Below are positions 1-54,412 of a stretch of 54,412 bases of DNA, piece after piece. Under the pieces are notes generated by a model. It had not been told where the DNA came from. It worked only from the letters and a program-made list of their open reading frames with translations, and searched no databases. Every line of letters starts with the position of its first letter. Positions within the stretch are counted from its first letter, which is position 1. A program made the position numbers and the translations under genes. Source of the DNA: a virus (taxonomy: Duplodnaviria; Caudoviricetes); IMG/VR virus record IMGVR_UViG_3300025168_000113, positions 1 through 54,412 of that record. One strand, written 5' to 3'.

Positions 1-104
1 CTCCTTGTCCAGAAGATGAACCAAATTGTGATAAAACTGGTTCTTCAATAAGAAAAATAGATATGGTAAGTGACTCAGGAGAAGACTTTTCTAAAGGTTT
101 TTAA
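1..104 (+). CDS. 3' end of an upstream ORF (partial)
   Basis: Frame 3 is open from the window edge (PCPEDEPNCDK...FSKGF) to TAA at 102-104. Confidence 0.5.
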   Translation, partial: PCPEDEPNCDKTGSSIRKIDMVSDSGEDFSKGF

Positions 105-114
105 ATAAATATAT

Positions 115-318
115 ATGTCAGATAAATTAAAAAACATCATTACAAATGTTATCGGTTTACTTTTACTAGGATTAAATGTTTATATGTTTTACTTCGATGA
201 AGTAGAACTTACTTCTTTCTGTGTGATCTTATGTATATCGCTAGCACTATTCCTATTTAAAGGAACAAAGACAAAAGAATGGTTATCAAAAGGATTATCA
301 AAAATTATCTCCAAGTAA
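115..318 (+). CDS. Small two-TM membrane protein, holin-like
   Basis: 67 aa with two hydrophobic stretches and a basic C-terminus; directly upstream of a spanin-like gene. Confidence 0.5.
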   Translation: MSDKLKNIITNVIGLLLLGLNVYMFYFDEVELTSFCVILCISLALFLFKGTKTKEWLSKGLSKIISK

Positions 319-725
319 TACTAATCTTTATATTTGTGGGATGTACTCCGCAAAAAAGATTAAATAGACTATTAGATAGATATCCTCAACTAACAGAACA
401 AGACACTATTGTTCTTAGAGATACTATAACTATAGAAAAATATCTACACGATACTACTACAGTATTAAAGTTTCACGATACTACAACTGTTATTAATAAT
501 GAAAGGGTAATACTAAAGTATTTCCACGACACTATAAAACAAGAAATTTACCACTATGTAGAATGTAAAGATTCTACTATCTACATAGAAAAACCTTATT
601 ATGTAGAAAAAGCAGTTTATAGGGAATTATCTTGGTGGGATAAGTACAAAGAATTTATATACATCATTTTAGGTTTACTTGGTGTATTAATGATTATGAA
701 AAAAATAAGTAAAACGATTATATAA
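279..725 (+). CDS. Probable unimolecular spanin
   Basis: N-terminal lipoprotein signal (ILIFIFVG-C), Thr/beta-rich middle, C-terminal TM helix (FIYIILGLLGVLMIM). This matches the T1 gp11 architecture. Confidence 0.65.
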   Translation: MVIKRIIKNYLQVILIFIFVGCTPQKRLNRLLDRYPQLTEQDTIVLRDTITIEKYLHDTTTVLKFHDTTTVINNERVILKYFHDTIKQEIYHYVECKDSTIYIEKPYYVEKAVYRELSWWDKYKEFIYIILGLLGVLMIMKKISKTII

Positions 726-735
726 AAGAAACAAA

Positions 736-1134
736 ATGGCGGAATATACAGAAATAGATATAGCCGGATTAGAAGGTAATGAAGCTTCTCAACCTAGAGT
801 GTTTGCGCACAGTGCTACTCCAATAACTGGAACCAATATCGTAACTCCGTTTGCTGGTCAGCAAGTGGTAACCACCGGTACTCCAATAGCTGGAGACACT
901 GTATCAGTATTAAGAAGAGGAGCTTGTCTATATGTAGGAGTTGCTTGCGATATTACAGTTGTTTTGGAAAGTCAAGATCCTGCAACTTTAATAGCTGATG
1001 CAATAACTTTTTATGGCGTTCCAGCAGGTTCTTTTTTACCAATACTAGTAACTAAAGTATTTAAAGTAACTAAAACAGATGGAACTGCATACTTAGCAGC
1101 AGATGTAGATAATAAGGTAATAGCTTTGTTTTAA
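736..1134 (+). CDS. Putative head-spike base protein (RcGTA Rcc01079-like)
   Basis: Motif LYVGVACDITV...TFYGVPAGSFLPILVTKV resembles that family; followed by a fibre-like gene. Confidence 0.5.
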   Translation: MAEYTEIDIAGLEGNEASQPRVFAHSATPITGTNIVTPFAGQQVVTTGTPIAGDTVSVLRRGACLYVGVACDITVVLESQDPATLIADAITFYGVPAGSFLPILVTKVFKVTKTDGTAYLAADVDNKVIALF

Positions 1135-1137
1135 GAG

Positions 1138-3258
1138 ATGAATTTAGGTTTAGGAAATACAATACCAATTAATTCAGTTCGTCAAGGCTTAGGTGGCGGC
1201 GGTGGCGGTGGCGGCTTTGACAACACTTATTCCTTAGCCTTCGATGGTGTGGATGATTATGTAGATACAGGCATTTCTACTTTAACTGGAACAGATTTTT
1301 CAATTAGCTATTGGTTTAAAACAACTGCAACACTAACTAATTTTAATTATTATGTACCATTTTCTGCTGTTACAAATCAACAATTTGTTGGAGCTTATTT
1401 GTATTATCACCCAACAACAAAATTAACATTTCGTTCAAGAAATAGTAGTGGTACTTTAGTAAAGGGAACAGTAGATTTATCAGATGGTAATTGGCACAAC
1501 ATAGTAGTAACCTATGATTCAACTTCCTACGCATTAAAAATGTACGTTGATGGTTCTATTGATTATGACGAAACAATTTATTCTTATGCAGTTTTTAATC
1601 AACCTTTATTATTAGGTGGTAAAAGTTCAAGCCTAAATTTAATAGATTGCTCTATTGATGAAGCAAGTTTATTTAATTCTGTTTTAACCTCTGAAAATGT
1701 AACTTCAATTTATAATTCGGGAGTTCCTAACGATATAAGTTCTATAAGTGGTTTAACCGCTTGGTATCGCAACGGTGACAACGGCTCTTACAAATCTCCA
1801 CAGTGGCTCATTCCTAATAATAGTAATGTTGCTAATTCAAGAATATCGAATTATAGTTTTGATTTTGATGGTGTGAATGATTATATAGATACAGGTTCTA
1901 ATCCTTTAATAGGAGAAGGGAATTTATCTATTTCAGCGTGGTTTAAATCTTCAGATGTTGATTTTCAATATTTACTTGGAGATAATAGTTTAAGATTTAA
2001 TATTAAGCAATCCAATGGAGATACAAGAATATCTTTTACAGGTTCAGTTGACCCCTTTAGAGGTTTTGGCGTTTCTTATAGTGTTGGAAATTGGAATAAC
2101 ATTATATTAACATTTGATGGCTCACTTGTTCAAGCAGATAGGTTAAAACTTTATCATAATGGTGTAGAAATAAATAATATTAATGCAGGTACACCAAACA
2201 CAACATTATTGTTAAACACTGCTGCAAATCTTATGATAGGAAGGGCAGGTAGCACTTCATCTAATCCTTGGAATGGCTCTATTGATGAAGTTGCAACTTG
2301 GAATACTACGTTAACTCAAGAAAACATAACTTCAATTTATGGTGGCGGTACACCTTCTGCAATTAGCTCACTTTCACCAATTTCACATTGGAGAATGGGT
2401 GAACAAGCTAACTTTACTTCTAACTGGTTAGTAAACAATTCAGCATTAAGCAACTATTCAACAAGGTCATTTAATTTCGATGGTGTGGATGATTATATAG
2501 ATTTTGGCAATCCAGCAAGTTTACAAATAACAACAGATTTAAGTGTTTCGTTTTGGTTTAAAGGCTCAAGCACAGCCGACCAAGCAATAGTTGCTAAGGA
2601 CGCTTTAGGGCTAAGATGTTGGGGTATTTGGAATAATGTTTTTGGAGCTGGTAACAACTTGCAATTTTATATTTTTAATTCTAATTCTTTAACAGAAGTT
2701 CAAACGTCAGCAAATTATAATGATGGAAACTGGCATAATGTAGTGTGTGTTTTTAAACCTTCTACATATTTAAGAATTTACGTTGACGGTGTTTTAGATG
2801 GAGAAAATACAACATCAATCCCTGCAACTATTGACAATGACGCAGCAAATTTAACAGTTGGAGCAATAGTTTCAAGCGGTAGCCCAATTTATGAATTTGA
2901 GGGGAACGTTGACGAAGTAGCAATTTGGAATAGTGACCAAAGTAGCAACGTTAGTTCTATATATTCGTCAGGTACTCCTTCCGCAATTACAGGTGCAGTT
3001 TCACATTGGAGAATGGGTGAACAAGCAACATTCTCAACTAATTGGAATGTGCCTGATAATGGAAGTGCAAGCAACACAGGAACCTCAGCAAATATGACAA
3101 TAGCAGATTTAGAAGGTGACGCACCTAACTACACAGGTGGTGGCTTATCAAATAATATGACAATAGAAGATAGGGTAGGTGACGCACCTAATAGCACTTC
3201 GAATGCTTTAAGTTACAATATGACTGAAAGCGATAGAGAAGAAAATGTACCAACATAA
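1138..3258 (+). CDS. Virion fibre/spike with three LamG (concanavalin A-like) domains
   Basis: Three repeats of FDGVDDY...SISxWFK...WHN...YxDG...IDEVA...HWRMGE; N-terminal MNLGLG plus poly-Gly linker. Confidence 0.8.
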   Translation: MNLGLGNTIPINSVRQGLGGGGGGGGFDNTYSLAFDGVDDYVDTGISTLTGTDFSISYWFKTTATLTNFNYYVPFSAVTNQQFVGAYLYYHPTTKLTFRSRNSSGTLVKGTVDLSDGNWHNIVVTYDSTSYALKMYVDGSIDYDETIYSYAVFNQPLLLGGKSSSLNLIDCSIDEASLFNSVLTSENVTSIYNSGVPNDISSISGLTAWYRNGDNGSYKSPQWLIPNNSNVANSRISNYSFDFDGVNDYIDTGSNPLIGEGNLSISAWFKSSDVDFQYLLGDNSLRFNIKQSNGDTRISFTGSVDPFRGFGVSYSVGNWNNIILTFDGSLVQADRLKLYHNGVEINNINAGTPNTTLLLNTAANLMIGRAGSTSSNPWNGSIDEVATWNTTLTQENITSIYGGGTPSAISSLSPISHWRMGEQANFTSNWLVNNSALSNYSTRSFNFDGVDDYIDFGNPASLQITTDLSVSFWFKGSSTADQAIVAKDALGLRCWGIWNNVFGAGNNLQFYIFNSNSLTEVQTSANYNDGNWHNVVCVFKPSTYLRIYVDGVLDGENTTSIPATIDNDAANLTVGAIVSSGSPIYEFEGNVDEVAIWNSDQSSNVSSIYSSGTPSAITGAVSHWRMGEQATFSTNWNVPDNGSASNTGTSANMTIADLEGDAPNYTGGGLSNNMTIEDRVGDAPNSTSNALSYNMTESDREENVPT

Positions 3259-3270
3259 TAATATATAAAA

Positions 3271-3579
3271 ATGGAAAATGAATTTAATTTAGAGAGTTAC
3301 AATTATCCCATTACAGTAGGGGGTAATAATTTAACTTATGCAATTTGTAATATTGCAACAGATTTAAGTAATATTGACTTTAGCCAAGTGGGGCAAAGTT
3401 CAGCAGGAACAATTAGAAGGAGTTTAGATGATACTCTTTTTATAATTAAATACAATGCAGAGCCTACTTTTATAAAAGATGGATCTGTAACCCCTTCACA
3501 GATTTTAAGTCATGAAGAATGTTTAGAATTGATGAGTACGCCAGATTGGTCAGAACCGATAGAAGAAGAAGTAAAATGA
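3271..3579 (+). CDS. Hypothetical protein accompanying the LamG fibre
   Basis: 102-aa ORF tightly following the fibre gene. Confidence 0.6.
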   Translation: MENEFNLESYNYPITVGGNNLTYAICNIATDLSNIDFSQVGQSSAGTIRRSLDDTLFIIKYNAEPTFIKDGSVTPSQILSHEECLELMSTPDWSEPIEEEVK

Positions 3580-3677
3580 AATTCAGTCACCAAAAAGAAG
3601 AAAAAAAGAAAACGAAGAAGGGTGAGGATGCGAACTAATCGCGGAAAGAAAAGAAGAAAAAATAAAAATTAAATTAA

Positions 3678-3926
3678 ATGAAAATTAAAGAAGAACAGTT
3701 GAAACAAATTCAAGAACAACAAAAAGCATTAAATTCTATAATGCATGAAGTGGGAGTTTTAGAAGCTCAGAAACACGGGTTGTTACATAAGTTTGCTGGA
3801 ATCAATCAAGAGGTTGAAGATGTAAAAAGCGAATTAGAAAAAGAGTACGGAGCAGTTAATATTAATTTAGAGACTGGAGAGTACACTGAAATAGAGAAAG
3901 AACAAGAATTAAGTAAAGTAGATTAA
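3678..3926 (+). CDS. Hypothetical coiled-coil protein
   Basis: 82 aa, E/Q/K-rich heptads, A-rich start context. Confidence 0.65.
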   Translation: MKIKEEQLKQIQEQQKALNSIMHEVGVLEAQKHGLLHKFAGINQEVEDVKSELEKEYGAVNINLETGEYTEIEKEQELSKVD

Positions 3927-3927
3927 G

Positions 3928-4155
3928 ATGTCTAGTGTAATAAGAAAGATCAGTATTGGTGCTGATTACAAAAACGAAGCTATGCATTACTCAGTCGGTC
4001 AACAAGTTTACGGTGGCCACACTATTTGTGATATAGTCACCAACGATTCAGATGGAGAGTACATGATCTACATAAAAAAGAATGATGAGGTTTTACCATG
4101 GAAGAAGTTTAATTCCAATATGGCTATAGCTGTTGAATTTGATCTTGAATACTAA
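3928..4155 (+). CDS. Hypothetical protein
   Basis: 75-aa ORF packed between neighbours with 1-nt gap/overlap. Confidence 0.65.
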   Translation: MSSVIRKISIGADYKNEAMHYSVGQQVYGGHTICDIVTNDSDGEYMIYIKKNDEVLPWKKFNSNMAIAVEFDLEY

Positions 4156-4760
4156 TGAAGAGTATATATAGATTTTTAATTAAACCTAAGAAAGAAAGAT
4201 ACAACAACACTATAGAACTAAACGGCCAAGAACTAATAATAAATACAAAGATTGAAACCTTTGAATCAGTTAGTAAAAACGCTATAGTAGAAATTGTACC
4301 AGAAGCTTTTAAAACAAAAATAAAACCAGGTGATGAAGTAGTCGTTCATCACAATGTTTTCCGTAGGTTTTACGATATGAAAGGTAGAGAGAAAAACTCT
4401 GCATCATTTTTTAAAGATGATTTATTTTTTTGTGATATAGAACAAATATATTTATACAAAAATAATAACTCTTGGAAAACAAATCTTAACTACTGTTTTG
4501 TTAAACCGCTCAAGAACGATGATAAGATGACACTAGAGAAAGAGAAACCATTGAAAGGTATTATCAAGTACAGTAATGACAAACTGTCCTCTAACGGCAT
4601 TAAAAGCGGTGATTTAATAACGTTTACCCCAAACTCTGAATTTGAGTTTATAATAGAAGGAGAACGTTTATATTGTATGAAATCAAATGATATTGCTATA
4701 AGACATGAACGCAAAGGAAACGAAGAAGAGTATAATCCAAGCTGGGCGCATTGCGGTTGA
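4155..4760 (+). CDS. GroES/Cpn10-like co-chaperonin, tandem domains
   Basis: Two GroES-like segments: IKPGDEVVVHHN and IKSGDLITF...EFIIEGERLYCMKSNDI. Confidence 0.6.
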   Translation: MKSIYRFLIKPKKERYNNTIELNGQELIINTKIETFESVSKNAIVEIVPEAFKTKIKPGDEVVVHHNVFRRFYDMKGREKNSASFFKDDLFFCDIEQIYLYKNNNSWKTNLNYCFVKPLKNDDKMTLEKEKPLKGIIKYSNDKLSSNGIKSGDLITFTPNSEFEFIIEGERLYCMKSNDIAIRHERKGNEEEYNPSWAHCG

Positions 4761-4983
4761 AGAACTCATTAAAGTCGCTAAAGAACCAATCGTCGATACT
4801 GATGATGATGTTACTGCAGATAGACTTAAAAATGCTGCTGCCACTAAAAAACTTGCTATATTTGATGCTTTTGAAATCCTCAACAGGATGGAACAAGAGG
4901 AAGCAATGCTCAATGGGAAAATCAAAGAAGAAGAAAAACCTCAAAGAGAATTTAGAGGATTTGCCGAGGGGAGGAGTAAGTAA
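4705..4983 (+). CDS. Putative terminase small subunit
   Basis: Small helical protein coupled by TAATG overlap to the large terminase; assignment is positional. Confidence 0.5.
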   Translation: MNAKETKKSIIQAGRIAVEELIKVAKEPIVDTDDDVTADRLKNAAATKKLAIFDAFEILNRMEQEEAMLNGKIKEEEKPQREFRGFAEGRSK

Positions 4984-7205
4984 TGTACGAACAAAGTTTA
5001 TGGAGCGAAGTTAAAGATGTTGTTAATCCTAAAATATTATCCAAGAATAATAGATTAAAAAAATGGGAGTATGGTTACAACAAAGATTATGATTTTATTG
5101 TAATAAGTAAAACTGGAAAAATTGGAAAGATCATTAAGATACAAAATCTCCGCATTGCTTTACCAGCAGAACATGAACCGTTTAAACGAAGCGAAGATAA
5201 ATCGGGACAATACTGGGAACAGTTCGAATACCCAAAAGAATTAAAAAAAATTAAGAGTAGGTTTGACTGGGAGAAATACCCAGTAGACTTCAGGGAAGAA
5301 TGGTGGGACTATATAGATGAAGAATTTAAAAGAAGAGATGAAGGGTTTTGGTTTTATAACAATGGTGAACCTACTTATATCACTGGTACTCATTACATGT
5401 ACTTGCAATGGTCAAAGATTGATATCGGAGCGCCAGACTATAGGGAAGCAAATAGGTTATTCTTCATATTTTGGGAAGCCTGTAAAGCAGATACACGAGC
5501 TTATGGAATGTGTTACCTTAAAAACAGACGATCGGGTTTTTCCTTTATGTGTTCCGCAGAACTGGTCAACCAAGCAACAATATCCAGTGATTCAAGATAT
5601 GGCATACTATCCAAATCAGGAGCTGATGCCAAGAAAATGTTTACCGATAAAGTTGTACCGATCTCAATTAATTATCCGTTCTTCTTCAAACCCATACAAG
5701 ATGGTATGGATCGTCCTAAAACCGAACTTGCCTATAGAGTGCCAGCGTCAAAGCTTACACGTAGAAAGATTGAGGCAAACGAAGAACTTAGAGAACTAGA
5801 TGGATTAGACACTACTATAGATTGGAAGAACACAGGAGATAATAGTTATGATGGTGAAAAACTTAAACTGTTAGGACACGATGAAAGTGGTAAGTGGGAA
5901 AGACCTGATAATATAAAGAATAACTGGAAGGTAACTAAAACTTGTTTAAGGTTAGGTAGTAGAATAATTGGTAAGTGTATGATGGGGTCGACTTCTAATG
6001 CTTTAGACAAAGGAGGTCAAAACTTTAAAGATATTTATCAAGGATCAAACTGTTTAGAAAGAAACAGAAACGGTCAAACAAAAGAAGGTTTATATTCACT
6101 GTTCATACCAATGGAATGGAACTATGAAGGATTTATAGACAGGTACGGTTATCCAGTATTTGATACCCCTAAAAAACCTGTGTTAGGTATAGATAACAAC
6201 TACATAGATATTGGTGTTGTAGAGCATTGGAATAATGAGGTTGAAGGATTAAAACAAGATCAAGATGGTTTAAATGAATACTATCGTCAATTTCCAAGAA
6301 CAGAACAACATGCCTTTAGAGATGAAACTAAACAAAGTCTATTTAACTTAGTAAAGATATACGAACAGATAGATTATAATGAATCTTTAAACAACAAAGC
6401 TAACGTCACTCAAGGTGGTTTTCAATGGGAAAATGGAATAAAAGATACTAAAGTAATATTTGTACCTAATTCTAGTGGTAGATTTAATATATCATGGGTA
6501 CCACCTAAAAATCTTCAAAATAGTGTGATATTAAAAAATGGAGTTAAGTATCCTGGAAACGAACACGTTGGTGCGTTTGGTTGTGATAGTTATGATATTA
6601 GTGGAACTGTAGATGGAAGAGGTTCTAATGGAGCTTTTCACGGGTTAACTAAATTTAGCATGGAAGACACCCCTCCAAATCACTTTTTTTTAGAATATAT
6701 ATCTAGACCTCAAACAGCGGATATATTTTTTGAAGAAATACTTATGGCTTTAGTTTTTTACGGTATGCCTATATTAGCTGAAAACAATAAACCTAGGTTA
6801 TTGTATTATTTGAAAAGAAGAGGTTATAGAGGTTTTTCAATGAATAGACCGGATAAAATATGGAACAAGTTGTCGGTAGCAGAAAAAGAAATAGGGGGTA
6901 TACCTAATTCAAGTGAAGACATAAAACAATCACACGCCGCCGCTATAGAATCTTACATAAATGATTATGTAGGGTTAAATGGAGAAGAGGCGGGAAATAT
7001 GTATTTTCAAAGAACGTTAGAGGATTGGGCAAAATTTGATATAAACAAAAGAACCAAACATGATGCTTCTATAAGTTCTGGGTTAGCAATAATGGCTTGT
7101 AATAGAAATAAGTATAAGCCTACTGCAGATAGAAAAACCAAACATATTAATTTAGGTATTAAGAGGTATGACAATAAAGGATCAATTTCAAAAATAATAA
7201 AATAA
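4983..7205 (+). CDS. terL: Terminase large subunit
   Basis: Walker A-like YLKNRRSGFS, Walker B LLGHDESGKW, coupling motif GST, RNase H-like GCDSYD and C-terminal HDASISSG; precedes the portal. Confidence 0.9.
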   Translation: MYEQSLWSEVKDVVNPKILSKNNRLKKWEYGYNKDYDFIVISKTGKIGKIIKIQNLRIALPAEHEPFKRSEDKSGQYWEQFEYPKELKKIKSRFDWEKYPVDFREEWWDYIDEEFKRRDEGFWFYNNGEPTYITGTHYMYLQWSKIDIGAPDYREANRLFFIFWEACKADTRAYGMCYLKNRRSGFSFMCSAELVNQATISSDSRYGILSKSGADAKKMFTDKVVPISINYPFFFKPIQDGMDRPKTELAYRVPASKLTRRKIEANEELRELDGLDTTIDWKNTGDNSYDGEKLKLLGHDESGKWERPDNIKNNWKVTKTCLRLGSRIIGKCMMGSTSNALDKGGQNFKDIYQGSNCLERNRNGQTKEGLYSLFIPMEWNYEGFIDRYGYPVFDTPKKPVLGIDNNYIDIGVVEHWNNEVEGLKQDQDGLNEYYRQFPRTEQHAFRDETKQSLFNLVKIYEQIDYNESLNNKANVTQGGFQWENGIKDTKVIFVPNSSGRFNISWVPPKNLQNSVILKNGVKYPGNEHVGAFGCDSYDISGTVDGRGSNGAFHGLTKFSMEDTPPNHFFLEYISRPQTADIFFEEILMALVFYGMPILAENNKPRLLYYLKRRGYRGFSMNRPDKIWNKLSVAEKEIGGIPNSSEDIKQSHAAAIESYINDYVGLNGEEAGNMYFQRTLEDWAKFDINKRTKHDASISSGLAIMACNRNKYKPTADRKTKHINLGIKRYDNKGSISKIIK

Positions 7206-7207
7206 GA

Positions 7208-9610
7208 ATGATTTATACTGATAGTAATAGTACGTTTCCAGATCAGGTTGTACCTGATGTAGAAAAAGAAACTTGGGATTATGGTCTTAAAGTAGGACGT
7301 GCAATTGAAGGAGAATGGTTTGGATACGCAAGAAACAATAGGTATATAAATAATTATAACAATTACCACAACTTAAGGTTATACGCAAGAGGGGAGCAGT
7401 CTATTCAAAAATATAAAGATGAATTATCTATAAACGGAGATTTGTCTTATTTAAACTTAGATTGGAAACCTATACCAGTACTTTCCAAGTTTGTAGACAT
7501 AATAGTAAATGGAATGTCACAAAGAGTTTACGATGTTAAAGCATACGCACAAGATCCAGCATCTCAAAAAGCTAGAACTCAATATGCAGAAGCTATTCAC
7601 AGAGATATAGCTACTAGAGCATATCTAGATGCAGTGAAGCAAAGTTTAGGTATAGATATTTCAAATGCTCAAAACAGAGAACAGGTACCTGAAAGTGAAC
7701 AAGAATTGTCTATTCATATGCAACTAGATTATAAGCAGTCTATTGAAATAGCAGAGGAAGAAGCAATTACTAACACTATGGCTAGAAACAAATATGATCT
7801 AACTAAAAGAAGAATGGATTATGATTTAACAGTTCTAGGTATTGGTGCAGTTAAAACTGGATTTAATAGATCAGAAAGTGTTACTATAGATTATGTAGAT
7901 CCAGCTAATCTAGTGTACTCGTATACTGAAGATCCTAATTTTGAAGACGTATGGTATGTTGGTGAAGTTAAAGGTATAAGTATTCCAGAATTAAAAAAAG
8001 AGTTTCCATATTTAACAGAAACAGATTTAGAAGAGATTCAAAAATACACTGGTAATGAAAATTATACTAGAAACTGGAACGGAAGAAAAGACAATAATAC
8101 AGTACAAGTATTATATTTTGAATATAAAACATACACTAATCAAGTATTTAAAATTAAACACACTTCTCAAGGGTTAGAAAAAGCTTTGGAAAAACCAGAT
8201 ACTTTTAACCCTGAGCCTAACGATAATTTTGATACAACATCAAGGTCAATAGAAGTGCTTTATTCGGGTGCTAAAATACTTGGACATGAGAAAATGTTAA
8301 AGTGGGAGTTAGCTAAAAACATGGTAAGACCAAAATCTAACTTGGTCAAAGTTAATATGAACTACGCTATTTGTGCCCCAAGAATCTATAGAGGAAAAAT
8401 AGAATCTATAGTTAGTAAAACTATGGGTTTTGCAGACATGATAAACTTAACTTCTTTAAAGTTACAACAAGTTCTTTCTCGAATGGTTCCAGATGGTGTA
8501 TTCTTAGACGTTGATGGATTAGGTGAAATTGATTTAGGAAATGGAACTAGCTATAACCCAGCTGAAGCATTGAACATGTACTTTCAAACTGGTAGTGTAG
8601 TTGGTAGATCTTTTACTCAAGACGGAGATATTAACCCTGGCAAAGTTCCTATACAAGAATTACAAACCTCTGGCGCACAAGCTAAAATAGCATCGTTGAT
8701 TCAAACTTATCAATATTATCTACAAATGATAAGAGATGTTACCGGTCTAAATGAAGCAAGAGATGGAAGTATGCCAGATAAAAACGCTTTAGTAGGGTTA
8801 CAAAAGTTAGCCGCTGCTAATTCTAATGTAGCAACTAGGCATATTCTTCAAGGAAGTTTGTACTTAACAGCTATGATGTGTGAAAATGTTTCTTTAAGAA
8901 TATCTGATGCTATAGAGTTTGACTTAACAAGAGAAGCTTTAATAAACAGTATTAGTTCTTACAATGTTGGGACGTTAGCTGAGTTAAGTGAAATACATTT
9001 GTATGACTTTGGAATATTCTTAGAGTTAGAGCCAGATGATGAAGAAAAAGCACAACTCGAACAAAATATTCAAATGGCTCTTCAGCAACAGTCTATAAAC
9101 TTAGAAGATGCTATTGATGTTAGGCAAGTAAACAATTTAAAACTAGCTAATCAATTATTAAAACTTAAAAGAAAAGAAAAGCAGCAAGCTGATCAACAAG
9201 CTCAGCAAGCAAATATTCAAGCTCAAGCCCAAGCTAATGCTCAAGCCGCTGAAGCAACAGCTTTAGCTGAAACTCAAAAACAACAAGTATTAACAGAGCA
9301 AAAAATTTCTTTAGAAAAAGCTAAAAGCGAATTTGAAATAAACAAGTTAGAGCAAGAAGCAATGATTAAGGAAAAGTTAATGCAGCAAGAGTTCAAATAT
9401 AACATGCAATTAGCTACTACTAAAGAAAGAGAGATAGAATCAAGAGAAACTAATAGAGAAGATAGGAAAGACAGAAGAGTTAAAATGGAAGCTACTCAAC
9501 AAAGTGAGATAACAAACCAAAGACAAAACGACTCAGGACCAATAGATTTTGAATCTACAGGTAATGATGTTTTGGGTGGAATAAACTTAGGACAATTTGA
9601 TCCTAAGTAA
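7208..9610 (+). CDS. Portal protein
   Basis: 800 aa after terL, with a Q/A-rich C-terminal coiled-coil barrel typical of podovirus portals. Confidence 0.8.
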   Translation: MIYTDSNSTFPDQVVPDVEKETWDYGLKVGRAIEGEWFGYARNNRYINNYNNYHNLRLYARGEQSIQKYKDELSINGDLSYLNLDWKPIPVLSKFVDIIVNGMSQRVYDVKAYAQDPASQKARTQYAEAIHRDIATRAYLDAVKQSLGIDISNAQNREQVPESEQELSIHMQLDYKQSIEIAEEEAITNTMARNKYDLTKRRMDYDLTVLGIGAVKTGFNRSESVTIDYVDPANLVYSYTEDPNFEDVWYVGEVKGISIPELKKEFPYLTETDLEEIQKYTGNENYTRNWNGRKDNNTVQVLYFEYKTYTNQVFKIKHTSQGLEKALEKPDTFNPEPNDNFDTTSRSIEVLYSGAKILGHEKMLKWELAKNMVRPKSNLVKVNMNYAICAPRIYRGKIESIVSKTMGFADMINLTSLKLQQVLSRMVPDGVFLDVDGLGEIDLGNGTSYNPAEALNMYFQTGSVVGRSFTQDGDINPGKVPIQELQTSGAQAKIASLIQTYQYYLQMIRDVTGLNEARDGSMPDKNALVGLQKLAAANSNVATRHILQGSLYLTAMMCENVSLRISDAIEFDLTREALINSISSYNVGTLAELSEIHLYDFGIFLELEPDDEEKAQLEQNIQMALQQQSINLEDAIDVRQVNNLKLANQLLKLKRKEKQQADQQAQQANIQAQAQANAQAAEATALAETQKQQVLTEQKISLEKAKSEFEINKLEQEAMIKEKLMQQEFKYNMQLATTKEREIESRETNREDRKDRRVKMEATQQSEITNQRQNDSGPIDFESTGNDVLGGINLGQFDPK

Positions 9611-9614
9611 ACAT

Positions 9615-9632
9615 TAATTATTATATTATATT
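9615..9632 (+). promoter_or_regulatory. (TTATA)n tract before the scaffold start codon
   Basis: AATTATTATATTATATT-ATG; a near-identical tract lies at 13399-13423. Confidence 0.35.
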
Positions 9633-10820
9633 ATGTCAAAAGAACCAACAACATTAGGGGTTGAACAAGAAGGTGATTTCAAAATGAAAAAGAAAAAACC
9701 TAGAAAATTAACTTCTAAAAAAAATGAAACAGTTAAATTAGATTTAACAAGCAAAGAAACTAAAAAAGAAGAAGATGCCGTTCCAAAGTCAGAACCAGTG
9801 TTACTGGATGAAAATAAACAAACCGGCAATGTACAAGAAATGGATGCGAGAACATCCACACCAGAAGTGCCACCTGTTAAAAAAGAGAAAGTCGAAGAAG
9901 AGAGTGGGTCGCCTATAGAAGAAATAAAAATTGGTGAACAAGAAAAGGAAGTAGAACCTCAAGTAGCTTCTACACCTAAAGCTGAAGTACATAGCCATAA
10001 AACTTTGCCGGAAAATATTGAAAAACTAACAAAGTTTATGAATGATACTGGCGGCACTATTGAAGACTATGTTAGGTTAAATGCTGACTATTCTGGAGTT
10101 AGTGACGAAGCTTTATTAAAAGAATATTACAAGAAAAATAAACCATACTTAACAGCAGATGAAATTGAACTTCAACTAGAAGATAAATTTTCATATGATG
10201 AAAGTTATGATGAAGAAAAAGAAATTCGCAGGAAAAAACTTGCGATTAAAGAAGAGGTTGCGAAAGCAAAAGGTTTTTTAGATAATCTTAAGAGTGAATA
10301 TTACGAGGAAATCAAGTTGAGACCTGGTACCACTCAAGACCAACAAAAAGCAATGGACTTTTTCAACCGATATAACAAAGAACAAGAAATAGCTAAACAA
10401 CAACACGAGGATTTTAAATCTACAACTAAACAAATGTTCACTAACGAATTCAAAGGTTTTGAATTTAACGTTGGCGAGAAAAAATTTAGATATGGAATTA
10501 ATAATCCTAATGAAGTTGCTGATGCTCAATCAAACATTTCCAATTGGGTTAAGACGTTCTTAGATGAAGATGGTAGTGTTAAAGATCACAGAAGTTATCA
10601 TAAAGCTATGTACGCTGCGCGCAACGCGGATACTATTGCTAAACATTTTTACGAGCAAGGCAAAGCTGATGCTATTAAAAATATAAACGCAAAATCTAAA
10701 AATATAGGAGGTGAAGCAAGACAATCCGCTCCATCTGATGTATTTATAAACGGATTAAAAGTAAAAGCAGTGAACGGTGTAGATAGTTCTAAGTTAAAAA
10801 TTAAAAAAAGAAAACTATAA
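9633..10820 (+). CDS. Capsid scaffolding protein
   Basis: Acidic low-complexity N-terminus, helical C-terminus; sits between portal and capsid genes. Confidence 0.65.
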   Translation: MSKEPTTLGVEQEGDFKMKKKKPRKLTSKKNETVKLDLTSKETKKEEDAVPKSEPVLLDENKQTGNVQEMDARTSTPEVPPVKKEKVEEESGSPIEEIKIGEQEKEVEPQVASTPKAEVHSHKTLPENIEKLTKFMNDTGGTIEDYVRLNADYSGVSDEALLKEYYKKNKPYLTADEIELQLEDKFSYDESYDEEKEIRRKKLAIKEEVAKAKGFLDNLKSEYYEEIKLRPGTTQDQQKAMDFFNRYNKEQEIAKQQHEDFKSTTKQMFTNEFKGFEFNVGEKKFRYGINNPNEVADAQSNISNWVKTFLDEDGSVKDHRSYHKAMYAARNADTIAKHFYEQGKADAIKNINAKSKNIGGEARQSAPSDVFINGLKVKAVNGVDSSKLKIKKRKL

Positions 10821-10839
10821 ATAACAAAAATTAAAAATT

Positions 10840-12333
10840 ATGGGATTTGCAACAAGCGGGAGTTTTCCTGCAAGCTTAATACCAGCTCAAAAGAAACAAG
10901 CTTTAGATAACAATTATCTAAATTTTGCTGATGGATCTTCTGACTGGGCACAACAATATTTACCTGAACTTTACGAACAAGAAGTAGAGAGATATGGAAA
11001 TAGAACACTATCTGGATTCTTAAGAATGGTTGGCGCTGAAATGCCAATGACTTCTGATCAAGTAATTTGGACTGAACAAAATAGGTTACATGTATCATAT
11101 AATGAATGTAACGTAAAAGGTGCTGCACCTACTAACACTATTCAAATTGAGTTGGCTAACGCTAACCCAACTACTAGTGGTAGAGGTAACAACACTGTAG
11201 CTATAAAAGCAAACCAAACCATTTTAATAGCAGATAATGCTACTGGTTTGATTACTTCTAAAGCAATTGTATCAACAGTGACACAACCAACTGCTCCAGC
11301 TACTGTAGCTGAAATAGTTGTAGTTCCTTATGCTGCTGTTGCTTTTCCAGCCGCTTTACAAGCGTTAACAACTGCTAATGATGTTAACTTGTTTGTTTAC
11401 GGCTCAGAATTTGGCAAAGGATCTGATGACGCTTCTATGGCTTCTATCGAACCTGGTTTTACAGAGTTCAATAACTCACCAATTATTATTAGAGATAAGT
11501 ACCAAGTTAATGGTTCTGATGCTGCTCAAATAGGATGGGTTGAAGTTGCTACTGAAGATGGAACATCTGGATATCTTTGGTATTTAAAAGCTGAATCTGA
11601 AACTAGATTAAGATTTGAAGATTACATGGAAATGGCTTTGGTTGAAGGTGAATTAGCTGGTCACACAGTTGCTATGCCTAATCAAACAAGCGTTAACCTT
11701 AAAGGTACTCAAGGTTTATTTAAAGCTATTGAAGCTAGAGGTAACGTATATCAAGGTTTTGCTGGTGCTGCTGCTCCTGGAGCTGGTGCTATGGGTGATT
11801 TCGATGAAATTCTTAAAAACCTAGATAAACAAGGCGCTATTGAAGAAAACATGCTTTTCTTACAGAGAGAAACAGCTCTTGATTTTGATGATATGATCGC
11901 AGCTATGGCTGGTGGAGGTTATGCTTCAACTGCTTCTGCTTCTTACGGTCTTTTTGACAATGAAGAAGACATGGCATTAAACTTTGGATTTTCTGGTTTT
12001 AGAAGAGGTTCTTATGACTTTTACAAAACTGATTGGAAATATCTAAACGATGCTTCTACTAGAGGTTTATCTAAAGCAATTGATGGTGTTTTGATTCCTG
12101 CTGGAACTTCAACAGTATACGATCAAATGTTAGGTGCTAACATCAGACGTCCATTCTTACACGTAAGATATAGAGCTTCTGAAACTGAAGATAGAAGATA
12201 CAAAAACTGGATTACTGGTTCAGTTGGTGGAGCTTACACTTCAGGTGTTGATGCAATGTCTGTACACTTCTTAACTGAAAGATGTTTAGTAACTCAAGCA
12301 GCTAATAACTTTGTGTTATTCAAAGCGGTTTAA
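10840..12333 (+). CDS. Major capsid protein
   Basis: 497 aa after the scaffold, strongly biased codons (GCT, GGT), followed by a terminator; resembles Bacteroidota podovirus capsid proteins. Confidence 0.8.
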   Translation: MGFATSGSFPASLIPAQKKQALDNNYLNFADGSSDWAQQYLPELYEQEVERYGNRTLSGFLRMVGAEMPMTSDQVIWTEQNRLHVSYNECNVKGAAPTNTIQIELANANPTTSGRGNNTVAIKANQTILIADNATGLITSKAIVSTVTQPTAPATVAEIVVVPYAAVAFPAALQALTTANDVNLFVYGSEFGKGSDDASMASIEPGFTEFNNSPIIIRDKYQVNGSDAAQIGWVEVATEDGTSGYLWYLKAESETRLRFEDYMEMALVEGELAGHTVAMPNQTSVNLKGTQGLFKAIEARGNVYQGFAGAAAPGAGAMGDFDEILKNLDKQGAIEENMLFLQRETALDFDDMIAAMAGGGYASTASASYGLFDNEEDMALNFGFSGFRRGSYDFYKTDWKYLNDASTRGLSKAIDGVLIPAGTSTVYDQMLGANIRRPFLHVRYRASETEDRRYKNWITGSVGGAYTSGVDAMSVHFLTERCLVTQAANNFVLFKAV

Positions 12334-12344
12334 TATTATATAGT

Positions 12345-12372
12345 GAGAGTGGCTTAGGTCACTCTCTTTATT
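12345..12372 (+). terminator. Intrinsic terminator after the capsid gene
   Basis: GAGAGTGGC-TTAG-GTCACTCTC followed by TTTATT. Confidence 0.75.
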
Positions 12373-12394
12373 AACCTTTAAATAATAAAAAATT

Positions 12395-12736
12395 ATGGCA
12401 AACTTTATGAAATTCGAATTGGATGCTGACAACAGCATTCACTTAAATGTTGAAAACGTGTATAGAGTAGGACTTGCTGCAAACGATCCTACAGATGCAG
12501 ATGTTATATTTTATTACAATGTGGCGTCAGCTGCTGGCACAAATGTTTGGGCTGTTGTTGCAAAATTTGCTTCGGCAATTACGCAAAAACAAGCTAATGA
12601 TTTAGAGATACTCGTAAGACGTATCAATAAAAATCAAGGTGGTATTATTAATGCATCAGATGTGGTTGGAGTAGGCGCTTATTTAGACAGTGGTGTTCCA
12701 CTTGCTGTACCTAGTAACACAGCTCAACCAAGTTAA
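12395..12736 (+). CDS. Putative virion/decoration protein
   Basis: 113 aa, Ala/Val-rich, immediately after the capsid gene. Confidence 0.55.
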   Translation: MANFMKFELDADNSIHLNVENVYRVGLAANDPTDADVIFYYNVASAAGTNVWAVVAKFASAITQKQANDLEILVRRINKNQGGIINASDVVGVGAYLDSGVPLAVPSNTAQPS

Positions 12737-12754
12737 ACTTTAAAAATATATATT

Positions 12755-13360
12755 ATGCAAAATGGTATTAAAGTTCCACTTAGTGGAGCGTTTATTGCAG
12801 GAGCAATCGGACCAGCTGCTACAGATACACAACTAGACATATCAGCAATGGTATGGGTAGCTAATGGTACTCCATCACTGGACGCTGTTGGTGGATCTGG
12901 AACAGGTGCTAAAGCTACTGTTACAATTACTGGTGGTACGACTGCTGCTACTACTTTAACTTTTACCGCTGGTACAGGTTATAAAGTAGGGGATGTGTTA
13001 ACTATAACTCAATCTGGCGGTGCTAACTTTACAGGAAGCATTACATTAACAGTTATTGAAGAAGATTTATTAGGAGATGAAACTGAAGGTTACATTATGC
13101 GTCCACTTGCAGGTCAATGGACCAGCGTGTTGAAACCTGCACTTTTAGATTCTTTTAATAAAGTTTATATTCCTCAAATAGAATCAGATCACGAAAGACT
13201 ATGGACGATCACTTTAACTGGTGGATCTCCAACCAATGCCACAGCGGTAACTGTTGCTTTTGATAAAGCAATGGTTAAAGCTTGTCAAAGACCTCAACAA
13301 GACATTACTTTAACAGGACTTCCTACTGGAGTTTCTGTTAGTTCTGTTAAGTTAACTTAG
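12755..13360 (+). CDS. Virion protein with a Gly/Thr-rich beta module
   Basis: Contains GSGTGA...GTGYKVGDVLTI. Confidence 0.6.
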   Translation: MQNGIKVPLSGAFIAGAIGPAATDTQLDISAMVWVANGTPSLDAVGGSGTGAKATVTITGGTTAATTLTFTAGTGYKVGDVLTITQSGGANFTGSITLTVIEEDLLGDETEGYIMRPLAGQWTSVLKPALLDSFNKVYIPQIESDHERLWTITLTGGSPTNATAVTVAFDKAMVKACQRPQQDITLTGLPTGVSVSSVKLT

Positions 13361-13373
13361 TCTTTAAAATAAT

Positions 13374-13398
13374 GATCCCGCTTAGGCGGGGTCTTTTT
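13374..13398 (+). terminator. Intrinsic terminator
   Basis: GATCCCGC-TTAG-GCGGGGTC followed by TTTTT. Confidence 0.85.
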
Positions 13399-13423
13399 AA
13401 TTATTATTATATTATATTATATC
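13399..13423 (+). promoter_or_regulatory. (TTATA)n tract before a start codon, second copy
   Basis: AATTATTATTATATTATATTATATC-ATG. Confidence 0.35.
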
Positions 13424-14194
13424 ATGGAAAAAACAAAAGAAAAAACTACTCAAGTAAAAGATACTTGGGAATACAAAGATAGAAATTATTATTTAAGCGA
13501 TGGAAAATCTCCTTTGTCTTATACAATACCAAGTAGACATACTCGCAAGTACCCATTAGTCTGGTTTGACCCAGAACTTGGTTACGAAAGAGAATTAAGG
13601 TATGCTACTAATCAAAAGTCTATATTTGTTGATGAGCAAAAAGGAAGTGCTACATTAAGACACATTGTTTTTGCAGATGGAGTTTTGCATGTTCCTAAAA
13701 ACAAAAGAAGCTTGCAAGAGTTTTTAAGTATACATCCTCACAACGGTGTTATATTTAAAGAATTAGATAGACAGGTAGAAGCAGTTGATGAATTAGAATA
13801 CTTGGAGCTAGAAGATGATGCTGTAGGTTTAGCTAGGGCCATTGACATTGAACAACTAGAAGCAATACTTAGAGTTGAACAAGGGTCTAGTGTTTCCAAC
13901 TTGACATCTAAAGAAATAAAAAGAGATGGTATATTGCTTGCAAAAAGAAACCCAGCTTTATTTATTAATTTAGCTCAAGATGAGAATGTTATACTTAGAA
14001 ATTTTGCTATTAAATCTGTAGAAGCAAATATTGTTAAGTTGTCTAGTGATCAAAGAACTTTTAAATGGGCAACTAATGGTCGTAAATTAATGACTGTTCC
14101 GTTTGATGAAAATCCATACTCAGCTATGGCCGCGTGGTTTAAGACTGATGAAGGTTTAGAAGTTTACAAGTCTATAGAGAAAAAACTCTCTTAA
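13424..14194 (+). CDS. Hypothetical protein in the morphogenesis module
   Basis: 256-aa ORF flanked by two terminators. Confidence 0.7.
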   Translation: MEKTKEKTTQVKDTWEYKDRNYYLSDGKSPLSYTIPSRHTRKYPLVWFDPELGYERELRYATNQKSIFVDEQKGSATLRHIVFADGVLHVPKNKRSLQEFLSIHPHNGVIFKELDRQVEAVDELEYLELEDDAVGLARAIDIEQLEAILRVEQGSSVSNLTSKEIKRDGILLAKRNPALFINLAQDENVILRNFAIKSVEANIVKLSSDQRTFKWATNGRKLMTVPFDENPYSAMAAWFKTDEGLEVYKSIEKKLS

Positions 14195-14205
14195 CATGTA
14201 ATTAT

Positions 14206-14238
14206 AAAAGGGTGGCTTAACCGCCATCCTTTTTTTTT
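14206..14238 (+). terminator. Intrinsic terminator
   Basis: AAAAGGGTGGC-TTAACC-GCCATCCT followed by a long T run. Confidence 0.85.
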
Positions 14239-14251
14239 AAAAAATATTAAT

Positions 14252-15268
14252 ATGGTAAACGTAAATATAGTTTATAAAACAGTGTTGTATATTCTCAACA
14301 AAGAGCAAAGAGGATATGTTACTCCAGATGAATTTAACAAGTTAGGAATTCAAGTACAAAGAGAAATATTCGAACAGTACTTTGACGAACTTAACCAACA
14401 ATTACGTGTGCCTCAAAACAGTGACGAGTACGCTGACAGAGTTAAAAACTTAGAAGAAAAAATTGACGTTTTTAAAAAGTTTGGCAATTGTACTTACTCT
14501 AACCCTCACTTTTCTTTACCTACTGATGTTCATCGGTTAGGTATATTGGCTTATAGAGAAAAAGAAATACAAAAAATTGATAGAAGAAAATATCTATTAG
14601 TAAATAAGTCTTCATTAACAACTCCAACTACATCTAATCCTTTATACATTTTAGAGGGTACTGAATCACCTTCAGCTGCTCCTAGTAAAGCTTTTATTTA
14701 TCCAAGTAGCATAACCTCAGGCGTGATAGCTTATTATGTTAAAGCTCCTATCGATCCTAGATGGGGTTATTATGTTGGAAGTTTAGGACAATACGTTTAT
14801 GATAGCACTATTTATGGAGCTAATCTGCTAAATAATGGAGGGTCATTAAGTTCTATATTAACAAATCCTACAGGTGTTGCTCCTGATGGAGTTAAAACTA
14901 ATTTAGCAACAACAGTTGCTCCAGTTGGTGGTACTGGTGCTGTATTGTCAGCTGTAGTCAGTAGTGGAACTGTGACATCGGTTACTGTAACCACGCCTGG
15001 ATCAGGATACAATGTTGGTGATGTTTTAAAAGTAGATCAAGGGGCTTTTACAGGTGCACCAACTAGTGATTTAGATATTACTTTAACTGCTGCAGACTTC
15101 AACTCAGGTAGTACTTATGGTTCAACTCAATTTGAGTTACATCCTTCTGAACAAACTAATATAATAATGAATATATTAATGTACTGCGGTGTTGTGATTA
15201 GAGATCCACAGATAATACAAAGCGCAGCTCAAATGATAGCTCAAGATGAAGCACTAGAAAAAAGTTAA
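14252..15268 (+). CDS. Tail ring/head-tail adaptor protein
   Basis: Helical N- and C-termini around a beta core with a PxWGY motif, plus an inserted GSGY module; positional support. Confidence 0.55.
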   Translation: MVNVNIVYKTVLYILNKEQRGYVTPDEFNKLGIQVQREIFEQYFDELNQQLRVPQNSDEYADRVKNLEEKIDVFKKFGNCTYSNPHFSLPTDVHRLGILAYREKEIQKIDRRKYLLVNKSSLTTPTTSNPLYILEGTESPSAAPSKAFIYPSSITSGVIAYYVKAPIDPRWGYYVGSLGQYVYDSTIYGANLLNNGGSLSSILTNPTGVAPDGVKTNLATTVAPVGGTGAVLSAVVSSGTVTSVTVTTPGSGYNVGDVLKVDQGAFTGAPTSDLDITLTAADFNSGSTYGSTQFELHPSEQTNIIMNILMYCGVVIRDPQIIQSAAQMIAQDEALEKS

Positions 15269-15274
15269 TAAAAT

Positions 15275-16477
15275 ATGGGAGCAATAAGAGAAACAAACGA
15301 ACAATATTACGCAGGCACACAAATACTTCAAGCGGATGCGTTAGGTAGTGCTGGACAAACTTTTACTTTTACCTTTAACACTCCATTATCTTTAGGTAGT
15401 GCTACTAGTTGGGATCCTACAGTTAACGAGTATGCGTTAAATAATTTTAAAATATATACTTCTGCTACTGGTACATCTGGCTCTTGGGTTGAATACATAT
15501 TAGCTTACGCGGTGTCAACAACACCTGTAGGTCCTAATATAAATAGTTTAATAACTATAACAGCAGCAATACCTGCTAATGTGTATGTTAAAGTAGAATT
15601 ATCTACAAGTGCTGTTCAAAATAATTATGGTGGGTATGCTTATGTAACGATAAACGATATAGTTACTAACTTTTTAATTGCCTACGTTGGAGCAGGTAAG
15701 TTAATACCAAAAGCGGCTAGAACAGATGTAATGTTTCACGCTAAAAGAGGATTACAAGAGTTTAGCTATGATACATTAAGAAGTATAAAGTCACAGGAAT
15801 TAGTTATACCTCCAAGTTTGTCTTTAATCATACCACAAGATTACGTTAACTATGTTAAAATGTCTTGGGTTGATGAATTAGGCGTTAAACATATAATATA
15901 TCCTACACAACTAACTAGTAATCCAACTAGCATACCTATTCAAGATAATGAAGGAGTTCCTACTCAAGACAACTTTGGTAGTAACTTACAAGGAACTTCG
16001 TTAACTGAAAAGCGTTGGTCTGAAGCTTCTGACTATAAACTATCTGGAGCCTATAACACCGATCAATACAATGCTGGAGTATATGATTGGAGTTGGCAAA
16101 AGCTTGCTTATGGCCAAAGATATGGGTTAAACCCTGCTACTTCTCAGACAAATGGTTGGTTTACGATTAATGAAAGAGAAAATAAGTTTTCTTTTAGTAG
16201 TAACTTAAGTGGTAGATTAATACTGCTAGAGTACATATCAGACGGATTAGCTTACGAAGGAGATACTAAAGTTCCTAAAATGGCAGAGGAAGCAATGTAT
16301 ATGCATATAGCTTATTCAATTTTAGCAGGAAGAACTGGTGTTCAAGAGTATACTGTAGCAAGATTTAAAAAAGATAGAAGAGCAGCTTTAAGAAATGCTA
16401 AGATTAGATTATCTAATATTAAGTTAGATGAGTTCGTACAAATTATGAGAGGTAAGTCTAAATGGATTAAACATTAA
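15275..16477 (+). CDS. Tail ring/tubular structural protein
   Basis: IIPQDYVNYV and LEYISDG motifs resemble Bacteroidota podovirus ring proteins; positional support. Confidence 0.55.
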   Translation: MGAIRETNEQYYAGTQILQADALGSAGQTFTFTFNTPLSLGSATSWDPTVNEYALNNFKIYTSATGTSGSWVEYILAYAVSTTPVGPNINSLITITAAIPANVYVKVELSTSAVQNNYGGYAYVTINDIVTNFLIAYVGAGKLIPKAARTDVMFHAKRGLQEFSYDTLRSIKSQELVIPPSLSLIIPQDYVNYVKMSWVDELGVKHIIYPTQLTSNPTSIPIQDNEGVPTQDNFGSNLQGTSLTEKRWSEASDYKLSGAYNTDQYNAGVYDWSWQKLAYGQRYGLNPATSQTNGWFTINERENKFSFSSNLSGRLILLEYISDGLAYEGDTKVPKMAEEAMYMHIAYSILAGRTGVQEYTVARFKKDRRAALRNAKIRLSNIKLDEFVQIMRGKSKWIKH

Positions 16478-16481
16478 TTAA

Positions 16482-19400
16482 ATGGCAGAAGCAAAAAATA
16501 CTTTCATTAAGTCTAAAATGAATAAAGACTTAGATGACAGGTTAATACACAATCAAGAATATAGAGATGCGCAGAATGTAGCAGTTTCAAGGTCTGAAGA
16601 TGCTGATGTTGGTGCTTTAGAAAACGTGTTGGGAAATATATCTGTTACTGATTTTGGATATAGTGTTAATGATCAGATAGATATTATAGGCAAATACACA
16701 GATTTAGATAATGATAGAGTCTTTGTTTTTTTAACAAACTTTATAGATACTTCAGCAGATAGGCTAAGTGTACATACTAATGATGGGAGTTTTTCTAATG
16801 TTAAGTGTGCTATTGGTGTATACAACATCAACAGTACTACATACAATATTTTAGTAGAAGGAGCTTTTTTAAATTTTTCTAAAACGCATATTATAACTGG
16901 AGTAAATCTTCTTGAAAATTTACTATTCTGGACAGATAATAGGAACCAACCTAGAAAAATAAATATTACTTCTGCTTTAAACGACTCTACTTATTACACT
17001 TTAGAACATCAAATTTCAGTTGCAAAGTATTACCCAAACACCGCGGCAGTTCTTATAAAGAATGAAACACTTACTGTAGGTGGAGATGATTATACTGATT
17101 ATTTCAGTACAATGAGGGATATGACTAGTAATTTACTGCCAGATAACGCTACTAATAATCCTTTTGGCCCATCAGAGTTAGGTGCTAATTGGGAAGGTGA
17201 TGCAGATTTTTTAAAAGAAAAATTTGTTAGATTTAGCTATAGGTTTAAGTTTGAAGACAATGAATACTCTTTATTGGCTCCATTTACTCAAATATGTTTT
17301 GTGCCTGAACAGGACGGTTATTTCTTAGCAAAGAAAAACCAAGCCTCTGGGGTTCCTGATCAAGAAGATGTTGACGTTGCTTACAAAGATACTGAAGTTA
17401 GGTTTATGAGAAATAAAGTTAATCAAATAACTTTAATGATACCTCCACCAACAAATGGAGTTACTAGTGGTTTATGGAGTGACGCTGACGCTGTTTTTAA
17501 AATTAAAGAAATACAAATTATATATAAAGAAGCTAATGGTTTAGCTTTGTATTTAATAGACAAAATAAGTAAAGAAGATTTTACTAGCGCAACTACGACT
17601 GCTTTAAATCTTCATAGGTTGCCATATATTTACAACTCGCAAAAACCATACAAGGTTCTACCTAATGACGAGATAGTAAGAGTTTCAGATAGAGTGCCAT
17701 TAAGAGCAGCTAGTCAAGAGGTTTCAGGTAACAGAGTTATTTATGGTAACTATATAGATAAAGGAACTCCTCCTAAAACTTTAAACTATCAAACCTCTGT
17801 TGCTGTAAAAGGAGCTTTACAAGGTGATGGTACAGCAAACCCTAGTGCTATAACTTCTCCAATAAGAAAAGAATATCAAAATCATACATTAAAGCAAAAC
17901 AGATCATATGATACTGCTATTGTTTTATCTGATCTATATGGTAGGCAATCTGTTCCTATACCTACCTCTCAAGCTAATGGTAAAGCTTCTACAATTTTTC
18001 ACAATTACAAACAAAGTTCTTTTTCGGATGGAGATTCTATATCAGCTGGTAACTTGTATTCAGCTACAGACACTTGGCCTGGAGACTGTTTAAGAATGAT
18101 TTTTTATGATGTTATACCATCAAGTATTGCCGATGAAGGCTATCCAGGTTTGTGGAGTGAATCTAATCCAACAGGTTGGTATAGCTATAAAGTTGTTGTT
18201 AAACAGAAGGAACAAGAATATTACAATATATATTTTCCAGGAGTATTAGTTGGATCTACCAACCCTAACAACCCAAGTGTAGCAGGTACATTGCCAGGAC
18301 AAGATAACCCAATATCTTACATGGTGCTACACAGCGACAACATAAATAAAGTTCCAAGAGATTTAAAAACTGTTGGACCAGAACAAGCTTTATTTAGAAG
18401 CGGTAATAAACCAGAAAAGCCTAATTTTCAAGAATATGTGTTAGCTCAAATGGGAGGTAACGTACAAAGTGCTGAATCTCTTACAAATATTTTAACAAAT
18501 TATAATCAGCTAGTTGAAGAGGCAGAAAAAAGAATTAAAGAAAGAGAAGATGAGTTAGCTAGATTCGAAAACGCAAGTGTCGAGCTTTATCCTAGAGTTT
18601 ATAACTGGACTACTAATTTAAACACGAGACAAGCATATCCATATGTTGTAGGTAAAAATTTAATACCTGAAGATATAGTTACTATAGGAACAGGTAGAGA
18701 TTTAGACTTAATTAATGGAAGCGGAACAGTTAGTGGTATAGAGATAATAAGTGGAGGTGGCATATATACATCACCAGTTCCTTCACCACAAACTCTTGGA
18801 GGCGGATCTGGCACAGGTTTGAACGTTGCGCTAACTGATGTAGGTGGAGTTGTAACATCTGTAAGTATTACAAATGGAGGGTCTGGCTATAAAAATGGAG
18901 ACATTGTGCAAATGACTTACCCAGCTCAAACAGCACCATTTGAAACTGCCACTTTTAAAGTAACTGTTGCTGAACCTGATCCACAGTTTTACGATAGTAA
19001 ATCAAATCCACTGCTCGGAAAGATTAGAACTCAAAATACTGAATGGGGAAAAACAGCTGTAGACGGAATGGGACCTACACTGGCAGTGTACGAAACTAAA
19101 CCTGTTAATTCTAATATAGATTTGTATTGGGAAACTTCTACATCTGGAGATGTATCAAGTTTAAATACTGATATACTAGCTAACACAACAGAAATATGTA
19201 CTGGTTGGGGTGGTTTAACTGGAGGTACTACTGTTACTAATTACAGCACTGACATTGTTCCTTTAAACGTAACTGGTTCACCTTCTGGTTTTGTAGAAGC
19301 ACAATCAGTTGGTTATCAAGTGACAGGTACTAATAGTGGTGATTTTGTTGCTGTTAATAATACAGGTGGTGTTAAAACAGCTTTAAACTGTGATATGTCT

Positions 19401-19940
19401 ATTGTTGAAGTTTTAGATGGAAAAGGTAATGATGTTACTAGTAGATTTACTTTAACAGAGCATACAGCCGGACCTCCCTCTCAGTTTAGAATAAACACTA
19501 ATTATAACTTCTTACATTGGGCAGACAACGATTTAAATAAGTTTACTTTTTACATGAAGATAACTGAAGCAGCTTCCACTATTGTTAGTTATAAAAGTAT
19601 AGGACCTATAAGCTTGCTTAACAGTCCTCCAACTTTCGTTGGACTTGGAACAACATTTAGTTTGACTACAGCTGGAGGAGTAGTTACAAATGTTTCTGCT
19701 ACTAATGGAAGTGCTAATACTTCTTTAAACAAAAAAGAATTAACTTTTGATATAGCTTCACAAGCGTTAGGAACAACACCGGTAAGTTATTTTACACTAG
19801 GACCACAAACAACAGAAGGTACTGTTCAACTTATGACTACTTCTACTATACCTGCAGGAACTTACTCTGTGTCCTTGAAAGTTACAGATGGTGGAGGATC
19901 TTCTATAACATCAAGTGTTATTACTGTTAAAGTAACTTAG
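16482..19940 (+). CDS. Tail nozzle/stabilisation protein, N-terminal part
   Basis: Start MNKDLDDRL...EYRDAQN...GALEN and LLFWTDNRNQPRKIN beta-propeller-like motifs; Ig/cadherin-like C-terminus. Confidence 0.65.
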   Translation: MAEAKNTFIKSKMNKDLDDRLIHNQEYRDAQNVAVSRSEDADVGALENVLGNISVTDFGYSVNDQIDIIGKYTDLDNDRVFVFLTNFIDTSADRLSVHTNDGSFSNVKCAIGVYNINSTTYNILVEGAFLNFSKTHIITGVNLLENLLFWTDNRNQPRKINITSALNDSTYYTLEHQISVAKYYPNTAAVLIKNETLTVGGDDYTDYFSTMRDMTSNLLPDNATNNPFGPSELGANWEGDADFLKEKFVRFSYRFKFEDNEYSLLAPFTQICFVPEQDGYFLAKKNQASGVPDQEDVDVAYKDTEVRFMRNKVNQITLMIPPPTNGVTSGLWSDADAVFKIKEIQIIYKEANGLALYLIDKISKEDFTSATTTALNLHRLPYIYNSQKPYKVLPNDEIVRVSDRVPLRAASQEVSGNRVIYGNYIDKGTPPKTLNYQTSVAVKGALQGDGTANPSAITSPIRKEYQNHTLKQNRSYDTAIVLSDLYGRQSVPIPTSQANGKASTIFHNYKQSSFSDGDSISAGNLYSATDTWPGDCLRMIFYDVIPSSIADEGYPGLWSESNPTGWYSYKVVVKQKEQEYYNIYFPGVLVGSTNPNNPSVAGTLPGQDNPISYMVLHSDNINKVPRDLKTVGPEQALFRSGNKPEKPNFQEYVLAQMGGNVQSAESLTNILTNYNQLVEEAEKRIKEREDELARFENASVELYPRVYNWTTNLNTRQAYPYVVGKNLIPEDIVTIGTGRDLDLINGSGTVSGIEIISGGGIYTSPVPSPQTLGGGSGTGLNVALTDVGGVVTSVSITNGGSGYKNGDIVQMTYPAQTAPFETATFKVTVAEPDPQFYDSKSNPLLGKIRTQNTEWGKTAVDGMGPTLAVYETKPVNSNIDLYWETSTSGDVSSLNTDILANTTEICTGWGGLTGGTTVTNYSTDIVPLNVTGSPSGFVEAQSVGYQVTGTNSGDFVAVNNTGGVKTALNCDMSIVEVLDGKGNDVTSRFTLTEHTAGPPSQFRINTNYNFLHWADNDLNKFTFYMKITEAASTIVSYKSIGPISLLNSPPTFVGLGTTFSLTTAGGVVTNVSATNGSANTSLNKKELTFDIASQALGTTPVSYFTLGPQTTEGTVQLMTTSTIPAGTYSVSLKVTDGGGSSITSSVITVKVT

Positions 19941-19973
19941 TAATAATATTTTAAAATAAGTGATAATTTAATT

Positions 19974-21779
19974 ATGGCGTACGGTATAGATATAAAATAT
20001 TTTAATTCCTTCTGGTTAAAGAAAGCTACAAAGAACTATGGTGGAAGCACCGATGTAAAGTCATCCACATGGCCTGGGCTTCCATGGAATCCTTTTGATA
20101 AAGTACTAGCAAATGCATTTCCTGTTTTTCCATATGGGACTGGGGCCACACCTGGTGAATTTGCTGGAACTACTTCTACTCCAGTAATTCCATTTGCACA
20201 GAACTGGTTTGTAGAAGAAAGTAGAATTAGAGGAGGATATAATAACATGTCAGTAGATCTTGGAGCTAGGGCTTACTTAGTAGATCCAGAGAGCAAACAA
20301 GTACATAGAAAAAGTTCTTTAATATACTCAGGTATTTTTAATTCTAGAACAGGTATAAACGAGACTAATCAATTTTCAACCGGTGTAGATATAACTAGAA
20401 GTTTAGATCCAGCTCAAGGATCAATTCAAAAATTATACACAGAAGATACTAACTTAATAATATTTCAAGAAAACAAAGTTAACAGAGCTTTAATAGATAA
20501 AGATACTATATATACTACTGAAAGTGGTACTGCCACTCAATTAATGGGCGCTGTTATAGGGCAAATTGTTCCATATTTAGGTGAATATGGTATAAGTGAC
20601 AATCCAGAATCTTTTGCTATTTTTGGTTATAGAAAGTATTTTTGTGATAGATACAGAGGTGTTATATTAAGATTATCTAGAGATGGTATAACAGAAATTT
20701 CTCAATACGGAATGAGGGATTATTTTAGAGATTATTTAAGAACTGTACCCAATGATTGGACTTTAGGTTTAATATCTTTTCCCGTTACTGGATCTCCTAG
20801 TGGAAACTCTATAAGTATATTATCAGACAGTTATCCTAATATACCTATAGGTGCTACACCTTATTTATTAACAAACGGTAATTTAGGACCTGTTGAAGTA
20901 GCTACTGGCACTCCTGGTAACTTTCAACAACCTGTTTACTTTGATTCAATAACCGATTTAGGTGGCGGTGTATGGAGATTTACTGTCCCTGGTGAAGGTG
21001 TAGATACTAATAGTGGTTTGTTCTGGAATGATCCATCTTTAAACATAACAGAATTGTATTTTGGTTATGAATATAAATCTCATATACCTGGTGCTTGGGA
21101 TAATCACAGCTACAATTATACACTATCTTTACAGTCAAAACCTAGATGGTTATCAACCGAATCTTCTACTTACAATACATTGTCATTTGATGAGTCTGTT
21201 TTAGGTTGGACTAGTTTTTATAGTTACAAACCTATTTTCATGGATAGCCTAAAAAATAGTTTCTATTCATTTATTGATTCAAACGTATATCAGCACTACG
21301 ATGAAATAACTCAAAATACGAGAGGTGTTTTTTATAGTGTGCGTAACGATTCAAATGTTACTTTAGTATTCAACCCTAACGTATCAATAATGAAGAACTT
21401 CCAAACAGTTTCGTATGAAGGAAGTAATGGATGGGAGGTTGATGAATTTAAGTCTGGGTTTGAAGGCACAGATTTTGTTAATTCGTTAAATCAAGAGTAT
21501 CAAGATACTACAGCAACTGTAAAAAGTTATTCCGAAGGTTTATATACTGAAAATGGAATACCTAACAGAGCAGGTTTTGATAGGAAAGAAAATAGATATG
21601 TAGCCAACTTAATTAACTCTAGTGCTGCAAGACCAGGTGAAATTATATTTGGCGCAGCTTCTAGTGGAATTAAAGGTTATTTTGCTACAGTTAAATTATC
21701 AACAGATGCCACAACTGATTTAGGTGGAATGAAAGAATTATTTTCAGTTGGATCTAAATTTGTGACATCTTCATATTAA
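19974..21779 (+). CDS. Tail nozzle/stabilisation protein, C-terminal part
   Basis: YGISDNPESFA...RLSRDGITEIS and WTSFYSY motifs typical of the C-terminal half of such proteins. Confidence 0.6.
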   Translation: MAYGIDIKYFNSFWLKKATKNYGGSTDVKSSTWPGLPWNPFDKVLANAFPVFPYGTGATPGEFAGTTSTPVIPFAQNWFVEESRIRGGYNNMSVDLGARAYLVDPESKQVHRKSSLIYSGIFNSRTGINETNQFSTGVDITRSLDPAQGSIQKLYTEDTNLIIFQENKVNRALIDKDTIYTTESGTATQLMGAVIGQIVPYLGEYGISDNPESFAIFGYRKYFCDRYRGVILRLSRDGITEISQYGMRDYFRDYLRTVPNDWTLGLISFPVTGSPSGNSISILSDSYPNIPIGATPYLLTNGNLGPVEVATGTPGNFQQPVYFDSITDLGGGVWRFTVPGEGVDTNSGLFWNDPSLNITELYFGYEYKSHIPGAWDNHSYNYTLSLQSKPRWLSTESSTYNTLSFDESVLGWTSFYSYKPIFMDSLKNSFYSFIDSNVYQHYDEITQNTRGVFYSVRNDSNVTLVFNPNVSIMKNFQTVSYEGSNGWEVDEFKSGFEGTDFVNSLNQEYQDTTATVKSYSEGLYTENGIPNRAGFDRKENRYVANLINSSAARPGEIIFGAASSGIKGYFATVKLSTDATTDLGGMKELFSVGSKFVTSSY

Positions 21780-21784
21780 ATTAA

Positions 21785-22198
21785 ATGGAATTAAATATAC
21801 GTAGACTTACAGACAAAGACTTTGATACATTAGCTTCGTGGTGGAAGCAATGGCCAGATTGGGAGGTAATGCCTAAAAGTTATTATCCAGAAGATGGCAC
21901 TGGAGGATTTATAGTAGAAAAAGGTGATAAACCTATAGTAGCAGGGTTTGTTTATTTAACGAACTCTAAGGGAGCTTTATTAGAATGGATAGTATCAGAT
22001 CCAGATTACCGTGAAGATGACAGACAGTCAGCGATAGAGCTGCTGATTGATGGATGTGAAAACGTTTGTAAAAGTTTAGGTTATGAATACATGTTTTCAA
22101 TAGGTAGAACAAAGAAATTAATAAATACGCATGAGAAAATGGGATGGCATGTTGATAAAAATCCGTCCTTTGAAATGATAAAAACTTTAAATAATTAA
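21785..22198 (+). CDS. GNAT-fold acetyltransferase-like protein
   Basis: IRRLT start, LEWIVSDPDYR motif A-like segment, HEKMGW; lies between tail and ejection genes. Confidence 0.6.
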   Translation: MELNIRRLTDKDFDTLASWWKQWPDWEVMPKSYYPEDGTGGFIVEKGDKPIVAGFVYLTNSKGALLEWIVSDPDYREDDRQSAIELLIDGCENVCKSLGYEYMFSIGRTKKLINTHEKMGWHVDKNPSFEMIKTLNN

Positions 22199-22199
22199 T

Positions 22200-22964
22200 A
22201 TGGCAGCATTAACAACTATCGCAGCGGTAGGAGGAATAGCATCGATTGCCGCAAGTACTGCTAACGCAATATCTTCTGGCAAAAAAGCTAAGGAAGCTAA
22301 ATCAGATATGGAGTTTCAGCAGAAAGCAGTAGCTAACTTAAAAGCGTCTAGAGAGGCTATAAAAAATCCTTATGAAAACGTAAGCAATCAATATGCTAAT
22401 TTAAGTGTTGCAACTCAAGCTGCAGAGTTTCAAGCTGAAGAAGCAGATATTGCTTTGGCAAATACGTTAGACACTTTAAGAGCAACTGGTGCTGGTGCTG
22501 GTGGAGCAACCGCATTAGCTCAAGCTGCTTTACAAAGTAAAAGAAATATATCAGCTAGTATAGAACAACAAGAAGTTAGTAATGCTAGATTAAGAGCTCA
22601 AGGGGCTATGACTGTTCAACAGCAAAAAGCTGCAGGTGAACAATGGAGATTCGCTACTCAAGACGCTAGAACTGCTGTAGATATGGATAGAGCTCAAGCA
22701 TTAACTGATAAAGCTGAAGCTCAACAGAATTACGAACGAAGCCAAATGTGGTCAGCTATAGGTAATATACCAGGACAAGTTATGAATTTAGGATCTTCTT
22801 TTGGAGGGTCGTCAAGTTCTGGTGTTACACCTCCAACAGGTGAGGGGATGTGGGGTTATGGAGATGCTCCAACAGGAACTACTGGTGGAATGGATCCTTC
22901 TGGCTCTACTTATTCTGTAGCTCCAGGTGCTATATACAATCCCGCTACTGGACAATACGAATAA
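22200..22964 (+). CDS. Internal virion/DNA ejection protein
   Basis: Ala/Gln-rich helical protein with an amphipathic Gly/Ala N-terminus. Confidence 0.55.
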   Translation: MAALTTIAAVGGIASIAASTANAISSGKKAKEAKSDMEFQQKAVANLKASREAIKNPYENVSNQYANLSVATQAAEFQAEEADIALANTLDTLRATGAGAGGATALAQAALQSKRNISASIEQQEVSNARLRAQGAMTVQQQKAAGEQWRFATQDARTAVDMDRAQALTDKAEAQQNYERSQMWSAIGNIPGQVMNLGSSFGGSSSSGVTPPTGEGMWGYGDAPTGTTGGMDPSGSTYSVAPGAIYNPATGQYE

Positions 22965-22980
22965 CCTTAACTTATAGACA

Positions 22981-24474
22981 ATGGGAACATATAGACAACC
23001 AGGACAGATAATAGATCCCTCTAGCGGAGCAATAAATGAAGCTATAAAAAGCTTTGATGATAAGGTTAACAGTTTATTTAAAGACTTGAATAATCAAAAT
23101 ACTGACAATCAAGTTAAAAATAAAAAGCTACAGGAAGAAGCAGAGATAGACAAACTTAAAGGACACCGTGAATGGCAGAAGGCTGTTAGCAGCGCTAAAC
23201 CTAAAAAAGGTTTTAGCAAAGAAATGACACGTCAACTAAGAGAATGGGGAGATGAATATTATGATCTATATGGAAGTACTGATAAAGATGATTTAGATAG
23301 AATGTCTTTGCTGTTAAACTACCCAGAGGAAATCGCTAAAACACAAGGTGTTATTACAGCTAATATGAATCCTTACATGTCCGCTAATTCAGTAAGCAAT
23401 AATGGCGCTGGAGCAATAAACTATGATACAAGTTGGAATTTAGGATTAGAAATTATGAATGACATTGCTAAAAACAATGGAGATAATTTTGACTTAAGAG
23501 AGGAGAATGGGCAGTTGATATGGTCGTTAAATGGAAGTGATATCAATAATGATGAATTAGTTAAATACTCTGAAACTGGAGAATTACTGTTTGATATTAA
23601 CGGAGATATTGATAAAGTAATGATGACATATGTTAATGGTGATAGAAAAAGTGGGACTGAAGGTTGGAAAGATATAATAGATTACGACAAAGGGTTAAAA
23701 ATAGCTCAAAAAACTGGTAATCAAATTGTAACAACTTTAGACTACGATGAACTAAACGAAACGTTAAAACAAACTGCTTATACTTCAGACATGAGTGGCG
23801 CTTTAGATGATGCCGCTTTAATGAAGAGTGTTTGGCCTCAACTAGTTAGATGGGCGGAAGCTAATCAGCCAGAATTAATATACGGACCAGACGGAAAACT
23901 AGGTGGTGGAGATGATTTAATTACTGTTAACTACACCGGTGGTTCAGCTTTGTGGTTTAGTGGACAAAATAATAGTATACTACAAAAACAACAAGAGGTA
24001 GCTAAGTCTATTATGATAGAAAGAATGTTTGATCCTACATTAGCTTCTAAATATGGTATTAAAGAAACTAGAAAAACAGCTAGCAGACCGGCGCCAGGTG
24101 GTGGTAGTAAAAATAAACGTCCAGATGAAGCTAAGTTTAGAAATGAATACACAGATAAAGTTTTAAATGATAGCAATGTTATTTTTGATAACAGCGGTGT
24201 TATGACCTCTTATGACATTGAAGCTGTTATTGATCTTCTAAACGTTGGTAGACCTGGTGGTAAAAATAGATTTTATTTTACACCACAAGAAGTTTATGAT
24301 CAAGCTTTAAGTGCAGGAACTTTTGCAGATCAAGCTCAAGCAGATCAATGGTTAACTGACAATTCTAATAACGTGTTTACAAAACTAAAAGATATAAAAG
24401 CAATATTAGATCCAAGCACTTGGGATACTCAAAAAGAATTAGTTGAATTAATGTTAGATACACATTATAAATAA
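22981..24474 (+). CDS. Internal virion protein (putative)
   Basis: 497 aa between a small ejection protein and the giant gene. Confidence 0.5.
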   Translation: MGTYRQPGQIIDPSSGAINEAIKSFDDKVNSLFKDLNNQNTDNQVKNKKLQEEAEIDKLKGHREWQKAVSSAKPKKGFSKEMTRQLREWGDEYYDLYGSTDKDDLDRMSLLLNYPEEIAKTQGVITANMNPYMSANSVSNNGAGAINYDTSWNLGLEIMNDIAKNNGDNFDLREENGQLIWSLNGSDINNDELVKYSETGELLFDINGDIDKVMMTYVNGDRKSGTEGWKDIIDYDKGLKIAQKTGNQIVTTLDYDELNETLKQTAYTSDMSGALDDAALMKSVWPQLVRWAEANQPELIYGPDGKLGGGDDLITVNYTGGSALWFSGQNNSILQKQQEVAKSIMIERMFDPTLASKYGIKETRKTASRPAPGGGSKNKRPDEAKFRNEYTDKVLNDSNVIFDNSGVMTSYDIEAVIDLLNVGRPGGKNRFYFTPQEVYDQALSAGTFADQAQADQWLTDNSNNVFTKLKDIKAILDPSTWDTQKELVELMLDTHYK

Positions 24475-24478
24475 TTTT

Positions 24479-27400
24479 ATGGCACAAGCATTTAAAAGTT
24501 TACAATTTAATAACCCAACTACTGAAGATAAAAAGAAAAGTAGAAAGGAGAGAAAAAGAAAAGTATTAGAAGATACAGTTAAAGGTGTAAAAGCTAAGAG
24601 CACTCGTAAAGGTACTACATCATATAATACTATGTGGGACAATTTTACTGTAGGAGAAAAAATACAATTAACTTTAGAGGGAAAAGGTAAATGGAGTATA
24701 AACGAGGATGGTAATCCAAACTGGTCTATATTTGGGTCTGGCACACAAGCTTCTGCTAAAGCGCAAGAGAAGTTAACTAAAATAACTGACAGAGAAAAAG
24801 CTAAACAAGAAAGACAAGATAAAAGAACAATAGCTAAAGAAGATTCAGAAGCGTATAAAAAAAGACAGCAAAGCTTAAGTAGTTTTAGTGGTGGTGGATG
24901 GATGGACTCTTCCGCATTAAGTGATTTTCAAAAAAGCAAATTAGATTTAGTGTTATCAGAAGAATTCCCTGATGCTAAAGTTGATGGTAACACTATAGCT
25001 ATAGAAGACGAGGTTTACAACATAGAAGGAATAAGTTTAGTAGATGAAAATAGAGAAAAGAAAGTAGACATACTTAGACCAACTCCTTATGCTGATCCAC
25101 TTGCTACTGGATTAAGACCGGCTTACGTTGAAGAAAAAGGTGGTGGCACTATGAAGCTACCTGATAGATATGACGTTCTGTTAACGAGACAGGATGGTAC
25201 TGGAGTAGTAGTAAATAAATTAGTACTTCCTTTCGTTGATCCTACTGACGAGGGAGAAGAAATACTAGGCGGACTAACGGGTTTTCCGGATGTTGAAATA
25301 CTAAATTTTGAAGATCCTGAGTTAATACAAGAAATTAAAGATGAAACTAGATCAGCTTTAGATAAAACTAATAGTAAAAGAATTCAAAATATATTAATAG
25401 ATAAAGGATTAATAGGAGAGTCGGAAGTTACCATAGAAGGAACCGGAGAAAAGAAATTAGAACCTACTACACAGTATGATATAAGACCAATGGAGAAAAT
25501 CGAAGATGCTCCAGTAAGTATATTGTATAAAAATGGTGCAGCTACTGACCTTGCTAAAGACATAATCAATGGAGATATAGGAGAAAAGAATGCTAAAGAT
25601 ATATTTCAAGAGATATATGGTGATTACGGAGTTACGGTAGAAGAAGGTGGTGATGTTGGAGATGAATTAATATTTAAAATTGGTTCTGAGGAATTAGAAG
25701 TTAATCTAGATGGAGGGATTAAAGAAGCGAAGAGTACAGCTAAAGATGTCCATGACTTTATAAAAGCTAATAGTAGAAAGTCTACATTTGAATCTTATGA
25801 TAAACCAACTATAGCTAACGTAAAAGAACTACAACAAAGGGCTAACGTTATAGCAAATCAAATAGCCGTAGCAAATAAAGAAGCTAAAGACTTATATTAC
25901 AAATATAGTACTGAGTTAGTAGAAATAATTGAACTTATAGTTGAAGATCCTATTAATTCAGTTTCTAGGTTATCAGATTTTTTAGAAAACAATCCAAAGC
26001 TAGAAGAAGCTACTGATACATTTTTAAACGATGTTGAAGAGTTAACTAAAAAGATTGAAATAAAACAAGCTTACTTAAATGATTTAGTTAAAGTTCAGCA
26101 AGAATTAGTTGCTAATTTAATTAAAGCAACAAAACAAGGAATAGATCCTTATACCGGCAAACCTGCTGGCGAAGGTACAATAGCTGGTTTTATAGGTAAC
26201 ACAGCTACAAAAACAGCTGTACAATCAATAGGTGGGGCAGCTACTTCCGCTTTAAGACTTTTAAGTTTATTTGGACCAGCATGGACAGACGAAGGGTCTA
26301 AAGCTGTGGAAGACACAATGCGTGAAATAAGAGGTAACATAAAAGCTTTATCTAATGAGCTTGCTACAGACACTGAAGAAGAATATATAAGAAGATTAGT
26401 AGATGACAGTATAATTGCTGCAGTTGGAGAGCAAGTTACTAGAATGGGTGCTCAATTTGTTCTATCTGGTTTTAACCCATACCTCATGTTTATAGCCATG
26501 ACAGGAGAGATGACTTATCAAAACGAAGAAATAATTGGTATTAATCAAAACATTCCTACACCAGTTAAAGGTGCTACAATATTTTCTACAGGATTAATAG
26601 GTGGTTTATTAGAAAGAGCTGGTTTTCAAAAAATGTTACCTAAATCAACTACTAAAAGAGCTATTCCATGGATACTATCAAAAATTAAAAATAGAAAAGG
26701 TGGGTTTCCAAAAACCCGTCAAGAACTTGCACAAGCAATAGGAGTACAGGTAGAGAAATTAGCTTATGCAGTTCAACAAGGAGGTGAAGCTGCTTTTGTA
26801 GAAACAATTACAGAAGTTGCTCAAGAAGGAGTAAATAAAACAGCTGTAGAAATATTAACAGCAGTGTATGAAGAAGAGGGTGATTCGCCTTTATTTGATT
26901 CGCAATTTAGGTTGTTAAATAATCCTAAGTTGCTAGATCAAATGATAGAAATTATTAAAATATCTGCTGCTACAGGTGGGTTAATGGGTAGTATAGGTGG
27001 TGTTGTAGATTTAAACAGAGAAAATAAACTTAGAAAAATCAACGCAAAAGAGTTTAATAAATTAATGACTTTTGTAAAAGACCCAGCTGCTGTTCAAGCT
27101 TTTGAGATACAAATGGTTCACGACTTAATGAAAGGAGCTTCGTTAGCTGATGTACAAGCAAAAGTTAATTCGCTGAAAGAAATACAAGATTTAATAGAAC
27201 AGATACCTACAAACTTAGATGAAGATACTAAGCAGAAAATATTTTTAAATCTTAAAAAAATAAAAGCTCTTGAAGCTTATATTAGTAAGTATAATGGTAC
27301 ATTAGTAAAAGCTGAAAAACAACAAATAGAAGATCTTAAAAAACAAAATGAAGAGTTAGCTGCTGATCCAGAAAATAGAGGTAAAGATTTAACCTTAGAA

Positions 27401-30400
27401 GAAAGACAAGAAATAGAAAAAGAAACGTTTAAAGAAGATACTAAAAAAGTATCAAAGTCTATTGATTCCTATATAGCTAAACTTAATAAGCAGTTACAAA
27501 AAGTTAAAGGCGCTACTATATTCACTATAGAAACTACAAAGAAAGAAGGTGAAAAAGGTTTTGAAAGATTAAAAGAAAAAATAAAGAAAGAGTATGGCGA
27601 AGATGCCGCTGGAAAAATGAACCCAAATGAGCCAGCTCAAATTATTCAATCACCTTCAGGTAAGTTTAAAAGCTTTATAATAATAAATAAACCTGTATTA
27701 ATTAGACAACCAGTAAATCCATTGGACGTTATTGATCATGAGGTCGGTCATTTCTTGTTTGAGAAAGCGTTGTTGTCTAATCCTGAACTTGCTTCTGAAC
27801 TAAAAAAGTCGTTAAGAGATCATTTGTTAGCGGAAGGAAAAAATGATTTAGTTAAGAAATTAGATAAAAGAATAGATGAAGACTATGTTGAACAAGATAA
27901 AGCAGAGAAAAAATTAGCTGAAGAAGAGGGAAGAGAGTATACTCCAATGACTCAGAGTGATTTTGATGAAGAATGGGTTATGAATTTTATTCAAATGGAC
28001 TCTATACCTGATCCTTCTTTCTGGCAAAAATTGTTAAAATTGTTTAACGATTTAATGGCGACTTTTGGTGTAGCAGAAGATGGAGCTCCGTTATTAGAAA
28101 GTACTGATGGAGAGTCTATATATAATTTTCTAAAAGGAATAAGAGAGTTTGGAGTAAGAGGTGAAGTAAAAATAGATTCTAGTAAAAAGACTGAAGATGT
28201 TGATAAAGATGTTAGCGCAACAAGTAAATCTTCAAAGAAGTTATCTCCTGAACAAAGTAAAACTGTAGAAGAAAGTATATTAGAGTTAAAACAAGAGATA
28301 AAAGAAAATGAAGAAATAGCTGCAAAGTTTGGTAAAGAACCTGTACCTACAGCTAAACAAAGAAGGTTAGAAGAATCAATACTTAAAGATCAGCTTAAAC
28401 CTACTATAGATAGTTTTGTTGAGTCTCAAACTAAAAGGTTATTTGATCCTATAGCACCAGATGCTAGGAACAATGTAACTAGACAAGCGTTTAGAGAGTC
28501 TATGGTTTCAGATATTGAAACTATGATTATTAAAGAGTTTGAACAGAAACAAGATATAGAAAAGTTTATTACTAGTAGAGGTTATTTAAGAGCTAATAGT
28601 CTAGCTAAAAGACTAGGTATTAAAAGCGTAGAGCAAGGTATTGATAAAGACATCGACCAAGCAAAAGGTGTTGCTGCAGAAACTGAAACAATTACTGTTG
28701 ATGAGAAAAAACCTACTAAACAGATTAAGCTTAAGGAAAGATTAGGTAACGATGCTATTGAGATAACCGAAGAAGTTAAAGAACGTGGTAAAGACATTGA
28801 TCTTGAAACTGTAGACTTTAAATCATTAAAAGATCTTACACCTGAAATGACTCAGGAAATGTTTGGTATATCTCCTAAACCTGGCAACTTAAGTAAAGCA
28901 GATGTAAGAAATGCTCAGCAGTTTATATCAAAGCATGCTGACGTGCTAATCGCAATGCTACCTGAAGGATCTACTCCATCTGGCACATCTACCGGTGTTC
29001 AAAAAGTTTTGTTAGATGCTTTTTATACTAAAGGAGATAGAGCAGTAATGGCAAAAACCGGTAGTAAAGCTGGATTACAAGAGCAAACAAAAAGAAATGA
29101 CATAACTAAAGAAGAGTTTTTAGAGTTGTTTGGTATTACCCCTGCGGGTCAGCCAAATATATCTGATAGAAATACTAGTTCTAAAATAAAAGCACTTGTA
29201 GCTCAAACAGGCAGAATGCTTACTAATCAAGCTTTAAGAGAACAAGCTGAAGACACTGGTAAAACAGTACCATCAAAAGTATTTGAAGGTAAAGCTAAAA
29301 CTATGTTTGCTAAAGCAGCAGAAAAAGAAGCTGAAAAATTAATAAACAATAAAAACGTTTTAGAAACTAGTGACGAAGTATTAATAGGAGAAGAACTAAT
29401 TAAAGAAATAGGAACGTGGAGAGGTTTAGTTGACGCTTATAAAGGTGTAGAAGCTTTAGATTTACGAGACGAAAATGATCTTGAAGAATATAAAAACTGG
29501 GTATTAACAGAATTTGCAAAAAGATTACCAAAAGAGTTTTTTAAAGCTGGTTTTTTTAGTGGAGGAAGGCGAACATTAGAAAGCGGTGCTTTAGCTTGGT
29601 TTGGTAAAGAAGATTTTAATAAAAGTATTAAAACGGTTGAGCAGTTTGGAGAGTTTGATCAAGACATTATTAATGCTGCAACAAGAGTTAATGATGGAAA
29701 AATAATTGTAAAAGATTCTAACGGTAAAAACAAAAAAGTTAAGTTTGGAGAAAAAGAATTTACTAAGTTTGCTGATAGTAAATTAAGAGGTTTAAAGAAA
29801 GTATTCGAGATTTTTCAAGATATGATAGTTGACGATCCTCAAAACATTAAATACATTGGTCAATTTTTAAGTAGTACTAGTGCTAACATGTCTCAATTTA
29901 TTCGTGTTGCAGCTCCTTGGAGATTTATGCAACAAAATTTAGAGGGTAAAAAGACTATAGAAGAACACACGTTACCTGTAAGTTTTACAGCTAAATATTT
30001 ATTTGAAAGAGCTATCGAGGAAAATGTAGATGACTATTGGTATGGTATAGAACAGAACTTCTTTCAAGGTTTAATAACTAAAGCTAATGATGATAAGTTG
30101 AAAGACCTGCCAGGTCAACCTAAAAGAAAATTAAGAGACTTTCCTCCTAAAGAACAGGCTTACGATATACTTATAGGTAACGATTCTATTTGGTTAAGAT
30201 ACTTTAATGACTTTGTAAATAACAATAAAAATGGCTTTAATGCAAATGAAATAGTTTTAGAAAACGGAAAAACAATAGCTCAAGAATTTAAAGTTGAAGT
30301 CGATAAAAAGTTCCAACAAGATCCTAACGTTATTCAATTTCAAAACGGTTTAATAGAAAAAGTGCTGTTAGGTGAAGATATAAAATCTCAACAAGAGATG

Positions 30401-33400
30401 GATATTTTTACAGAAAAACTAGCTAAAGAAAAGAAAAAAGCTAATAGCAAAAACAGTTTAAAACTTAAAGATAGTAAAGTAGTTAAAGTAAATGAAAACG
30501 CACCAACATCTGAAAATATAAGAGAAGCAGAAGTACTAGACAAAGCTTTAAATATAGCTCGTGATCCTAATGCTCCAGTTAAAAAGATTAGGGTATTTGA
30601 CTTTGATGATACGTTAGCTAGAACAAAAAGTAATGTATTGTATACTATGCCTGATGGAACTACTGGTAAATTAACTGCTGAAGAGTTTGCTAAGAAAGGT
30701 AGTGAGATGTTAGAGCAAGGAGCGGTATGGGATTTCTCAGAGTTCAACAAGGTAATGGAAGGTAAAGAAGGTCCATTATTAGGAGTTGCTAGATTAATTC
30801 AACAAGCAAGAGGAACTAAAGATGTATTTGTACTTACAGCTAGATCTCAAGAAGCTGCACCAGCTATTAAAGAATTCTTAGATAGTGTAGGGTTAAATAT
30901 ACCTATTGAAAACATAACAGGTTTAGGTGATAGTTCTCCACTTGCTAAATCAAACTGGGTTGTAGATAAAGCAGCTGATGGTTATAATGATTTCTACTTT
31001 GCTGATGATCACATGGGTAACGTAGATGCTGTACAGAAAGCATTAGCAGTAATGGAAGCTAAAGCTAAAGTGCAACAAGCAAAAATCAAATTCAGTCTCA
31101 ATACTAAGCGAGATTTAAAATGGAAAACTATAGGCGGTTCTTTTAACATTGTAGAAGCTGATTTCGAAGTTGATGGAAAAGATTATCAAATTGAAATAAA
31201 GAGAAAAGGCGTTGGACATATTTTTAGTAAATTAGAGGATCACTTTAGTACTTTAGAATTAGCGTTGAACCCTACTAAAGAAATTGCAGATGATAATTTA
31301 AGAGAAAAAGAATTAAGCGGTGGTAAACCTAAAATATTAGATGCGTCTTTTTATAGGATTACAGATAATTTCTACACAGGTATTGAAAAAGACGTTGACT
31401 TAACAGGTGAAGGTAATGCGGCTGAAGTGATATCAATAGTTGTCAACGGCTTGGTGGATAAATATAAGAAAACCAAAGGTGCGCAAGGTGTTACTTTCAC
31501 AGCCTACGAACCAAGCAGAACGAGATTATATAGAACACTAGCTAACATGTTTGGTGAAAAGTTAGGTTTAAAAGTTTTAGAAACAGAATTTGATGGTTCT
31601 GAGACAAGCACTGAATTTTTGTTATTAGATAAAACACTATTTGAAGAAGTTAAAAGAACACCTGTAACAAAGCTCAGCAAACAATCTAAATCAAAAACAC
31701 CTGCGATTAAGTTTAGTTTAAATACTAAACGAGATTTAAAATGGAAACTTATAGAAAAACCAGCTCGTGAAGGTGGAAATGTTCAAGAAGCGCTTTTTAA
31801 AGTCAAAGGTAAAGATTATTTAGTTGATGCAAATGTTGAAAATATTGAAGATCTTTTTTACAAGTTGGAAGACATGGTGGGTATGGAAATGACAGAATCT
31901 GAAGTGGAAGCTGTAAGTAATAAATTAAAAGAAGATAATGATGTTAAACCTAAAATAATTGAAACTTCTTTTTATAGGACTAGAAATCGGCCTTCAGGAA
32001 GAGATGGAAAAGATATTGATTTAACTGGTGAAGGTGACGCTGCTGAGGTACTATCGATAGTTGTTAATGGTTTAGTCGAAAAGTATAAAAATACTGAAGG
32101 TGCACAAGGTATTGCTTTTACATCGTTTGAACCAAGCAGGACAAGATTATATAGAACAATAGCGAACTTATTTGCTAGAAAATTAAATTTAAAAGTTTTA
32201 GAAAAAGAAGGCGACGGTAATTACATTCCAACTGGGTTTATATTGCTAGATAAAAACTTAATTGAAACATTTGAAGAAACGCCTGCGATCAAGTTTAGTA
32301 AACAGTCTAAGCCAGTTCAAACAGTATTAGACGTTGTTGATGTTAAATCTGACGTTCAAAAAGCTAAGACTAAGTTTAGTAAAACTGTGGATCAAGTAAT
32401 GAACACCATTATCTTCCAAAAAACTGGTATTCAACAATATAAAGAATTTGCGGAAGTATCGGCACAAGCTAAAGGTAGAGGAGTAAAGTCGTTTGATTTA
32501 ATACCTCCATCAGCTCAAGACTTTGGAGGGCTATTATATAAGTTACTATCTAAAGGTGAATTAGGTGACAAGCAATGGAAGTGGATGCAAGAGCATTTGA
32601 TTAGACCTTACGGCAGAGCAATGAACGACTTATCTGTGGCTCAGAATCAATTAATGGCTGACTTTAAAGCTTTGAAACAAAGTTTGAGCGGTGTACCTAA
32701 AAACTTAAAGAAAAAAGCTTTTGGTGGATTCACAAATGAAGACGTTGTTCGGATTACTACTTGGGATAGGCAAGGTATAAAAGTTGATGGTATATCCAAA
32801 AGAGATTTAGACGCTGCAAGAGATTACGTAGCAAACAAACCAGATCTCAATAACTTTATTGACCAATTGATTGCTATAACTAAAGGTGATGGTTATTATT
32901 ATCCAGGTAAAAACTGGTTAGCAGGTACTATTACTACAGATTTTAGAGAAGGTTTAAGAAAAGTTGCTAGAAAAAACTTACTTGAACAATGGCAAGAGAA
33001 CGTTGATTTAGCTTTCAATGAAAGCAATATGAATAAAATCGAGGCTGAGTTTGGTCCTAAGTATAGAGAAGCGTTAGAAGACTCTTTACGTAGAATGAGT
33101 ACTGGTCAAAACAGGGCTAAAGGTATGAGCCGTATTGAACAAAGATTTGCTGATTATATAAACAACTCTGTTGGTGCTGTAATGTTCTTAAATGCAAGAT
33201 CTGCGGTGTTACAGACCATATCTGCTGTTAACTTTATAAATTGGAATGACAACAACCCTATGAAAGCTGCTCAAGCTTTTGCTAATCAACCTCAGTATTG
33301 GAAAGATTTCATGAAGTTAATGAATTCAGATTTCTTAGTTGATAGAAGAAACGGTTTAAAGATTAATGTTAGTGAATCGGAAATAGCTGAAGCTGCTAAA

Positions 33401-34477
33401 ACAAGTAAAAATAAAGTTAAAGGAGTAATAGCGTATCTGTTGAATAAAGGTTTTGTATTTACTCAAATTGCTGATAGTTTTGCTATAGCTAGTGGAGGTG
33501 CTACTCTATATAGAAATAGAATTAAAACTTACAAGAAACAAGGTTTGTCGGAAAATGAAGCTATAGAGAAAGCATTCCTTGATTTTAGAGAATTAGCAGA
33601 AGAGTCTCAACAGTCTGCTCGTGCAGATAAGATATCACAGCAGCAAGCTTCAACACTTGGTAGACTCGTGCTTGCATTCGCTAACACACCATCTCAATAT
33701 GCTAGGATAATGGATAAAGCTGGTAAAGATTTAATAGCTGGTAGAGGCGATTGGAAATCTAATATGAGTAAAATCGCTTATTACGGTTTTGTTCAAAACT
33801 TGTTATTTACTACTTTGCAATCAGCATTGTTTGCTTATGGTATGGACGATGACGAAGAAGAAGATGCTAAAGTGTTTCCTGAAAGTAAAATGCTAGACGC
33901 AGCTAATAGCATGGCTGATAACTTATTAAGAGGTATAGGAGTAGGAGGAGTTATATTAGCCCAATCTAAAAATACAATTATAGGTTTAATAAAAAGATCT
34001 GAAAAAGATCCTTACTTTAACCCAGATGCTAGTGGGTTTCCTAAACCAGAATATACTGACGCTGTAGATAAACTTTTAGCTATAAGTCCTCCTGTATCTA
34101 TAAAACTTAGAAAAATAAAAGGTGGTATTACTGATTGGTATTATAATAGATGGAGACCTGAAGCTAGTGAACCATTTAATATAAACAATCCTAACTATAG
34201 AGCAGGTTCTAAAGTCATAGCTGGTGTTAGTAACGTTCCACTTGACAGGTTGTTTCAAAAATTAGAAAATATTCAAGGAGCTTTAGATGCTACAAACCCA
34301 ACTTGGAAAAGAATTTTTATGGCTTTAGGTTGGCCTAAATGGCAGCTTGAAAATGAAAAAGAAAAAGAAGAGAGAAAAGCAAAAGATAAAGCAGAAAGAG
34401 CTAGTATTAAGAAAACACAAAGCGGACCTAAGTTTAAGTCAGCTAATTTTAAAAAAGCTAAATTCAAAACACCGTGA
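24479..34477 (+). CDS. Giant multidomain (polyvalent-like) virion-delivered protein
   Basis: 3332 aa. Hydrophobic Gly/Ala helices at about 26.2-27.0 kb, zincin HEVGH (27737-27751) with downstream EE, HAD motif DFDDT (about 30599) with FADD, a 207-aa tandem repeat and a helical C-terminus. Confidence 0.8.
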   Translation: MAQAFKSLQFNNPTTEDKKKSRKERKRKVLEDTVKGVKAKSTRKGTTSYNTMWDNFTVGEKIQLTLEGKGKWSINEDGNPNWSIFGSGTQASAKAQEKLTKITDREKAKQERQDKRTIAKEDSEAYKKRQQSLSSFSGGGWMDSSALSDFQKSKLDLVLSEEFPDAKVDGNTIAIEDEVYNIEGISLVDENREKKVDILRPTPYADPLATGLRPAYVEEKGGGTMKLPDRYDVLLTRQDGTGVVVNKLVLPFVDPTDEGEEILGGLTGFPDVEILNFEDPELIQEIKDETRSALDKTNSKRIQNILIDKGLIGESEVTIEGTGEKKLEPTTQYDIRPMEKIEDAPVSILYKNGAATDLAKDIINGDIGEKNAKDIFQEIYGDYGVTVEEGGDVGDELIFKIGSEELEVNLDGGIKEAKSTAKDVHDFIKANSRKSTFESYDKPTIANVKELQQRANVIANQIAVANKEAKDLYYKYSTELVEIIELIVEDPINSVSRLSDFLENNPKLEEATDTFLNDVEELTKKIEIKQAYLNDLVKVQQELVANLIKATKQGIDPYTGKPAGEGTIAGFIGNTATKTAVQSIGGAATSALRLLSLFGPAWTDEGSKAVEDTMREIRGNIKALSNELATDTEEEYIRRLVDDSIIAAVGEQVTRMGAQFVLSGFNPYLMFIAMTGEMTYQNEEIIGINQNIPTPVKGATIFSTGLIGGLLERAGFQKMLPKSTTKRAIPWILSKIKNRKGGFPKTRQELAQAIGVQVEKLAYAVQQGGEAAFVETITEVAQEGVNKTAVEILTAVYEEEGDSPLFDSQFRLLNNPKLLDQMIEIIKISAATGGLMGSIGGVVDLNRENKLRKINAKEFNKLMTFVKDPAAVQAFEIQMVHDLMKGASLADVQAKVNSLKEIQDLIEQIPTNLDEDTKQKIFLNLKKIKALEAYISKYNGTLVKAEKQQIEDLKKQNEELAADPENRGKDLTLEERQEIEKETFKEDTKKVSKSIDSYIAKLNKQLQKVKGATIFTIETTKKEGEKGFERLKEKIKKEYGEDAAGKMNPNEPAQIIQSPSGKFKSFIIINKPVLIRQPVNPLDVIDHEVGHFLFEKALLSNPELASELKKSLRDHLLAEGKNDLVKKLDKRIDEDYVEQDKAEKKLAEEEGREYTPMTQSDFDEEWVMNFIQMDSIPDPSFWQKLLKLFNDLMATFGVAEDGAPLLESTDGESIYNFLKGIREFGVRGEVKIDSSKKTEDVDKDVSATSKSSKKLSPEQSKTVEESILELKQEIKENEEIAAKFGKEPVPTAKQRRLEESILKDQLKPTIDSFVESQTKRLFDPIAPDARNNVTRQAFRESMVSDIETMIIKEFEQKQDIEKFITSRGYLRANSLAKRLGIKSVEQGIDKDIDQAKGVAAETETITVDEKKPTKQIKLKERLGNDAIEITEEVKERGKDIDLETVDFKSLKDLTPEMTQEMFGISPKPGNLSKADVRNAQQFISKHADVLIAMLPEGSTPSGTSTGVQKVLLDAFYTKGDRAVMAKTGSKAGLQEQTKRNDITKEEFLELFGITPAGQPNISDRNTSSKIKALVAQTGRMLTNQALREQAEDTGKTVPSKVFEGKAKTMFAKAAEKEAEKLINNKNVLETSDEVLIGEELIKEIGTWRGLVDAYKGVEALDLRDENDLEEYKNWVLTEFAKRLPKEFFKAGFFSGGRRTLESGALAWFGKEDFNKSIKTVEQFGEFDQDIINAATRVNDGKIIVKDSNGKNKKVKFGEKEFTKFADSKLRGLKKVFEIFQDMIVDDPQNIKYIGQFLSSTSANMSQFIRVAAPWRFMQQNLEGKKTIEEHTLPVSFTAKYLFERAIEENVDDYWYGIEQNFFQGLITKANDDKLKDLPGQPKRKLRDFPPKEQAYDILIGNDSIWLRYFNDFVNNNKNGFNANEIVLENGKTIAQEFKVEVDKKFQQDPNVIQFQNGLIEKVLLGEDIKSQQEMDIFTEKLAKEKKKANSKNSLKLKDSKVVKVNENAPTSENIREAEVLDKALNIARDPNAPVKKIRVFDFDDTLARTKSNVLYTMPDGTTGKLTAEEFAKKGSEMLEQGAVWDFSEFNKVMEGKEGPLLGVARLIQQARGTKDVFVLTARSQEAAPAIKEFLDSVGLNIPIENITGLGDSSPLAKSNWVVDKAADGYNDFYFADDHMGNVDAVQKALAVMEAKAKVQQAKIKFSLNTKRDLKWKTIGGSFNIVEADFEVDGKDYQIEIKRKGVGHIFSKLEDHFSTLELALNPTKEIADDNLREKELSGGKPKILDASFYRITDNFYTGIEKDVDLTGEGNAAEVISIVVNGLVDKYKKTKGAQGVTFTAYEPSRTRLYRTLANMFGEKLGLKVLETEFDGSETSTEFLLLDKTLFEEVKRTPVTKLSKQSKSKTPAIKFSLNTKRDLKWKLIEKPAREGGNVQEALFKVKGKDYLVDANVENIEDLFYKLEDMVGMEMTESEVEAVSNKLKEDNDVKPKIIETSFYRTRNRPSGRDGKDIDLTGEGDAAEVLSIVVNGLVEKYKNTEGAQGIAFTSFEPSRTRLYRTIANLFARKLNLKVLEKEGDGNYIPTGFILLDKNLIETFEETPAIKFSKQSKPVQTVLDVVDVKSDVQKAKTKFSKTVDQVMNTIIFQKTGIQQYKEFAEVSAQAKGRGVKSFDLIPPSAQDFGGLLYKLLSKGELGDKQWKWMQEHLIRPYGRAMNDLSVAQNQLMADFKALKQSLSGVPKNLKKKAFGGFTNEDVVRITTWDRQGIKVDGISKRDLDAARDYVANKPDLNNFIDQLIAITKGDGYYYPGKNWLAGTITTDFREGLRKVARKNLLEQWQENVDLAFNESNMNKIEAEFGPKYREALEDSLRRMSTGQNRAKGMSRIEQRFADYINNSVGAVMFLNARSAVLQTISAVNFINWNDNNPMKAAQAFANQPQYWKDFMKLMNSDFLVDRRNGLKINVSESEIAEAAKTSKNKVKGVIAYLLNKGFVFTQIADSFAIASGGATLYRNRIKTYKKQGLSENEAIEKAFLDFRELAEESQQSARADKISQQQASTLGRLVLAFANTPSQYARIMDKAGKDLIAGRGDWKSNMSKIAYYGFVQNLLFTTLQSALFAYGMDDDEEEDAKVFPESKMLDAANSMADNLLRGIGVGGVILAQSKNTIIGLIKRSEKDPYFNPDASGFPKPEYTDAVDKLLAISPPVSIKLRKIKGGITDWYYNRWRPEASEPFNINNPNYRAGSKVIAGVSNVPLDRLFQKLENIQGALDATNPTWKRIFMALGWPKWQLENEKEKEERKAKDKAERASIKKTQSGPKFKSANFKKAKFKTP
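31087..32311 (+). repeat. Internal tandem duplication of a ~207-aa domain
   Basis: KFSLNTKRDLKWK...DLTGEGxAAEVxSIVVNGLV...EPSRTRLYRT occurs twice; AATACTAARCGAGATTTAAAATGGAAA at 31100 and 31721. Confidence 0.9.
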
Positions 34478-34830
34478 CAAAAATAAACGAAAACACAGAG
34501 TTAAAGTTAGATCTTAAAACTATTATAAGCATTATAATTATAACAGCTTCTTTCGTTGGCATGTATTTTACCTTGCAATCAGACATTGAAGTAGCTAAGA
34601 CTTTACCACCTAGTCAGATAAATAGAATAGAGTATGATCTTAAACATGAAGCTTACGAAAAAAGACTTGATCAATTAGAAGAGACTGTGGAAATAATATT
34701 TAAACTAGGTATAGAATTAGATAAAGAACTTCACATAATAGATGATGGTTATAATAGTAACATGGAATCTAAAATAAAAGAAGTTGAAGCTAAAATAAAA
34801 GCTACTAATAAGAAAAGAAAAAGAAGATGA
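34474..34830 (+). CDS. Single-TM coiled-coil membrane protein
   Basis: GTG start, TM helix IISIIIITASFVGMYF, then coiled coil and basic tail. Confidence 0.6.
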   Translation: MTKINENTELKLDLKTIISIIIITASFVGMYFTLQSDIEVAKTLPPSQINRIEYDLKHEAYEKRLDQLEETVEIIFKLGIELDKELHIIDDGYNSNMESKIKEVEAKIKATNKKRKRR

Positions 34831-35681
34831 AATACTTAAGTATAATACTGTCGTTGTTAATAAGTGTTGCTTATGGCCAGTGTGATAATGGTACAAACTA
34901 TTACCCATCTTTTATATACACGCCATTAGAAGATACTTGGGATTATGCTTCCACTTGTAACTGGGCTGGAGAAGTTATACAGCTTAATGTAAAAGCGGGA
35001 GATACATATGAATTTTCTACATGTGATCAGTATGGTTTTGAGCAAGCCGGTTATGACACACAAATAACTTTATTAGATGGACTAGGTAATTTATTAGATT
35101 TCAATGATGATTACGGTGGATGTGCAGGATATACATCTTATCTTAGATGGGCTGCTCCTTACAGTGGTACAGTGTATTTACATTTAAACGAATACTATTG
35201 TTTAACTAATTTTACATGTACTACAGTTATGATATACCGTACACCTTCATTTGCTTTACCTATAGAATTAATTTCTTTTGATGGTGAAGTATTAGGAGGA
35301 GATATACATCCTTTAGTGATGATTGATTGGGTTGTTGCTTCTCAAGTTAACAATGATTATTATGAAGTACAAAGAAGTGTAGATGTTGAAACTTGGCATA
35401 CAATAAGCACTGTGACAGGAGCCGGGAATAGTAACACCCAAATGTCATACTCTACTTTAGATGATAATCCACTGCATGGAGTTTCTTATTATCGTCTTAG
35501 ACAAACAGATTACGATGGACAAACCGAATCATTTAATCCTATATCAATCATAATCAGTTCAGAAGAAAAGATAATTGATAAAGTGATAAATTTTATGGGG
35601 CAAGAGGTTAATGATAACTATAAAGGAATGGTGTTAGAAATATACCGTGACGGAACTTATGTAAAGAAAAAATACGAATAA
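34827..35681 (+). CDS. Secreted protein with T9SS-cargo-like architecture
   Basis: Sec signal ending AYG-Q, Cys-rich PPC-like domain, LPIELISF...YYRLRQTDYDG domain, and C-terminal NFMGQEV...YRDGTYVKK. Confidence 0.7.
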   Translation: MKYLSIILSLLISVAYGQCDNGTNYYPSFIYTPLEDTWDYASTCNWAGEVIQLNVKAGDTYEFSTCDQYGFEQAGYDTQITLLDGLGNLLDFNDDYGGCAGYTSYLRWAAPYSGTVYLHLNEYYCLTNFTCTTVMIYRTPSFALPIELISFDGEVLGGDIHPLVMIDWVVASQVNNDYYEVQRSVDVETWHTISTVTGAGNSNTQMSYSTLDDNPLHGVSYYRLRQTDYDGQTESFNPISIIISSEEKIIDKVINFMGQEVNDNYKGMVLEIYRDGTYVKKKYE

Positions 35682-35806
35682 TGGCAACTAAGAGAAAGAA
35701 AAAGAAAATGAAGAACCCATGCTGGAAAGGTTATGAAGCTATAGGTATGAAGAAAAAAGGTGGTAGAAAGGTTCCTAACTGTGTACCCATTAAAAAGAAG
35801 AAATAA
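35681..35806 (+). CDS. Small basic peptide (41 aa), not in ORF track
   Basis: MATKRKKKKMKNPCWKGYEAIGMKKKGGRKVPNCVPIKKKK; TAATG overlaps at both ends. Confidence 0.7.
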   Translation: MATKRKKKKMKNPCWKGYEAIGMKKKGGRKVPNCVPIKKKK

Positions 35807-36066
35807 TGAATGATGCTAGCTACGAAAAGTCTAATCGTAAGATGCGATCAGAACATAAAAGAGAAACAGGTAAAACGCTAGGTAAAAGACTTACGTCAGG
35901 TAAGAATAAACGTAGAGTTTCATTTGCTTGTAGATTTGCGGGTATGAAAGGACCTATGAAGAAACCTAATGGTGAACCAACTAGAAAAGCTAGAGCTTTG
36001 AAAAAGTGGGGTTTTGGAAGTGTAGGTGCTGCTAGTAAGTTTTGTAACAGCAATAAAGAAAAATAA
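35806..36066 (+). CDS. Small basic protein
   Basis: 86 aa, K/R-rich, RRVSFACR...ALKKW motif. Confidence 0.7.
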   Translation: MNDASYEKSNRKMRSEHKRETGKTLGKRLTSGKNKRRVSFACRFAGMKGPMKKPNGEPTRKARALKKWGFGSVGAASKFCNSNKEK

Positions 36067-36111
36067 AAGGAACAATAAGAAATGGGCACCATACCTAAAG
36101 TTCCTGTAACC

Positions 36112-36147
36112 AAAAAAGGGGATCTCAATACGAGGTCCCCTTTTTTT
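36112..36147. terminator. Bidirectional intrinsic terminator at the convergence of the two arms
   Basis: A6-GGGGATCTC-AATAC-GAGGTCCCC-T7. Confidence 0.9.
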
Positions 36148-36167
36148 ATTTGTGTATATAACTTTAG

Positions 36168-36290
36168 CTACTTAGGCTTAGTGTGCCCATAACCTTTGTT
36201 CTTTAATTCTAAATGTTTTTTATAAGTTTTAGCCATTGTAGAGCTTTTACCTTTATACATCATATGTGATTTAAATTTTTTAGTTGCCAT
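36168..36290 (-). CDS. Small basic peptide (40 aa), not in ORF track
   Basis: MATKKFKSHMMYKGKSSTMAKTYKKHLELKNKGYGHTKPK with an A-rich start context. Confidence 0.6.
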   Translation of the reverse strand: MATKKFKSHMMYKGKSSTMAKTYKKHLELKNKGYGHTKPK

Positions 36291-36300
36291 TGTTTTTATT

Positions 36301-38163
36301 TTAAGTTATTTCACAAGCTCCACCAGCACAAGCTAACTCGCCTGATAGATCTGTTTCATCTGTTGTTTCTACTATCTTACTAAGATCAACTTGGTTTAAT
36401 GACTCCATCATTATTTCATATTGAGATTTTTTAATGTCCTCAAATGGAGCTTGAGTGTAAGTACCACCGTCATAAGGTAATACAGATAAGCCGTTGTAAT
36501 GTTCTCTGTTATCCCACATCCATTCACCGGCTGGTTCCCACTCTTCAGGTTTCAAACTTATTGTTGCTGAAACATTATGAGTGTTAGATCCTTTTCTATG
36601 ACCTGGTTTAACCCATTCAGTAGCTATCTTCTTAACTCTTTCTAATAAATCAAAAGATGATTCAGTTCTAAGTATAGCACCTTCAGGAGATTTTTGAGGA
36701 ATAGATATTACAGCAGTATCGTGTGGCCTGAAATATTCATCTTCTATTAGTTCTGGGTGGTACGTACTTAGATAATTATATATAGCTTCGTTCTTACCAA
36801 CCCTGATCCTACGGACATAATAATTGTTATGCCATGCGTGAATACCAGATGATGTTCCTAACGCCAGAGATGTCGTCCCAGCAGGCTTCACAGTTGTACA
36901 TCGTGCAGCTTTATTAATTCCAATCAACTTCGCGACCCTTGTGTTTTCCCTTTTTACAACTTGAGCGGCTTTCTCCATGTCGTATCCTAACACCGTTCCA
37001 CTCCCGATCCCCGTCATGCTCACCCCAATCAGTGCGTCTTTTTCGGTTGTCTCTTGCCATATCTCTCTTAAATAGTGAAAGTCAGTATAGCCTGCTTGTA
37101 ACGTTCCAATGAACGCAGCTGCTTTGACTCTATTGTTTAAATCTTCTTGTGACTCAAGGTCTGAAACATTGACTTCACATAAGTTACAAAATTGATAAGG
37201 TCTTAATGCTATTTCACAGCACGGGTTTGTCCCCCAATCCTTATCGTTATTAAAGTAAATGCCAGGTTCACCAGCACCACTTTTTTCTACACGTTCCCAG
37301 AGTTTCATAAAAAATTCTTTAGTAATTTTATGTCTCATTAAACATGCAGAGTTATTAGCTCTACCTCTTTGTGGGTTTGTTTCCCACCAATCTCCAGATT
37401 TACAAGATATCATTTCATGATCGTCTGCTGAAAATAAAGATATTAACGCTGCTCTTCTGATACCACCTGCTAATACAGCATCTGCTATATGGCAAACGAT
37501 ATCATGAACTTCTACAGTTGTTAATTGATCTCCATCTTCTTTTGATTGTAGTATTCCTTTAAGCTTTACTAAACATTCTTTCAAAGGTTGTGGGCCAGGA
37601 GCTTTACCTCCTGACGTCACTAGTTGAGCTCCTTTCGGTCTTATATCTGAGTAATCAAAACTAATTCTTGACGATCTTTGACCACCCATATAAGACTTCA
37701 TTAATACTTTAATAGCATCAGCCCATCCTTCAATTGAATCACCAATAAGGAATCTTCTCCTGCGTTTTTCATACGGTTTGTTTATAGGAGGTAATTTACC
37801 TACATGATGGTTCTGAACAGAGTAGCCTACACCAGTTCCTCCCAGAAGTAAGAACATTACTTCATGGAAAGAATCAATGTGGTCAATAGGTAAGTAAGCA
37901 CAATTATATACTCTGTTAGGAGATATTTCTATAGGCTTACCACCAAATTGTAAACTACGCATACTAGGTAAAACCTTTTTCTCATATACTAACTTGTAAA
38001 CCTCATTTATTTGAGCCGCTAACTGCGGGTATGTTTTAATATGCATTGCTTTGTTTCTATCCACTAATTCCTCCCAGGTTTCCCTACGATTCTTTTCAGG
38101 TAGATACTTAGCATATTTCATATGTACTGTTATATTAGATAAGATCTCACTTGCTAGTTCCAT
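36301..38163 (-). CDS. nrdJ: Class II (adenosylcobalamin-dependent) ribonucleotide reductase
   Basis: LPSMR, YNCAY, TNPCCEI, FCNL, TTVKPAGT and C-terminal CAGGAC; no small subunit gene nearby. Confidence 0.9.
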   Translation of the reverse strand: MELASEILSNITVHMKYAKYLPEKNRRETWEELVDRNKAMHIKTYPQLAAQINEVYKLVYEKKVLPSMRSLQFGGKPIEISPNRVYNCAYLPIDHIDSFHEVMFLLLGGTGVGYSVQNHHVGKLPPINKPYEKRRRRFLIGDSIEGWADAIKVLMKSYMGGQRSSRISFDYSDIRPKGAQLVTSGGKAPGPQPLKECLVKLKGILQSKEDGDQLTTVEVHDIVCHIADAVLAGGIRRAALISLFSADDHEMISCKSGDWWETNPQRGRANNSACLMRHKITKEFFMKLWERVEKSGAGEPGIYFNNDKDWGTNPCCEIALRPYQFCNLCEVNVSDLESQEDLNNRVKAAAFIGTLQAGYTDFHYLREIWQETTEKDALIGVSMTGIGSGTVLGYDMEKAAQVVKRENTRVAKLIGINKAARCTTVKPAGTTSLALGTSSGIHAWHNNYYVRRIRVGKNEAIYNYLSTYHPELIEDEYFRPHDTAVISIPQKSPEGAILRTESSFDLLERVKKIATEWVKPGHRKGSNTHNVSATISLKPEEWEPAGEWMWDNREHYNGLSVLPYDGGTYTQAPFEDIKKSQYEIMMESLNQVDLSKIVETTDETDLSGELACAGGACEIT

Positions 38164-38374
38164 TCTGTTCTGCTTTCTTTTTTTCTTCTACTTCTTCTTC
38201 CATTTTAACTTTTAGTTTTTCAATGGCGTCTTCGTATCCGGGCATTAGCTTTAATGTTTCTAATGTTCCGACACCAAGTTCTCTAAGATGAGACGTTTCG
38301 TTAAATACATGTTGTAATAAACGTGTTAACGACTCAATTTTATTTTTCATTTCCAGTAATGTCTGTTCTTTCAT
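38147..38374 (-). CDS. Hypothetical protein
   Basis: 75-aa helical ORF in the operon. Confidence 0.6.
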   Translation of the reverse strand: MKEQTLLEMKNKIESLTRLLQHVFNETSHLRELGVGTLETLKLMPGYEDAIEKLKVKMEEEVEEKKKAEQNGTSK

Positions 38375-38510
38375 GGTATATGTTTATACACAAATCAACT
38401 AAGGGTAAGTAAAACACATGGGAGGTTTTTCCGCCAATCTGGCCTCCATAGGTTCTCATTCCGATTAATAAACCTGGATACAGACCTACACTCAAATCCC
38501 AATTTCTCAT
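38340..38510 (-). CDS. Hypothetical protein (56 aa), not in ORF track
   Basis: MRNWDLSVGLYPGLLIGMRTY...; fills a gap in the operon. Confidence 0.55.
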   Translation of the reverse strand: MRNWDLSVGLYPGLLIGMRTYGGQIGGKTSHVFYLPLVDLCINIYHERTDITGNEK

Positions 38511-38665
38511 TTATATTGTTTTTCAAATTCTATTAATTCTCTATATTTCAAATATCCTTTCTGTTCGATACTCCATTTAATAAACTTATCAACTTGTCTA
38601 TTTTTATATTGTATCCTAGCTACTGCTTTTTTCTGGATAGGATTAGTTCTATAGTTGCGTCGCAC
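38507..38665 (-). CDS. Hypothetical 52-codon ORF (GTG start, or -1 frameshift extension of the nuclease)
   Basis: Open frame ...ARIQYKNRQVDKFIKWSIEQKGYLKYRELI...; its TGA overlaps the next ATG. Confidence 0.5.
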   Translation of the reverse strand: MRRNYRTNPIQKKAVARIQYKNRQVDKFIKWSIEQKGYLKYRELIEFEKQYK

Positions 38666-39069
38666 TCTGTTCGATTTTGTGGTTTATAAATTGTATATCC
38701 AGGCAAATACATTTGGACATATCTTTTAAATAGTTTCCATCTAATAGGAAACGATTCATTAGGTCGACCTTTACATTCAATAATAAAGTCTTTACCTACA
38801 AAGTCAGGAGTGTATTTAATATTCTTTATATTTTTATCACCTCTGTTTTTAAAATCTCCTTTGCTATTTGCACATCTCTCGTATACATCGTTTTGAAATT
38901 TAAAACCATGTATTAGTTCGAAGGTCTCTCCTTCGTATTTAGCTTCTATACTAGCTTGTTTAAGTACTGTATACATATAAGCTTCTAAACCAGAAGCGAA
39001 AGAAAGACCATCAACGACGGTCTTCTTTGCTCTAACTGGTCCTTTCTTCTTTTTTTTACCCTGCCACAT
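38620..39069 (-). CDS. PD-(D/E)XK endonuclease, T7 endonuclease I-like
   Basis: FASGLE, YTPDF and IIECKG motifs. Confidence 0.75.
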   Translation of the reverse strand: MWQGKKKKKGPVRAKKTVVDGLSFASGLEAYMYTVLKQASIEAKYEGETFELIHGFKFQNDVYERCANSKGDFKNRGDKNIKNIKYTPDFVGKDFIIECKGRPNESFPIRWKLFKRYVQMYLPGYTIYKPQNRTECDATIELILSRKKQ

Positions 39070-39367
39070 CTGTTACGTAATAAGGTAAACCTGGATTGAA
39101 ACTACCTGAGCTAGCTTCTTGTAACTCTTCTTTAGCAGCTTGAATATATAATATTGCATCCATTAACTCTTCTTGAACATCATTGAGGTAACCTGCCAAA
39201 TCTTTATGTCCACCTGTTCTTTCGTCATGTAATGTCTTACCATACTTTTCAAAGCCAACATCTGATCTTGATACAAACTTATCTACTACTCTTTCAACCA
39301 CTGGGTCTCTAAATTTAATTGTCTTCTCTTTCATCTTTATCATCTTTAATCCACATAAATATCGCAA
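39056..39367 (-). CDS. Small all-alpha NTP-pyrophosphatase-like protein
   Basis: GFEKYG...VQEELMDAILY motif; true start is probably near 39334. Confidence 0.5.
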   Translation of the reverse strand: MRYLCGLKMIKMKEKTIKFRDPVVERVVDKFVSRSDVGFEKYGKTLHDERTGGHKDLAGYLNDVQEELMDAILYIQAAKEELQEASSGSFNPGLPYYVTDVAG

Positions 39368-39437
39368 ACAATCCTAGTAAAAACATTGCTCCGAACATTA
39401 AATACATTTGAGTAAACGCTGCTATCGGCTCACCCAT
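39315..39437 (-). CDS. Small single-TM protein (40 aa), not in ORF track
   Basis: MGEPIAAFTQMYLMFGAMFLLGLFAIFMWIKDDKDEREDN. Confidence 0.5.
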   Translation of the reverse strand: MGEPIAAFTQMYLMFGAMFLLGLFAIFMWIKDDKDEREDN

Positions 39438-40347
39438 TTTTTACAAATGTTCCGTTAACCATTTTGCCTTTACGGTTTTTGATCTCACCATAAGCAACAT
39501 CAATACAAGTTTCAATTGATGTTCCACCTAACATAGCCATATTAGTTAACACTACGACCATATCGCCTATAGCATCCATAAACTCTATGTCGTCCTCTTT
39601 AAGTATAGCTCTACCTAATTCGCCAGCTTCTTCCATAAGCTTACAGAACTGAGTTTTAGTATCACCTTTGTCATACAATCCTCTTTCATCTGCCCAATCC
39701 CTGATCTTTTGAAATCTATCTGTTTCTTTAACTTCTAGATCTTGATAAGTTTCACGTGTATTAACAGCTCGTGAATGTGATATTAATTCTGCCTGCATTG
39801 CTTCTATATGTTCTAACGCTTTAACAGCAGCTTCCTTAGCATTGACCTTGGCTTGTTTAAGGTTGTTGTTAACGAACTTCTCAAAGAAAGCTTTGTTATA
39901 AATATAGCTACGCTTTGTATCATACATCGATGCTTTAGCGTTGTTAACGATCCAATCGACCGTGTCTCTGTCTAACTCGAACTTACCAAAAACAGTTTCC
40001 CATGTTTCACCCATGTTGTCCATTAAATTACCTTTAAGTTTGTTTAAAGGATATGGAAATGTTGATGTCATTTCTGTTGCGTTTATTTTCATCTTTTTAC
40101 CTAAATTTTTATATTCTACTCTGTCAATCTTATAGCCATAAGACTGTTGAAGTTCTATCTCACGTTTTGATATATAATCTATATCGTCACTATGATCAAG
40201 AACTTCATATTCGTCTGGAAAATATCCCTGTTGTTTTGTTACCCTATTATTAAGATCACGTGTGACCCCAATCTTTTTACCCGGGATGTGGTATAAATAA
40301 TACATTATTTTATCCATAGTAATTTGCCTTTCTTTGTAATAAGCCAT
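39430..40347 (-). CDS. Fusion of a GIY-YIG-like N-terminus and a C-terminal MazG nucleotide pyrophosphohydrolase
   Basis: YYLYHIPGKKIGVT..L..R at the N-terminus; KLMEEAGEL...DAIGD...GTFVK at the C-terminus. Confidence 0.75.
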   Translation of the reverse strand: MAYYKERQITMDKIMYYLYHIPGKKIGVTRDLNNRVTKQQGYFPDEYEVLDHSDDIDYISKREIELQQSYGYKIDRVEYKNLGKKMKINATEMTSTFPYPLNKLKGNLMDNMGETWETVFGKFELDRDTVDWIVNNAKASMYDTKRSYIYNKAFFEKFVNNNLKQAKVNAKEAAVKALEHIEAMQAELISHSRAVNTRETYQDLEVKETDRFQKIRDWADERGLYDKGDTKTQFCKLMEEAGELGRAILKEDDIEFMDAIGDMVVVLTNMAMLGGTSIETCIDVAYGEIKNRKGKMVNGTFVKNG

Positions 40348-40993
40348 TCTTGTTTAAATCTCTCTCGTACAAATGTAAATTGTGTGCAAAGTGGAAATAT
40401 GAACCCAGTTCATATCCTGTCCTCTCTGCAACAACCTTCATCAGTTCTGAAAAACAATATTGATCGTTACAGAAACCGAACCAGAGATCATTAGATCGCA
40501 TCGTCACACACATCTGCAGTCTATTATTTACAACTGTAAACTGAACCGCGTATGTACATGGAGTATCTTTACGATACTTATTTATTTCTTTACCATCGTA
40601 TATTGATATTGCAGCTTTTCTAGTATTAGGGTTGTCTTTTAATTGTTGTACAACTTTATCTAGTTGATGAGCTCTTTCCCATTGATAACCATAATTAGAG
40701 TTAACTAATTTTTTAGGTCCTAAAGCCATACGTTCCCATATTGCAGGTACTTTACCATACAGCTCTCCTAGTTTATCAACAGAATCATCACCTGATAAGT
40801 ACCATTCCCATTCTGCTTCTGCATATTTTAAATTCCAATCCCTGTACCAAGTATCTATGTGATTGTCTGTTGGGTTGTTTATATAAAACCCTACATTGAA
40901 CATAGCTTTAGTACCATCAAAACCAACTCCGTGTTGATCTATAAGATTGTAATAGTATTCAAATGCTTTTTCTGCGTTTTTAAAATTCTCCAT
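40310..40993 (-). CDS. Thymidylate synthase superfamily enzyme, dCMP hydroxymethylase/methylase-like
   Basis: EWEWY, VNSNYG, DTPCT (catalytic Cys), MRSNDLWFGFCND and NLHLYE. Confidence 0.85.
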   Translation of the reverse strand: MENFKNAEKAFEYYYNLIDQHGVGFDGTKAMFNVGFYINNPTDNHIDTWYRDWNLKYAEAEWEWYLSGDDSVDKLGELYGKVPAIWERMALGPKKLVNSNYGYQWERAHQLDKVVQQLKDNPNTRKAAISIYDGKEINKYRKDTPCTYAVQFTVVNNRLQMCVTMRSNDLWFGFCNDQYCFSELMKVVAERTGYELGSYFHFAHNLHLYERDLNKNGLLQRKANYYG

Positions 40994-41248
40994 TTAATTA
41001 TATTTATCGTAGTAAAACTTGTAAAGCTCAAAAACTTTATCGTATAGCTCGTCTGGTCCGTAGCTTTTAGGACTCATTTGCTTTTTACCGTCTACTGTTA
41101 TTTGTATATCCCAGTCTCTATTTCTACTACCTGATGTACATGCTAAACAACCTATTGTTATTCCGTGGTTTATACACCAACTATAAGCTTCTAAGTTTTC
41201 TGGGTTACCCCAATCAGGGGGTTTTGGTTCTATTGTTTTTGCTGGCAT
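40994..41248 (-). CDS. Hypothetical protein
   Basis: 84-aa ORF in the operon. Confidence 0.6.
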   Translation of the reverse strand: MPAKTIEPKPPDWGNPENLEAYSWCINHGITIGCLACTSGSRNRDWDIQITVDGKKQMSPKSYGPDELYDKVFELYKFYYDKYN

Positions 41249-41702
41249 CTTCTTTTGGTTTTAATTCTTCTTTACTAACTAAAACATTATTTATTATTTC
41301 TTCATATTTTAGTGGTGGTATTGGCATCCAGTGCGTAATTGATTGACCGAAAAATGAATCGGCACCAAATGTATCCCACGCCCATGGTACCATATTGTTC
41401 CCGTGTTCATCTCCTTGTTTATAGGTATCACTTCTTAATCCACTAATCTTGTAAAATCCGTGGTCTTCTGCTGGACTATCTTGATAATCCTTGGAAGTGC
41501 CTTTCATTTCCTGCCGTTCTTTTTCACTAATTCCACGTACAAGTTTTACAACTACGGTATTTACATTTTCTTGGTCATCGCTATCGTGCCAAGTGCCTCT
41601 ATTGTGTTTTGCTAATACATATTTACCTTCTTCAGGTAATTTATCTTTTACGTTAATCCAACTCATCTTCTTTAACTTTAATTTCCATTTAGGTAGTTTC
41701 AT
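41214..41702 (-). CDS. DUF551-like protein
   Basis: WINVKDKLPE...ITHWMPIPP; start may be at 41666 (MSWINV). Confidence 0.6.
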   Translation of the reverse strand: MKLPKWKLKLKKMSWINVKDKLPEEGKYVLAKHNRGTWHDSDDQENVNTVVVKLVRGISEKERQEMKGTSKDYQDSPAEDHGFYKISGLRSDTYKQGDEHGNNMVPWAWDTFGADSFFGQSITHWMPIPPLKYEEIINNVLVSKEELKPKEDASKNNRTKTP

Positions 41703-41714
41703 CTTCTTTTGGTT

Positions 41715-43427
41715 TTAATCCCATGGCATTCTCTCTTCTAACTCAGGTTTAACTTCTGGTATGAAACAACCTGATTTATGTTCCCATGTAAAGAAAGCTT
41801 CTCCTTGGTTTTCACCTAGGTTTTGAAACTTAACTTTAAGAACTTTAACTTTAGTTGTTTTTTGTTCATAGTCTCTATGTACTAATAAACCGTGGTAACT
41901 AGCGTCATACCATTCACCACCACCTTTAATGTTGTACATTGTTGGTTCTTCAATCTTACCATCATTGTTCTTATACATCTTAGTAGGGTGAGCTACAATA
42001 AATACTAGTACATCATACTTTTTAGCAAATATTTCTATCTTAGTTAAGTACTCCATAGTATAACGATTAACATCTTCAGTTTGGCAATCAACATCTCTTA
42101 CTTTATTATAAGGATCTATTACTAAACATTTGATACCTTTACGTTTTACTAGCTCAGCACCTTTACGCAGTACAGACTCTAACGTGTATCTTTCCATATC
42201 TATAAAGAAGAAGTTGTCATTAATATGATCTGCCACTTCATTCCATTTAGCTTTACCTATATCGCACTTAGTAGGCATGTCACCCCATACTTTACGCATT
42301 AGCTTGTGAGCATGTAAATAAGTAGGATGGTTTTCAGGAGACGCAAAAGCAGTTTTCCAACCATAGTTTTGGTTATAGCCTACAACCATTTGATCCACCC
42401 AATCAGACTTACCTGATGAAGGAATACCGGTTACAGTTATAAACTGACCTGTATATGTACTAAATACATCATCAAAGTTTTCTAAACCTATTTGAAACCC
42501 AGGTTTAAACCCGTTTTCAACAAAATCAGTTATATCATCTTCAATGTCTCTAAACGTAGTTACGTTTTCTAGAGGTACAGGTTTTGCTTTAGTTATCCTT
42601 TCTTTTAACGCTTCTTTACCCTCTTTTAATAGGTATTCATTCGCGTCTTTGCAATCTTTAAAGTCTACTAAGAAACAAACCTCAGCGCCTAGTCTTCGTA
42701 TTAACTCAGCTTGTAAAGCTTGACCAGGAGCATCAGAATCAACCGCTAGTATTATCTTATCTTTATCGTCAAAATAATCTATACAGTTATCTAAGTAGTC
42801 TAAGTTATTAGTATTTAAGGTTGCGCCATTCGGAACTGAGATAGCGTTAGATATACCTGCCTCGTATAAGGCTAGAACATCCATTTCACCTTCGGTTATT
42901 ACACACCAATCGTGACCAACAGTGTTGTCTATATTATAAAATACTTTTTCAGCGCCTTTATATAATTTAAAATTCTTACGCCCATCTCTATATTTTATAT
43001 TTACAAGATTTCCACCTACAAAATAATTAAAGTGAATTGTATTTTCTGTTTTACCAGTTTGTGGCATAAACTCTTCACCTTCACCTACATGTAAATCTAT
43101 TAAAGTTTGTTTTGATATACCTCTAGTTTTAAACCATTTTTCTGCTTTTGTACTATTAATAGCATTATTAGGATGTGGAGGTGTAACATAAACTTTTTCA
43201 GCTTTACCTTTACGTTTGTAAGTGTGTAGTTGAAATGTTGAATCACAATTATGACAAGTACCTAATCCACGCTCCCAATCATAAGAAGCACATTTAGCTT
43301 TCTTATTTTCAGGTTTCCTAGAAGACGAACACAGGGGACAAGTCCCCTGCGATTTACCTGCTTCTAAGCCGTGCTGATTAAAGTTGTCAATTGTAAAACC
43401 ATTGATTTCTTTATCTTCGACTTGCAT
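41715..43427 (-). CDS. Primase-helicase (T7 gp4/Twinkle-like)
   Basis: Zn finger CPLC...CHNC, TOPRIM EGEMD and DSDAPG/KDANE, SF4 helicase TGIPSSGKS, LVIDPY and VAHP. Confidence 0.9.
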   Translation of the reverse strand: MQVEDKEINGFTIDNFNQHGLEAGKSQGTCPLCSSSRKPENKKAKCASYDWERGLGTCHNCDSTFQLHTYKRKGKAEKVYVTPPHPNNAINSTKAEKWFKTRGISKQTLIDLHVGEGEEFMPQTGKTENTIHFNYFVGGNLVNIKYRDGRKNFKLYKGAEKVFYNIDNTVGHDWCVITEGEMDVLALYEAGISNAISVPNGATLNTNNLDYLDNCIDYFDDKDKIILAVDSDAPGQALQAELIRRLGAEVCFLVDFKDCKDANEYLLKEGKEALKERITKAKPVPLENVTTFRDIEDDITDFVENGFKPGFQIGLENFDDVFSTYTGQFITVTGIPSSGKSDWVDQMVVGYNQNYGWKTAFASPENHPTYLHAHKLMRKVWGDMPTKCDIGKAKWNEVADHINDNFFFIDMERYTLESVLRKGAELVKRKGIKCLVIDPYNKVRDVDCQTEDVNRYTMEYLTKIEIFAKKYDVLVFIVAHPTKMYKNNDGKIEEPTMYNIKGGGEWYDASYHGLLVHRDYEQKTTKVKVLKVKFQNLGENQGEAFFTWEHKSGCFIPEVKPELEERMPWD

Positions 43428-43438
43428 ATTTAATTGTA

Positions 43439-43744
43439 TTAAAATGGTAGATCATCTTCTGCTTCTACCTTAGCAGTTGGTTTTTGAGGTTGGTCTCCAA
43501 AATTCGGCTCTGGAAAATCTCCATTAGTCCAAACTACTTTGACGTTGCCTAAATAGGTCTTTTCAACTTTAGCTTCTCTTTCCTCTTTGGATTGATCAAC
43601 TATCACTGGACCTTGATTACCAAACTGGTCTGCTTCATCGTTAATAGTTATTGTAATTGGAAGATACCTACCCTTTTTTCCTTTGTATATTTTCTCTTTT
43701 GGTATCGCGTCTAAATTAATATTCGCTTTCACTATTCCTGCCAT
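43439..43744 (-). CDS. Single-stranded DNA-binding protein (putative)
   Basis: Small beta protein with an acidic EDDLPF C-terminus, in the replication cluster. Confidence 0.65.
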   Translation of the reverse strand: MAGIVKANINLDAIPKEKIYKGKKGRYLPITITINDEADQFGNQGPVIVDQSKEEREAKVEKTYLGNVKVVWTNGDFPEPNFGDQPQKPTAKVEAEDDLPF

Positions 43745-43746
43745 AA

Positions 43747-44484
43747 TTATAAGGTTTCGTTAATAAAATATTGTTGAGGTTCAAAGTCCTCAGACTCGTG
43801 AAACAATTCATACATTTCACAAGCTTTTTCTAATTTGTCCTTGCCTGACTTGTAAAAGTCTGGTGAACAGTCGAACAAGCCAATCTTGCCCGTATTTTTA
43901 TCTATAGCTATAAAAACCATTTCATAACCAAACAGTTCTCTGTAGATGTATGCTTGAGAATCATAATTGTATTTCTTAGCATTCCATCTAAATTTATCTA
44001 AATCACTTGTGGTTTTTAAGTCTATGATAAGTTGTTCCTCGTGGTTTAATATGTCAGCTTTACCTTTCCACATTTGACCATTGATCTCTGCAATAGCAGG
44101 TTCTTCGTAGTCTACATCTGCAACTGTTGGTGATATTAAGTCTCTACAAACATTGTTGTTCATCATCTTATCTACTAGAGCTTCGATCATATCAACTTCA
44201 TGCTGTAATAAACATAACTCACCGCCTGACATTTCTTTGTACACTTTAGTATTTCTACTACTTGATTCTATTATCTTGAAACTTTTTATTTTGTCAGGTT
44301 CTAGAATCGCTGTATGGAAATAACCACCTACTAAGAAGTTTGGATTGCTTTTAGTAGGTTTATGTAAGTCCAGAGGATTTTTAAGTAACGTTTTGATATT
44401 AGAATTGCTTAGATATTGTTGTCCAAACTCGCCATAGTAATGTTCGTCTATTCGTAACTTATCTATTATTTCTTGTTTTTTCAT
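43747..44484 (-). CDS. RecE/ExoVIII-like PD-(D/E)XK exonuclease
   Basis: LSNS, G..FHTAILEP, KGKAD, IIDLKTT and YDSQAYIY. Confidence 0.8.
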   Translation of the reverse strand: MKKQEIIDKLRIDEHYYGEFGQQYLSNSNIKTLLKNPLDLHKPTKSNPNFLVGGYFHTAILEPDKIKSFKIIESSSRNTKVYKEMSGGELCLLQHEVDMIEALVDKMMNNNVCRDLISPTVADVDYEEPAIAEINGQMWKGKADILNHEEQLIIDLKTTSDLDKFRWNAKKYNYDSQAYIYRELFGYEMVFIAIDKNTGKIGLFDCSPDFYKSGKDKLEKACEMYELFHESEDFEPQQYFINETL

Positions 44485-45017
44485 AACGTTGCTTGCATTA
44501 ATTCTTCTTGCTTGGCTGATACAATATACTTATTTTTTATTGTATCAATACTACCGCCTTTAGCTATATACTCTTTAGCCTTTGCTAATGATTCATTTGT
44601 AAGCTTTTGTTTGGTTGTACCATTTTTGCCATGAGTGTTTGTCGCATCACTATCTTGCGTATCATCTATAAGGAATAAATTCCCTAAAGCATATTTCTTT
44701 CCATAAGAAGACGCAGCACCATATTTTTGTGGCATTTGCATTCCTTTCTGCTCAAGATCCACACCTACAATAGCTGTAGCTGATATAGCATCAGTACCAT
44801 CAAATATTGTAGCAGTGCATTGTAGCACAGGCGCAGCATCTGTTGGTAACAGTTCTTCGTTTATTCGAACTGTAACTCCTAACTCCTTTAAAAATGGTTT
44901 TGTAGCTTCTAGGATGTCTTCAGCAGATCGGAAATAATACTTACCGAATGAATTAAATCTACTCTTTTTCGATTTGAATTCAGTTTGGATTTTACTCAGT
45001 TTTTCATTGATCGTCAT
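44481..45017 (-). CDS. ERF-family single-strand annealing protein
   Basis: FNSFGKYYFRSAEDI and GAASSYGKKYALGNLFLIDD..DSD. Confidence 0.85.
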   Translation of the reverse strand: MTINEKLSKIQTEFKSKKSRFNSFGKYYFRSAEDILEATKPFLKELGVTVRINEELLPTDAAPVLQCTATIFDGTDAISATAIVGVDLEQKGMQMPQKYGAASSYGKKYALGNLFLIDDTQDSDATNTHGKNGTTKQKLTNESLAKAKEYIAKGGSIDTIKNKYIVSAKQEELMQATL

Positions 45018-45060
45018 ATATATATAATTACATATTTAATTTAACATTTACAGTTCTAAC

Positions 45061-45825
45061 TTACAGATAATCAAGCACTTGCGAGTGATCTACGTTGTTA
45101 ATTAATTTCTCTACAGCTTGTTTTTTAAGCTCTGAAACCCTAACATAAGCAGACACACCTTTAATGTTTAACTTCCGTGCAATTTCCTTAGCAGACTTTT
45201 TATCACAGTCTAAACCGTAACTTAGTCTCAACACTTGATACTCCATATCGTTTAAATGTTTCTTAAGTAAACTTTTAAGATAAGCATTTAATATATTAGT
45301 ATTGTAAGGTTCTGATTTATCAGGTATGTTATTTACCCATGATCCATCCTTATCTGTGTCGTGTCGCTTAACTGCGTCAATGCTAAGGAATATACTGTTG
45401 AAGAACATTTCAACAAGTTTCCTGTCTTTACCGTTATCCTTTCGGATCTCGTTAAGTTTGTGTTCAGGTATACGAATATCACCTCTATTATGATCTATAG
45501 CTCTTCGTATAGTACCTTTAATTCTTTTAGCTAAAAATGATTTTAAAGTTCTTTCGACATCGTCGCTTTTTAAAAGATCATCAAAATCTAATTTATCTAC
45601 AGCAAGAATTAATCCTATACTACCGGCTTGCATAATATCCATGATACTCATTACACCTGAAGCTTCTTGTGAAGTTGAGAACTTTCGTCCTATGTTTTCT
45701 ACTAGCGGTAAGAACTTTATAATAAGTTCATCTCGAGTGTATTCATCCCACATTTTACCTTGCGGCTGTGAATGTTTTACATCTTCTTTATACCGAATGT
45801 AGTTTTGTACGTTGTACTTTTTCAT
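45061..45825 (-). CDS. Phage-encoded sigma-70 family factor
   Basis: Region 2 (LPLVENI...DIMQAGSIGLILAVDK), IRRAI...IRIPEH, region 4 HTH (LRLSYGL...AKEIARKL). Confidence 0.85.
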   Translation of the reverse strand: MKKYNVQNYIRYKEDVKHSQPQGKMWDEYTRDELIIKFLPLVENIGRKFSTSQEASGVMSIMDIMQAGSIGLILAVDKLDFDDLLKSDDVERTLKSFLAKRIKGTIRRAIDHNRGDIRIPEHKLNEIRKDNGKDRKLVEMFFNSIFLSIDAVKRHDTDKDGSWVNNIPDKSEPYNTNILNAYLKSLLKKHLNDMEYQVLRLSYGLDCDKKSAKEIARKLNIKGVSAYVRVSELKKQAVEKLINNVDHSQVLDYL

Positions 45826-46475
45826 AATTCAGAATTTAATAGTTCTTTCTCTTTTTTAAGCTCATTACCTATAGTTCGGTAGATAGTTCTATCAGAACAA
45901 TTAAGGTACATAGCTAATTTATTAATAGTAATCTTTTCTCCAGTATCATTAATATGGAGCATTGCGTTATATATATCATCTTCATGTACAATCTTTGATC
46001 TACCACATAACAAACCTGTTATTGAAAGTTTTTCTTCAGGTGTTAAAAAACAATTAACATCGAATATAACTTTACGTTTTCGGTTTTTAGGTGGTTGTTC
46101 AAGATCAGACATACTGACTTCGTATATAACATGTTCTAGTAATCTTTTAGATATAGTAAACGTAGTAAAGCCATTTGACTTTTCTGAAATTACTGCAGCT
46201 AAATCTTTGAACTCATCAGGGTTCATACTAGGATTCAAATACCATAAAACTAATAAATGCCACTTCAGTGATTTATAAGTATTGATTTTCGCTTTACTTC
46301 TAAATAATTCGTAACATTCATATGTACCATTTTCGTAGTATCTTCCCCATGGGTGCTCGACTGTGGGAGTTTCTGTGGGTACTGTACGGTATATGATTTG
46401 TCTATGGTTTAAGTAGTCTAAATTTCTATCGTATGACAATAGGCCCTTATTCAATATCTTTAGGGCTTTTGTCAC
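45822..46475 (-). CDS. DNA-binding protein with C-terminal HTH, possibly replication-related
   Basis: TINKLAMYLNCSDRTIYR HTH; true start may be TTG at 46439. Confidence 0.5.
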   Translation of the reverse strand: MTKALKILNKGLLSYDRNLDYLNHRQIIYRTVPTETPTVEHPWGRYYENGTYECYELFRSKAKINTYKSLKWHLLVLWYLNPSMNPDEFKDLAAVISEKSNGFTTFTISKRLLEHVIYEVSMSDLEQPPKNRKRKVIFDVNCFLTPEEKLSITGLLCGRSKIVHEDDIYNAMLHINDTGEKITINKLAMYLNCSDRTIYRTIGNELKKEKELLNSEL

Positions 46476-46557
46476 AGTCTAGCGTTTGGTATAAAATTTC
46501 ATTAGCAATGAAATCATATTTCCACGTATAATATTTTTTGTTTTTTGTTGCTCCCAT
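46447..46557 (-). CDS. Small ORF (36 aa), not in ORF track
   Basis: MGATKNKKYYTWKYDF...KDIE; ends inside a hairpin. Confidence 0.45.
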   Translation of the reverse strand: MGATKNKKYYTWKYDFIANEILYQTLDCDKSPKDIE

Positions 46558-46559
46558 AT

Positions 46560-46772
46560 TTATAGGTTTAATAGGTTTAGTCGTCTACTGTATTTCTTTT
46601 GTAGACTAATATTGTTTTGTATTTCCATTCTCAATAGTTTCCAATCGTCTTCATCATATTTTGTCACTACATGCATAGCGTCAGTAAATATTTGTTCATG
46701 GAGTTCTACAATTCTTCTTTCAAGATATTTTATATGTCTTGATTTTCTTGGGTTAAATTCTATTTTATTCAT
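46560..46772 (-). CDS. Hypothetical protein
   Basis: 70-aa ORF starting directly after a structured leader. Confidence 0.6.
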   Translation of the reverse strand: MNKIEFNPRKSRHIKYLERRIVELHEQIFTDAMHVVTKYDEDDWKLLRMEIQNNISLQKKYSRRLNLLNL

Positions 46773-46843
46773 ACCTACGAAAGCCCATACCGTTTCTGGT
46801 ATGAGCTGCTCAAAGGATGCCTGGTCGCCTTATTTATTCGTAG
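46773..46843 (-). ncRNA. Structured cis-element, copy 1
   Basis: Outer stem CTACGAA/TTCGTAG and inner stem GCTCATACC/GGTATGGGC; homologous to 49129-49245. Confidence 0.6.
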
Positions 46844-46920
46844 TATTTATCTAATATTTTATTAGCAACGTCCATGCTAATCTCGTTGTTTAGATATAAT
46901 TGAAATATTAATTTTCTCAT
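46834..46920 (-). CDS. Small ORF (28 aa), not in ORF track
   Basis: MRKLIFQLYLNNEISMDVANKILDKYYE. Confidence 0.45.
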   Translation of the reverse strand: MRKLIFQLYLNNEISMDVANKILDKYYE

Positions 46921-46924
46921 AATT

Positions 46925-47416
46925 TTAAAAACCTACCAATTCCACCCATGGAATTTCGGTATATATTTTTTCGTCTTTATTTGCTACTGTATGCTTTTCG
47001 CCTATGTAGTAATTCCAATAAGCTATAGTTGATAATTCATCTTTGTACTGATCAGGCATACATTGTGGTGGTTGGGTAAAACCTGTACAGGCTAAGCCAC
47101 CTGGTAGTATATTAAGTTTATCTTTACATTTAGTATAAGATAAATGCTCTTTGTTGTATCGCTTAGTATATTCTTCAGATAGTGCAACAAAATGGTCATA
47201 CAACCACGCGTAGTTTTGAGCTGATCTTCTCACCCATACTGTTGATGGATGGTTAACATGTGCACTTTTATAAGGTACATCTGCGTCCTCTCCCATTATA
47301 CAGTGATGTGCTGTACATAGCATTTGTGCTGATTCTAAGACCATCTTAACAACGTGTTTGTTGTATTGTACCTTAGCTGCGATAACTGGGTCTCTGTGTA
47401 AATAAAATATATTCAT
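46925..47416 (-). CDS. Pyrimidine-dimer DNA glycosylase/endonuclease V family protein
   Basis: MNIFYL...KHVVKMVLESAQMLCTAH...HVNHPSTVW...EYTKRY; start placed at MNIF. Confidence 0.75.
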   Translation of the reverse strand: MNIFYLHRDPVIAAKVQYNKHVVKMVLESAQMLCTAHHCIMGEDADVPYKSAHVNHPSTVWVRRSAQNYAWLYDHFVALSEEYTKRYNKEHLSYTKCKDKLNILPGGLACTGFTQPPQCMPDQYKDELSTIAYWNYYIGEKHTVANKDEKIYTEIPWVELVGF

Positions 47417-48270
47417 TCGTAATTTCTTAAACATTTAAATAATGGGTGTCTGTAAGAACCTGCTTGAGTTCGTTGAAAATAAGTGAATGTAGCTATCTTA
47501 CCAATATAATCGTGTATATTTTCTAGTAGCTTAGCCATATCTTCGTAGTCGTAACCTTTACCAGGTGGACAACCGAATATATTACCATCTTCATCTTCCA
47601 TAATAAACTTACCTAGTGTACCTTCACGCTTACCTTTACCTACTTCGTAGTTAATAATTGTAGCTTCAGCATCATGGAAGTCTTTGAACTTCATAAGATC
47701 CCATGATCTAGTACCTTTATATAGTCCATTAGGATTTCTATAAATTGAGCCTTCATAACCTGCTTTTAATGCTTTATTATGTATATCTTTTGCGGCTTCT
47801 AAAGAATTAACTTTATGTGTTCCAACAGTACGAACCTGTTTCATGTTTAAAAACAAGCCGTTAGCATCTATTATATCAATTATATGATCTAGTCTTTCTT
47901 CATAAGTTGGAGATAGAACATCCTCTAACGGAACTATATCATATACGTGATATTGTACTAACTTTTCAGCTTCTTTTCTGTGTTCAAATGTAGGTTTAGT
48001 CTTTCTTACTAATGAAATAATCTTTTCGAAATCATCTTTTAGTTTGTGGTTGTACAGTTCGCCATCTAATCTAATGTATGGGTATTTTTTAAACAGTGGT
48101 TTTAATGTTTCTATAATGTGCTCTACATTTTTAAACTCTTTCCCTGTTCTAGAAAAAGCACCTTGTTTTGTAAATACACATCTAACTCCATCAAGTTTGG
48201 GTTGCATAAGAGCAGGAAATACTGCTTTATCAGGATTGAACTTGTGTGCTAACATTGGTTTTATTGTCAT
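47413..48270 (-). CDS. Minimal ATP-dependent DNA ligase
   Basis: KPMLA, QPKLDGVR, LDGELY, YDI, EGSI and LMKFK motifs. Confidence 0.9.
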   Translation of the reverse strand: MTIKPMLAHKFNPDKAVFPALMQPKLDGVRCVFTKQGAFSRTGKEFKNVEHIIETLKPLFKKYPYIRLDGELYNHKLKDDFEKIISLVRKTKPTFEHRKEAEKLVQYHVYDIVPLEDVLSPTYEERLDHIIDIIDANGLFLNMKQVRTVGTHKVNSLEAAKDIHNKALKAGYEGSIYRNPNGLYKGTRSWDLMKFKDFHDAEATIINYEVGKGKREGTLGKFIMEDEDGNIFGCPPGKGYDYEDMAKLLENIHDYIGKIATFTYFQRTQAGSYRHPLFKCLRNYE

Positions 48271-48569
48271 AATTTTCCTAATTTTCCTTGTATTATTTTT
48301 AATTTCTTTAGTATTCTAGCTGCTTTTTCATATTCTTCTTTATCTTCGTAAATCATTAGAATTGTTTGCAGTCTAGCTAATTCACCAATTAGCATTTCTT
48401 CATCAGACATATCTGCGAATATACTTGCTAAGTGGTCAGTTTGTTTGAAGTCGTCTTCAAATTGTTTCTTTGCATTAGCTCTAGTGTCTGCATCTCCGAA
48501 TAGTTCTAACACTATTTTTGATGCAACCATATCAGCTAATTTTCGTAAGTCTTTGTCTGTCATATTCAT
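48267..48569 (-). CDS. Hypothetical protein with UvrB/C-like C-terminal motif
   Basis: EDKEEYEKAARI; ATG lies 6 nt after a promoter-motif copy. Confidence 0.6.
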   Translation of the reverse strand: MNMTDKDLRKLADMVASKIVLELFGDADTRANAKKQFEDDFKQTDHLASIFADMSDEEMLIGELARLQTILMIYEDKEEYEKAARILKKLKIIQGKLGKL

Positions 48570-48575
48570 ATTGTT

Positions 48576-48606
48576 ATTATCTATGAGTATTCGTATTTAG
48601 TTTGTA
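48576..48606 (-). promoter_or_regulatory. Repeated phage promoter motif, copy 1
   Basis: TACAAACTAAATACGA-ATACTCAT-AGATAAT. Confidence 0.8.
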
Positions 48607-48798
48607 TTATTGTTTTCTGTAATCGTTAAAATCAATTAGAAACCCTATAAATACAATTATATTGAGCCCTAAGGACGTAGCGATCTCAACTAGATCATTA
48701 TATACATTTAACGATAAATGAATGTGTCCTACAACCCAAAATGGGGTTGCTAAGTTTTCACTTATCCATACTAAAGTAAACTTTATTAATTTATTCAT
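48607..48798 (-). CDS. Small membrane protein
   Basis: 63 aa, two hydrophobic segments. Confidence 0.55.
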   Translation of the reverse strand: MNKLIKFTLVWISENLATPFWVVGHIHLSLNVYNDLVEIATSLGLNIIVFIGFLIDFNDYRKQ

Positions 48799-48949
48799 AA
48801 GTAAGTTCGTGTGGGTATGGGTTTATTTTTATATATTCTAGTATCTCCGCTTCAGTATAAGAATATTGCGGGCATTGTCTACAAGGTACAGCACGTTTAG
48901 TACTACAACTTGCGAATAATGCTATTGTTATTATTAGTATTTGTTTCAT
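48791..48949 (-). CDS. Small lipoprotein (52 aa), not in ORF track
   Basis: MKQILIITIALFAS-C lipobox, then CxxC. Confidence 0.6.
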   Translation of the reverse strand: MKQILIITIALFASCSTKRAVPCRQCPQYSYTEAEILEYIKINPYPHELTYE

Positions 48950-49128
48950 TTTATTAATTCTAAGCCAAGTTCCTTAGCTGCGTAGTTAATATGTTTCTGT
49001 GTAGTAACTGACCACCAACCTAGTTGATGCAGCTCATCTCCTTTTATTGTTGCAACATGCGTGGAGTAACTCCATATTTTATTACCATGCTGTCTTAAAT
49101 TTTCTTTATATTTATTAAATTTTCTCAT
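48946..49128 (-). CDS. Hypothetical protein
   Basis: Start reassigned to MRKFNKY; the 5' extension in the ORF track overlaps a GC-rich structured element. Confidence 0.6.
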   Translation of the reverse strand: MRKFNKYKENLRQHGNKIWSYSTHVATIKGDELHQLGWWSVTTQKHINYAAKELGLELIK

Positions 49129-49245
49129 ACCACGAAAAGCCCGTACCGTGGAAACGCCTCTTTCCACATCTGCATGTGGCATGGGTCGGTCCATTGTACG
49201 AGCTACCGAGTTTCGGTGTGCCGAGTTTCGGTTTGTCCTTCGTGG
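49129..49245 (-). ncRNA. Structured cis-element, copy 2
   Basis: Outer stem CCACGAAG/TTTCGTGG, inner stem GCTCGTAC/GTACGGGC, two CCGA-AAC-TCGG hairpins and GTGGAAA/TTTCCAC. Confidence 0.65.
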
Positions 49246-49259
49246 AAACTAAACTACTA

Positions 49260-49541
49260 CTAATCTAACAACACGTAGTATGCTTCTGGGTTATTCACCC
49301 TAAACCAAGTTAATCCTTTTTGAAATTCATTTATTCTTTTATCATTCATAAGGTTACCTAAGTGACTTGATTGTGATTCAAACACCATTTGACAACCTAT
49401 AATAAAGTCATATATGCTTAGTTCTAGTCCGTTTAATTCATAAGTTTCTCCACTGAAAGGATTTCTTACTTCAGCTCCTTCAGTGTAAATTTGTCCTTGA
49501 AACCATTTAGGCTTCTGCTGTTTCTTCGTCTTCGATTCCAT
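49260..49541 (-). CDS. Hypothetical protein
   Basis: 93-aa ORF. Confidence 0.65.
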   Translation of the reverse strand: MESKTKKQQKPKWFQGQIYTEGAEVRNPFSGETYELNGLELSIYDFIIGCQMVFESQSSHLGNLMNDKRINEFQKGLTWFRVNNPEAYYVLLD

Positions 49542-49935
49542 ATTCTTCTTTTAAATATTCTAATTCTTCCTCTGTAATAATTTCAGCCTGTAAAAAACTG
49601 TTAAAATCATTGCCGTTTACTAGATCGTCAAACATACTGTTTGCTATATAATCTTCAAAGTAACAATCGTTATAAAGCCACTCTTCAATATAGAATGTTT
49701 TATCACCCCATCTAACGTGTTCATTAAATCTTTCTGCAAGATCATGGTCATAATAATATACATCTTCACAAATACTTACGTGACTAGGATTATTAGTTAT
49801 AACAAATAGGTCATAACCATCTGCACTTGATTCATTATAAATAGTACAATCTACATTCTCAAAGTTCATTACGTCATGACTTATGTCTAGATCATAAAAT
49901 TCTTTTACTAGTTCTACTTTTCTTTCATCATCCAT
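49507..49935 (-). CDS. Highly acidic hypothetical protein
   Basis: 142 aa, very D/E/Y-rich. Confidence 0.65.
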   Translation of the reverse strand: MDDERKVELVKEFYDLDISHDVMNFENVDCTIYNESSADGYDLFVITNNPSHVSICEDVYYYDHDLAERFNEHVRWGDKTFYIEEWLYNDCYFEDYIANSMFDDLVNGNDFNSFLQAEIITEEELEYLKEEYGIEDEETAEA

Positions 49936-50275
49936 TGTTTAATTTTTTAATAGCGTATAAAAATAATTTCTTTAATCTAGTTTTTCTAGAGTAAATAAGT
50001 GTTCTGCGTTTAGCACCTTCGTATCTATGTAATTTTCCATCACGTCCAATCACTTGATAAGGTACGTTATAAGTTGGGTTTAGTTGGTAACATCTACCAC
50101 CACCCACGCCTGGTTCTCTATATACATTTCTTCTAATATATCCTGTAATGTGTTCAGATACTACTTGACCTGTCGGTAATTTAAAAGCTGTAGTGCCATT
50201 ACCGCTTTGGCTTTGCGTAGTTACATTCTTACAACCTAGTGCAAGTAACGCGGTTTCATATTGTTTTTCTGTCAT
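49928..50275 (-). CDS. Basic hypothetical protein
   Basis: 115-aa ORF. Confidence 0.6.
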   Translation of the reverse strand: MTEKQYETALLALGCKNVTTQSQSGNGTTAFKLPTGQVVSEHITGYIRRNVYREPGVGGGRCYQLNPTYNVPYQVIGRDGKLHRYEGAKRRTLIYSRKTRLKKLFLYAIKKLNNG

Positions 50276-50276
50276 A

Positions 50277-50516
50277 TTATATGGTTTTAAATAAGTTATC
50301 TCCGTATAGAATATCGCTTTGTGTTACATTTGTACTATTCATATCTAGAAATGCATACATAGTCTTTAATTCTGTTAATGTTAATTCAGAGTATAACCTC
50401 TTTGTTTGTAAATTGTCAAAAATACTTTTAATAGTGTGCTCATATTGTAAATTTTGAGTCTCTAATTTCTTTTTGAGTTCTGGTTTTAATCTTTCGTATA
50501 ATGTTATTCTACTCAT
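50277..50516 (-). CDS. Hypothetical protein
   Basis: 79-aa ORF. Confidence 0.6.
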   Translation of the reverse strand: MSRITLYERLKPELKKKLETQNLQYEHTIKSIFDNLQTKRLYSELTLTELKTMYAFLDMNSTNVTQSDILYGDNLFKTI

Positions 50517-50707
50517 TTTTTACGTTTTAGTGGTTTATAGTTTTTTGCTAGTGTATTCCATATAACCATAAGTCCAGTTATATTGTATACGTAAGACTCT
50601 TTAGGTCCTCTTTCGACTACCATTTTAGCATAGTCAAAAGCTTCCATCAGTGTTTTTCTGTCACCGAACATTGGTTGTGGGTTTAAGGTTTCTTCTCTAT
50701 CTTTCAT
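50513..50707 (-). CDS. Hypothetical protein
   Basis: 64-aa ORF with an ATGA overlap. Confidence 0.55.
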   Translation of the reverse strand: MKDREETLNPQPMFGDRKTLMEAFDYAKMVVERGPKESYVYNITGLMVIWNTLAKNYKPLKRKK

Positions 50708-50928
50708 TATCGTAGCATTGTGCCGTAACCTTTACGACGTGTTAGTTTAGCGATGCGCTTTGCATCTTCGCGTGATAGTATTTCTATACTATTACCGGTT
50801 TTATGGTTTATAATTGGTGCACAACCGTAACGCTCTACTGTAGAACACGCTACGCAGTTGCTGTAACCGTATTTAATTCGTACTGGGTGGATCTCATTGC
50901 CACATTTGCATATTTTTGTATCATTCAT
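50707..50928 (-). CDS. TraR/DksA-like C4 zinc-finger protein
   Basis: CKCGNEIHPVR...CVAC; start reassigned to the ATG 6 nt after the promoter motif. Confidence 0.6.
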   Translation of the reverse strand: MNDTKICKCGNEIHPVRIKYGYSNCVACSTVERYGCAPIINHKTGNSIEILSREDAKRIAKLTRRKGYGTMLR

Positions 50929-50934
50929 ATATAT

Positions 50935-50965
50935 ATTATCTGGCTTCAATCGTATTTAGTTTGTA
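50935..50965 (-). promoter_or_regulatory. Repeated phage promoter motif, copy 2
   Basis: TACAAACTAAATACGA-TTGAAGCC-AGATAAT. Confidence 0.8.
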
Positions 50966-51381
50966 ATATTTTTCATCACTTCAAACATAATCTCTCCATG
51001 GTGTTCATGGTAAAACTCAAAGAATTGATCTTCAAACTCATCCATACCGGCTTCAGTTAAGTAGTTTTGTGATTGGAATACACATCTGTTACCCATTTCT
51101 TCGCATATCATTTCAAATAACACGTCATGAAAGTGGTTAGATACTTTATTTATTATTTCTATCTTAGCTTCTTCTATATAATCACGTTCTATATCACCAT
51201 CGTATTCACTTGGATCATTATTAGCTGCTTCTTCTTGTGCTTTAATGAAACCTGGTGATGGTTGTGCATCAGCACCTTTATGTGGTACGGTATATTCACC
51301 GCCTTGGTCGCTTAGTCTATATTCTTTTGTTTGTCTCAGTGCATTCATCCACACTTCTTTTTTACTTTTTAAATTTGCCAT
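50956..51381 (-). CDS. Acidic hypothetical protein
   Basis: 141-aa ORF. Confidence 0.6.
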   Translation of the reverse strand: MANLKSKKEVWMNALRQTKEYRLSDQGGEYTVPHKGADAQPSPGFIKAQEEAANNDPSEYDGDIERDYIEEAKIEIINKVSNHFHDVLFEMICEEMGNRCVFQSQNYLTEAGMDEFEDQFFEFYHEHHGEIMFEVMKNITN

Positions 51382-51482
51382 TTTTATGTTTGGTTTTACG
51401 GGTGTATTTCTTTTTATTTCTTTCTACTGAAGGCTTCATAGCATCGTATATTTCCTTCATTGTTACTTTAATCTGTTCCATG

Positions 51483-51704
51483 TCACCACCCTAATTCTTC
51501 TTTAGCTTCTGCAGGTAAATATCCCACTTGTCTACCTTCTTCTAGGTAAACCATTTCTTTTTCGTTATCCTCACGATCTTTAACCGTAGTTTGTACTACT
51601 CCATATATAGAGTATTCAAAAGGCCAACTTGGTTGAGATGCAAATCTTACCGTTGCATCTTGATCTGCTAACCTTAATTCTTCTATTAGTTCTCTTACTG
51701 TCAT
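51483..51704 (-). CDS. Hypothetical protein
   Basis: MTVRELIEEL start typical of small phage proteins. Confidence 0.65.
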   Translation of the reverse strand: MTVRELIEELRLADQDATVRFASQPSWPFEYSIYGVVQTTVKDREDNEKEMVYLEEGRQVGYLPAEAKEELGW

Positions 51705-51864
51705 AATTTCTTAGTTAATTTTATTATCAAGTTTTCTACTTCGTTATATTTTGAGAAGTCGTAACCTAAAAAACCCAAGCCATCTCCATAGTAATGATCT
51801 ACTATATCATCAAGCTTGTATTCTAACAAGGTTACTATTAAATCTATATCTTTTTTATTTAATT

Positions 51865-52062
51865 TCATTTAGTTAATTCCATTATTAAATCTTGTATGTG
51901 GTCATATCTTCCATGCCATACAGGGCAAGTTTCACCAAAGTCTTTTTGATATACGTGACAGTCACATTCTTCATGTAACAACCTGACTATCAGCTCGATA
52001 TCCTCGTTGTTTAAGTAAAAGATCTTACTTTCACTACCTGGTCCTAAGTCTATTTTCATCAT
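51865..52062 (-). CDS. Hypothetical protein
   Basis: 65-aa ORF with Cys/His cluster. Confidence 0.5.
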   Translation of the reverse strand: MMKIDLGPGSESKIFYLNNEDIELIVRLLHEECDCHVYQKDFGETCPVWHGRYDHIQDLIMELTK

Positions 52063-52346
52063 ATCAAATCTAGTTTTTTAATTAATTCTTGTGACTTATA
52101 CTTTAACATTTTCTCACTATGGTTAGTTAGTACCATTCTATGTAGTACACTATTTACTCCATGTGTACCTTGTACGTGAAATGATGTAGCGTCTGCTGCT
52201 GCATTTTGCTTGAAGTCATAGAACATAGTTCCACCATATTTATTTGATAGTTTATCAAGATCAGCAATAAATCTATCTACTATTACTCTGCACTCTTCGT
52301 TTACTTTAATCTGAAGTGCTTTTTCTATTGCATTAGTATCTTTCAT
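52059..52346 (-). CDS. Hypothetical protein
   Basis: 95-aa ORF. Confidence 0.6.
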   Translation of the reverse strand: MKDTNAIEKALQIKVNEECRVIVDRFIADLDKLSNKYGGTMFYDFKQNAAADATSFHVQGTHGVNSVLHRMVLTNHSEKMLKYKSQELIKKLDLI

Positions 52347-52514
52347 TTCTTACCTCCTCTTCGCTTTTTCTGAGCCATTTTAAACTCGTTAATTTCTGAT
52401 TTTTTGCCATTGATCTGAAGTTGGCATGTCTTCATTTCCTTCCTCATAGTTCTACTTTGGTAAAACTGATTCCATGAGTATAGGTTTTGCAATTCTTTGA
52501 TTAATTTTTGCATG
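52343..52514 (-). CDS. Hypothetical protein
   Basis: Start reassigned to MQKLIKEL (approximate coordinate); the longer track ORF runs into a tRNA-like structure. Confidence 0.5.
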
Positions 52515-52561
52515 TTACTATATATTTTATAGTTTATAGATTTACCTCGTGTAAATCTTTT

Positions 52562-52677
52562 TGAACGAGAGAGAGGATTCGAACCTCTCATGTCTAGAAC
52601 AGTTCAACTAACCACATAAGATTGCTGATGTGTTAAAGGTATCATCTTAATACCAATTAGTTCTACCTGACCTCGCT
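52562..52677 (-). ncRNA. tRNA-like structured RNA, not a canonical tRNA
   Basis: T-arm GAGAGG-TTCGAAT-CCTCTC stacked on acceptor-like stem AGCGAGG/TCTCGTT; no D arm, anticodon arm or encoded CCA. Confidence 0.55.
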
Positions 52678-52759
52678 TTCCAAGCTAAGCCGTCACTTAG
52701 CTCCACAGTTGTTCTGCTTCTTCAACATCGCCTGTTGCAAGTATCGCAGTCGTGGTTTA

Positions 52760-52960
52760 TTAGTTATAATACGTCGTCCATATCTCATCTTCTTTCAAAG
52801 ACTTAGTCTTTTTACTTAGATCTTTAACTTCTTCTTCACCGATTAATCGTGGAGTACAGAAGTGACCATCGTCCCATGCTACAATAAATGGTGTAACACC
52901 TTGTGGAGTTTCAAACTTAGATCTACACTGTGGACAAATGTATTTTAATTTCTTTTTCAT
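52760..52960 (-). CDS. Small Zn-ribbon protein
   Basis: CPQC...HFC. Confidence 0.55.
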   Translation of the reverse strand: MKKKLKYICPQCRSKFETPQGVTPFIVAWDDGHFCTPRLIGEEEVKDLSKKTKSLKEDEIWTTYYN

Positions 52961-53124
52961 GAGATTATAAAGGTTAGACCTTTGTAGTTAAACCAGTGGT
53001 TATACTCTTCAGGTACGTTATTAATTGTAACTCCTTTATAAGTTCTCTTTTCTACTTGACCGTTAATAATTTTAGTTATTGTTACTTTTTTGCGGTCTGC
53101 TGCGTGTGTTTTTATCGTATTCAT
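52957..53124 (-). CDS. Hypothetical protein (55 aa), not in ORF track
   Basis: MNTIKTHAADRKK...; ATG 6 nt after promoter copy 3, ATGA overlap with the next gene. Confidence 0.6.
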   Translation of the reverse strand: MNTIKTHAADRKKVTITKIINGQVEKRTYKGVTINNVPEEYNHWFNYKGLTFIIS

Positions 53125-53130
53125 ATATAT

Positions 53131-53161
53131 ATTATCTATTAGCGTTCGTGTTTAGTTTGTA
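53131..53161 (-). promoter_or_regulatory. Repeated phage promoter motif, copy 3
   Basis: TACAAACTAAACACGA-ACGCTAAT-AGATAAT. Confidence 0.8.
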
Positions 53162-53288
53162 ATCTATTAAATTCTCTTTTGTAAGCTTCTTGCAAGTATC
53201 CAGGTAAGTTCTTGTACCAGTTGTAAAATTCTCCACCTTTTACTTTCATCATTGCTTTTTTTATGTATGCGTCATCACTTTTACTCAT
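53139..53288 (-). CDS. Hypothetical protein (49 aa), not in ORF track
   Basis: MSKSDDAYIKKAMM...LQTKHER. Confidence 0.5.
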   Translation of the reverse strand: MSKSDDAYIKKAMMKVKGGEFYNWYKNLPGYLQEAYKREFNRLQTKHER

Positions 53289-53592
53289 CTTTCTTTATTA
53301 GTTTAGCTACTTCGTGACCAAAATCTTGATCATTTGGGTATTTATTTCTTAATTCTCGTACTTGCAACCATCTTAGTTTAGCAATTTTTTCTTCTAAGAA
53401 AAAGTTATCTTTATTATCACTCATATATTTCATTCATTAAACTTGTTATTAAATCTTCTTCTGTTTCTCCATCTTCAAGTACACAGTCGATTTCTACAAA
53501 TTCTTTGACCATGTTGTGGACTTCATTCACTGTTCCATAATTACTTGCGAATCTAAAATGATCTATCGTTTCCTTATTCCAATAAAACTCTT

Positions 53593-53796
53593 TCATGCTT
53601 TCAGTATTACTTGAACATAGTCGTAACCTAGTTCATTAGTTTCTTTATTTACTATCCAGTCACCTCGATAGATCTTATCTGCTTGTAGCACTGCGTAAGT
53701 CCACTTCTGATACTCGGTTCCACATCTCTGCTTTTCACCGTAGTATCCTGCCATAATACCTTGTGCTATTTTCTCTATTTTATCTAGTTCACTCAT
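53593..53796 (-). CDS. Hypothetical protein
   Basis: 67-aa ORF. Confidence 0.55.
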   Translation of the reverse strand: MSELDKIEKIAQGIMAGYYGEKQRCGTEYQKWTYAVLQADKIYRGDWIVNKETNELGYDYVQVILKA

Positions 53797-53942
53797 ATTA
53801 TTATTATTACTTAGTTATCCAATTAGTTACTTCTACAATTACCCATATGAAAGCTGGTGTCCATATTGATAAGAATACTATAGCTGATACTATTTTTAGT
53901 ACGTTAGCTAATTTAATTTCGAATGCAGACACTTGATCCCAC

Positions 53943-54215
53943 TTATTTGTTGTTTTTTTCATAGTATTTATTTACTTTGGTTATTAATTCGTTAATTTCT
54001 TCATCAGGAAAGACAGAATACACAAAGCTTACCTGATATTTCACGTACTGCTTATCAAACTCGTGAAAGTCGACACCGTAAGGTGATCGTCTTAGATCTC
54101 TCTTAGTCCAACCATATGGTGATTCTTTTCTGTTAAATATTGCTAGTTTAACATAGTTATCAGCGATCATAGCGTCTAAGTTTTTAGTTGATATTGTTTT
54201 TATTTTGTCATTCAT
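53943..54215 (-). CDS. Hypothetical protein
   Basis: 90-aa ORF starting 6 nt after promoter copy 4. Confidence 0.65.
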   Translation of the reverse strand: MNDKIKTISTKNLDAMIADNYVKLAIFNRKESPYGWTKRDLRRSPYGVDFHEFDKQYVKYQVSFVYSVFPDEEINELITKVNKYYEKNNK

Positions 54216-54221
54216 GTTTAT

Positions 54222-54252
54222 ATTATCTTTCTAGTATCGTATTTAGTTTGTA
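54222..54252 (-). promoter_or_regulatory. Repeated phage promoter motif, copy 4
   Basis: TACAAACTAAATACGA-TACTAGAA-AGATAAT. Confidence 0.8.
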
Positions 54253-54402
54253 TTTCAGTGCATTTATATAAGTTTCGCCATAGTACTCTAATGGTTCTAC
54301 TTCAAACCTACCTGTTTCATCATAGAATCTGTTAGTAATCCACACACCTTCGTGTTCAAATTGCAGAAATACTTCTACAAAAGGATTTTCTTGTCTATTC
54401 AT
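54223..54402 (-). CDS. Hypothetical protein (59 aa), not in ORF track
   Basis: MNRQENPFVEVFLQF...KYKLNTILER. Confidence 0.5.
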   Translation of the reverse strand: MNRQENPFVEVFLQFEHEGVWITNRFYDETGRFEVEPLEYYGETYINALKYKLNTILER

Positions 54403-54412
54403 TATTTGATTT

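What the first reader, a model, noticed from the sequence alone, without database searches (positions are those of the whole stretch)
39056..40993. Probable cytosine-modification pathway likely to be mislabelled as thyA
Seen: the TS-family protein has MRSNDLWFGFCND, VNSNYG and EWEWY. Established: dUMP-specific ThyA has Asn at the last position (E. coli RSCDVFLGLPFN177), while T4 dCMP hydroxymethylase gp42 has Asp (RSNDVVFGFRND179) and the NSNYG motif. Directly downstream are a MazG-domain protein and a second all-alpha NTP-PPase-like ORF, which could remove dCTP. No glycosyltransferase, dNMP kinase or DNA polymerase is recognisable in the window. Inference: the genome may carry 5-methyl- or 5-hydroxymethyl-cytosine as anti-restriction, possibly incorporated by the host replicase. 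An alternative is dTMP synthesis through methylated dCMP.
Basis: partly seen in the sequence, partly recalled or inferred. Interest (0 to 1): 0.75.

Follow-up and report, generated by a model that had tools for sequence, protein, structure and literature searches.

The report
Phage dCMP hydroxymethylase with MazG partner
A marine phage gene that looks like thymidylate synthase has the active-site pattern of the phage T4 enzyme that makes 5-hydroxymethyl-dCMP, so this phage probably swaps cytosine for a modified base to escape host restriction enzymes; this is a known trick seen here in a new, very common phage group.

Summary
ORF 40310-40993(-) is a 227-aa thymidylate-synthase-family protein (Pfam PF00303, E 4.6e-27) containing the quoted motifs. 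Alignment with enzymes of known product gives the T4 gp42 pattern: catalytic Cys146, Asp at ThyA-177 (cytosine), Asp three residues before the Cys (ThyA-143; acidic in hydroxymethylases), Thr147, Asp169 kept (Asn marks 5-hydroxy-dCMP synthases), and no ThyA C-terminal segment. An AU test rejects grouping with ThyA or with the Xp12/PaMx74 dCMP methylases (p 0.002 each). I read it as a dCMP hydroxymethylase, not ThyA and probably not a methylase.

The next ORF is a real MazG pyrophosphatase with intact metal ligands, fused to a conserved GIY-YIG/T5orf172-like N-terminal domain. The claimed second NTP-PPase (103-aa ORF) could not be confirmed.

The TS-MazG pair is kept in 80 of 80 related IMG/VR loci. 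No DNA polymerase, dNMP kinase or glycosyltransferase was found in the window. The extra region of one complete relative held none either, and no family A or B polymerase or T4-gp1-like kinase turned up in the complete relatives searched.

TS homologues with Asp177 are already linked to cytosine-modified metaviromes (eLife 2021). This is therefore a new member of a known kind. There is no chemical evidence on the DNA itself.

The parts
40310..40993 (-). Thymidylate-synthase-family protein, 227 aa; predicted dCMP hydroxymethylase (5hmdCMP synthase)
   Evidence: PF00303 E 4.6e-27. Best PDB matches are MilA CMP hydroxymethylase 3.2e-19, B. subtilis ThyA 4.2e-16 and T4 dCMP hydroxymethylase 5.7e-15. 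Signature: Asp at Cys-3, C146, T147, S167, N168, D169, N176, D177. No ThyA C-terminal segment.
39430..40317 (-). Fusion protein, 295 aa from Met11 (the ORF is open from 40347): GIY-YIG/T5orf172-like domain, conserved middle domain, long helix, MazG domain. It overlaps the TS stop by 8 nt.
   Evidence: Relatives align from residue 11-16 onward. AF2 model has pLDDT 85.8. A homologue is present in 80 of 80 related loci, mostly directly after the TS gene (in a few, 275-1103 nt downstream with the orf103 homologue in between).
40138..40305 (-). GIY-YIG/T5orf172-like N-terminal domain (residues about 5-60 of the 295-aa form)
   Evidence: The model shows beta-beta-alpha-beta-alpha. Y6, Y9, K15, G17, T19, R25 and E53 are invariant in 26 sequences. 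ESM Atlas score is 0.98 to clusters in which 11-12% of members carry PF10544 T5orf172. BFVD rows named GIY-YIG have E 8.8e-3 to 2.8e-2. No Pfam hit.
39469..39732 (-). MazG (all-alpha NTP pyrophosphohydrolase) domain, residues about 196-283 of the 295-aa form
   Evidence: phrog_715 E 3.4e-29. PDB profile hit 1vmg 2e-07. VIA Z 9.7/9.3/9.3 to 1vmg, 1yvw and 7yh5. E229, E230, E233, D248 and D252 are invariant.
39056..39343 (-).
   Evidence: Present in 74 of 80 related loci. phrog_11184, unknown function, 1.3e-08. No Pfam or PDB match. Model pLDDT 63.9, best fold Z 4.7.
38620..39069 (-). DUF1064 / Holliday-junction-resolvase-like nuclease, syntenic neighbour
   Evidence: PF06356 8.2e-09; phrog_190 7.7e-14; present in 73 of 80 related loci.
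36301..38163 (-). Ribonucleotide reductase (class II-like), at the downstream end of the same minus-strand gene block
   Evidence: phrog_367 9.5e-134; PF21995 RNR-II insertion domain 3.8e-07; present in 35 of 80 related loci.
41715..43427 (-). Primase-helicase, the only replisome enzyme recognised; upstream of the TS gene
   Evidence: phrog_239 2.2e-82; Toprim and DnaB_C Pfam hits; 41.9% identical to Cellulophaga phage phi10:1 primase/helicase.

Best explanation
The 227-aa protein is a folate-dependent dCMP 5-hydroxymethylase of the T4 gp42 type. Cys146 attacks C6 of dCMP, Asp177 reads the cytosine N3/N4 face, methylene-tetrahydrofolate gives its carbon to C5, and water (not hydride) resolves the exocyclic methylene, yielding 5-hydroxymethyl-dCMP. 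The co-transcribed, overlapping next gene supplies a MazG pyrophosphatase. This most likely hydrolyses dCTP to dCMP, which removes the competing normal nucleotide and feeds the hydroxymethylase. The phage RNR upstream in the pathway supplies deoxynucleotides. Host kinases and the host replicase, helped by the phage primase-helicase, would then put 5hmC into phage DNA as protection against restriction. Shown here: family membership, the active-site signature, MazG fold and ligands, conserved synteny, and the absence of recognisable polymerase, kinase or glycosyltransferase genes. Inferred: the product, the dCTP specificity of MazG, phosphorylation by host enzymes, and that virion DNA is modified.
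For: Signature. The query matches T4 gp42 at D(Cys-3), C146, T147, M165, R166, S167, N168, D169, G173, N176, D177, W80, Y94, E58, H207 and Y209. ThyA (E. coli, RB69 td) has L, H147, N177. The 5mC enzymes Xp12 and PaMx74 have N at Cys-3, P147 and D177, and keep a ThyA-like C-terminal segment. RB69 gp48 (5-hydroxy-dCMP) has N169. The dUMP hydroxymethylases (SPO1, M6, ViI, phiW-14) have D at Cys-3 but N147 and N177. These positions are the diagnostics given in NAR 2026 PMC13326640 (sections read) and eLife 2021 PMC8670742 (section read). Ser167 and Arg126 are the deoxyribose-preferring residues according to the MilA abstract. The signature holds across the family: 118 of 120 nearest cluster representatives have DxPCT, and 120 of 120 have RSND...G..xD. 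In the tree, the clade sits with T4 gp42 and the Bacteroides phage homologues. The AU test rejects a clade with Xp12/PaMx74 (p 0.0018) or with ThyA (p 0.0018). MazG evidence. The TS-MazG pair is present in 80 of 80 related IMG/VR loci, including 4 loci (L047, L056, L064, L067) that lack matches to the primase-helicase, orf103 and DUF1064 genes found beside it in the other loci. MetaGPA reports that TS domains co-occur with PRA-PH (MazG-like) domains on cytosine-modified contigs (passage).
Against: There is no chemical or sequencing evidence on the DNA; all 24 public runs found are kept only as contigs. No dNMP kinase was found, whereas T4 needs gp1 for hmdCMP. The T4 gp1 search gave 0 of 5 records, but it had no positive control and is insensitive. 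MazG is common in phages without a TS: 1042 phage records match the C-terminal third only, and Cellulophaga phage phi10:1 has a standalone MazG in the 15.7 kb examined, so its dCTP specificity is a guess. There is no detectable similarity to T4 gp56 dCTPase (BLASTP E 0.13). Support for the T4 gp42 grouping is weak (26/35 for the node; 84/64 for the wider group), with very long branches. A clade with the RB69 5-hydroxy enzyme is not rejected (p 0.145). The position-143 rule rests on few characterised enzymes. MAFFT put a gap in that column, so I read it by counting back from the Cys.
Confidence: 0.6

Rival explanations
1. It is an Xp12-type dCMP methyltransferase. The DNA would carry 5-methylcytosine, and part of the methyl-dC pool might be deaminated to thymidine nucleotides.
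For: Asp177 is shared with Xp12 and PaMx74. Five of seven metavirome TS homologues tested in the 2024 preprint made 5mdCMP (passage).
Against: The query has D, not N, at Cys-3 and T, not P, at 147, and it lacks the C-terminal segment that ThyA, Xp12 and PaMx74 keep. The AU test rejects a joint clade (p 0.0018). No dCMP/dCTP deaminase appeared in the Pfam scans of 49 window ORFs.
Confidence: 0.08
2. It is a flavin-dependent 5-hydroxy-dCMP synthase like RB69 gp48 or DLP3 gp80.
For: It shares D177, T147 and an acidic residue at Cys-3 with RB69 gp48. A joint clade is not rejected (p 0.145).
Against: The diagnostic D169N change (section read) is absent: D169 is kept in the query and in 120 of 120 relatives. 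G173 and W80 are also of the folate-enzyme type, where RB69 has V and I. No glycosyltransferase was found.
Confidence: 0.05
3. It makes 5hmdCMP, or hydroxymethylates ribo-CMP, but the product is not built into phage DNA. It might instead disturb host pools, or be converted further, for example to 5hmdUMP.
For: No phage kinase, polymerase or DNA-level modifying enzyme was recognised in the window or in the extra 13.6 kb of complete relative G001. No family A or B polymerase and no T4-gp1-like kinase (4 complete relatives plus the window) were found. The best PDB match is MilA, a CMP enzyme.
Against: Ser167 and Arg126 are the dCMP-preferring residues, where MilA has Ala and Lys. No deaminase was found. 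E. coli polymerases and kinases do incorporate such nucleotides at low level when only the TS homologue is expressed (section read).
Confidence: 0.12
4. It is an ordinary, divergent ThyA that makes dTMP for an AT-rich genome (32-37% G+C).
For: It hits Pfam and PHROG families named thymidylate synthase. The genome is AT-rich.
Against: N177 is D, H147 is T, L143 is D and the C-terminal closing segment is missing. The AU test rejects a clade with ThyA (p 0.0018).
Confidence: 0.03

Closest known systems
Phage T4 gp42 dCMP hydroxymethylase (PDB 1b49/1b5d/6a9a)
   Same: Same family and near-identical active-site strings: MRSND..FGF.ND, NSNYG, Asp three residues before the catalytic Cys, and Thr after it. 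Both have a short C-terminus. In T4 the gene works together with a dCTPase (gp56; record note).
   Different: The two are distant: phmmer E 5.7e-15, and the T4 end branch in the tree is 5.8 changes per column. The query has 227 aa against 246. The window has no gp1-type kinase, no alpha/beta-glucosyltransferase and no phage DNA polymerase. The dCTPase candidate shows no sequence similarity to gp56.
Bacteroides phage BF486P2-group TS homologues (GenBank OP172667, annotated deoxycytidylate 5-hydroxymethyltransferase)
   Same: They are the closest homologues among isolated phages (49% identity over 93% of the query). They have the same DTPC(T) and RSND...G..ND signature.
   Different: That phage has two TS homologues and a dUTPase, and no homologue of the GIY-YIG-MazG fusion or the 95-aa protein near them. 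The GenBank name is an annotation; I found no experiment.
MetaGPA metavirome TS homologues with Asp177 (eLife 2021, PMC8670742)
   Same: Asp at 177 and a non-His residue at 147 mark TS genes on contigs enriched for modified cytosine. Those genes co-occur with PRA-PH/MazG-like domains.
   Different: Those contigs often also carry deaminases or carbamoyltransferases, and none was found here. I could not check whether this lineage was among their contigs.
Xanthomonas phage Xp12 / Pseudomonas phage PaMx74 dCMP methyltransferases
   Same: TS family with Asp177, acting on dCMP.
   Different: They have N at Cys-3, P147, a retained ThyA-like C-terminal segment, and a separate, well-supported clade next to ThyA.
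MilA CMP hydroxymethylase (PDB 5b6d/5jnh)
   Same: Best-scoring solved structure (E 3.2e-19). It shares D at Cys-3, T147 and D177.
   Different: MilA has Ala and Lys where the query, T4 CH and TS have Ser167 and Arg126; these residues set ribo against deoxy preference (abstract). MilA also has an extra C-terminal region (325 aa).

Membership tests
T4 gp42-type dCMP hydroxymethylase | Thymidylate-synthase fold/family | tested here: met
   PF00303 E 4.6e-27, above the cut-off; 124 PDB TS-family sequences matched.
T4 gp42-type dCMP hydroxymethylase | Catalytic Cys (ThyA C146) plus Y94, E58, R166, H207 and Y209 | tested here: met
   All are present in the alignment.
T4 gp42-type dCMP hydroxymethylase | Asp at ThyA position 177 (cytosine instead of uracil) | tested here: met
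   D in the query and in 120 of 120 relatives.
T4 gp42-type dCMP hydroxymethylase | Acidic residue at ThyA position 143 (lets water in: hydroxymethyl, not methyl) | tested here: met
   KDTPC in the query and SDFMC in T4, against ALAPC in E. coli and KNVPC in Xp12, counted back from the Cys in the block. 118 of 120 relatives have DxPCT. MAFFT itself left a gap in that column.
T4 gp42-type dCMP hydroxymethylase | Asp169 retained (folate chemistry; Asn marks 5-hydroxy-dCMP synthases) | tested here: met
   RSND in the query and in 120 of 120 relatives.
T4 gp42-type dCMP hydroxymethylase | Produces 5hmdCMP from dCMP and methylene-THF | not testable with these tools
   Needs an enzyme assay or in vivo LC-MS.
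Canonical ThyA (dUMP methylase) | Asn177, His147, Leu143 and the C-terminal closing segment | tested here: not met
   D, T, D and an absent segment. AU test p 0.0018 against a joint clade.
Xp12-type dCMP methyltransferase | Shares the Xp12/PaMx74 signature (N at Cys-3, P147, ThyA-like C-terminal segment) and their clade | tested here: not met
5-hydroxy-dCMP synthase (RB69 gp48 type) | D169N substitution | tested here: not met
   D169 is kept.
MazG / all-alpha NTP pyrophosphohydrolase (C-terminal domain of the 295-aa protein) | Four-helix MazG fold with EExxE...D metal ligands | tested here: met
   Z 9.7 to 1vmg, rmsd 2.4, 81 aligned. Profile E 2e-07. E229, E230, E233, D248 and D252 are invariant. 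Pfam is just under its cut-off.
dCTPase function (T4 gp56-like role) | Preference for dCTP/dCDP | not testable with these tools
   No sequence similarity to gp56 (E 0.13). DCTPP1 appears among the fold matches, but so do HisE and MazZ.
GIY-YIG superfamily / T5orf172 (N-terminal domain) | Beta-beta-alpha-beta-alpha core with Tyr, Gly, Arg and Glu catalytic residues | tested here: inconclusive
   Topology and invariant Y6, G17, R25 and E53 fit. Atlas score 0.98 to clusters with 11-12% T5orf172. BFVD GIY-YIG rows have E about 1e-2. No Pfam hit. hhalign to T4 DenA gives probability 1.7%.
NTP pyrophosphohydrolase (the 95/103-aa ORF) | MazG-like fold or profile match | tested here: inconclusive
   No Pfam or PDB profile match. 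hhalign to the MazG alignment gives probability 1.1%. The model has low confidence and the best Z is 4.7.

The most novel reading that the evidence does not exclude
The conserved GIY-YIG/T5orf172-MazG fusion may be a two-in-one 'cytosine exclusion' enzyme. Its nuclease domain would cut unmodified, cytosine-containing DNA (the job of T4 EndoII/DenA). Its MazG domain would destroy dCTP (the job of T4 gp56). Together with one hydroxymethylase, this would let a polymerase-less, kinase-less phage replace C by 5hmC using only host kinases and the host replicase. That would be the smallest pre-replicative DNA-modification system known.
Probability: 0.15. Interest if true: 0.7.

Novelty: new member of a known kind. 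Interest (0 to 1): 0.42.

Why it matters
If correct, a very abundant group of marine phages carries 5hmC or a derivative. The group probably infects Flavobacteriia. Such modification would affect host restriction, CRISPR targeting, and how well these viruses are recovered by some sequencing and cloning methods. It would also show that a T4-style pre-replicative pathway can run without a dedicated kinase, polymerase or glucosyltransferase. Annotation pipelines that call these genes thyA would hide all of this.

Tried and rejected
Megablast of 36000-44000 against isolated phages found nothing.

BLASTP of T4 gp56 against the MazG fusion and the 103-aa ORF, and of the two window proteins against each other, gave only chance-level matches.

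For the 103-aa ORF as an NTP-PPase, I tried Pfam, a PDB profile, hhalign against the MazG alignment and a fold search on a low-confidence model. None gave support. Ten of 26 homologues weakly hit EncFtn-like (best E 0.0084), which I do not trust.

hhalign of T4 DenA against the fusion aligned only the YIG..R motif at probability 1.7%.

The T4 gp1 protein search of the window and 4 complete relatives was empty, but it had no positive control.

A profile search of the PDB with the whole fusion found no GIY-YIG entry at E <= 1. Both PDB fold searches were filled by the MazG domain, so the N-terminal domain was barely tested there.

The protein search with residues 1-150 of the fusion returned near-identical relatives for all but the first of the 120 listed rows (62% identity, the only MazG Pfam label), and none carried a Pfam label for that region.

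In the sister loci, the 315-aa protein has no PDB match and the Atlas gave no family for it.

Literature: searches, and a term search inside PMC8776804, found no paper on this clade or on 5hmC in Flavobacteriia phages.

Public runs: 24 runs in 17 studies hold part of the stretch (one at 0.89 of the sampled words, the rest at 0.21-0.34), and all are labelled as marine, seawater or viral metagenomes or carry no organism label. All are kept as contigs, which cannot show base modification, so I did not lay reads. I make no habitat claim from the unlaid rows.

Not used: complex prediction, the search of protein representatives, read laying.
Full report
**What is there.** The window is a whole IMG/VR virus record of 54,412 bases, estimated 84% complete, with 32-37% G+C. 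Structural genes lie on the plus strand up to about 35.7 kb. A minus-strand replication and nucleotide block runs from 36.3 kb to the end.

The finding lies in that block. The order along the minus strand is:
- primase-helicase (41715-43427)
- DUF551 protein
- an 84-aa ORF
- the TS-family ORF (40310-40993)
- a 305-aa ORF (39430-40347)
- a 103-aa ORF (39056-39367)
- a DUF1064 resolvase-like protein
- small ORFs
- ribonucleotide reductase (36301-38163)

Exonuclease, Erf, a sigma factor and an ATP-dependent ligase lie further upstream.

By primase-helicase similarity, the closest isolate is Cellulophaga phage phi10:1 (41.9%), followed by Tenacibaculum, Riemerella and Flavobacterium phages. This fits a Bacteroidota host.

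**Checking the observation.** The three quoted motifs are present, and the E. coli and T4 strings quoted for comparison are correct against fetched sequences. The protein is a clear TS-family member (PF00303 E 4.6e-27). Its best solved relatives are MilA CMP hydroxymethylase (3.2e-19), B. subtilis ThyA (4.2e-16) and T4 dCMP hydroxymethylase (5.7e-15).

**What the enzyme most likely makes.** I fetched TS homologues of known product:
- E. coli ThyA and RB69 td (dTMP)
- T4 gp42 (5hmdCMP; record note)
- RB69 gp48 (5-hydroxy-dCMP)
- Xp12 and PaMx74 (5mdCMP)
- SPO1, M6, ViI and phiW-14 (dUMP hydroxymethylases; these labels are recalled)

Two papers supply diagnostic positions. N177D switches the substrate to dCMP. 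H147 differs on modified contigs. L143 to D/E goes with hydroxymethyl products, and D169N marks flavin-dependent 5-hydroxy-dCMP synthases.

In the alignment the query has C146, D177, T147, D169, N168 and N176, plus Asp three residues before the Cys. That is the T4 gp42 pattern. ThyA has L/H/N. Xp12 and PaMx74 have N at Cys-3 and P147. RB69 gp48 has N169. The dUMP hydroxymethylases have N147 and N177.

The query, T4 gp42 and RB69 gp48 also lack the C-terminal segment that ThyA, Xp12 and PaMx74 retain. Ser167 and Arg126 are the residues that favour deoxy-CMP over CMP according to the MilA abstract (alignment).

The pattern is stable in the family. Of the 120 nearest cluster representatives (63-95% identity), 118 have DxPCT and all 120 have RSND...G..xD.

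A maximum-likelihood tree of 22 sequences puts the clade with T4 gp42 and the two Bacteroides phage homologues. Support is weak and the branches are long. AU tests reject a clade with Xp12/PaMx74 (p 0.0018) and with ThyA (p 0.0018), but not with RB69 gp48 (p 0.145). The groups were named after the first tree had been seen, which weakens these tests somewhat.

**The neighbours.** Relatives of the 305-aa ORF align from residue 11-16, so the protein probably starts at Met11 (295 aa) and overlaps the TS stop by 8 nt. The AF2 model (pLDDT 85.8) shows four parts:
- an N-terminal beta-beta-alpha-beta-alpha domain
- a second small alpha/beta domain
- a 45-residue helix
- a C-terminal helical bundle

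The bundle is a MazG domain. The evidence is phrog_715 at 3.4e-29, a PDB profile hit to 1vmg at 2e-07, and fold matches to MazG, HisE, S-2L MazZ and DCTPP1. The EExxE and D..GD ligands are invariant.

The N-terminal domain looks like a GIY-YIG superfamily member of the T5orf172 kind. It has a KIGxT motif and invariant Y6, G17, R25 and E53. The Atlas score is 0.98 to clusters partly labelled T5orf172, and there are weak BFVD matches named GIY-YIG. No curated profile confirms this.

Among isolated phages, only the C-terminal third of the protein has matches: 1042 records, none covering 80% of the query.

The 103-aa ORF (probably 95 aa) is conserved and helical, but could not be linked to any family.

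**Conservation.** 472 of 473 IMG/VR stretches that matched a query peptide pattern encode a relative of the TS protein, and 80 loci were kept. Presence of each neighbour in those 80 loci:

| Gene | Loci with it (of 80) |
|---|---|
| GIY-YIG-MazG fusion | 80 |
| 95-aa protein | 74 |
| DUF1064 | 73 |
| primase-helicase | 69 |
| RNR | 35 |

Many loci are cut by contig ends, so these are lower bounds.

Four loci (L047, L056, L064, L067) keep the TS-fusion pair, with the fusion only 37-38% identical, and lack matches to the primase-helicase, orf103 and DUF1064 neighbours. The pairing is therefore not merely shared recent ancestry.

**What is missing.** Pfam scans of 49 window ORFs found no DNA polymerase, nucleotide kinase, deaminase, methyltransferase or glycosyltransferase. 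Five relatives rated 100% complete have no family A or B polymerase (0 of 5 each).

One of these, G001, was read in full. Its extra 13.6 kb encodes a GroEL-like chaperonin, an amidase, a holin and structural proteins, so the missing 16% of the window is probably of that kind.

**Comparison with what is known.** This is the T4 scheme (hydroxymethylase plus dCTPase) reduced to two genes. TS homologues with Asp177 are already known to mark cytosine-modified phage contigs and to travel with MazG-like domains. The finding is therefore a new member of a known kind.

What is less usual is the fusion of MazG to a nuclease-like domain, and the apparent reliance on host kinases and the host replicase.

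**Limits.** Nothing here measures the DNA. All public runs holding the stretch are kept as contigs. The MazG substrate and the nuclease activity are guesses. Supplementary files of the cited papers could not be opened.

Noticed in passing
L056:5131-8143 (also L047, L064, L067): In a sister lineage, four genes sit directly upstream of the same TS-MazG pair. They are an 89-aa ORF, a 315-aa protein, a 303-aa protein with a weak phosphatase-like hit, and a PLP-dependent enzyme. The 315-aa protein's N-terminal 35-105 resembles the N-terminal domain of T4 beta-glucosyltransferase (hhalign probability 79.5%, E 1.5e-05; Pfam PF09198 at 22.8 bits, under its cut-off), and its C-terminal part has a GDSH motif like SGNH hydrolases. 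This could be a 5hmC hypermodification cassette. It is absent from the window.
   Followed up: partly
window 39430-40317 (-), residues 1-150: MazG is fused to a conserved GIY-YIG/T5orf172-like domain and a second small domain of unknown fold. This architecture was not seen in isolated phages, where only the MazG part matches.
   Followed up: partly
window 16482-21779 (+): Two large structural proteins hit the crAss-like phage muzzle protein families (PF25731 E 2.6e-09, PF25729 E 4.6e-08), suggesting a crAss-like tail architecture.
   Followed up: no
L108:5398-6960 (complete relative G001): A GroEL-like chaperonin (PF00118 E 1.7e-55) lies in the 13.6-kb region that the window lacks, next to amidase and holin genes.
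   Followed up: no
L002 (Bacteroides phage BF486P2, OP172667) 5156-5917 and 7989-8669: This isolated gut phage carries two TS homologues, both with Asp177 and Asp at Cys-3, with a dUTPase between them. Both are annotated as dCMP hydroxymethyltransferase.
   Followed up: partly
window 39315-39437 (-): The 40-aa hydrophobic ORF between the MazG fusion and the 95-aa gene has a match in only 1 of 80 related loci, so it is probably not a conserved gene.
   Followed up: partly
window 46925-47434 (-): A 169-aa protein matches the pyrimidine-dimer DNA glycosylase family (PF03013 E 5.9e-06; phrog_624 E 2.4e-49), next to an ATP-dependent DNA ligase.
   Followed up: no

What the first reader, a model, noticed from the sequence alone, without database searches (positions are those of the whole stretch)
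46773..49245. Two homologous structured RNA leaders with compensatory mutations, each ending at a start codon
Seen: on the - strand, 46773-46843 reads CTACGAA-(hairpin)-AGCTCATAC-(C AGAAA)-CGGTATGGGC-TTTCGTAG-GT-ATG. 49129-49245 reads CCACGAA-(two hairpins)-AGCTCGTAC-(branched insert)-CGGTACGGGC-TTTTCGTG-GT-ATG. Both conserved helices covary: a T-A versus C-G pair in the outer stem, an A-T versus G-C pair in the inner stem, with the same T-G wobble kept. The peripheral inserts are unrelated in sequence and length. Both elements are GC-rich islands in an AT-rich genome and end 1-2 nt before the ATG of unrelated small genes. In copy 1 the 5' strand of the outer stem overlaps the last codons of an upstream 28-aa ORF. 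Inference: a multi-way-junction RNA motif I do not recognise, which could control initiation, act as a processing site or ribozyme, or bind a phage regulator.
Basis: partly seen in the sequence, partly recalled or inferred. Interest (0 to 1): 0.85.

Follow-up and report, generated by a model that had tools for sequence, protein, structure and literature searches.

The report
Conserved RNA hairpin marking phage gene starts
A group of uncultured marine phages carries, between early genes, a conserved folded RNA element that ends a fixed ten bases before an invariant A, which is usually the A of the next gene's ATG; it matches no catalogued RNA family, and its most likely job is to mark where one message ends and the next begins.

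Summary
Both copies are in the sequence as described, and they are real.

**Distribution.** The same element occurs 1-5 times per genome in about 49 IMG/VR contigs. It is always on the coding strand, between early genes. It is absent from Rfam 15 and from GenBank phages.

**Conserved core.**
- An inner hairpin with base AGCUC/GGGCU. It has an almost invariant U.G wobble and strong covariation above it.
- A U-rich 10-nt spacer.
- An invariant A.

**Outer helix.** It pairs the spacer with an upstream YNRCGAA box. Its support comes from compensatory changes in diverged copies, not from complementarity statistics.

**Variable hairpin.** The "multi-way junction" arm is dispensable. Many copies lack it.

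**New observations.**
- The hairpin-to-A distance is 10 nt in 65 of 71 model hits.
- The distance from that A to the next ORF start is bimodal: 0 (or 2) nt, or at least 17 nt. This is the pattern expected if the A is the 5' end of the downstream RNA.

**Best reading (confidence about 0.35).** An intercistronic processing or "punctuation" signal. It would cap the upstream message with a hairpin and release a leaderless or short-leader downstream message.

**Rivals.** A translational operator or ribosome-positioning hairpin, an attenuator or PeSL-like cassette, a promoter, or a ribozyme. No RNA-end data were available.

The parts
46837..46843 (-). Copy 1, outer helix P1, 5' strand (CUACGAA). It overlaps the last codons and the stop of the 28-aa ORF.
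46808..46836 (-). Copy 1, variable arm P2. The same module recurs as P2 in L050, L090, L091 and L110.
46782..46807 (-). Copy 1, conserved hairpin P3 (AGCUCAUACC / GGUAUGGGCU, loop AGAAAC), with the U.G wobble.
46773..46782 (-). Copy 1, 10-nt spacer after GGGC (UUUCGUAGGU). Positions 46781-46775 form the 3' strand of P1.
46560..46772 (-). 70-aa ORF. The A of its ATG (46772) is the invariant A of the motif.
   Evidence: no Pfam or PHROG family
46834..46920 (-). 28-aa upstream ORF (...LDKYYE*). Its homologues precede this type of copy in relatives.
49239..49245 (-). Copy 2, P1 5' strand (CCACGAA).
49205..49238 (-). Copy 2, variable arm P2 (nested hairpins).
49138..49204 (-). Copy 2, hairpin P3 (AGCUCGUAC / GUACGGGCU) with a 49-nt branched apical insert at 49195-49147.
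   Evidence: L091 carries a related insert
49129..49138 (-). Copy 2, 10-nt spacer after GGGC (UUUUCGUGGU). Positions 49136-49130 form the 3' strand of P1.
48946..49128 (-). 60-aa ORF starting at the invariant A. The same protein family follows the motif in L025, L081 and L118.
   Evidence: weak PHROG hits of unknown function
49246..49271 (-). Conserved AT-rich 5' flank with TAG stops in all three frames (..TTAGATTAGTAGTAGTTTAGTTT). The same flank precedes this type of copy in many relatives, whatever the upstream gene.

Best explanation
The element is an intercistronic RNA "punctuation" signal of the phage's early polycistronic transcripts.

Proposed mechanism:
- Hairpin P3 has a sequence-specific base (AGCUC/GGGCU, with a U.G wobble). 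A nuclease, host or phage, recognises it.
- The nuclease cuts a fixed distance downstream, just 5' of the invariant A that lies 10 nt after the GGGC.
- The upstream message is left capped by a stable 3' structure.
- The downstream message starts at that A. It is therefore leaderless when the A is the A of the ATG, or it carries an ordinary leader of 17-46 nt.
- Before cutting, helix P1 pairs the 10-nt spacer with an upstream YNRCGAA box. This keeps the start region closed in uncut read-through RNA.
- The P2 arm and the top of P3 are free to vary.

Shown here: the conserved structure, its strand specificity, the fixed spacing, the bimodal distance to the start codon, and the position between co-directional early genes.

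Inferred: that RNA ends are made at the A, that a protein nuclease rather than the RNA itself makes them, and that leaderless translation follows.
For: 1. A real family.
- 59 unique copies came from the pattern scans.
- The covariance model gave 71 hits in 61 sources.
- About 49 IMG/VR contigs carry it.
- There are 1-5 copies per genome, clustered in about 8 kb of the early region.

2. P3 covaries.
- 5 of its 10 pairs have changes on both sides.
- 98.4% of its cells are paired.
- Over the whole structure, 0 of 500 shuffles reach the observed values, and slid controls give at most 44% paired.

3. Strand specificity. U.G occupies one P3 pair in 57 of 58 rows. G.U-type cells far outnumber unpaired cells in P3. 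The structure therefore works on the sense strand, as expected for RNA.

4. Fixed ruler. Exactly 10 nt separate GGGC/GGGG from the invariant A in 65 of 71 hits. This includes both registers of P1, which is shifted by one base between the two window copies.

5. The spacer conservation is not an artefact of my search patterns. With the 7 spacer bases left free, a scan of IMG/VR returned only known copies, 32 loci and none of them new. Counted over all loci held at that point, 4 MAG fragments included, that is 43 matches in 35 loci: 38 TTTCGTG, 4 TTCGTAG and 1 ATTCGTG.

6. Bimodal distance from the A to the ORF start.
- It is 0 nt in 40 of 59 unique copies and 2 nt in 3. The remainder lie 17 nt or more away, up to 103 nt behind the middle copy of a tandem array, and 1 copy has no ORF behind it. 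No copy has a distance between 3 and 16 nt.
- By downstream protein family, 8 of 20 families have distance 0, 1 has distance 2, and 11 have 17-84 nt.
- TSS-to-start distances of bacterial mRNAs look like this. Leaderless mRNAs exist in flavobacteria: 5.5% of 890 mapped mRNAs, with a median leader of 24 nt (PMC9723704, passages).

7. The phage's own four-copy early-promoter motif ends 6 nt before ATG-AAT. Leaderless starts therefore seem to be part of its normal repertoire.

8. Some copies cannot act on a start codon. In L048, L087, L112 and L034 the motif is followed directly by that promoter motif. In L121 and L050, copies flank another structured RNA module. An element that defines RNA ends fits these cases. 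A start-codon regulator does not.
Against: - There are no RNA-end data. The only RNA runs were low-depth contigs of relatives and show nothing.
- No nuclease or RNA-binding protein was recognised among the window's proteins.
- A variable branch (P2) in the middle of the stacked helices would be awkward for RNase III, the classical phage processing enzyme.
- P1 is weaker than it looks. A free search of 170 nt upstream finds a duplex as long as the observed one as often in shuffled sequence; only 1 of 56 copies reaches p <= 0.05.
- The P1 figures come from an alignment fitted to the model, and copies that carry P2 are misaligned there.
- The hairpin followed by a U run also looks like a weak terminator.
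- The fixed A could equally be a transcription start.
Confidence: 0.35

Rival explanations
1. Translational operator or ribosome-positioning hairpin. The element acts on initiation of the gene behind it. In one version P1 closes the start region until a phage RNA-binding protein, upstream translation or melting opens it. In the other version P3, sitting exactly 10 nt before the AUG, docks at the mouth of the 30S mRNA exit channel and sets the AUG in the P site of a ribosome that does not use Shine-Dalgarno pairing.
For: - 43 of 59 unique copies abut an ORF start, in front of at least 9 unrelated protein families.
- The 10-nt spacing is fixed.
- The sequence-specific hairpin base with an invariant U.G looks like a binding site.
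- In the copy-1 type, the stop codon of a conserved small upstream ORF lies inside P1. A terminating ribosome would therefore open P1.
- From recall: Bacteroidota do not rely on Shine-Dalgarno pairing.
Against: - 16 of 59 copies keep the spacer and the invariant A with no start codon there. Some sit directly before a promoter motif or in tandem arrays.
- No candidate RNA-binding protein was recognised.
- The bases just before the ATG are G/U-rich, not the A-rich context reported for flavobacterial starts (recalled).
Confidence: 0.2
2. Attenuator or weak intrinsic terminator that also serves as a PeSL-like recombination cassette. P3 plus the U run stops part of the upstream transcription and insulates early gene cassettes. 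The conserved roughly 50-nt sequence is a preferred site for homologous exchange, which explains its place at mosaic junctions.
For: - The hairpin is GC-rich and followed by UUU(U).
- Unrelated phages use almost the same hairpin, with a long U run, as an ordinary terminator.
- Some copies sit just before a promoter motif, and L121 has a tandem array of three.
- Stops in all three frames lie upstream at one site type.
- Different downstream genes follow identical motif copies, and P2 modules are shared between sites.
- Contigs of relatives diverge from the window at the motif borders (weak).
- PeSLs are composite stem-loop and promoter cassettes placed before ORFans. They act as terminators and as recombination sites (PMC2839356, passages; PMC4122927, abstract).
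Against: - There are only 3-4 U, and the run is interrupted (UAUU) in L034 and L050.
- The phage's own convergent-gene terminator has 7 U.
- The terminator scan did not list either copy.
- Genes that start at the invariant A would have no promoter. No sigma-70-like or Bacteroidota-type promoter was found in or at the motif.
- Termination explains neither the conserved CGUGGUA after the U run, nor P1, nor the bimodal distance to the start.
Confidence: 0.2
3. Promoter with the invariant A as the transcription start. The hairpin base and the 10-nt spacer would be recognised as DNA by a phage-specific transcription machinery, as phage N4's virion polymerase recognises a hairpin promoter (recalled).
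For: - A fixed distance to an invariant purine, and a bimodal distance from that purine to the start codon.
- A contiguous conserved 15-mer before the A.
- An earlier scan note on a crAss-like phage proposes a similar hairpin-plus-signal cassette.
Against: - No RNA polymerase was found. The 3332-aa virion protein shows none by Pfam, PHROG or PDB sequence search, and it has no DFDxD motif.
- No T7-type polymerase was found in 5 records, but the controls for that search could not ring.
- The one-sided variation in P1 runs through G.U pairs, and the U.G in P3 is invariant. Both point to a fold of the sense strand, which includes sequence upstream of the supposed start.
- The spacer is not AT-rich.
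Confidence: 0.08
4. Small self-cleaving ribozyme that cuts at the U|A step after P1.
For: The peripheral parts vary around a small conserved core, the U.G wobble and the junction U's are invariant, and the candidate site is fixed.
Against: - No ribozyme family matches, even at E <= 10.
- The minimal natural form is a 45-nt interrupted hairpin with no conserved loop or pseudoknot partner. That is simpler than any known natural self-cleaving class (recalled).
Confidence: 0.05
5. DNA-level mobile or recombination element, such as a miniature inverted-repeat element or an attC-like folded site.
For: - Terminal inverted repeat (CCACGAA...TTCGTGG) around a variable centre.
- Presence or absence differs between relatives at the same gene junction.
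- Modules are nested.
Against: - No transposase or integrase was seen in the window's screened proteins.
- There is no target-site duplication.
- The orientation is always that of the genes, and G.U-type variation is tolerated.
- Copies within one genome differ greatly in their interiors, unlike a recently mobile element.
Confidence: 0.05

Closest known systems
PeSL (promoter-early stem-loop) cassettes of T4-type phages (PMC2839356; PMC4122927)
   Same: - Repeated composite intergenic elements of about 50-100 nt in the early region, which is rich in ORFans.
- They contain a stem-loop with G.T pairs and sit immediately before the next gene.
- They lie at junctions where genes are swapped between relatives.
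   Different: - PeSLs carry a recognisable sigma-70-type -35/-10 promoter and a Shine-Dalgarno sequence, and there are about 50 per genome.
- This element shows no recognisable promoter or SD.
- It has 1-5 copies per genome, a second helix that closes the spacer, and a strict 10-nt distance to an invariant A.
RNase III processing sites of the phage T7 early region (recalled from the literature, not read here)
   Same: - A handful of homologous interrupted hairpins lie between genes of an early polycistronic RNA.
- Cutting leaves a protective 3' hairpin on the upstream message and a new 5' end close to the next start.
   Different: - Here the proposed cut lies outside the helices, not in the internal loop.
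- A variable branch often sits at the junction.
- The stacked helices are short, 5-8 bp plus 9-10 bp.
- Cleavage has not been shown.
Start-associated sequences (SAS/ESAS) of Cluster K mycobacteriophages (PMC3203893, passages read)
   Same: - A conserved asymmetric sequence sits immediately before the start codons of a subset of unrelated genes.
- About half of them have an upstream inverted repeat with a variable spacer.
- They are one-orientation and phage-specific, and their function is unknown.
   Different: - The SAS is a 13-bp sequence with SD-like pairing potential, present in 11-19 copies spread over the genome.
- Here there is no SD-like part. The fold is supported by covariation, and the element is confined to the early region.
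Intrinsic (Rho-independent) terminators
   Same: A GC-rich hairpin followed by U's. Near-identical hairpins with long U runs are plain terminators in other IMG/VR phages.
   Different: - The U run has only 3-4 bases, sometimes interrupted.
- A conserved CGUGGUA follows it.
- Genes start 10 nt after the stem.
- An upstream strand pairs with the would-be U tract.

Membership tests
Any Rfam 15 family (including hammerhead, twister, twister-sister, pistol, hatchet, HDV-like, riboswitches and phage motifs) | Covariance-model score at or above the family's gathering threshold. | tested here: not met
   0 hits at gathering score in the whole window and in 5 related loci. At E <= 10, only unrelated hits far below threshold appear: 21 bits against 40 in the window, 17 against 55 in L121, 15 against 52 in L081.
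Intrinsic terminator | Stable GC-rich hairpin. | tested here: met
   P3 has 9-10 bp and 98.4% of its cells are paired.
Intrinsic terminator | U-rich tract directly after the stem. The scan criterion used was at least 5 T within 8 nt. | tested here: not met
   The sequence after the stem is UUUUCGUGG or UUUCGUAGG. UAUU variants occur in L034 and L050. Neither window copy was listed by the terminator scan. The phage's clear terminator at 36110-36150 has 7 U.
Intrinsic terminator | RNA 3' ends form 7-9 nt after the stem. | not testable with these tools
   Only assembled RNA contigs of relatives were available.
PeSL cassette | Stem-loop placed before small early ORFs, at junctions of gene exchange. 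| tested here: met
   Identical motif copies precede different genes.
PeSL cassette | A consensus host-type promoter (-35/-10) inside the cassette. | tested here: not met
   No sigma-70-like site lies at either copy. The Bacteroidota -33/-7 consensus is not enriched: 5 against 4.0 expected, and 86 against 79.8 expected. The phage's own early-promoter motif is a separate element that only sometimes follows the RNA motif.
T7-type RNase III site | Interrupted double helix of about two turns, between genes of an early polycistronic RNA. | tested here: inconclusive
   P1 (5-8 bp) plus P3 (9-10 bp or more) with a U-rich internal loop fits in copies without P2. Many copies carry a branch at the junction.
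T7-type RNase III site | Cleavage by RNase III. | not testable with these tools
   No experiment or read-level RNA data were available.
tRNA or tRNA-like punctuation element | Cloverleaf, or at least a T-arm with a T-loop. | tested here: not met
   ARAGORN finds no tRNA or tmRNA in the window. P3 loops are variable and not T-loop-like.
N4-type hairpin promoter (features recalled) | A phage-encoded virion or single-subunit RNA polymerase to read it. | tested here: not met
   No polymerase domain or DFDxD motif in the 3332-aa protein. No PF00940 match in 5 records, but the control genomes could not validate that search.

The most novel reading that the evidence does not exclude
The hairpin is a structural stand-in for the Shine-Dalgarno helix. 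Its sequence-specific base docks on the platform of the Bacteroidota 30S subunit, which keeps its anti-SD hidden. The exact 10-nt spacer threads the exit channel so that the invariant A-U-G lands in the P site. This would be a small bacterial IRES-like start signal, with P1 as its off-switch.
Probability: 0.1. Interest if true: 0.9.

Novelty: new variant of a known kind. Interest (0 to 1): 0.6.

Why it matters
Phages of marine Bacteroidota are abundant, and how they control their genes is almost unknown. Their hosts start translation without Shine-Dalgarno pairing.

This element is small and sharply defined. It sets a fixed point 10 nt after a hairpin, and that point is usually the first base of the next gene.

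If the point is a processing site, the element would show how a polycistronic phage transcript is converted into leaderless messages. That is a bacterial counterpart of tRNA punctuation in mitochondria.

If the hairpin instead positions ribosomes, it would be a new kind of bacterial start signal.

Either way it would give a compact, portable part for gene expression in Bacteroidota, and a marker for annotating true gene starts in these phages.

Tried and rejected
**Rfam.** Nothing at gathering scores or at permissive E-values.

**GenBank phages.**
- No DNA match to the 4-kb region.
- No DNA match to either form of the motif.
- The ligase protein finds only distant relatives, at most 38.5% identity. 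The clade therefore has no cultured member in that collection.

**RNA evidence.**
- The run search gave only small shares, 0.05-0.23.
- The four runs I laid were low-depth assembled contigs of relatives, and they cannot show RNA ends.
- I draw nothing from their cover. I only note that some contigs of relatives diverge from the window at the motif borders.

**Virion or single-subunit polymerase.** Not found. The PF00940 search had no positive control.

**Host-type promoter consensus.** Not enriched in the window.

**Simple complementarity test for P1.** It failed to beat shuffles, with 1 of 56 copies at p <= 0.05. I therefore rest P1 on compensatory variants only.

**Alignments.**
- MAFFT alignments of short copies put P1 out of register.
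- RNAalifold on the model-fitted alignment recovered only the top 5 pairs of P3.
- The model-fitted alignment mis-assigns the P1 5' strand in copies that carry P2. The P1 rows are therefore optimistic.

**Ideas considered and set aside.**
- The P1 5' box might be part of the early promoter's upstream half, because one site type reads ACAAACAACTGACGAA against the promoter's ACAAACTAAATACGAA. The resemblance is confined to that site type.
- A tRNA-like acceptor/T-arm stack read by RNase Z. There is no T-loop, and the distance is off by one.
- boxA/nut-like or put-like antitermination RNA. There is no sequence likeness (from recall).

**Published catalogue.** The catalogue of 8,495 candidate structured RNAs from IMG/VR (PMC10690425) may list this motif under a number. 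I saw only passages of the main text, which do not describe it.

**Literature searches.** None turned up this motif.

Full report
**What is in the window.**

Copy 1, positions 46843-46773:
- outer-helix strand CUACGAA
- a 29-nt variable hairpin
- inner hairpin AGCUCAUACC-AGAAAC-GGUAUGGGCU
- return strand UUCGUAG
- GU, then the ATG of a 70-aa ORF

Copy 2, positions 49245-49129:
- CCACGAA
- a 34-nt nested hairpin
- AGCUCGUAC
- a 49-nt branched insert
- GUACGGGCU
- U, then UUCGUGG
- U, then the ATG of a 60-aa ORF

Further checks:
- A 28-aa ORF ends inside the first strand of copy 1.
- Both sites are GC-rich islands, 0.39 and 0.54 against about 0.3.
- Both fold as proposed, with z-scores of -3.7 and -4.5.
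- No Rfam family matches, either at curated thresholds or at E <= 10.
- A covariance model built later finds only these two copies in the window.

**A family exists.**

Pattern scans of IMG/VR gave many chance hits in GC-rich coding DNA. They also gave clear homologues that share the same tail after the hairpin.
- 16 of the 63 loci are homologues, with 2 more doubtful.
- The 15-mer of copy 2's type brought many more.
- The 15-mer of copy 1's type gave 22 loci. Six of them are family members and 16 are chance hits, which calibrates the chance level for a 15-mer.
- I required a stem of at least 7 bp of the P3 type and removed duplicates. I then dropped four GC-rich chance hairpins (L017, L024, L051, L111). 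That left 59 unique copies.
- They lie on about 49 IMG/VR contigs, by my count from the listings.
- Covariance model R1 was built from seven copies that lack the middle arm. It found 71 hits at E <= 1e-3 in 61 sources.
- Complete relatives carry 1-5 copies. These are lower bounds, because R1 is weak on copies with a middle arm. In the 68-kb record the five copies all lie within about 8 kb across the record's ends.
- In bacterial genomes, the only true hits are four MAG contigs of 0.6-2 kb, which are phage fragments. One of them is labelled Bacteroidetes.
- GenBank phages hold nothing similar.
- The scan's own notes hold no look-alike.

**The structure.**

Inner hairpin P3 is solid.
- On the 71-hit alignment (61 distinct rows), 98.4% of its cells pair.
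- Five of its ten pairs change on both sides, for example G-C 28 and A-U 28 at one pair.
- One pair is U.G in 57 of 58 rows.
- Over the whole structure, no shuffle out of 500 reaches the observed values, and sliding the partner gives at most 44% paired.
- G.U-type cells far outnumber unpaired cells. The fold is therefore selected on the sense strand, as for RNA.

The base AGCUC/GGGCU is nearly invariant. A diverged second copy in L074, L085 and L108 has CCUC/GGGG, and it still keeps the U.G.

The top of P3 takes loops of 4-8 nt or inserts of up to 60 nt. Some inserts are nested modules shared between loci.

The middle arm P2 is absent in many copies. In those copies 0-6 nt separate P1 and P3, so the element is a plain interrupted hairpin. 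The conserved core is therefore not a multi-way junction.

Outer helix P1 needs care.
- The 3' strand is G/U-rich and can pair with much of the A/C-rich upstream sequence.
- In a free search of 170 nt upstream, only 1 of 56 copies had a longer duplex than 95% of shuffles.
- The model-fitted alignment mis-assigns the 5' strand where P2 is present. The 90% pairing that one search reports for P1 is therefore optimistic.

What does support P1:
- The 5' partner is a positionally conserved box, YNRCGAA.
- Most variants of the 3' strand come with a matching change in the 5' strand:

| 5' strand | 3' strand | Where seen |
|---|---|---|
| CCACG | CGUGG | most copies |
| CUACG | CGUGG | L153, a U.G intermediate |
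| CUACG | CGUAG | copy 1's type |
| ACACGAAA | UUUUCGUGU | L125 |
| CUGCC | GGUGG | L074, L085, L108 |
| CUACA | UGUGG | L067, L082 |
| CCACGAAU | AUUCGUGG | L034 |

- In the CUGCC and CUACA copies the partner is only 2-3 nt from P3, so there is no freedom in choosing it.
- Mismatched variants also occur: UGACGAA, ACACGAA paired with CGUGG, and CCACA.

I rate P1 as probable, not proven.

First, the spacing.
- The distance from the last base of GGGC (or GGGG) to an invariant A is exactly 10 nt in 65 of 71 hits.
- Of the other six, one is cut by a locus end, two were mis-parsed by my script, and three are the aberrant copies of L028.
- The two window copies differ in the register of P1 by one base, yet they keep this distance.
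- This conservation is not produced by my search patterns. With the seven spacer bases left free, the IMG/VR scan returned only loci already known, 32 in all.
- Over all loci held at that point, 4 MAG fragments included, that is 43 matches in 35 loci. They read TTTCGTG 38 times, TTCGTAG 4 times and ATTCGTG once.

Second, the distance from that A to the next ORF start is bimodal.
- It is 0 nt in 40 of 59 unique copies and 2 nt in 3 copies.
- The other 16 lie 17 nt or more away, up to 103 nt behind the middle copy of a tandem array, and one of them has no ORF. No copy has a distance between 3 and 16 nt.
- I clustered the downstream proteins of 65 analysable hits. Six hits were skipped, both copy-1-type hits among them.
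- That gave 20 protein families: 8 with distance 0, 1 with distance 2, and 11 with 17-84 nt.

**Context.**

Going down the - strand, the window carries the following elements:
- small ORFs
- copy 2
- three small ORFs
- another promoter copy
- a ligase gene and a glycosylase gene
- the 28-aa ORF
- copy 1
- a 70-aa ORF
- an HTH protein gene
- a sigma-factor gene
- recombination and replication genes

In relatives:
- The RNA motif is sometimes followed directly by the promoter motif (L048, L087, L112, L034).
- L121 has three copies in tandem.
- L050 and L121 have two copies flanking another conserved structured module.
- At one site type the motif is preceded by a conserved AT-rich flank with stops in all three frames, whatever the upstream gene.

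**Reading.**

A fixed distance from a sequence-specific hairpin to an invariant purine suggests an RNA end. So does a distance from that purine to the start codon that is either zero or a normal leader length.

Together these are what one expects if the purine is the 5' end of the downstream RNA.
- Leaderless mRNAs are known in flavobacteria: 5.5% of 890 mapped mRNAs, with a median leader of 24 nt (PMC9723704, passages).
- The phage's own promoter motif seems to make them.
- P1, as far as it is real, and the sense-strand wobble pairs both require RNA that begins upstream of the element. I therefore favour processing over a transcription start.
- I found no polymerase that could read such a promoter.
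- Processing also explains the copies that are not next to a start codon. Those copies would cap the upstream message or release the module between two copies.
- The classical parallel is the set of RNase III sites in the T7 early region (recalled).

I cannot name the enzyme. The variable branch at the junction is awkward for RNase III. I saw no nuclease gene. No read-level RNA data exist for these phages. My confidence is therefore about one in three.

**Rivals.**

A translational operator or ribosome-positioning hairpin fits the 43 of 59 copies that abut a start, and it fits the exact spacing. It does not fit the 16 copies without a start.

A weak terminator or attenuator that doubles as a recombination cassette resembles PeSLs (PMC2839356, passages; PMC4122927, abstract).
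- It fits the hairpin-plus-U look, the tandem array, the copies that sit before a promoter, and the mosaic junctions.
- The U run is short and sometimes interrupted, whereas the phage's real terminator has 7 U.
- The scan lists neither copy as a terminator.
- Genes starting at the A would lack a promoter.

A ribozyme and a DNA-level mobile element have little support.

**Novelty.**

The motif is in no Rfam family. None of my literature searches found a description of it.

A published catalogue of 8,495 candidate structured RNAs from IMG/VR may include it anonymously.

In kind it belongs with phage intergenic regulatory cassettes:
- PeSLs
- T7 processing sites
- the start-associated sequences of Cluster K mycobacteriophages (PMC3203893, passages)

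It differs from all of them in three respects: the hairpin-to-A ruler, the closing helix, and the absence of any promoter or Shine-Dalgarno part.

The Bacteroidota host is an inference. It rests on low GC, one MAG label and earlier unchecked notes, and I did not test it further.

Noticed in passing
L121:1146-1206 (-), L030:4976-5036 (-), L050:4460-4520 (+), L118:5140-5200 (+), L037:2997-3057 (+), L029:1862-1922 (+), L066:322-382 (-): A second conserved structured RNA module of about 50 nt, with an invariant loop GAGUGUG and an A-rich second loop. It lies next to the motif, between two copies, or inside the P2 arm. RNAalifold gives a three-helix fold in which 6 of 15 pairs change on both sides across 7 sequences. 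It has no Rfam match and is not present in the window.
   Followed up: partly
window 48576-48606, 50935-50965, 53131-53161, 54222-54252 (- strand): The four-copy motif TACAAACTAAAYACGA-N8-9-AGATAAT-N6-ATGAAT, noted earlier by the scan, is present as described. In relatives the same motif starts right at the last two bases of the RNA motif (L048, L087, L034) or 8 nt after it (L112).
   Followed up: partly
window 52562-52677 (- strand): An element with a perfect T-arm-like hairpin (GAGAGGUUCGAAUCCUCUC) and an acceptor-like stem. ARAGORN does not call it a tRNA or tmRNA, and Rfam gives no hit at gathering score.
   Followed up: partly
window 36110-36150: A canonical bidirectional intrinsic terminator (A6-GGGGAUCUC...GAGGUCCCC-U7) between the converging gene blocks. 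It was useful as the phage's own standard for what a terminator looks like.
   Followed up: no
L004 and L008 (same 68-kb contig), about 150 nt upstream of two motif copies: The last 100 nt or so of a 57-aa ORF, together with the whole motif, is duplicated almost identically in one genome, in front of two different genes. This is direct evidence that the motif moves or recombines together with the 3' end of the upstream gene.
   Followed up: no
L123, L126, L128, L130, L131, L127, L129, L026: Unrelated IMG/VR phages use almost the same hairpin (AGCUCAUAC...GUAUGGGCU), followed by 6-8 U, as an ordinary terminator after genes. P3 may derive from such a terminator.
   Followed up: no
L028:2797-2845, 3301-3328, 3653-3690 (- strand): A more distant phage carries three hairpins of the same build (AGCUCCACC...GGUGGGGCU, with a short outer helix CCCA/UGGG or CCAA/UUGG). 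Their spacer is different and shorter. They may be an outlying branch of the family.
   Followed up: no
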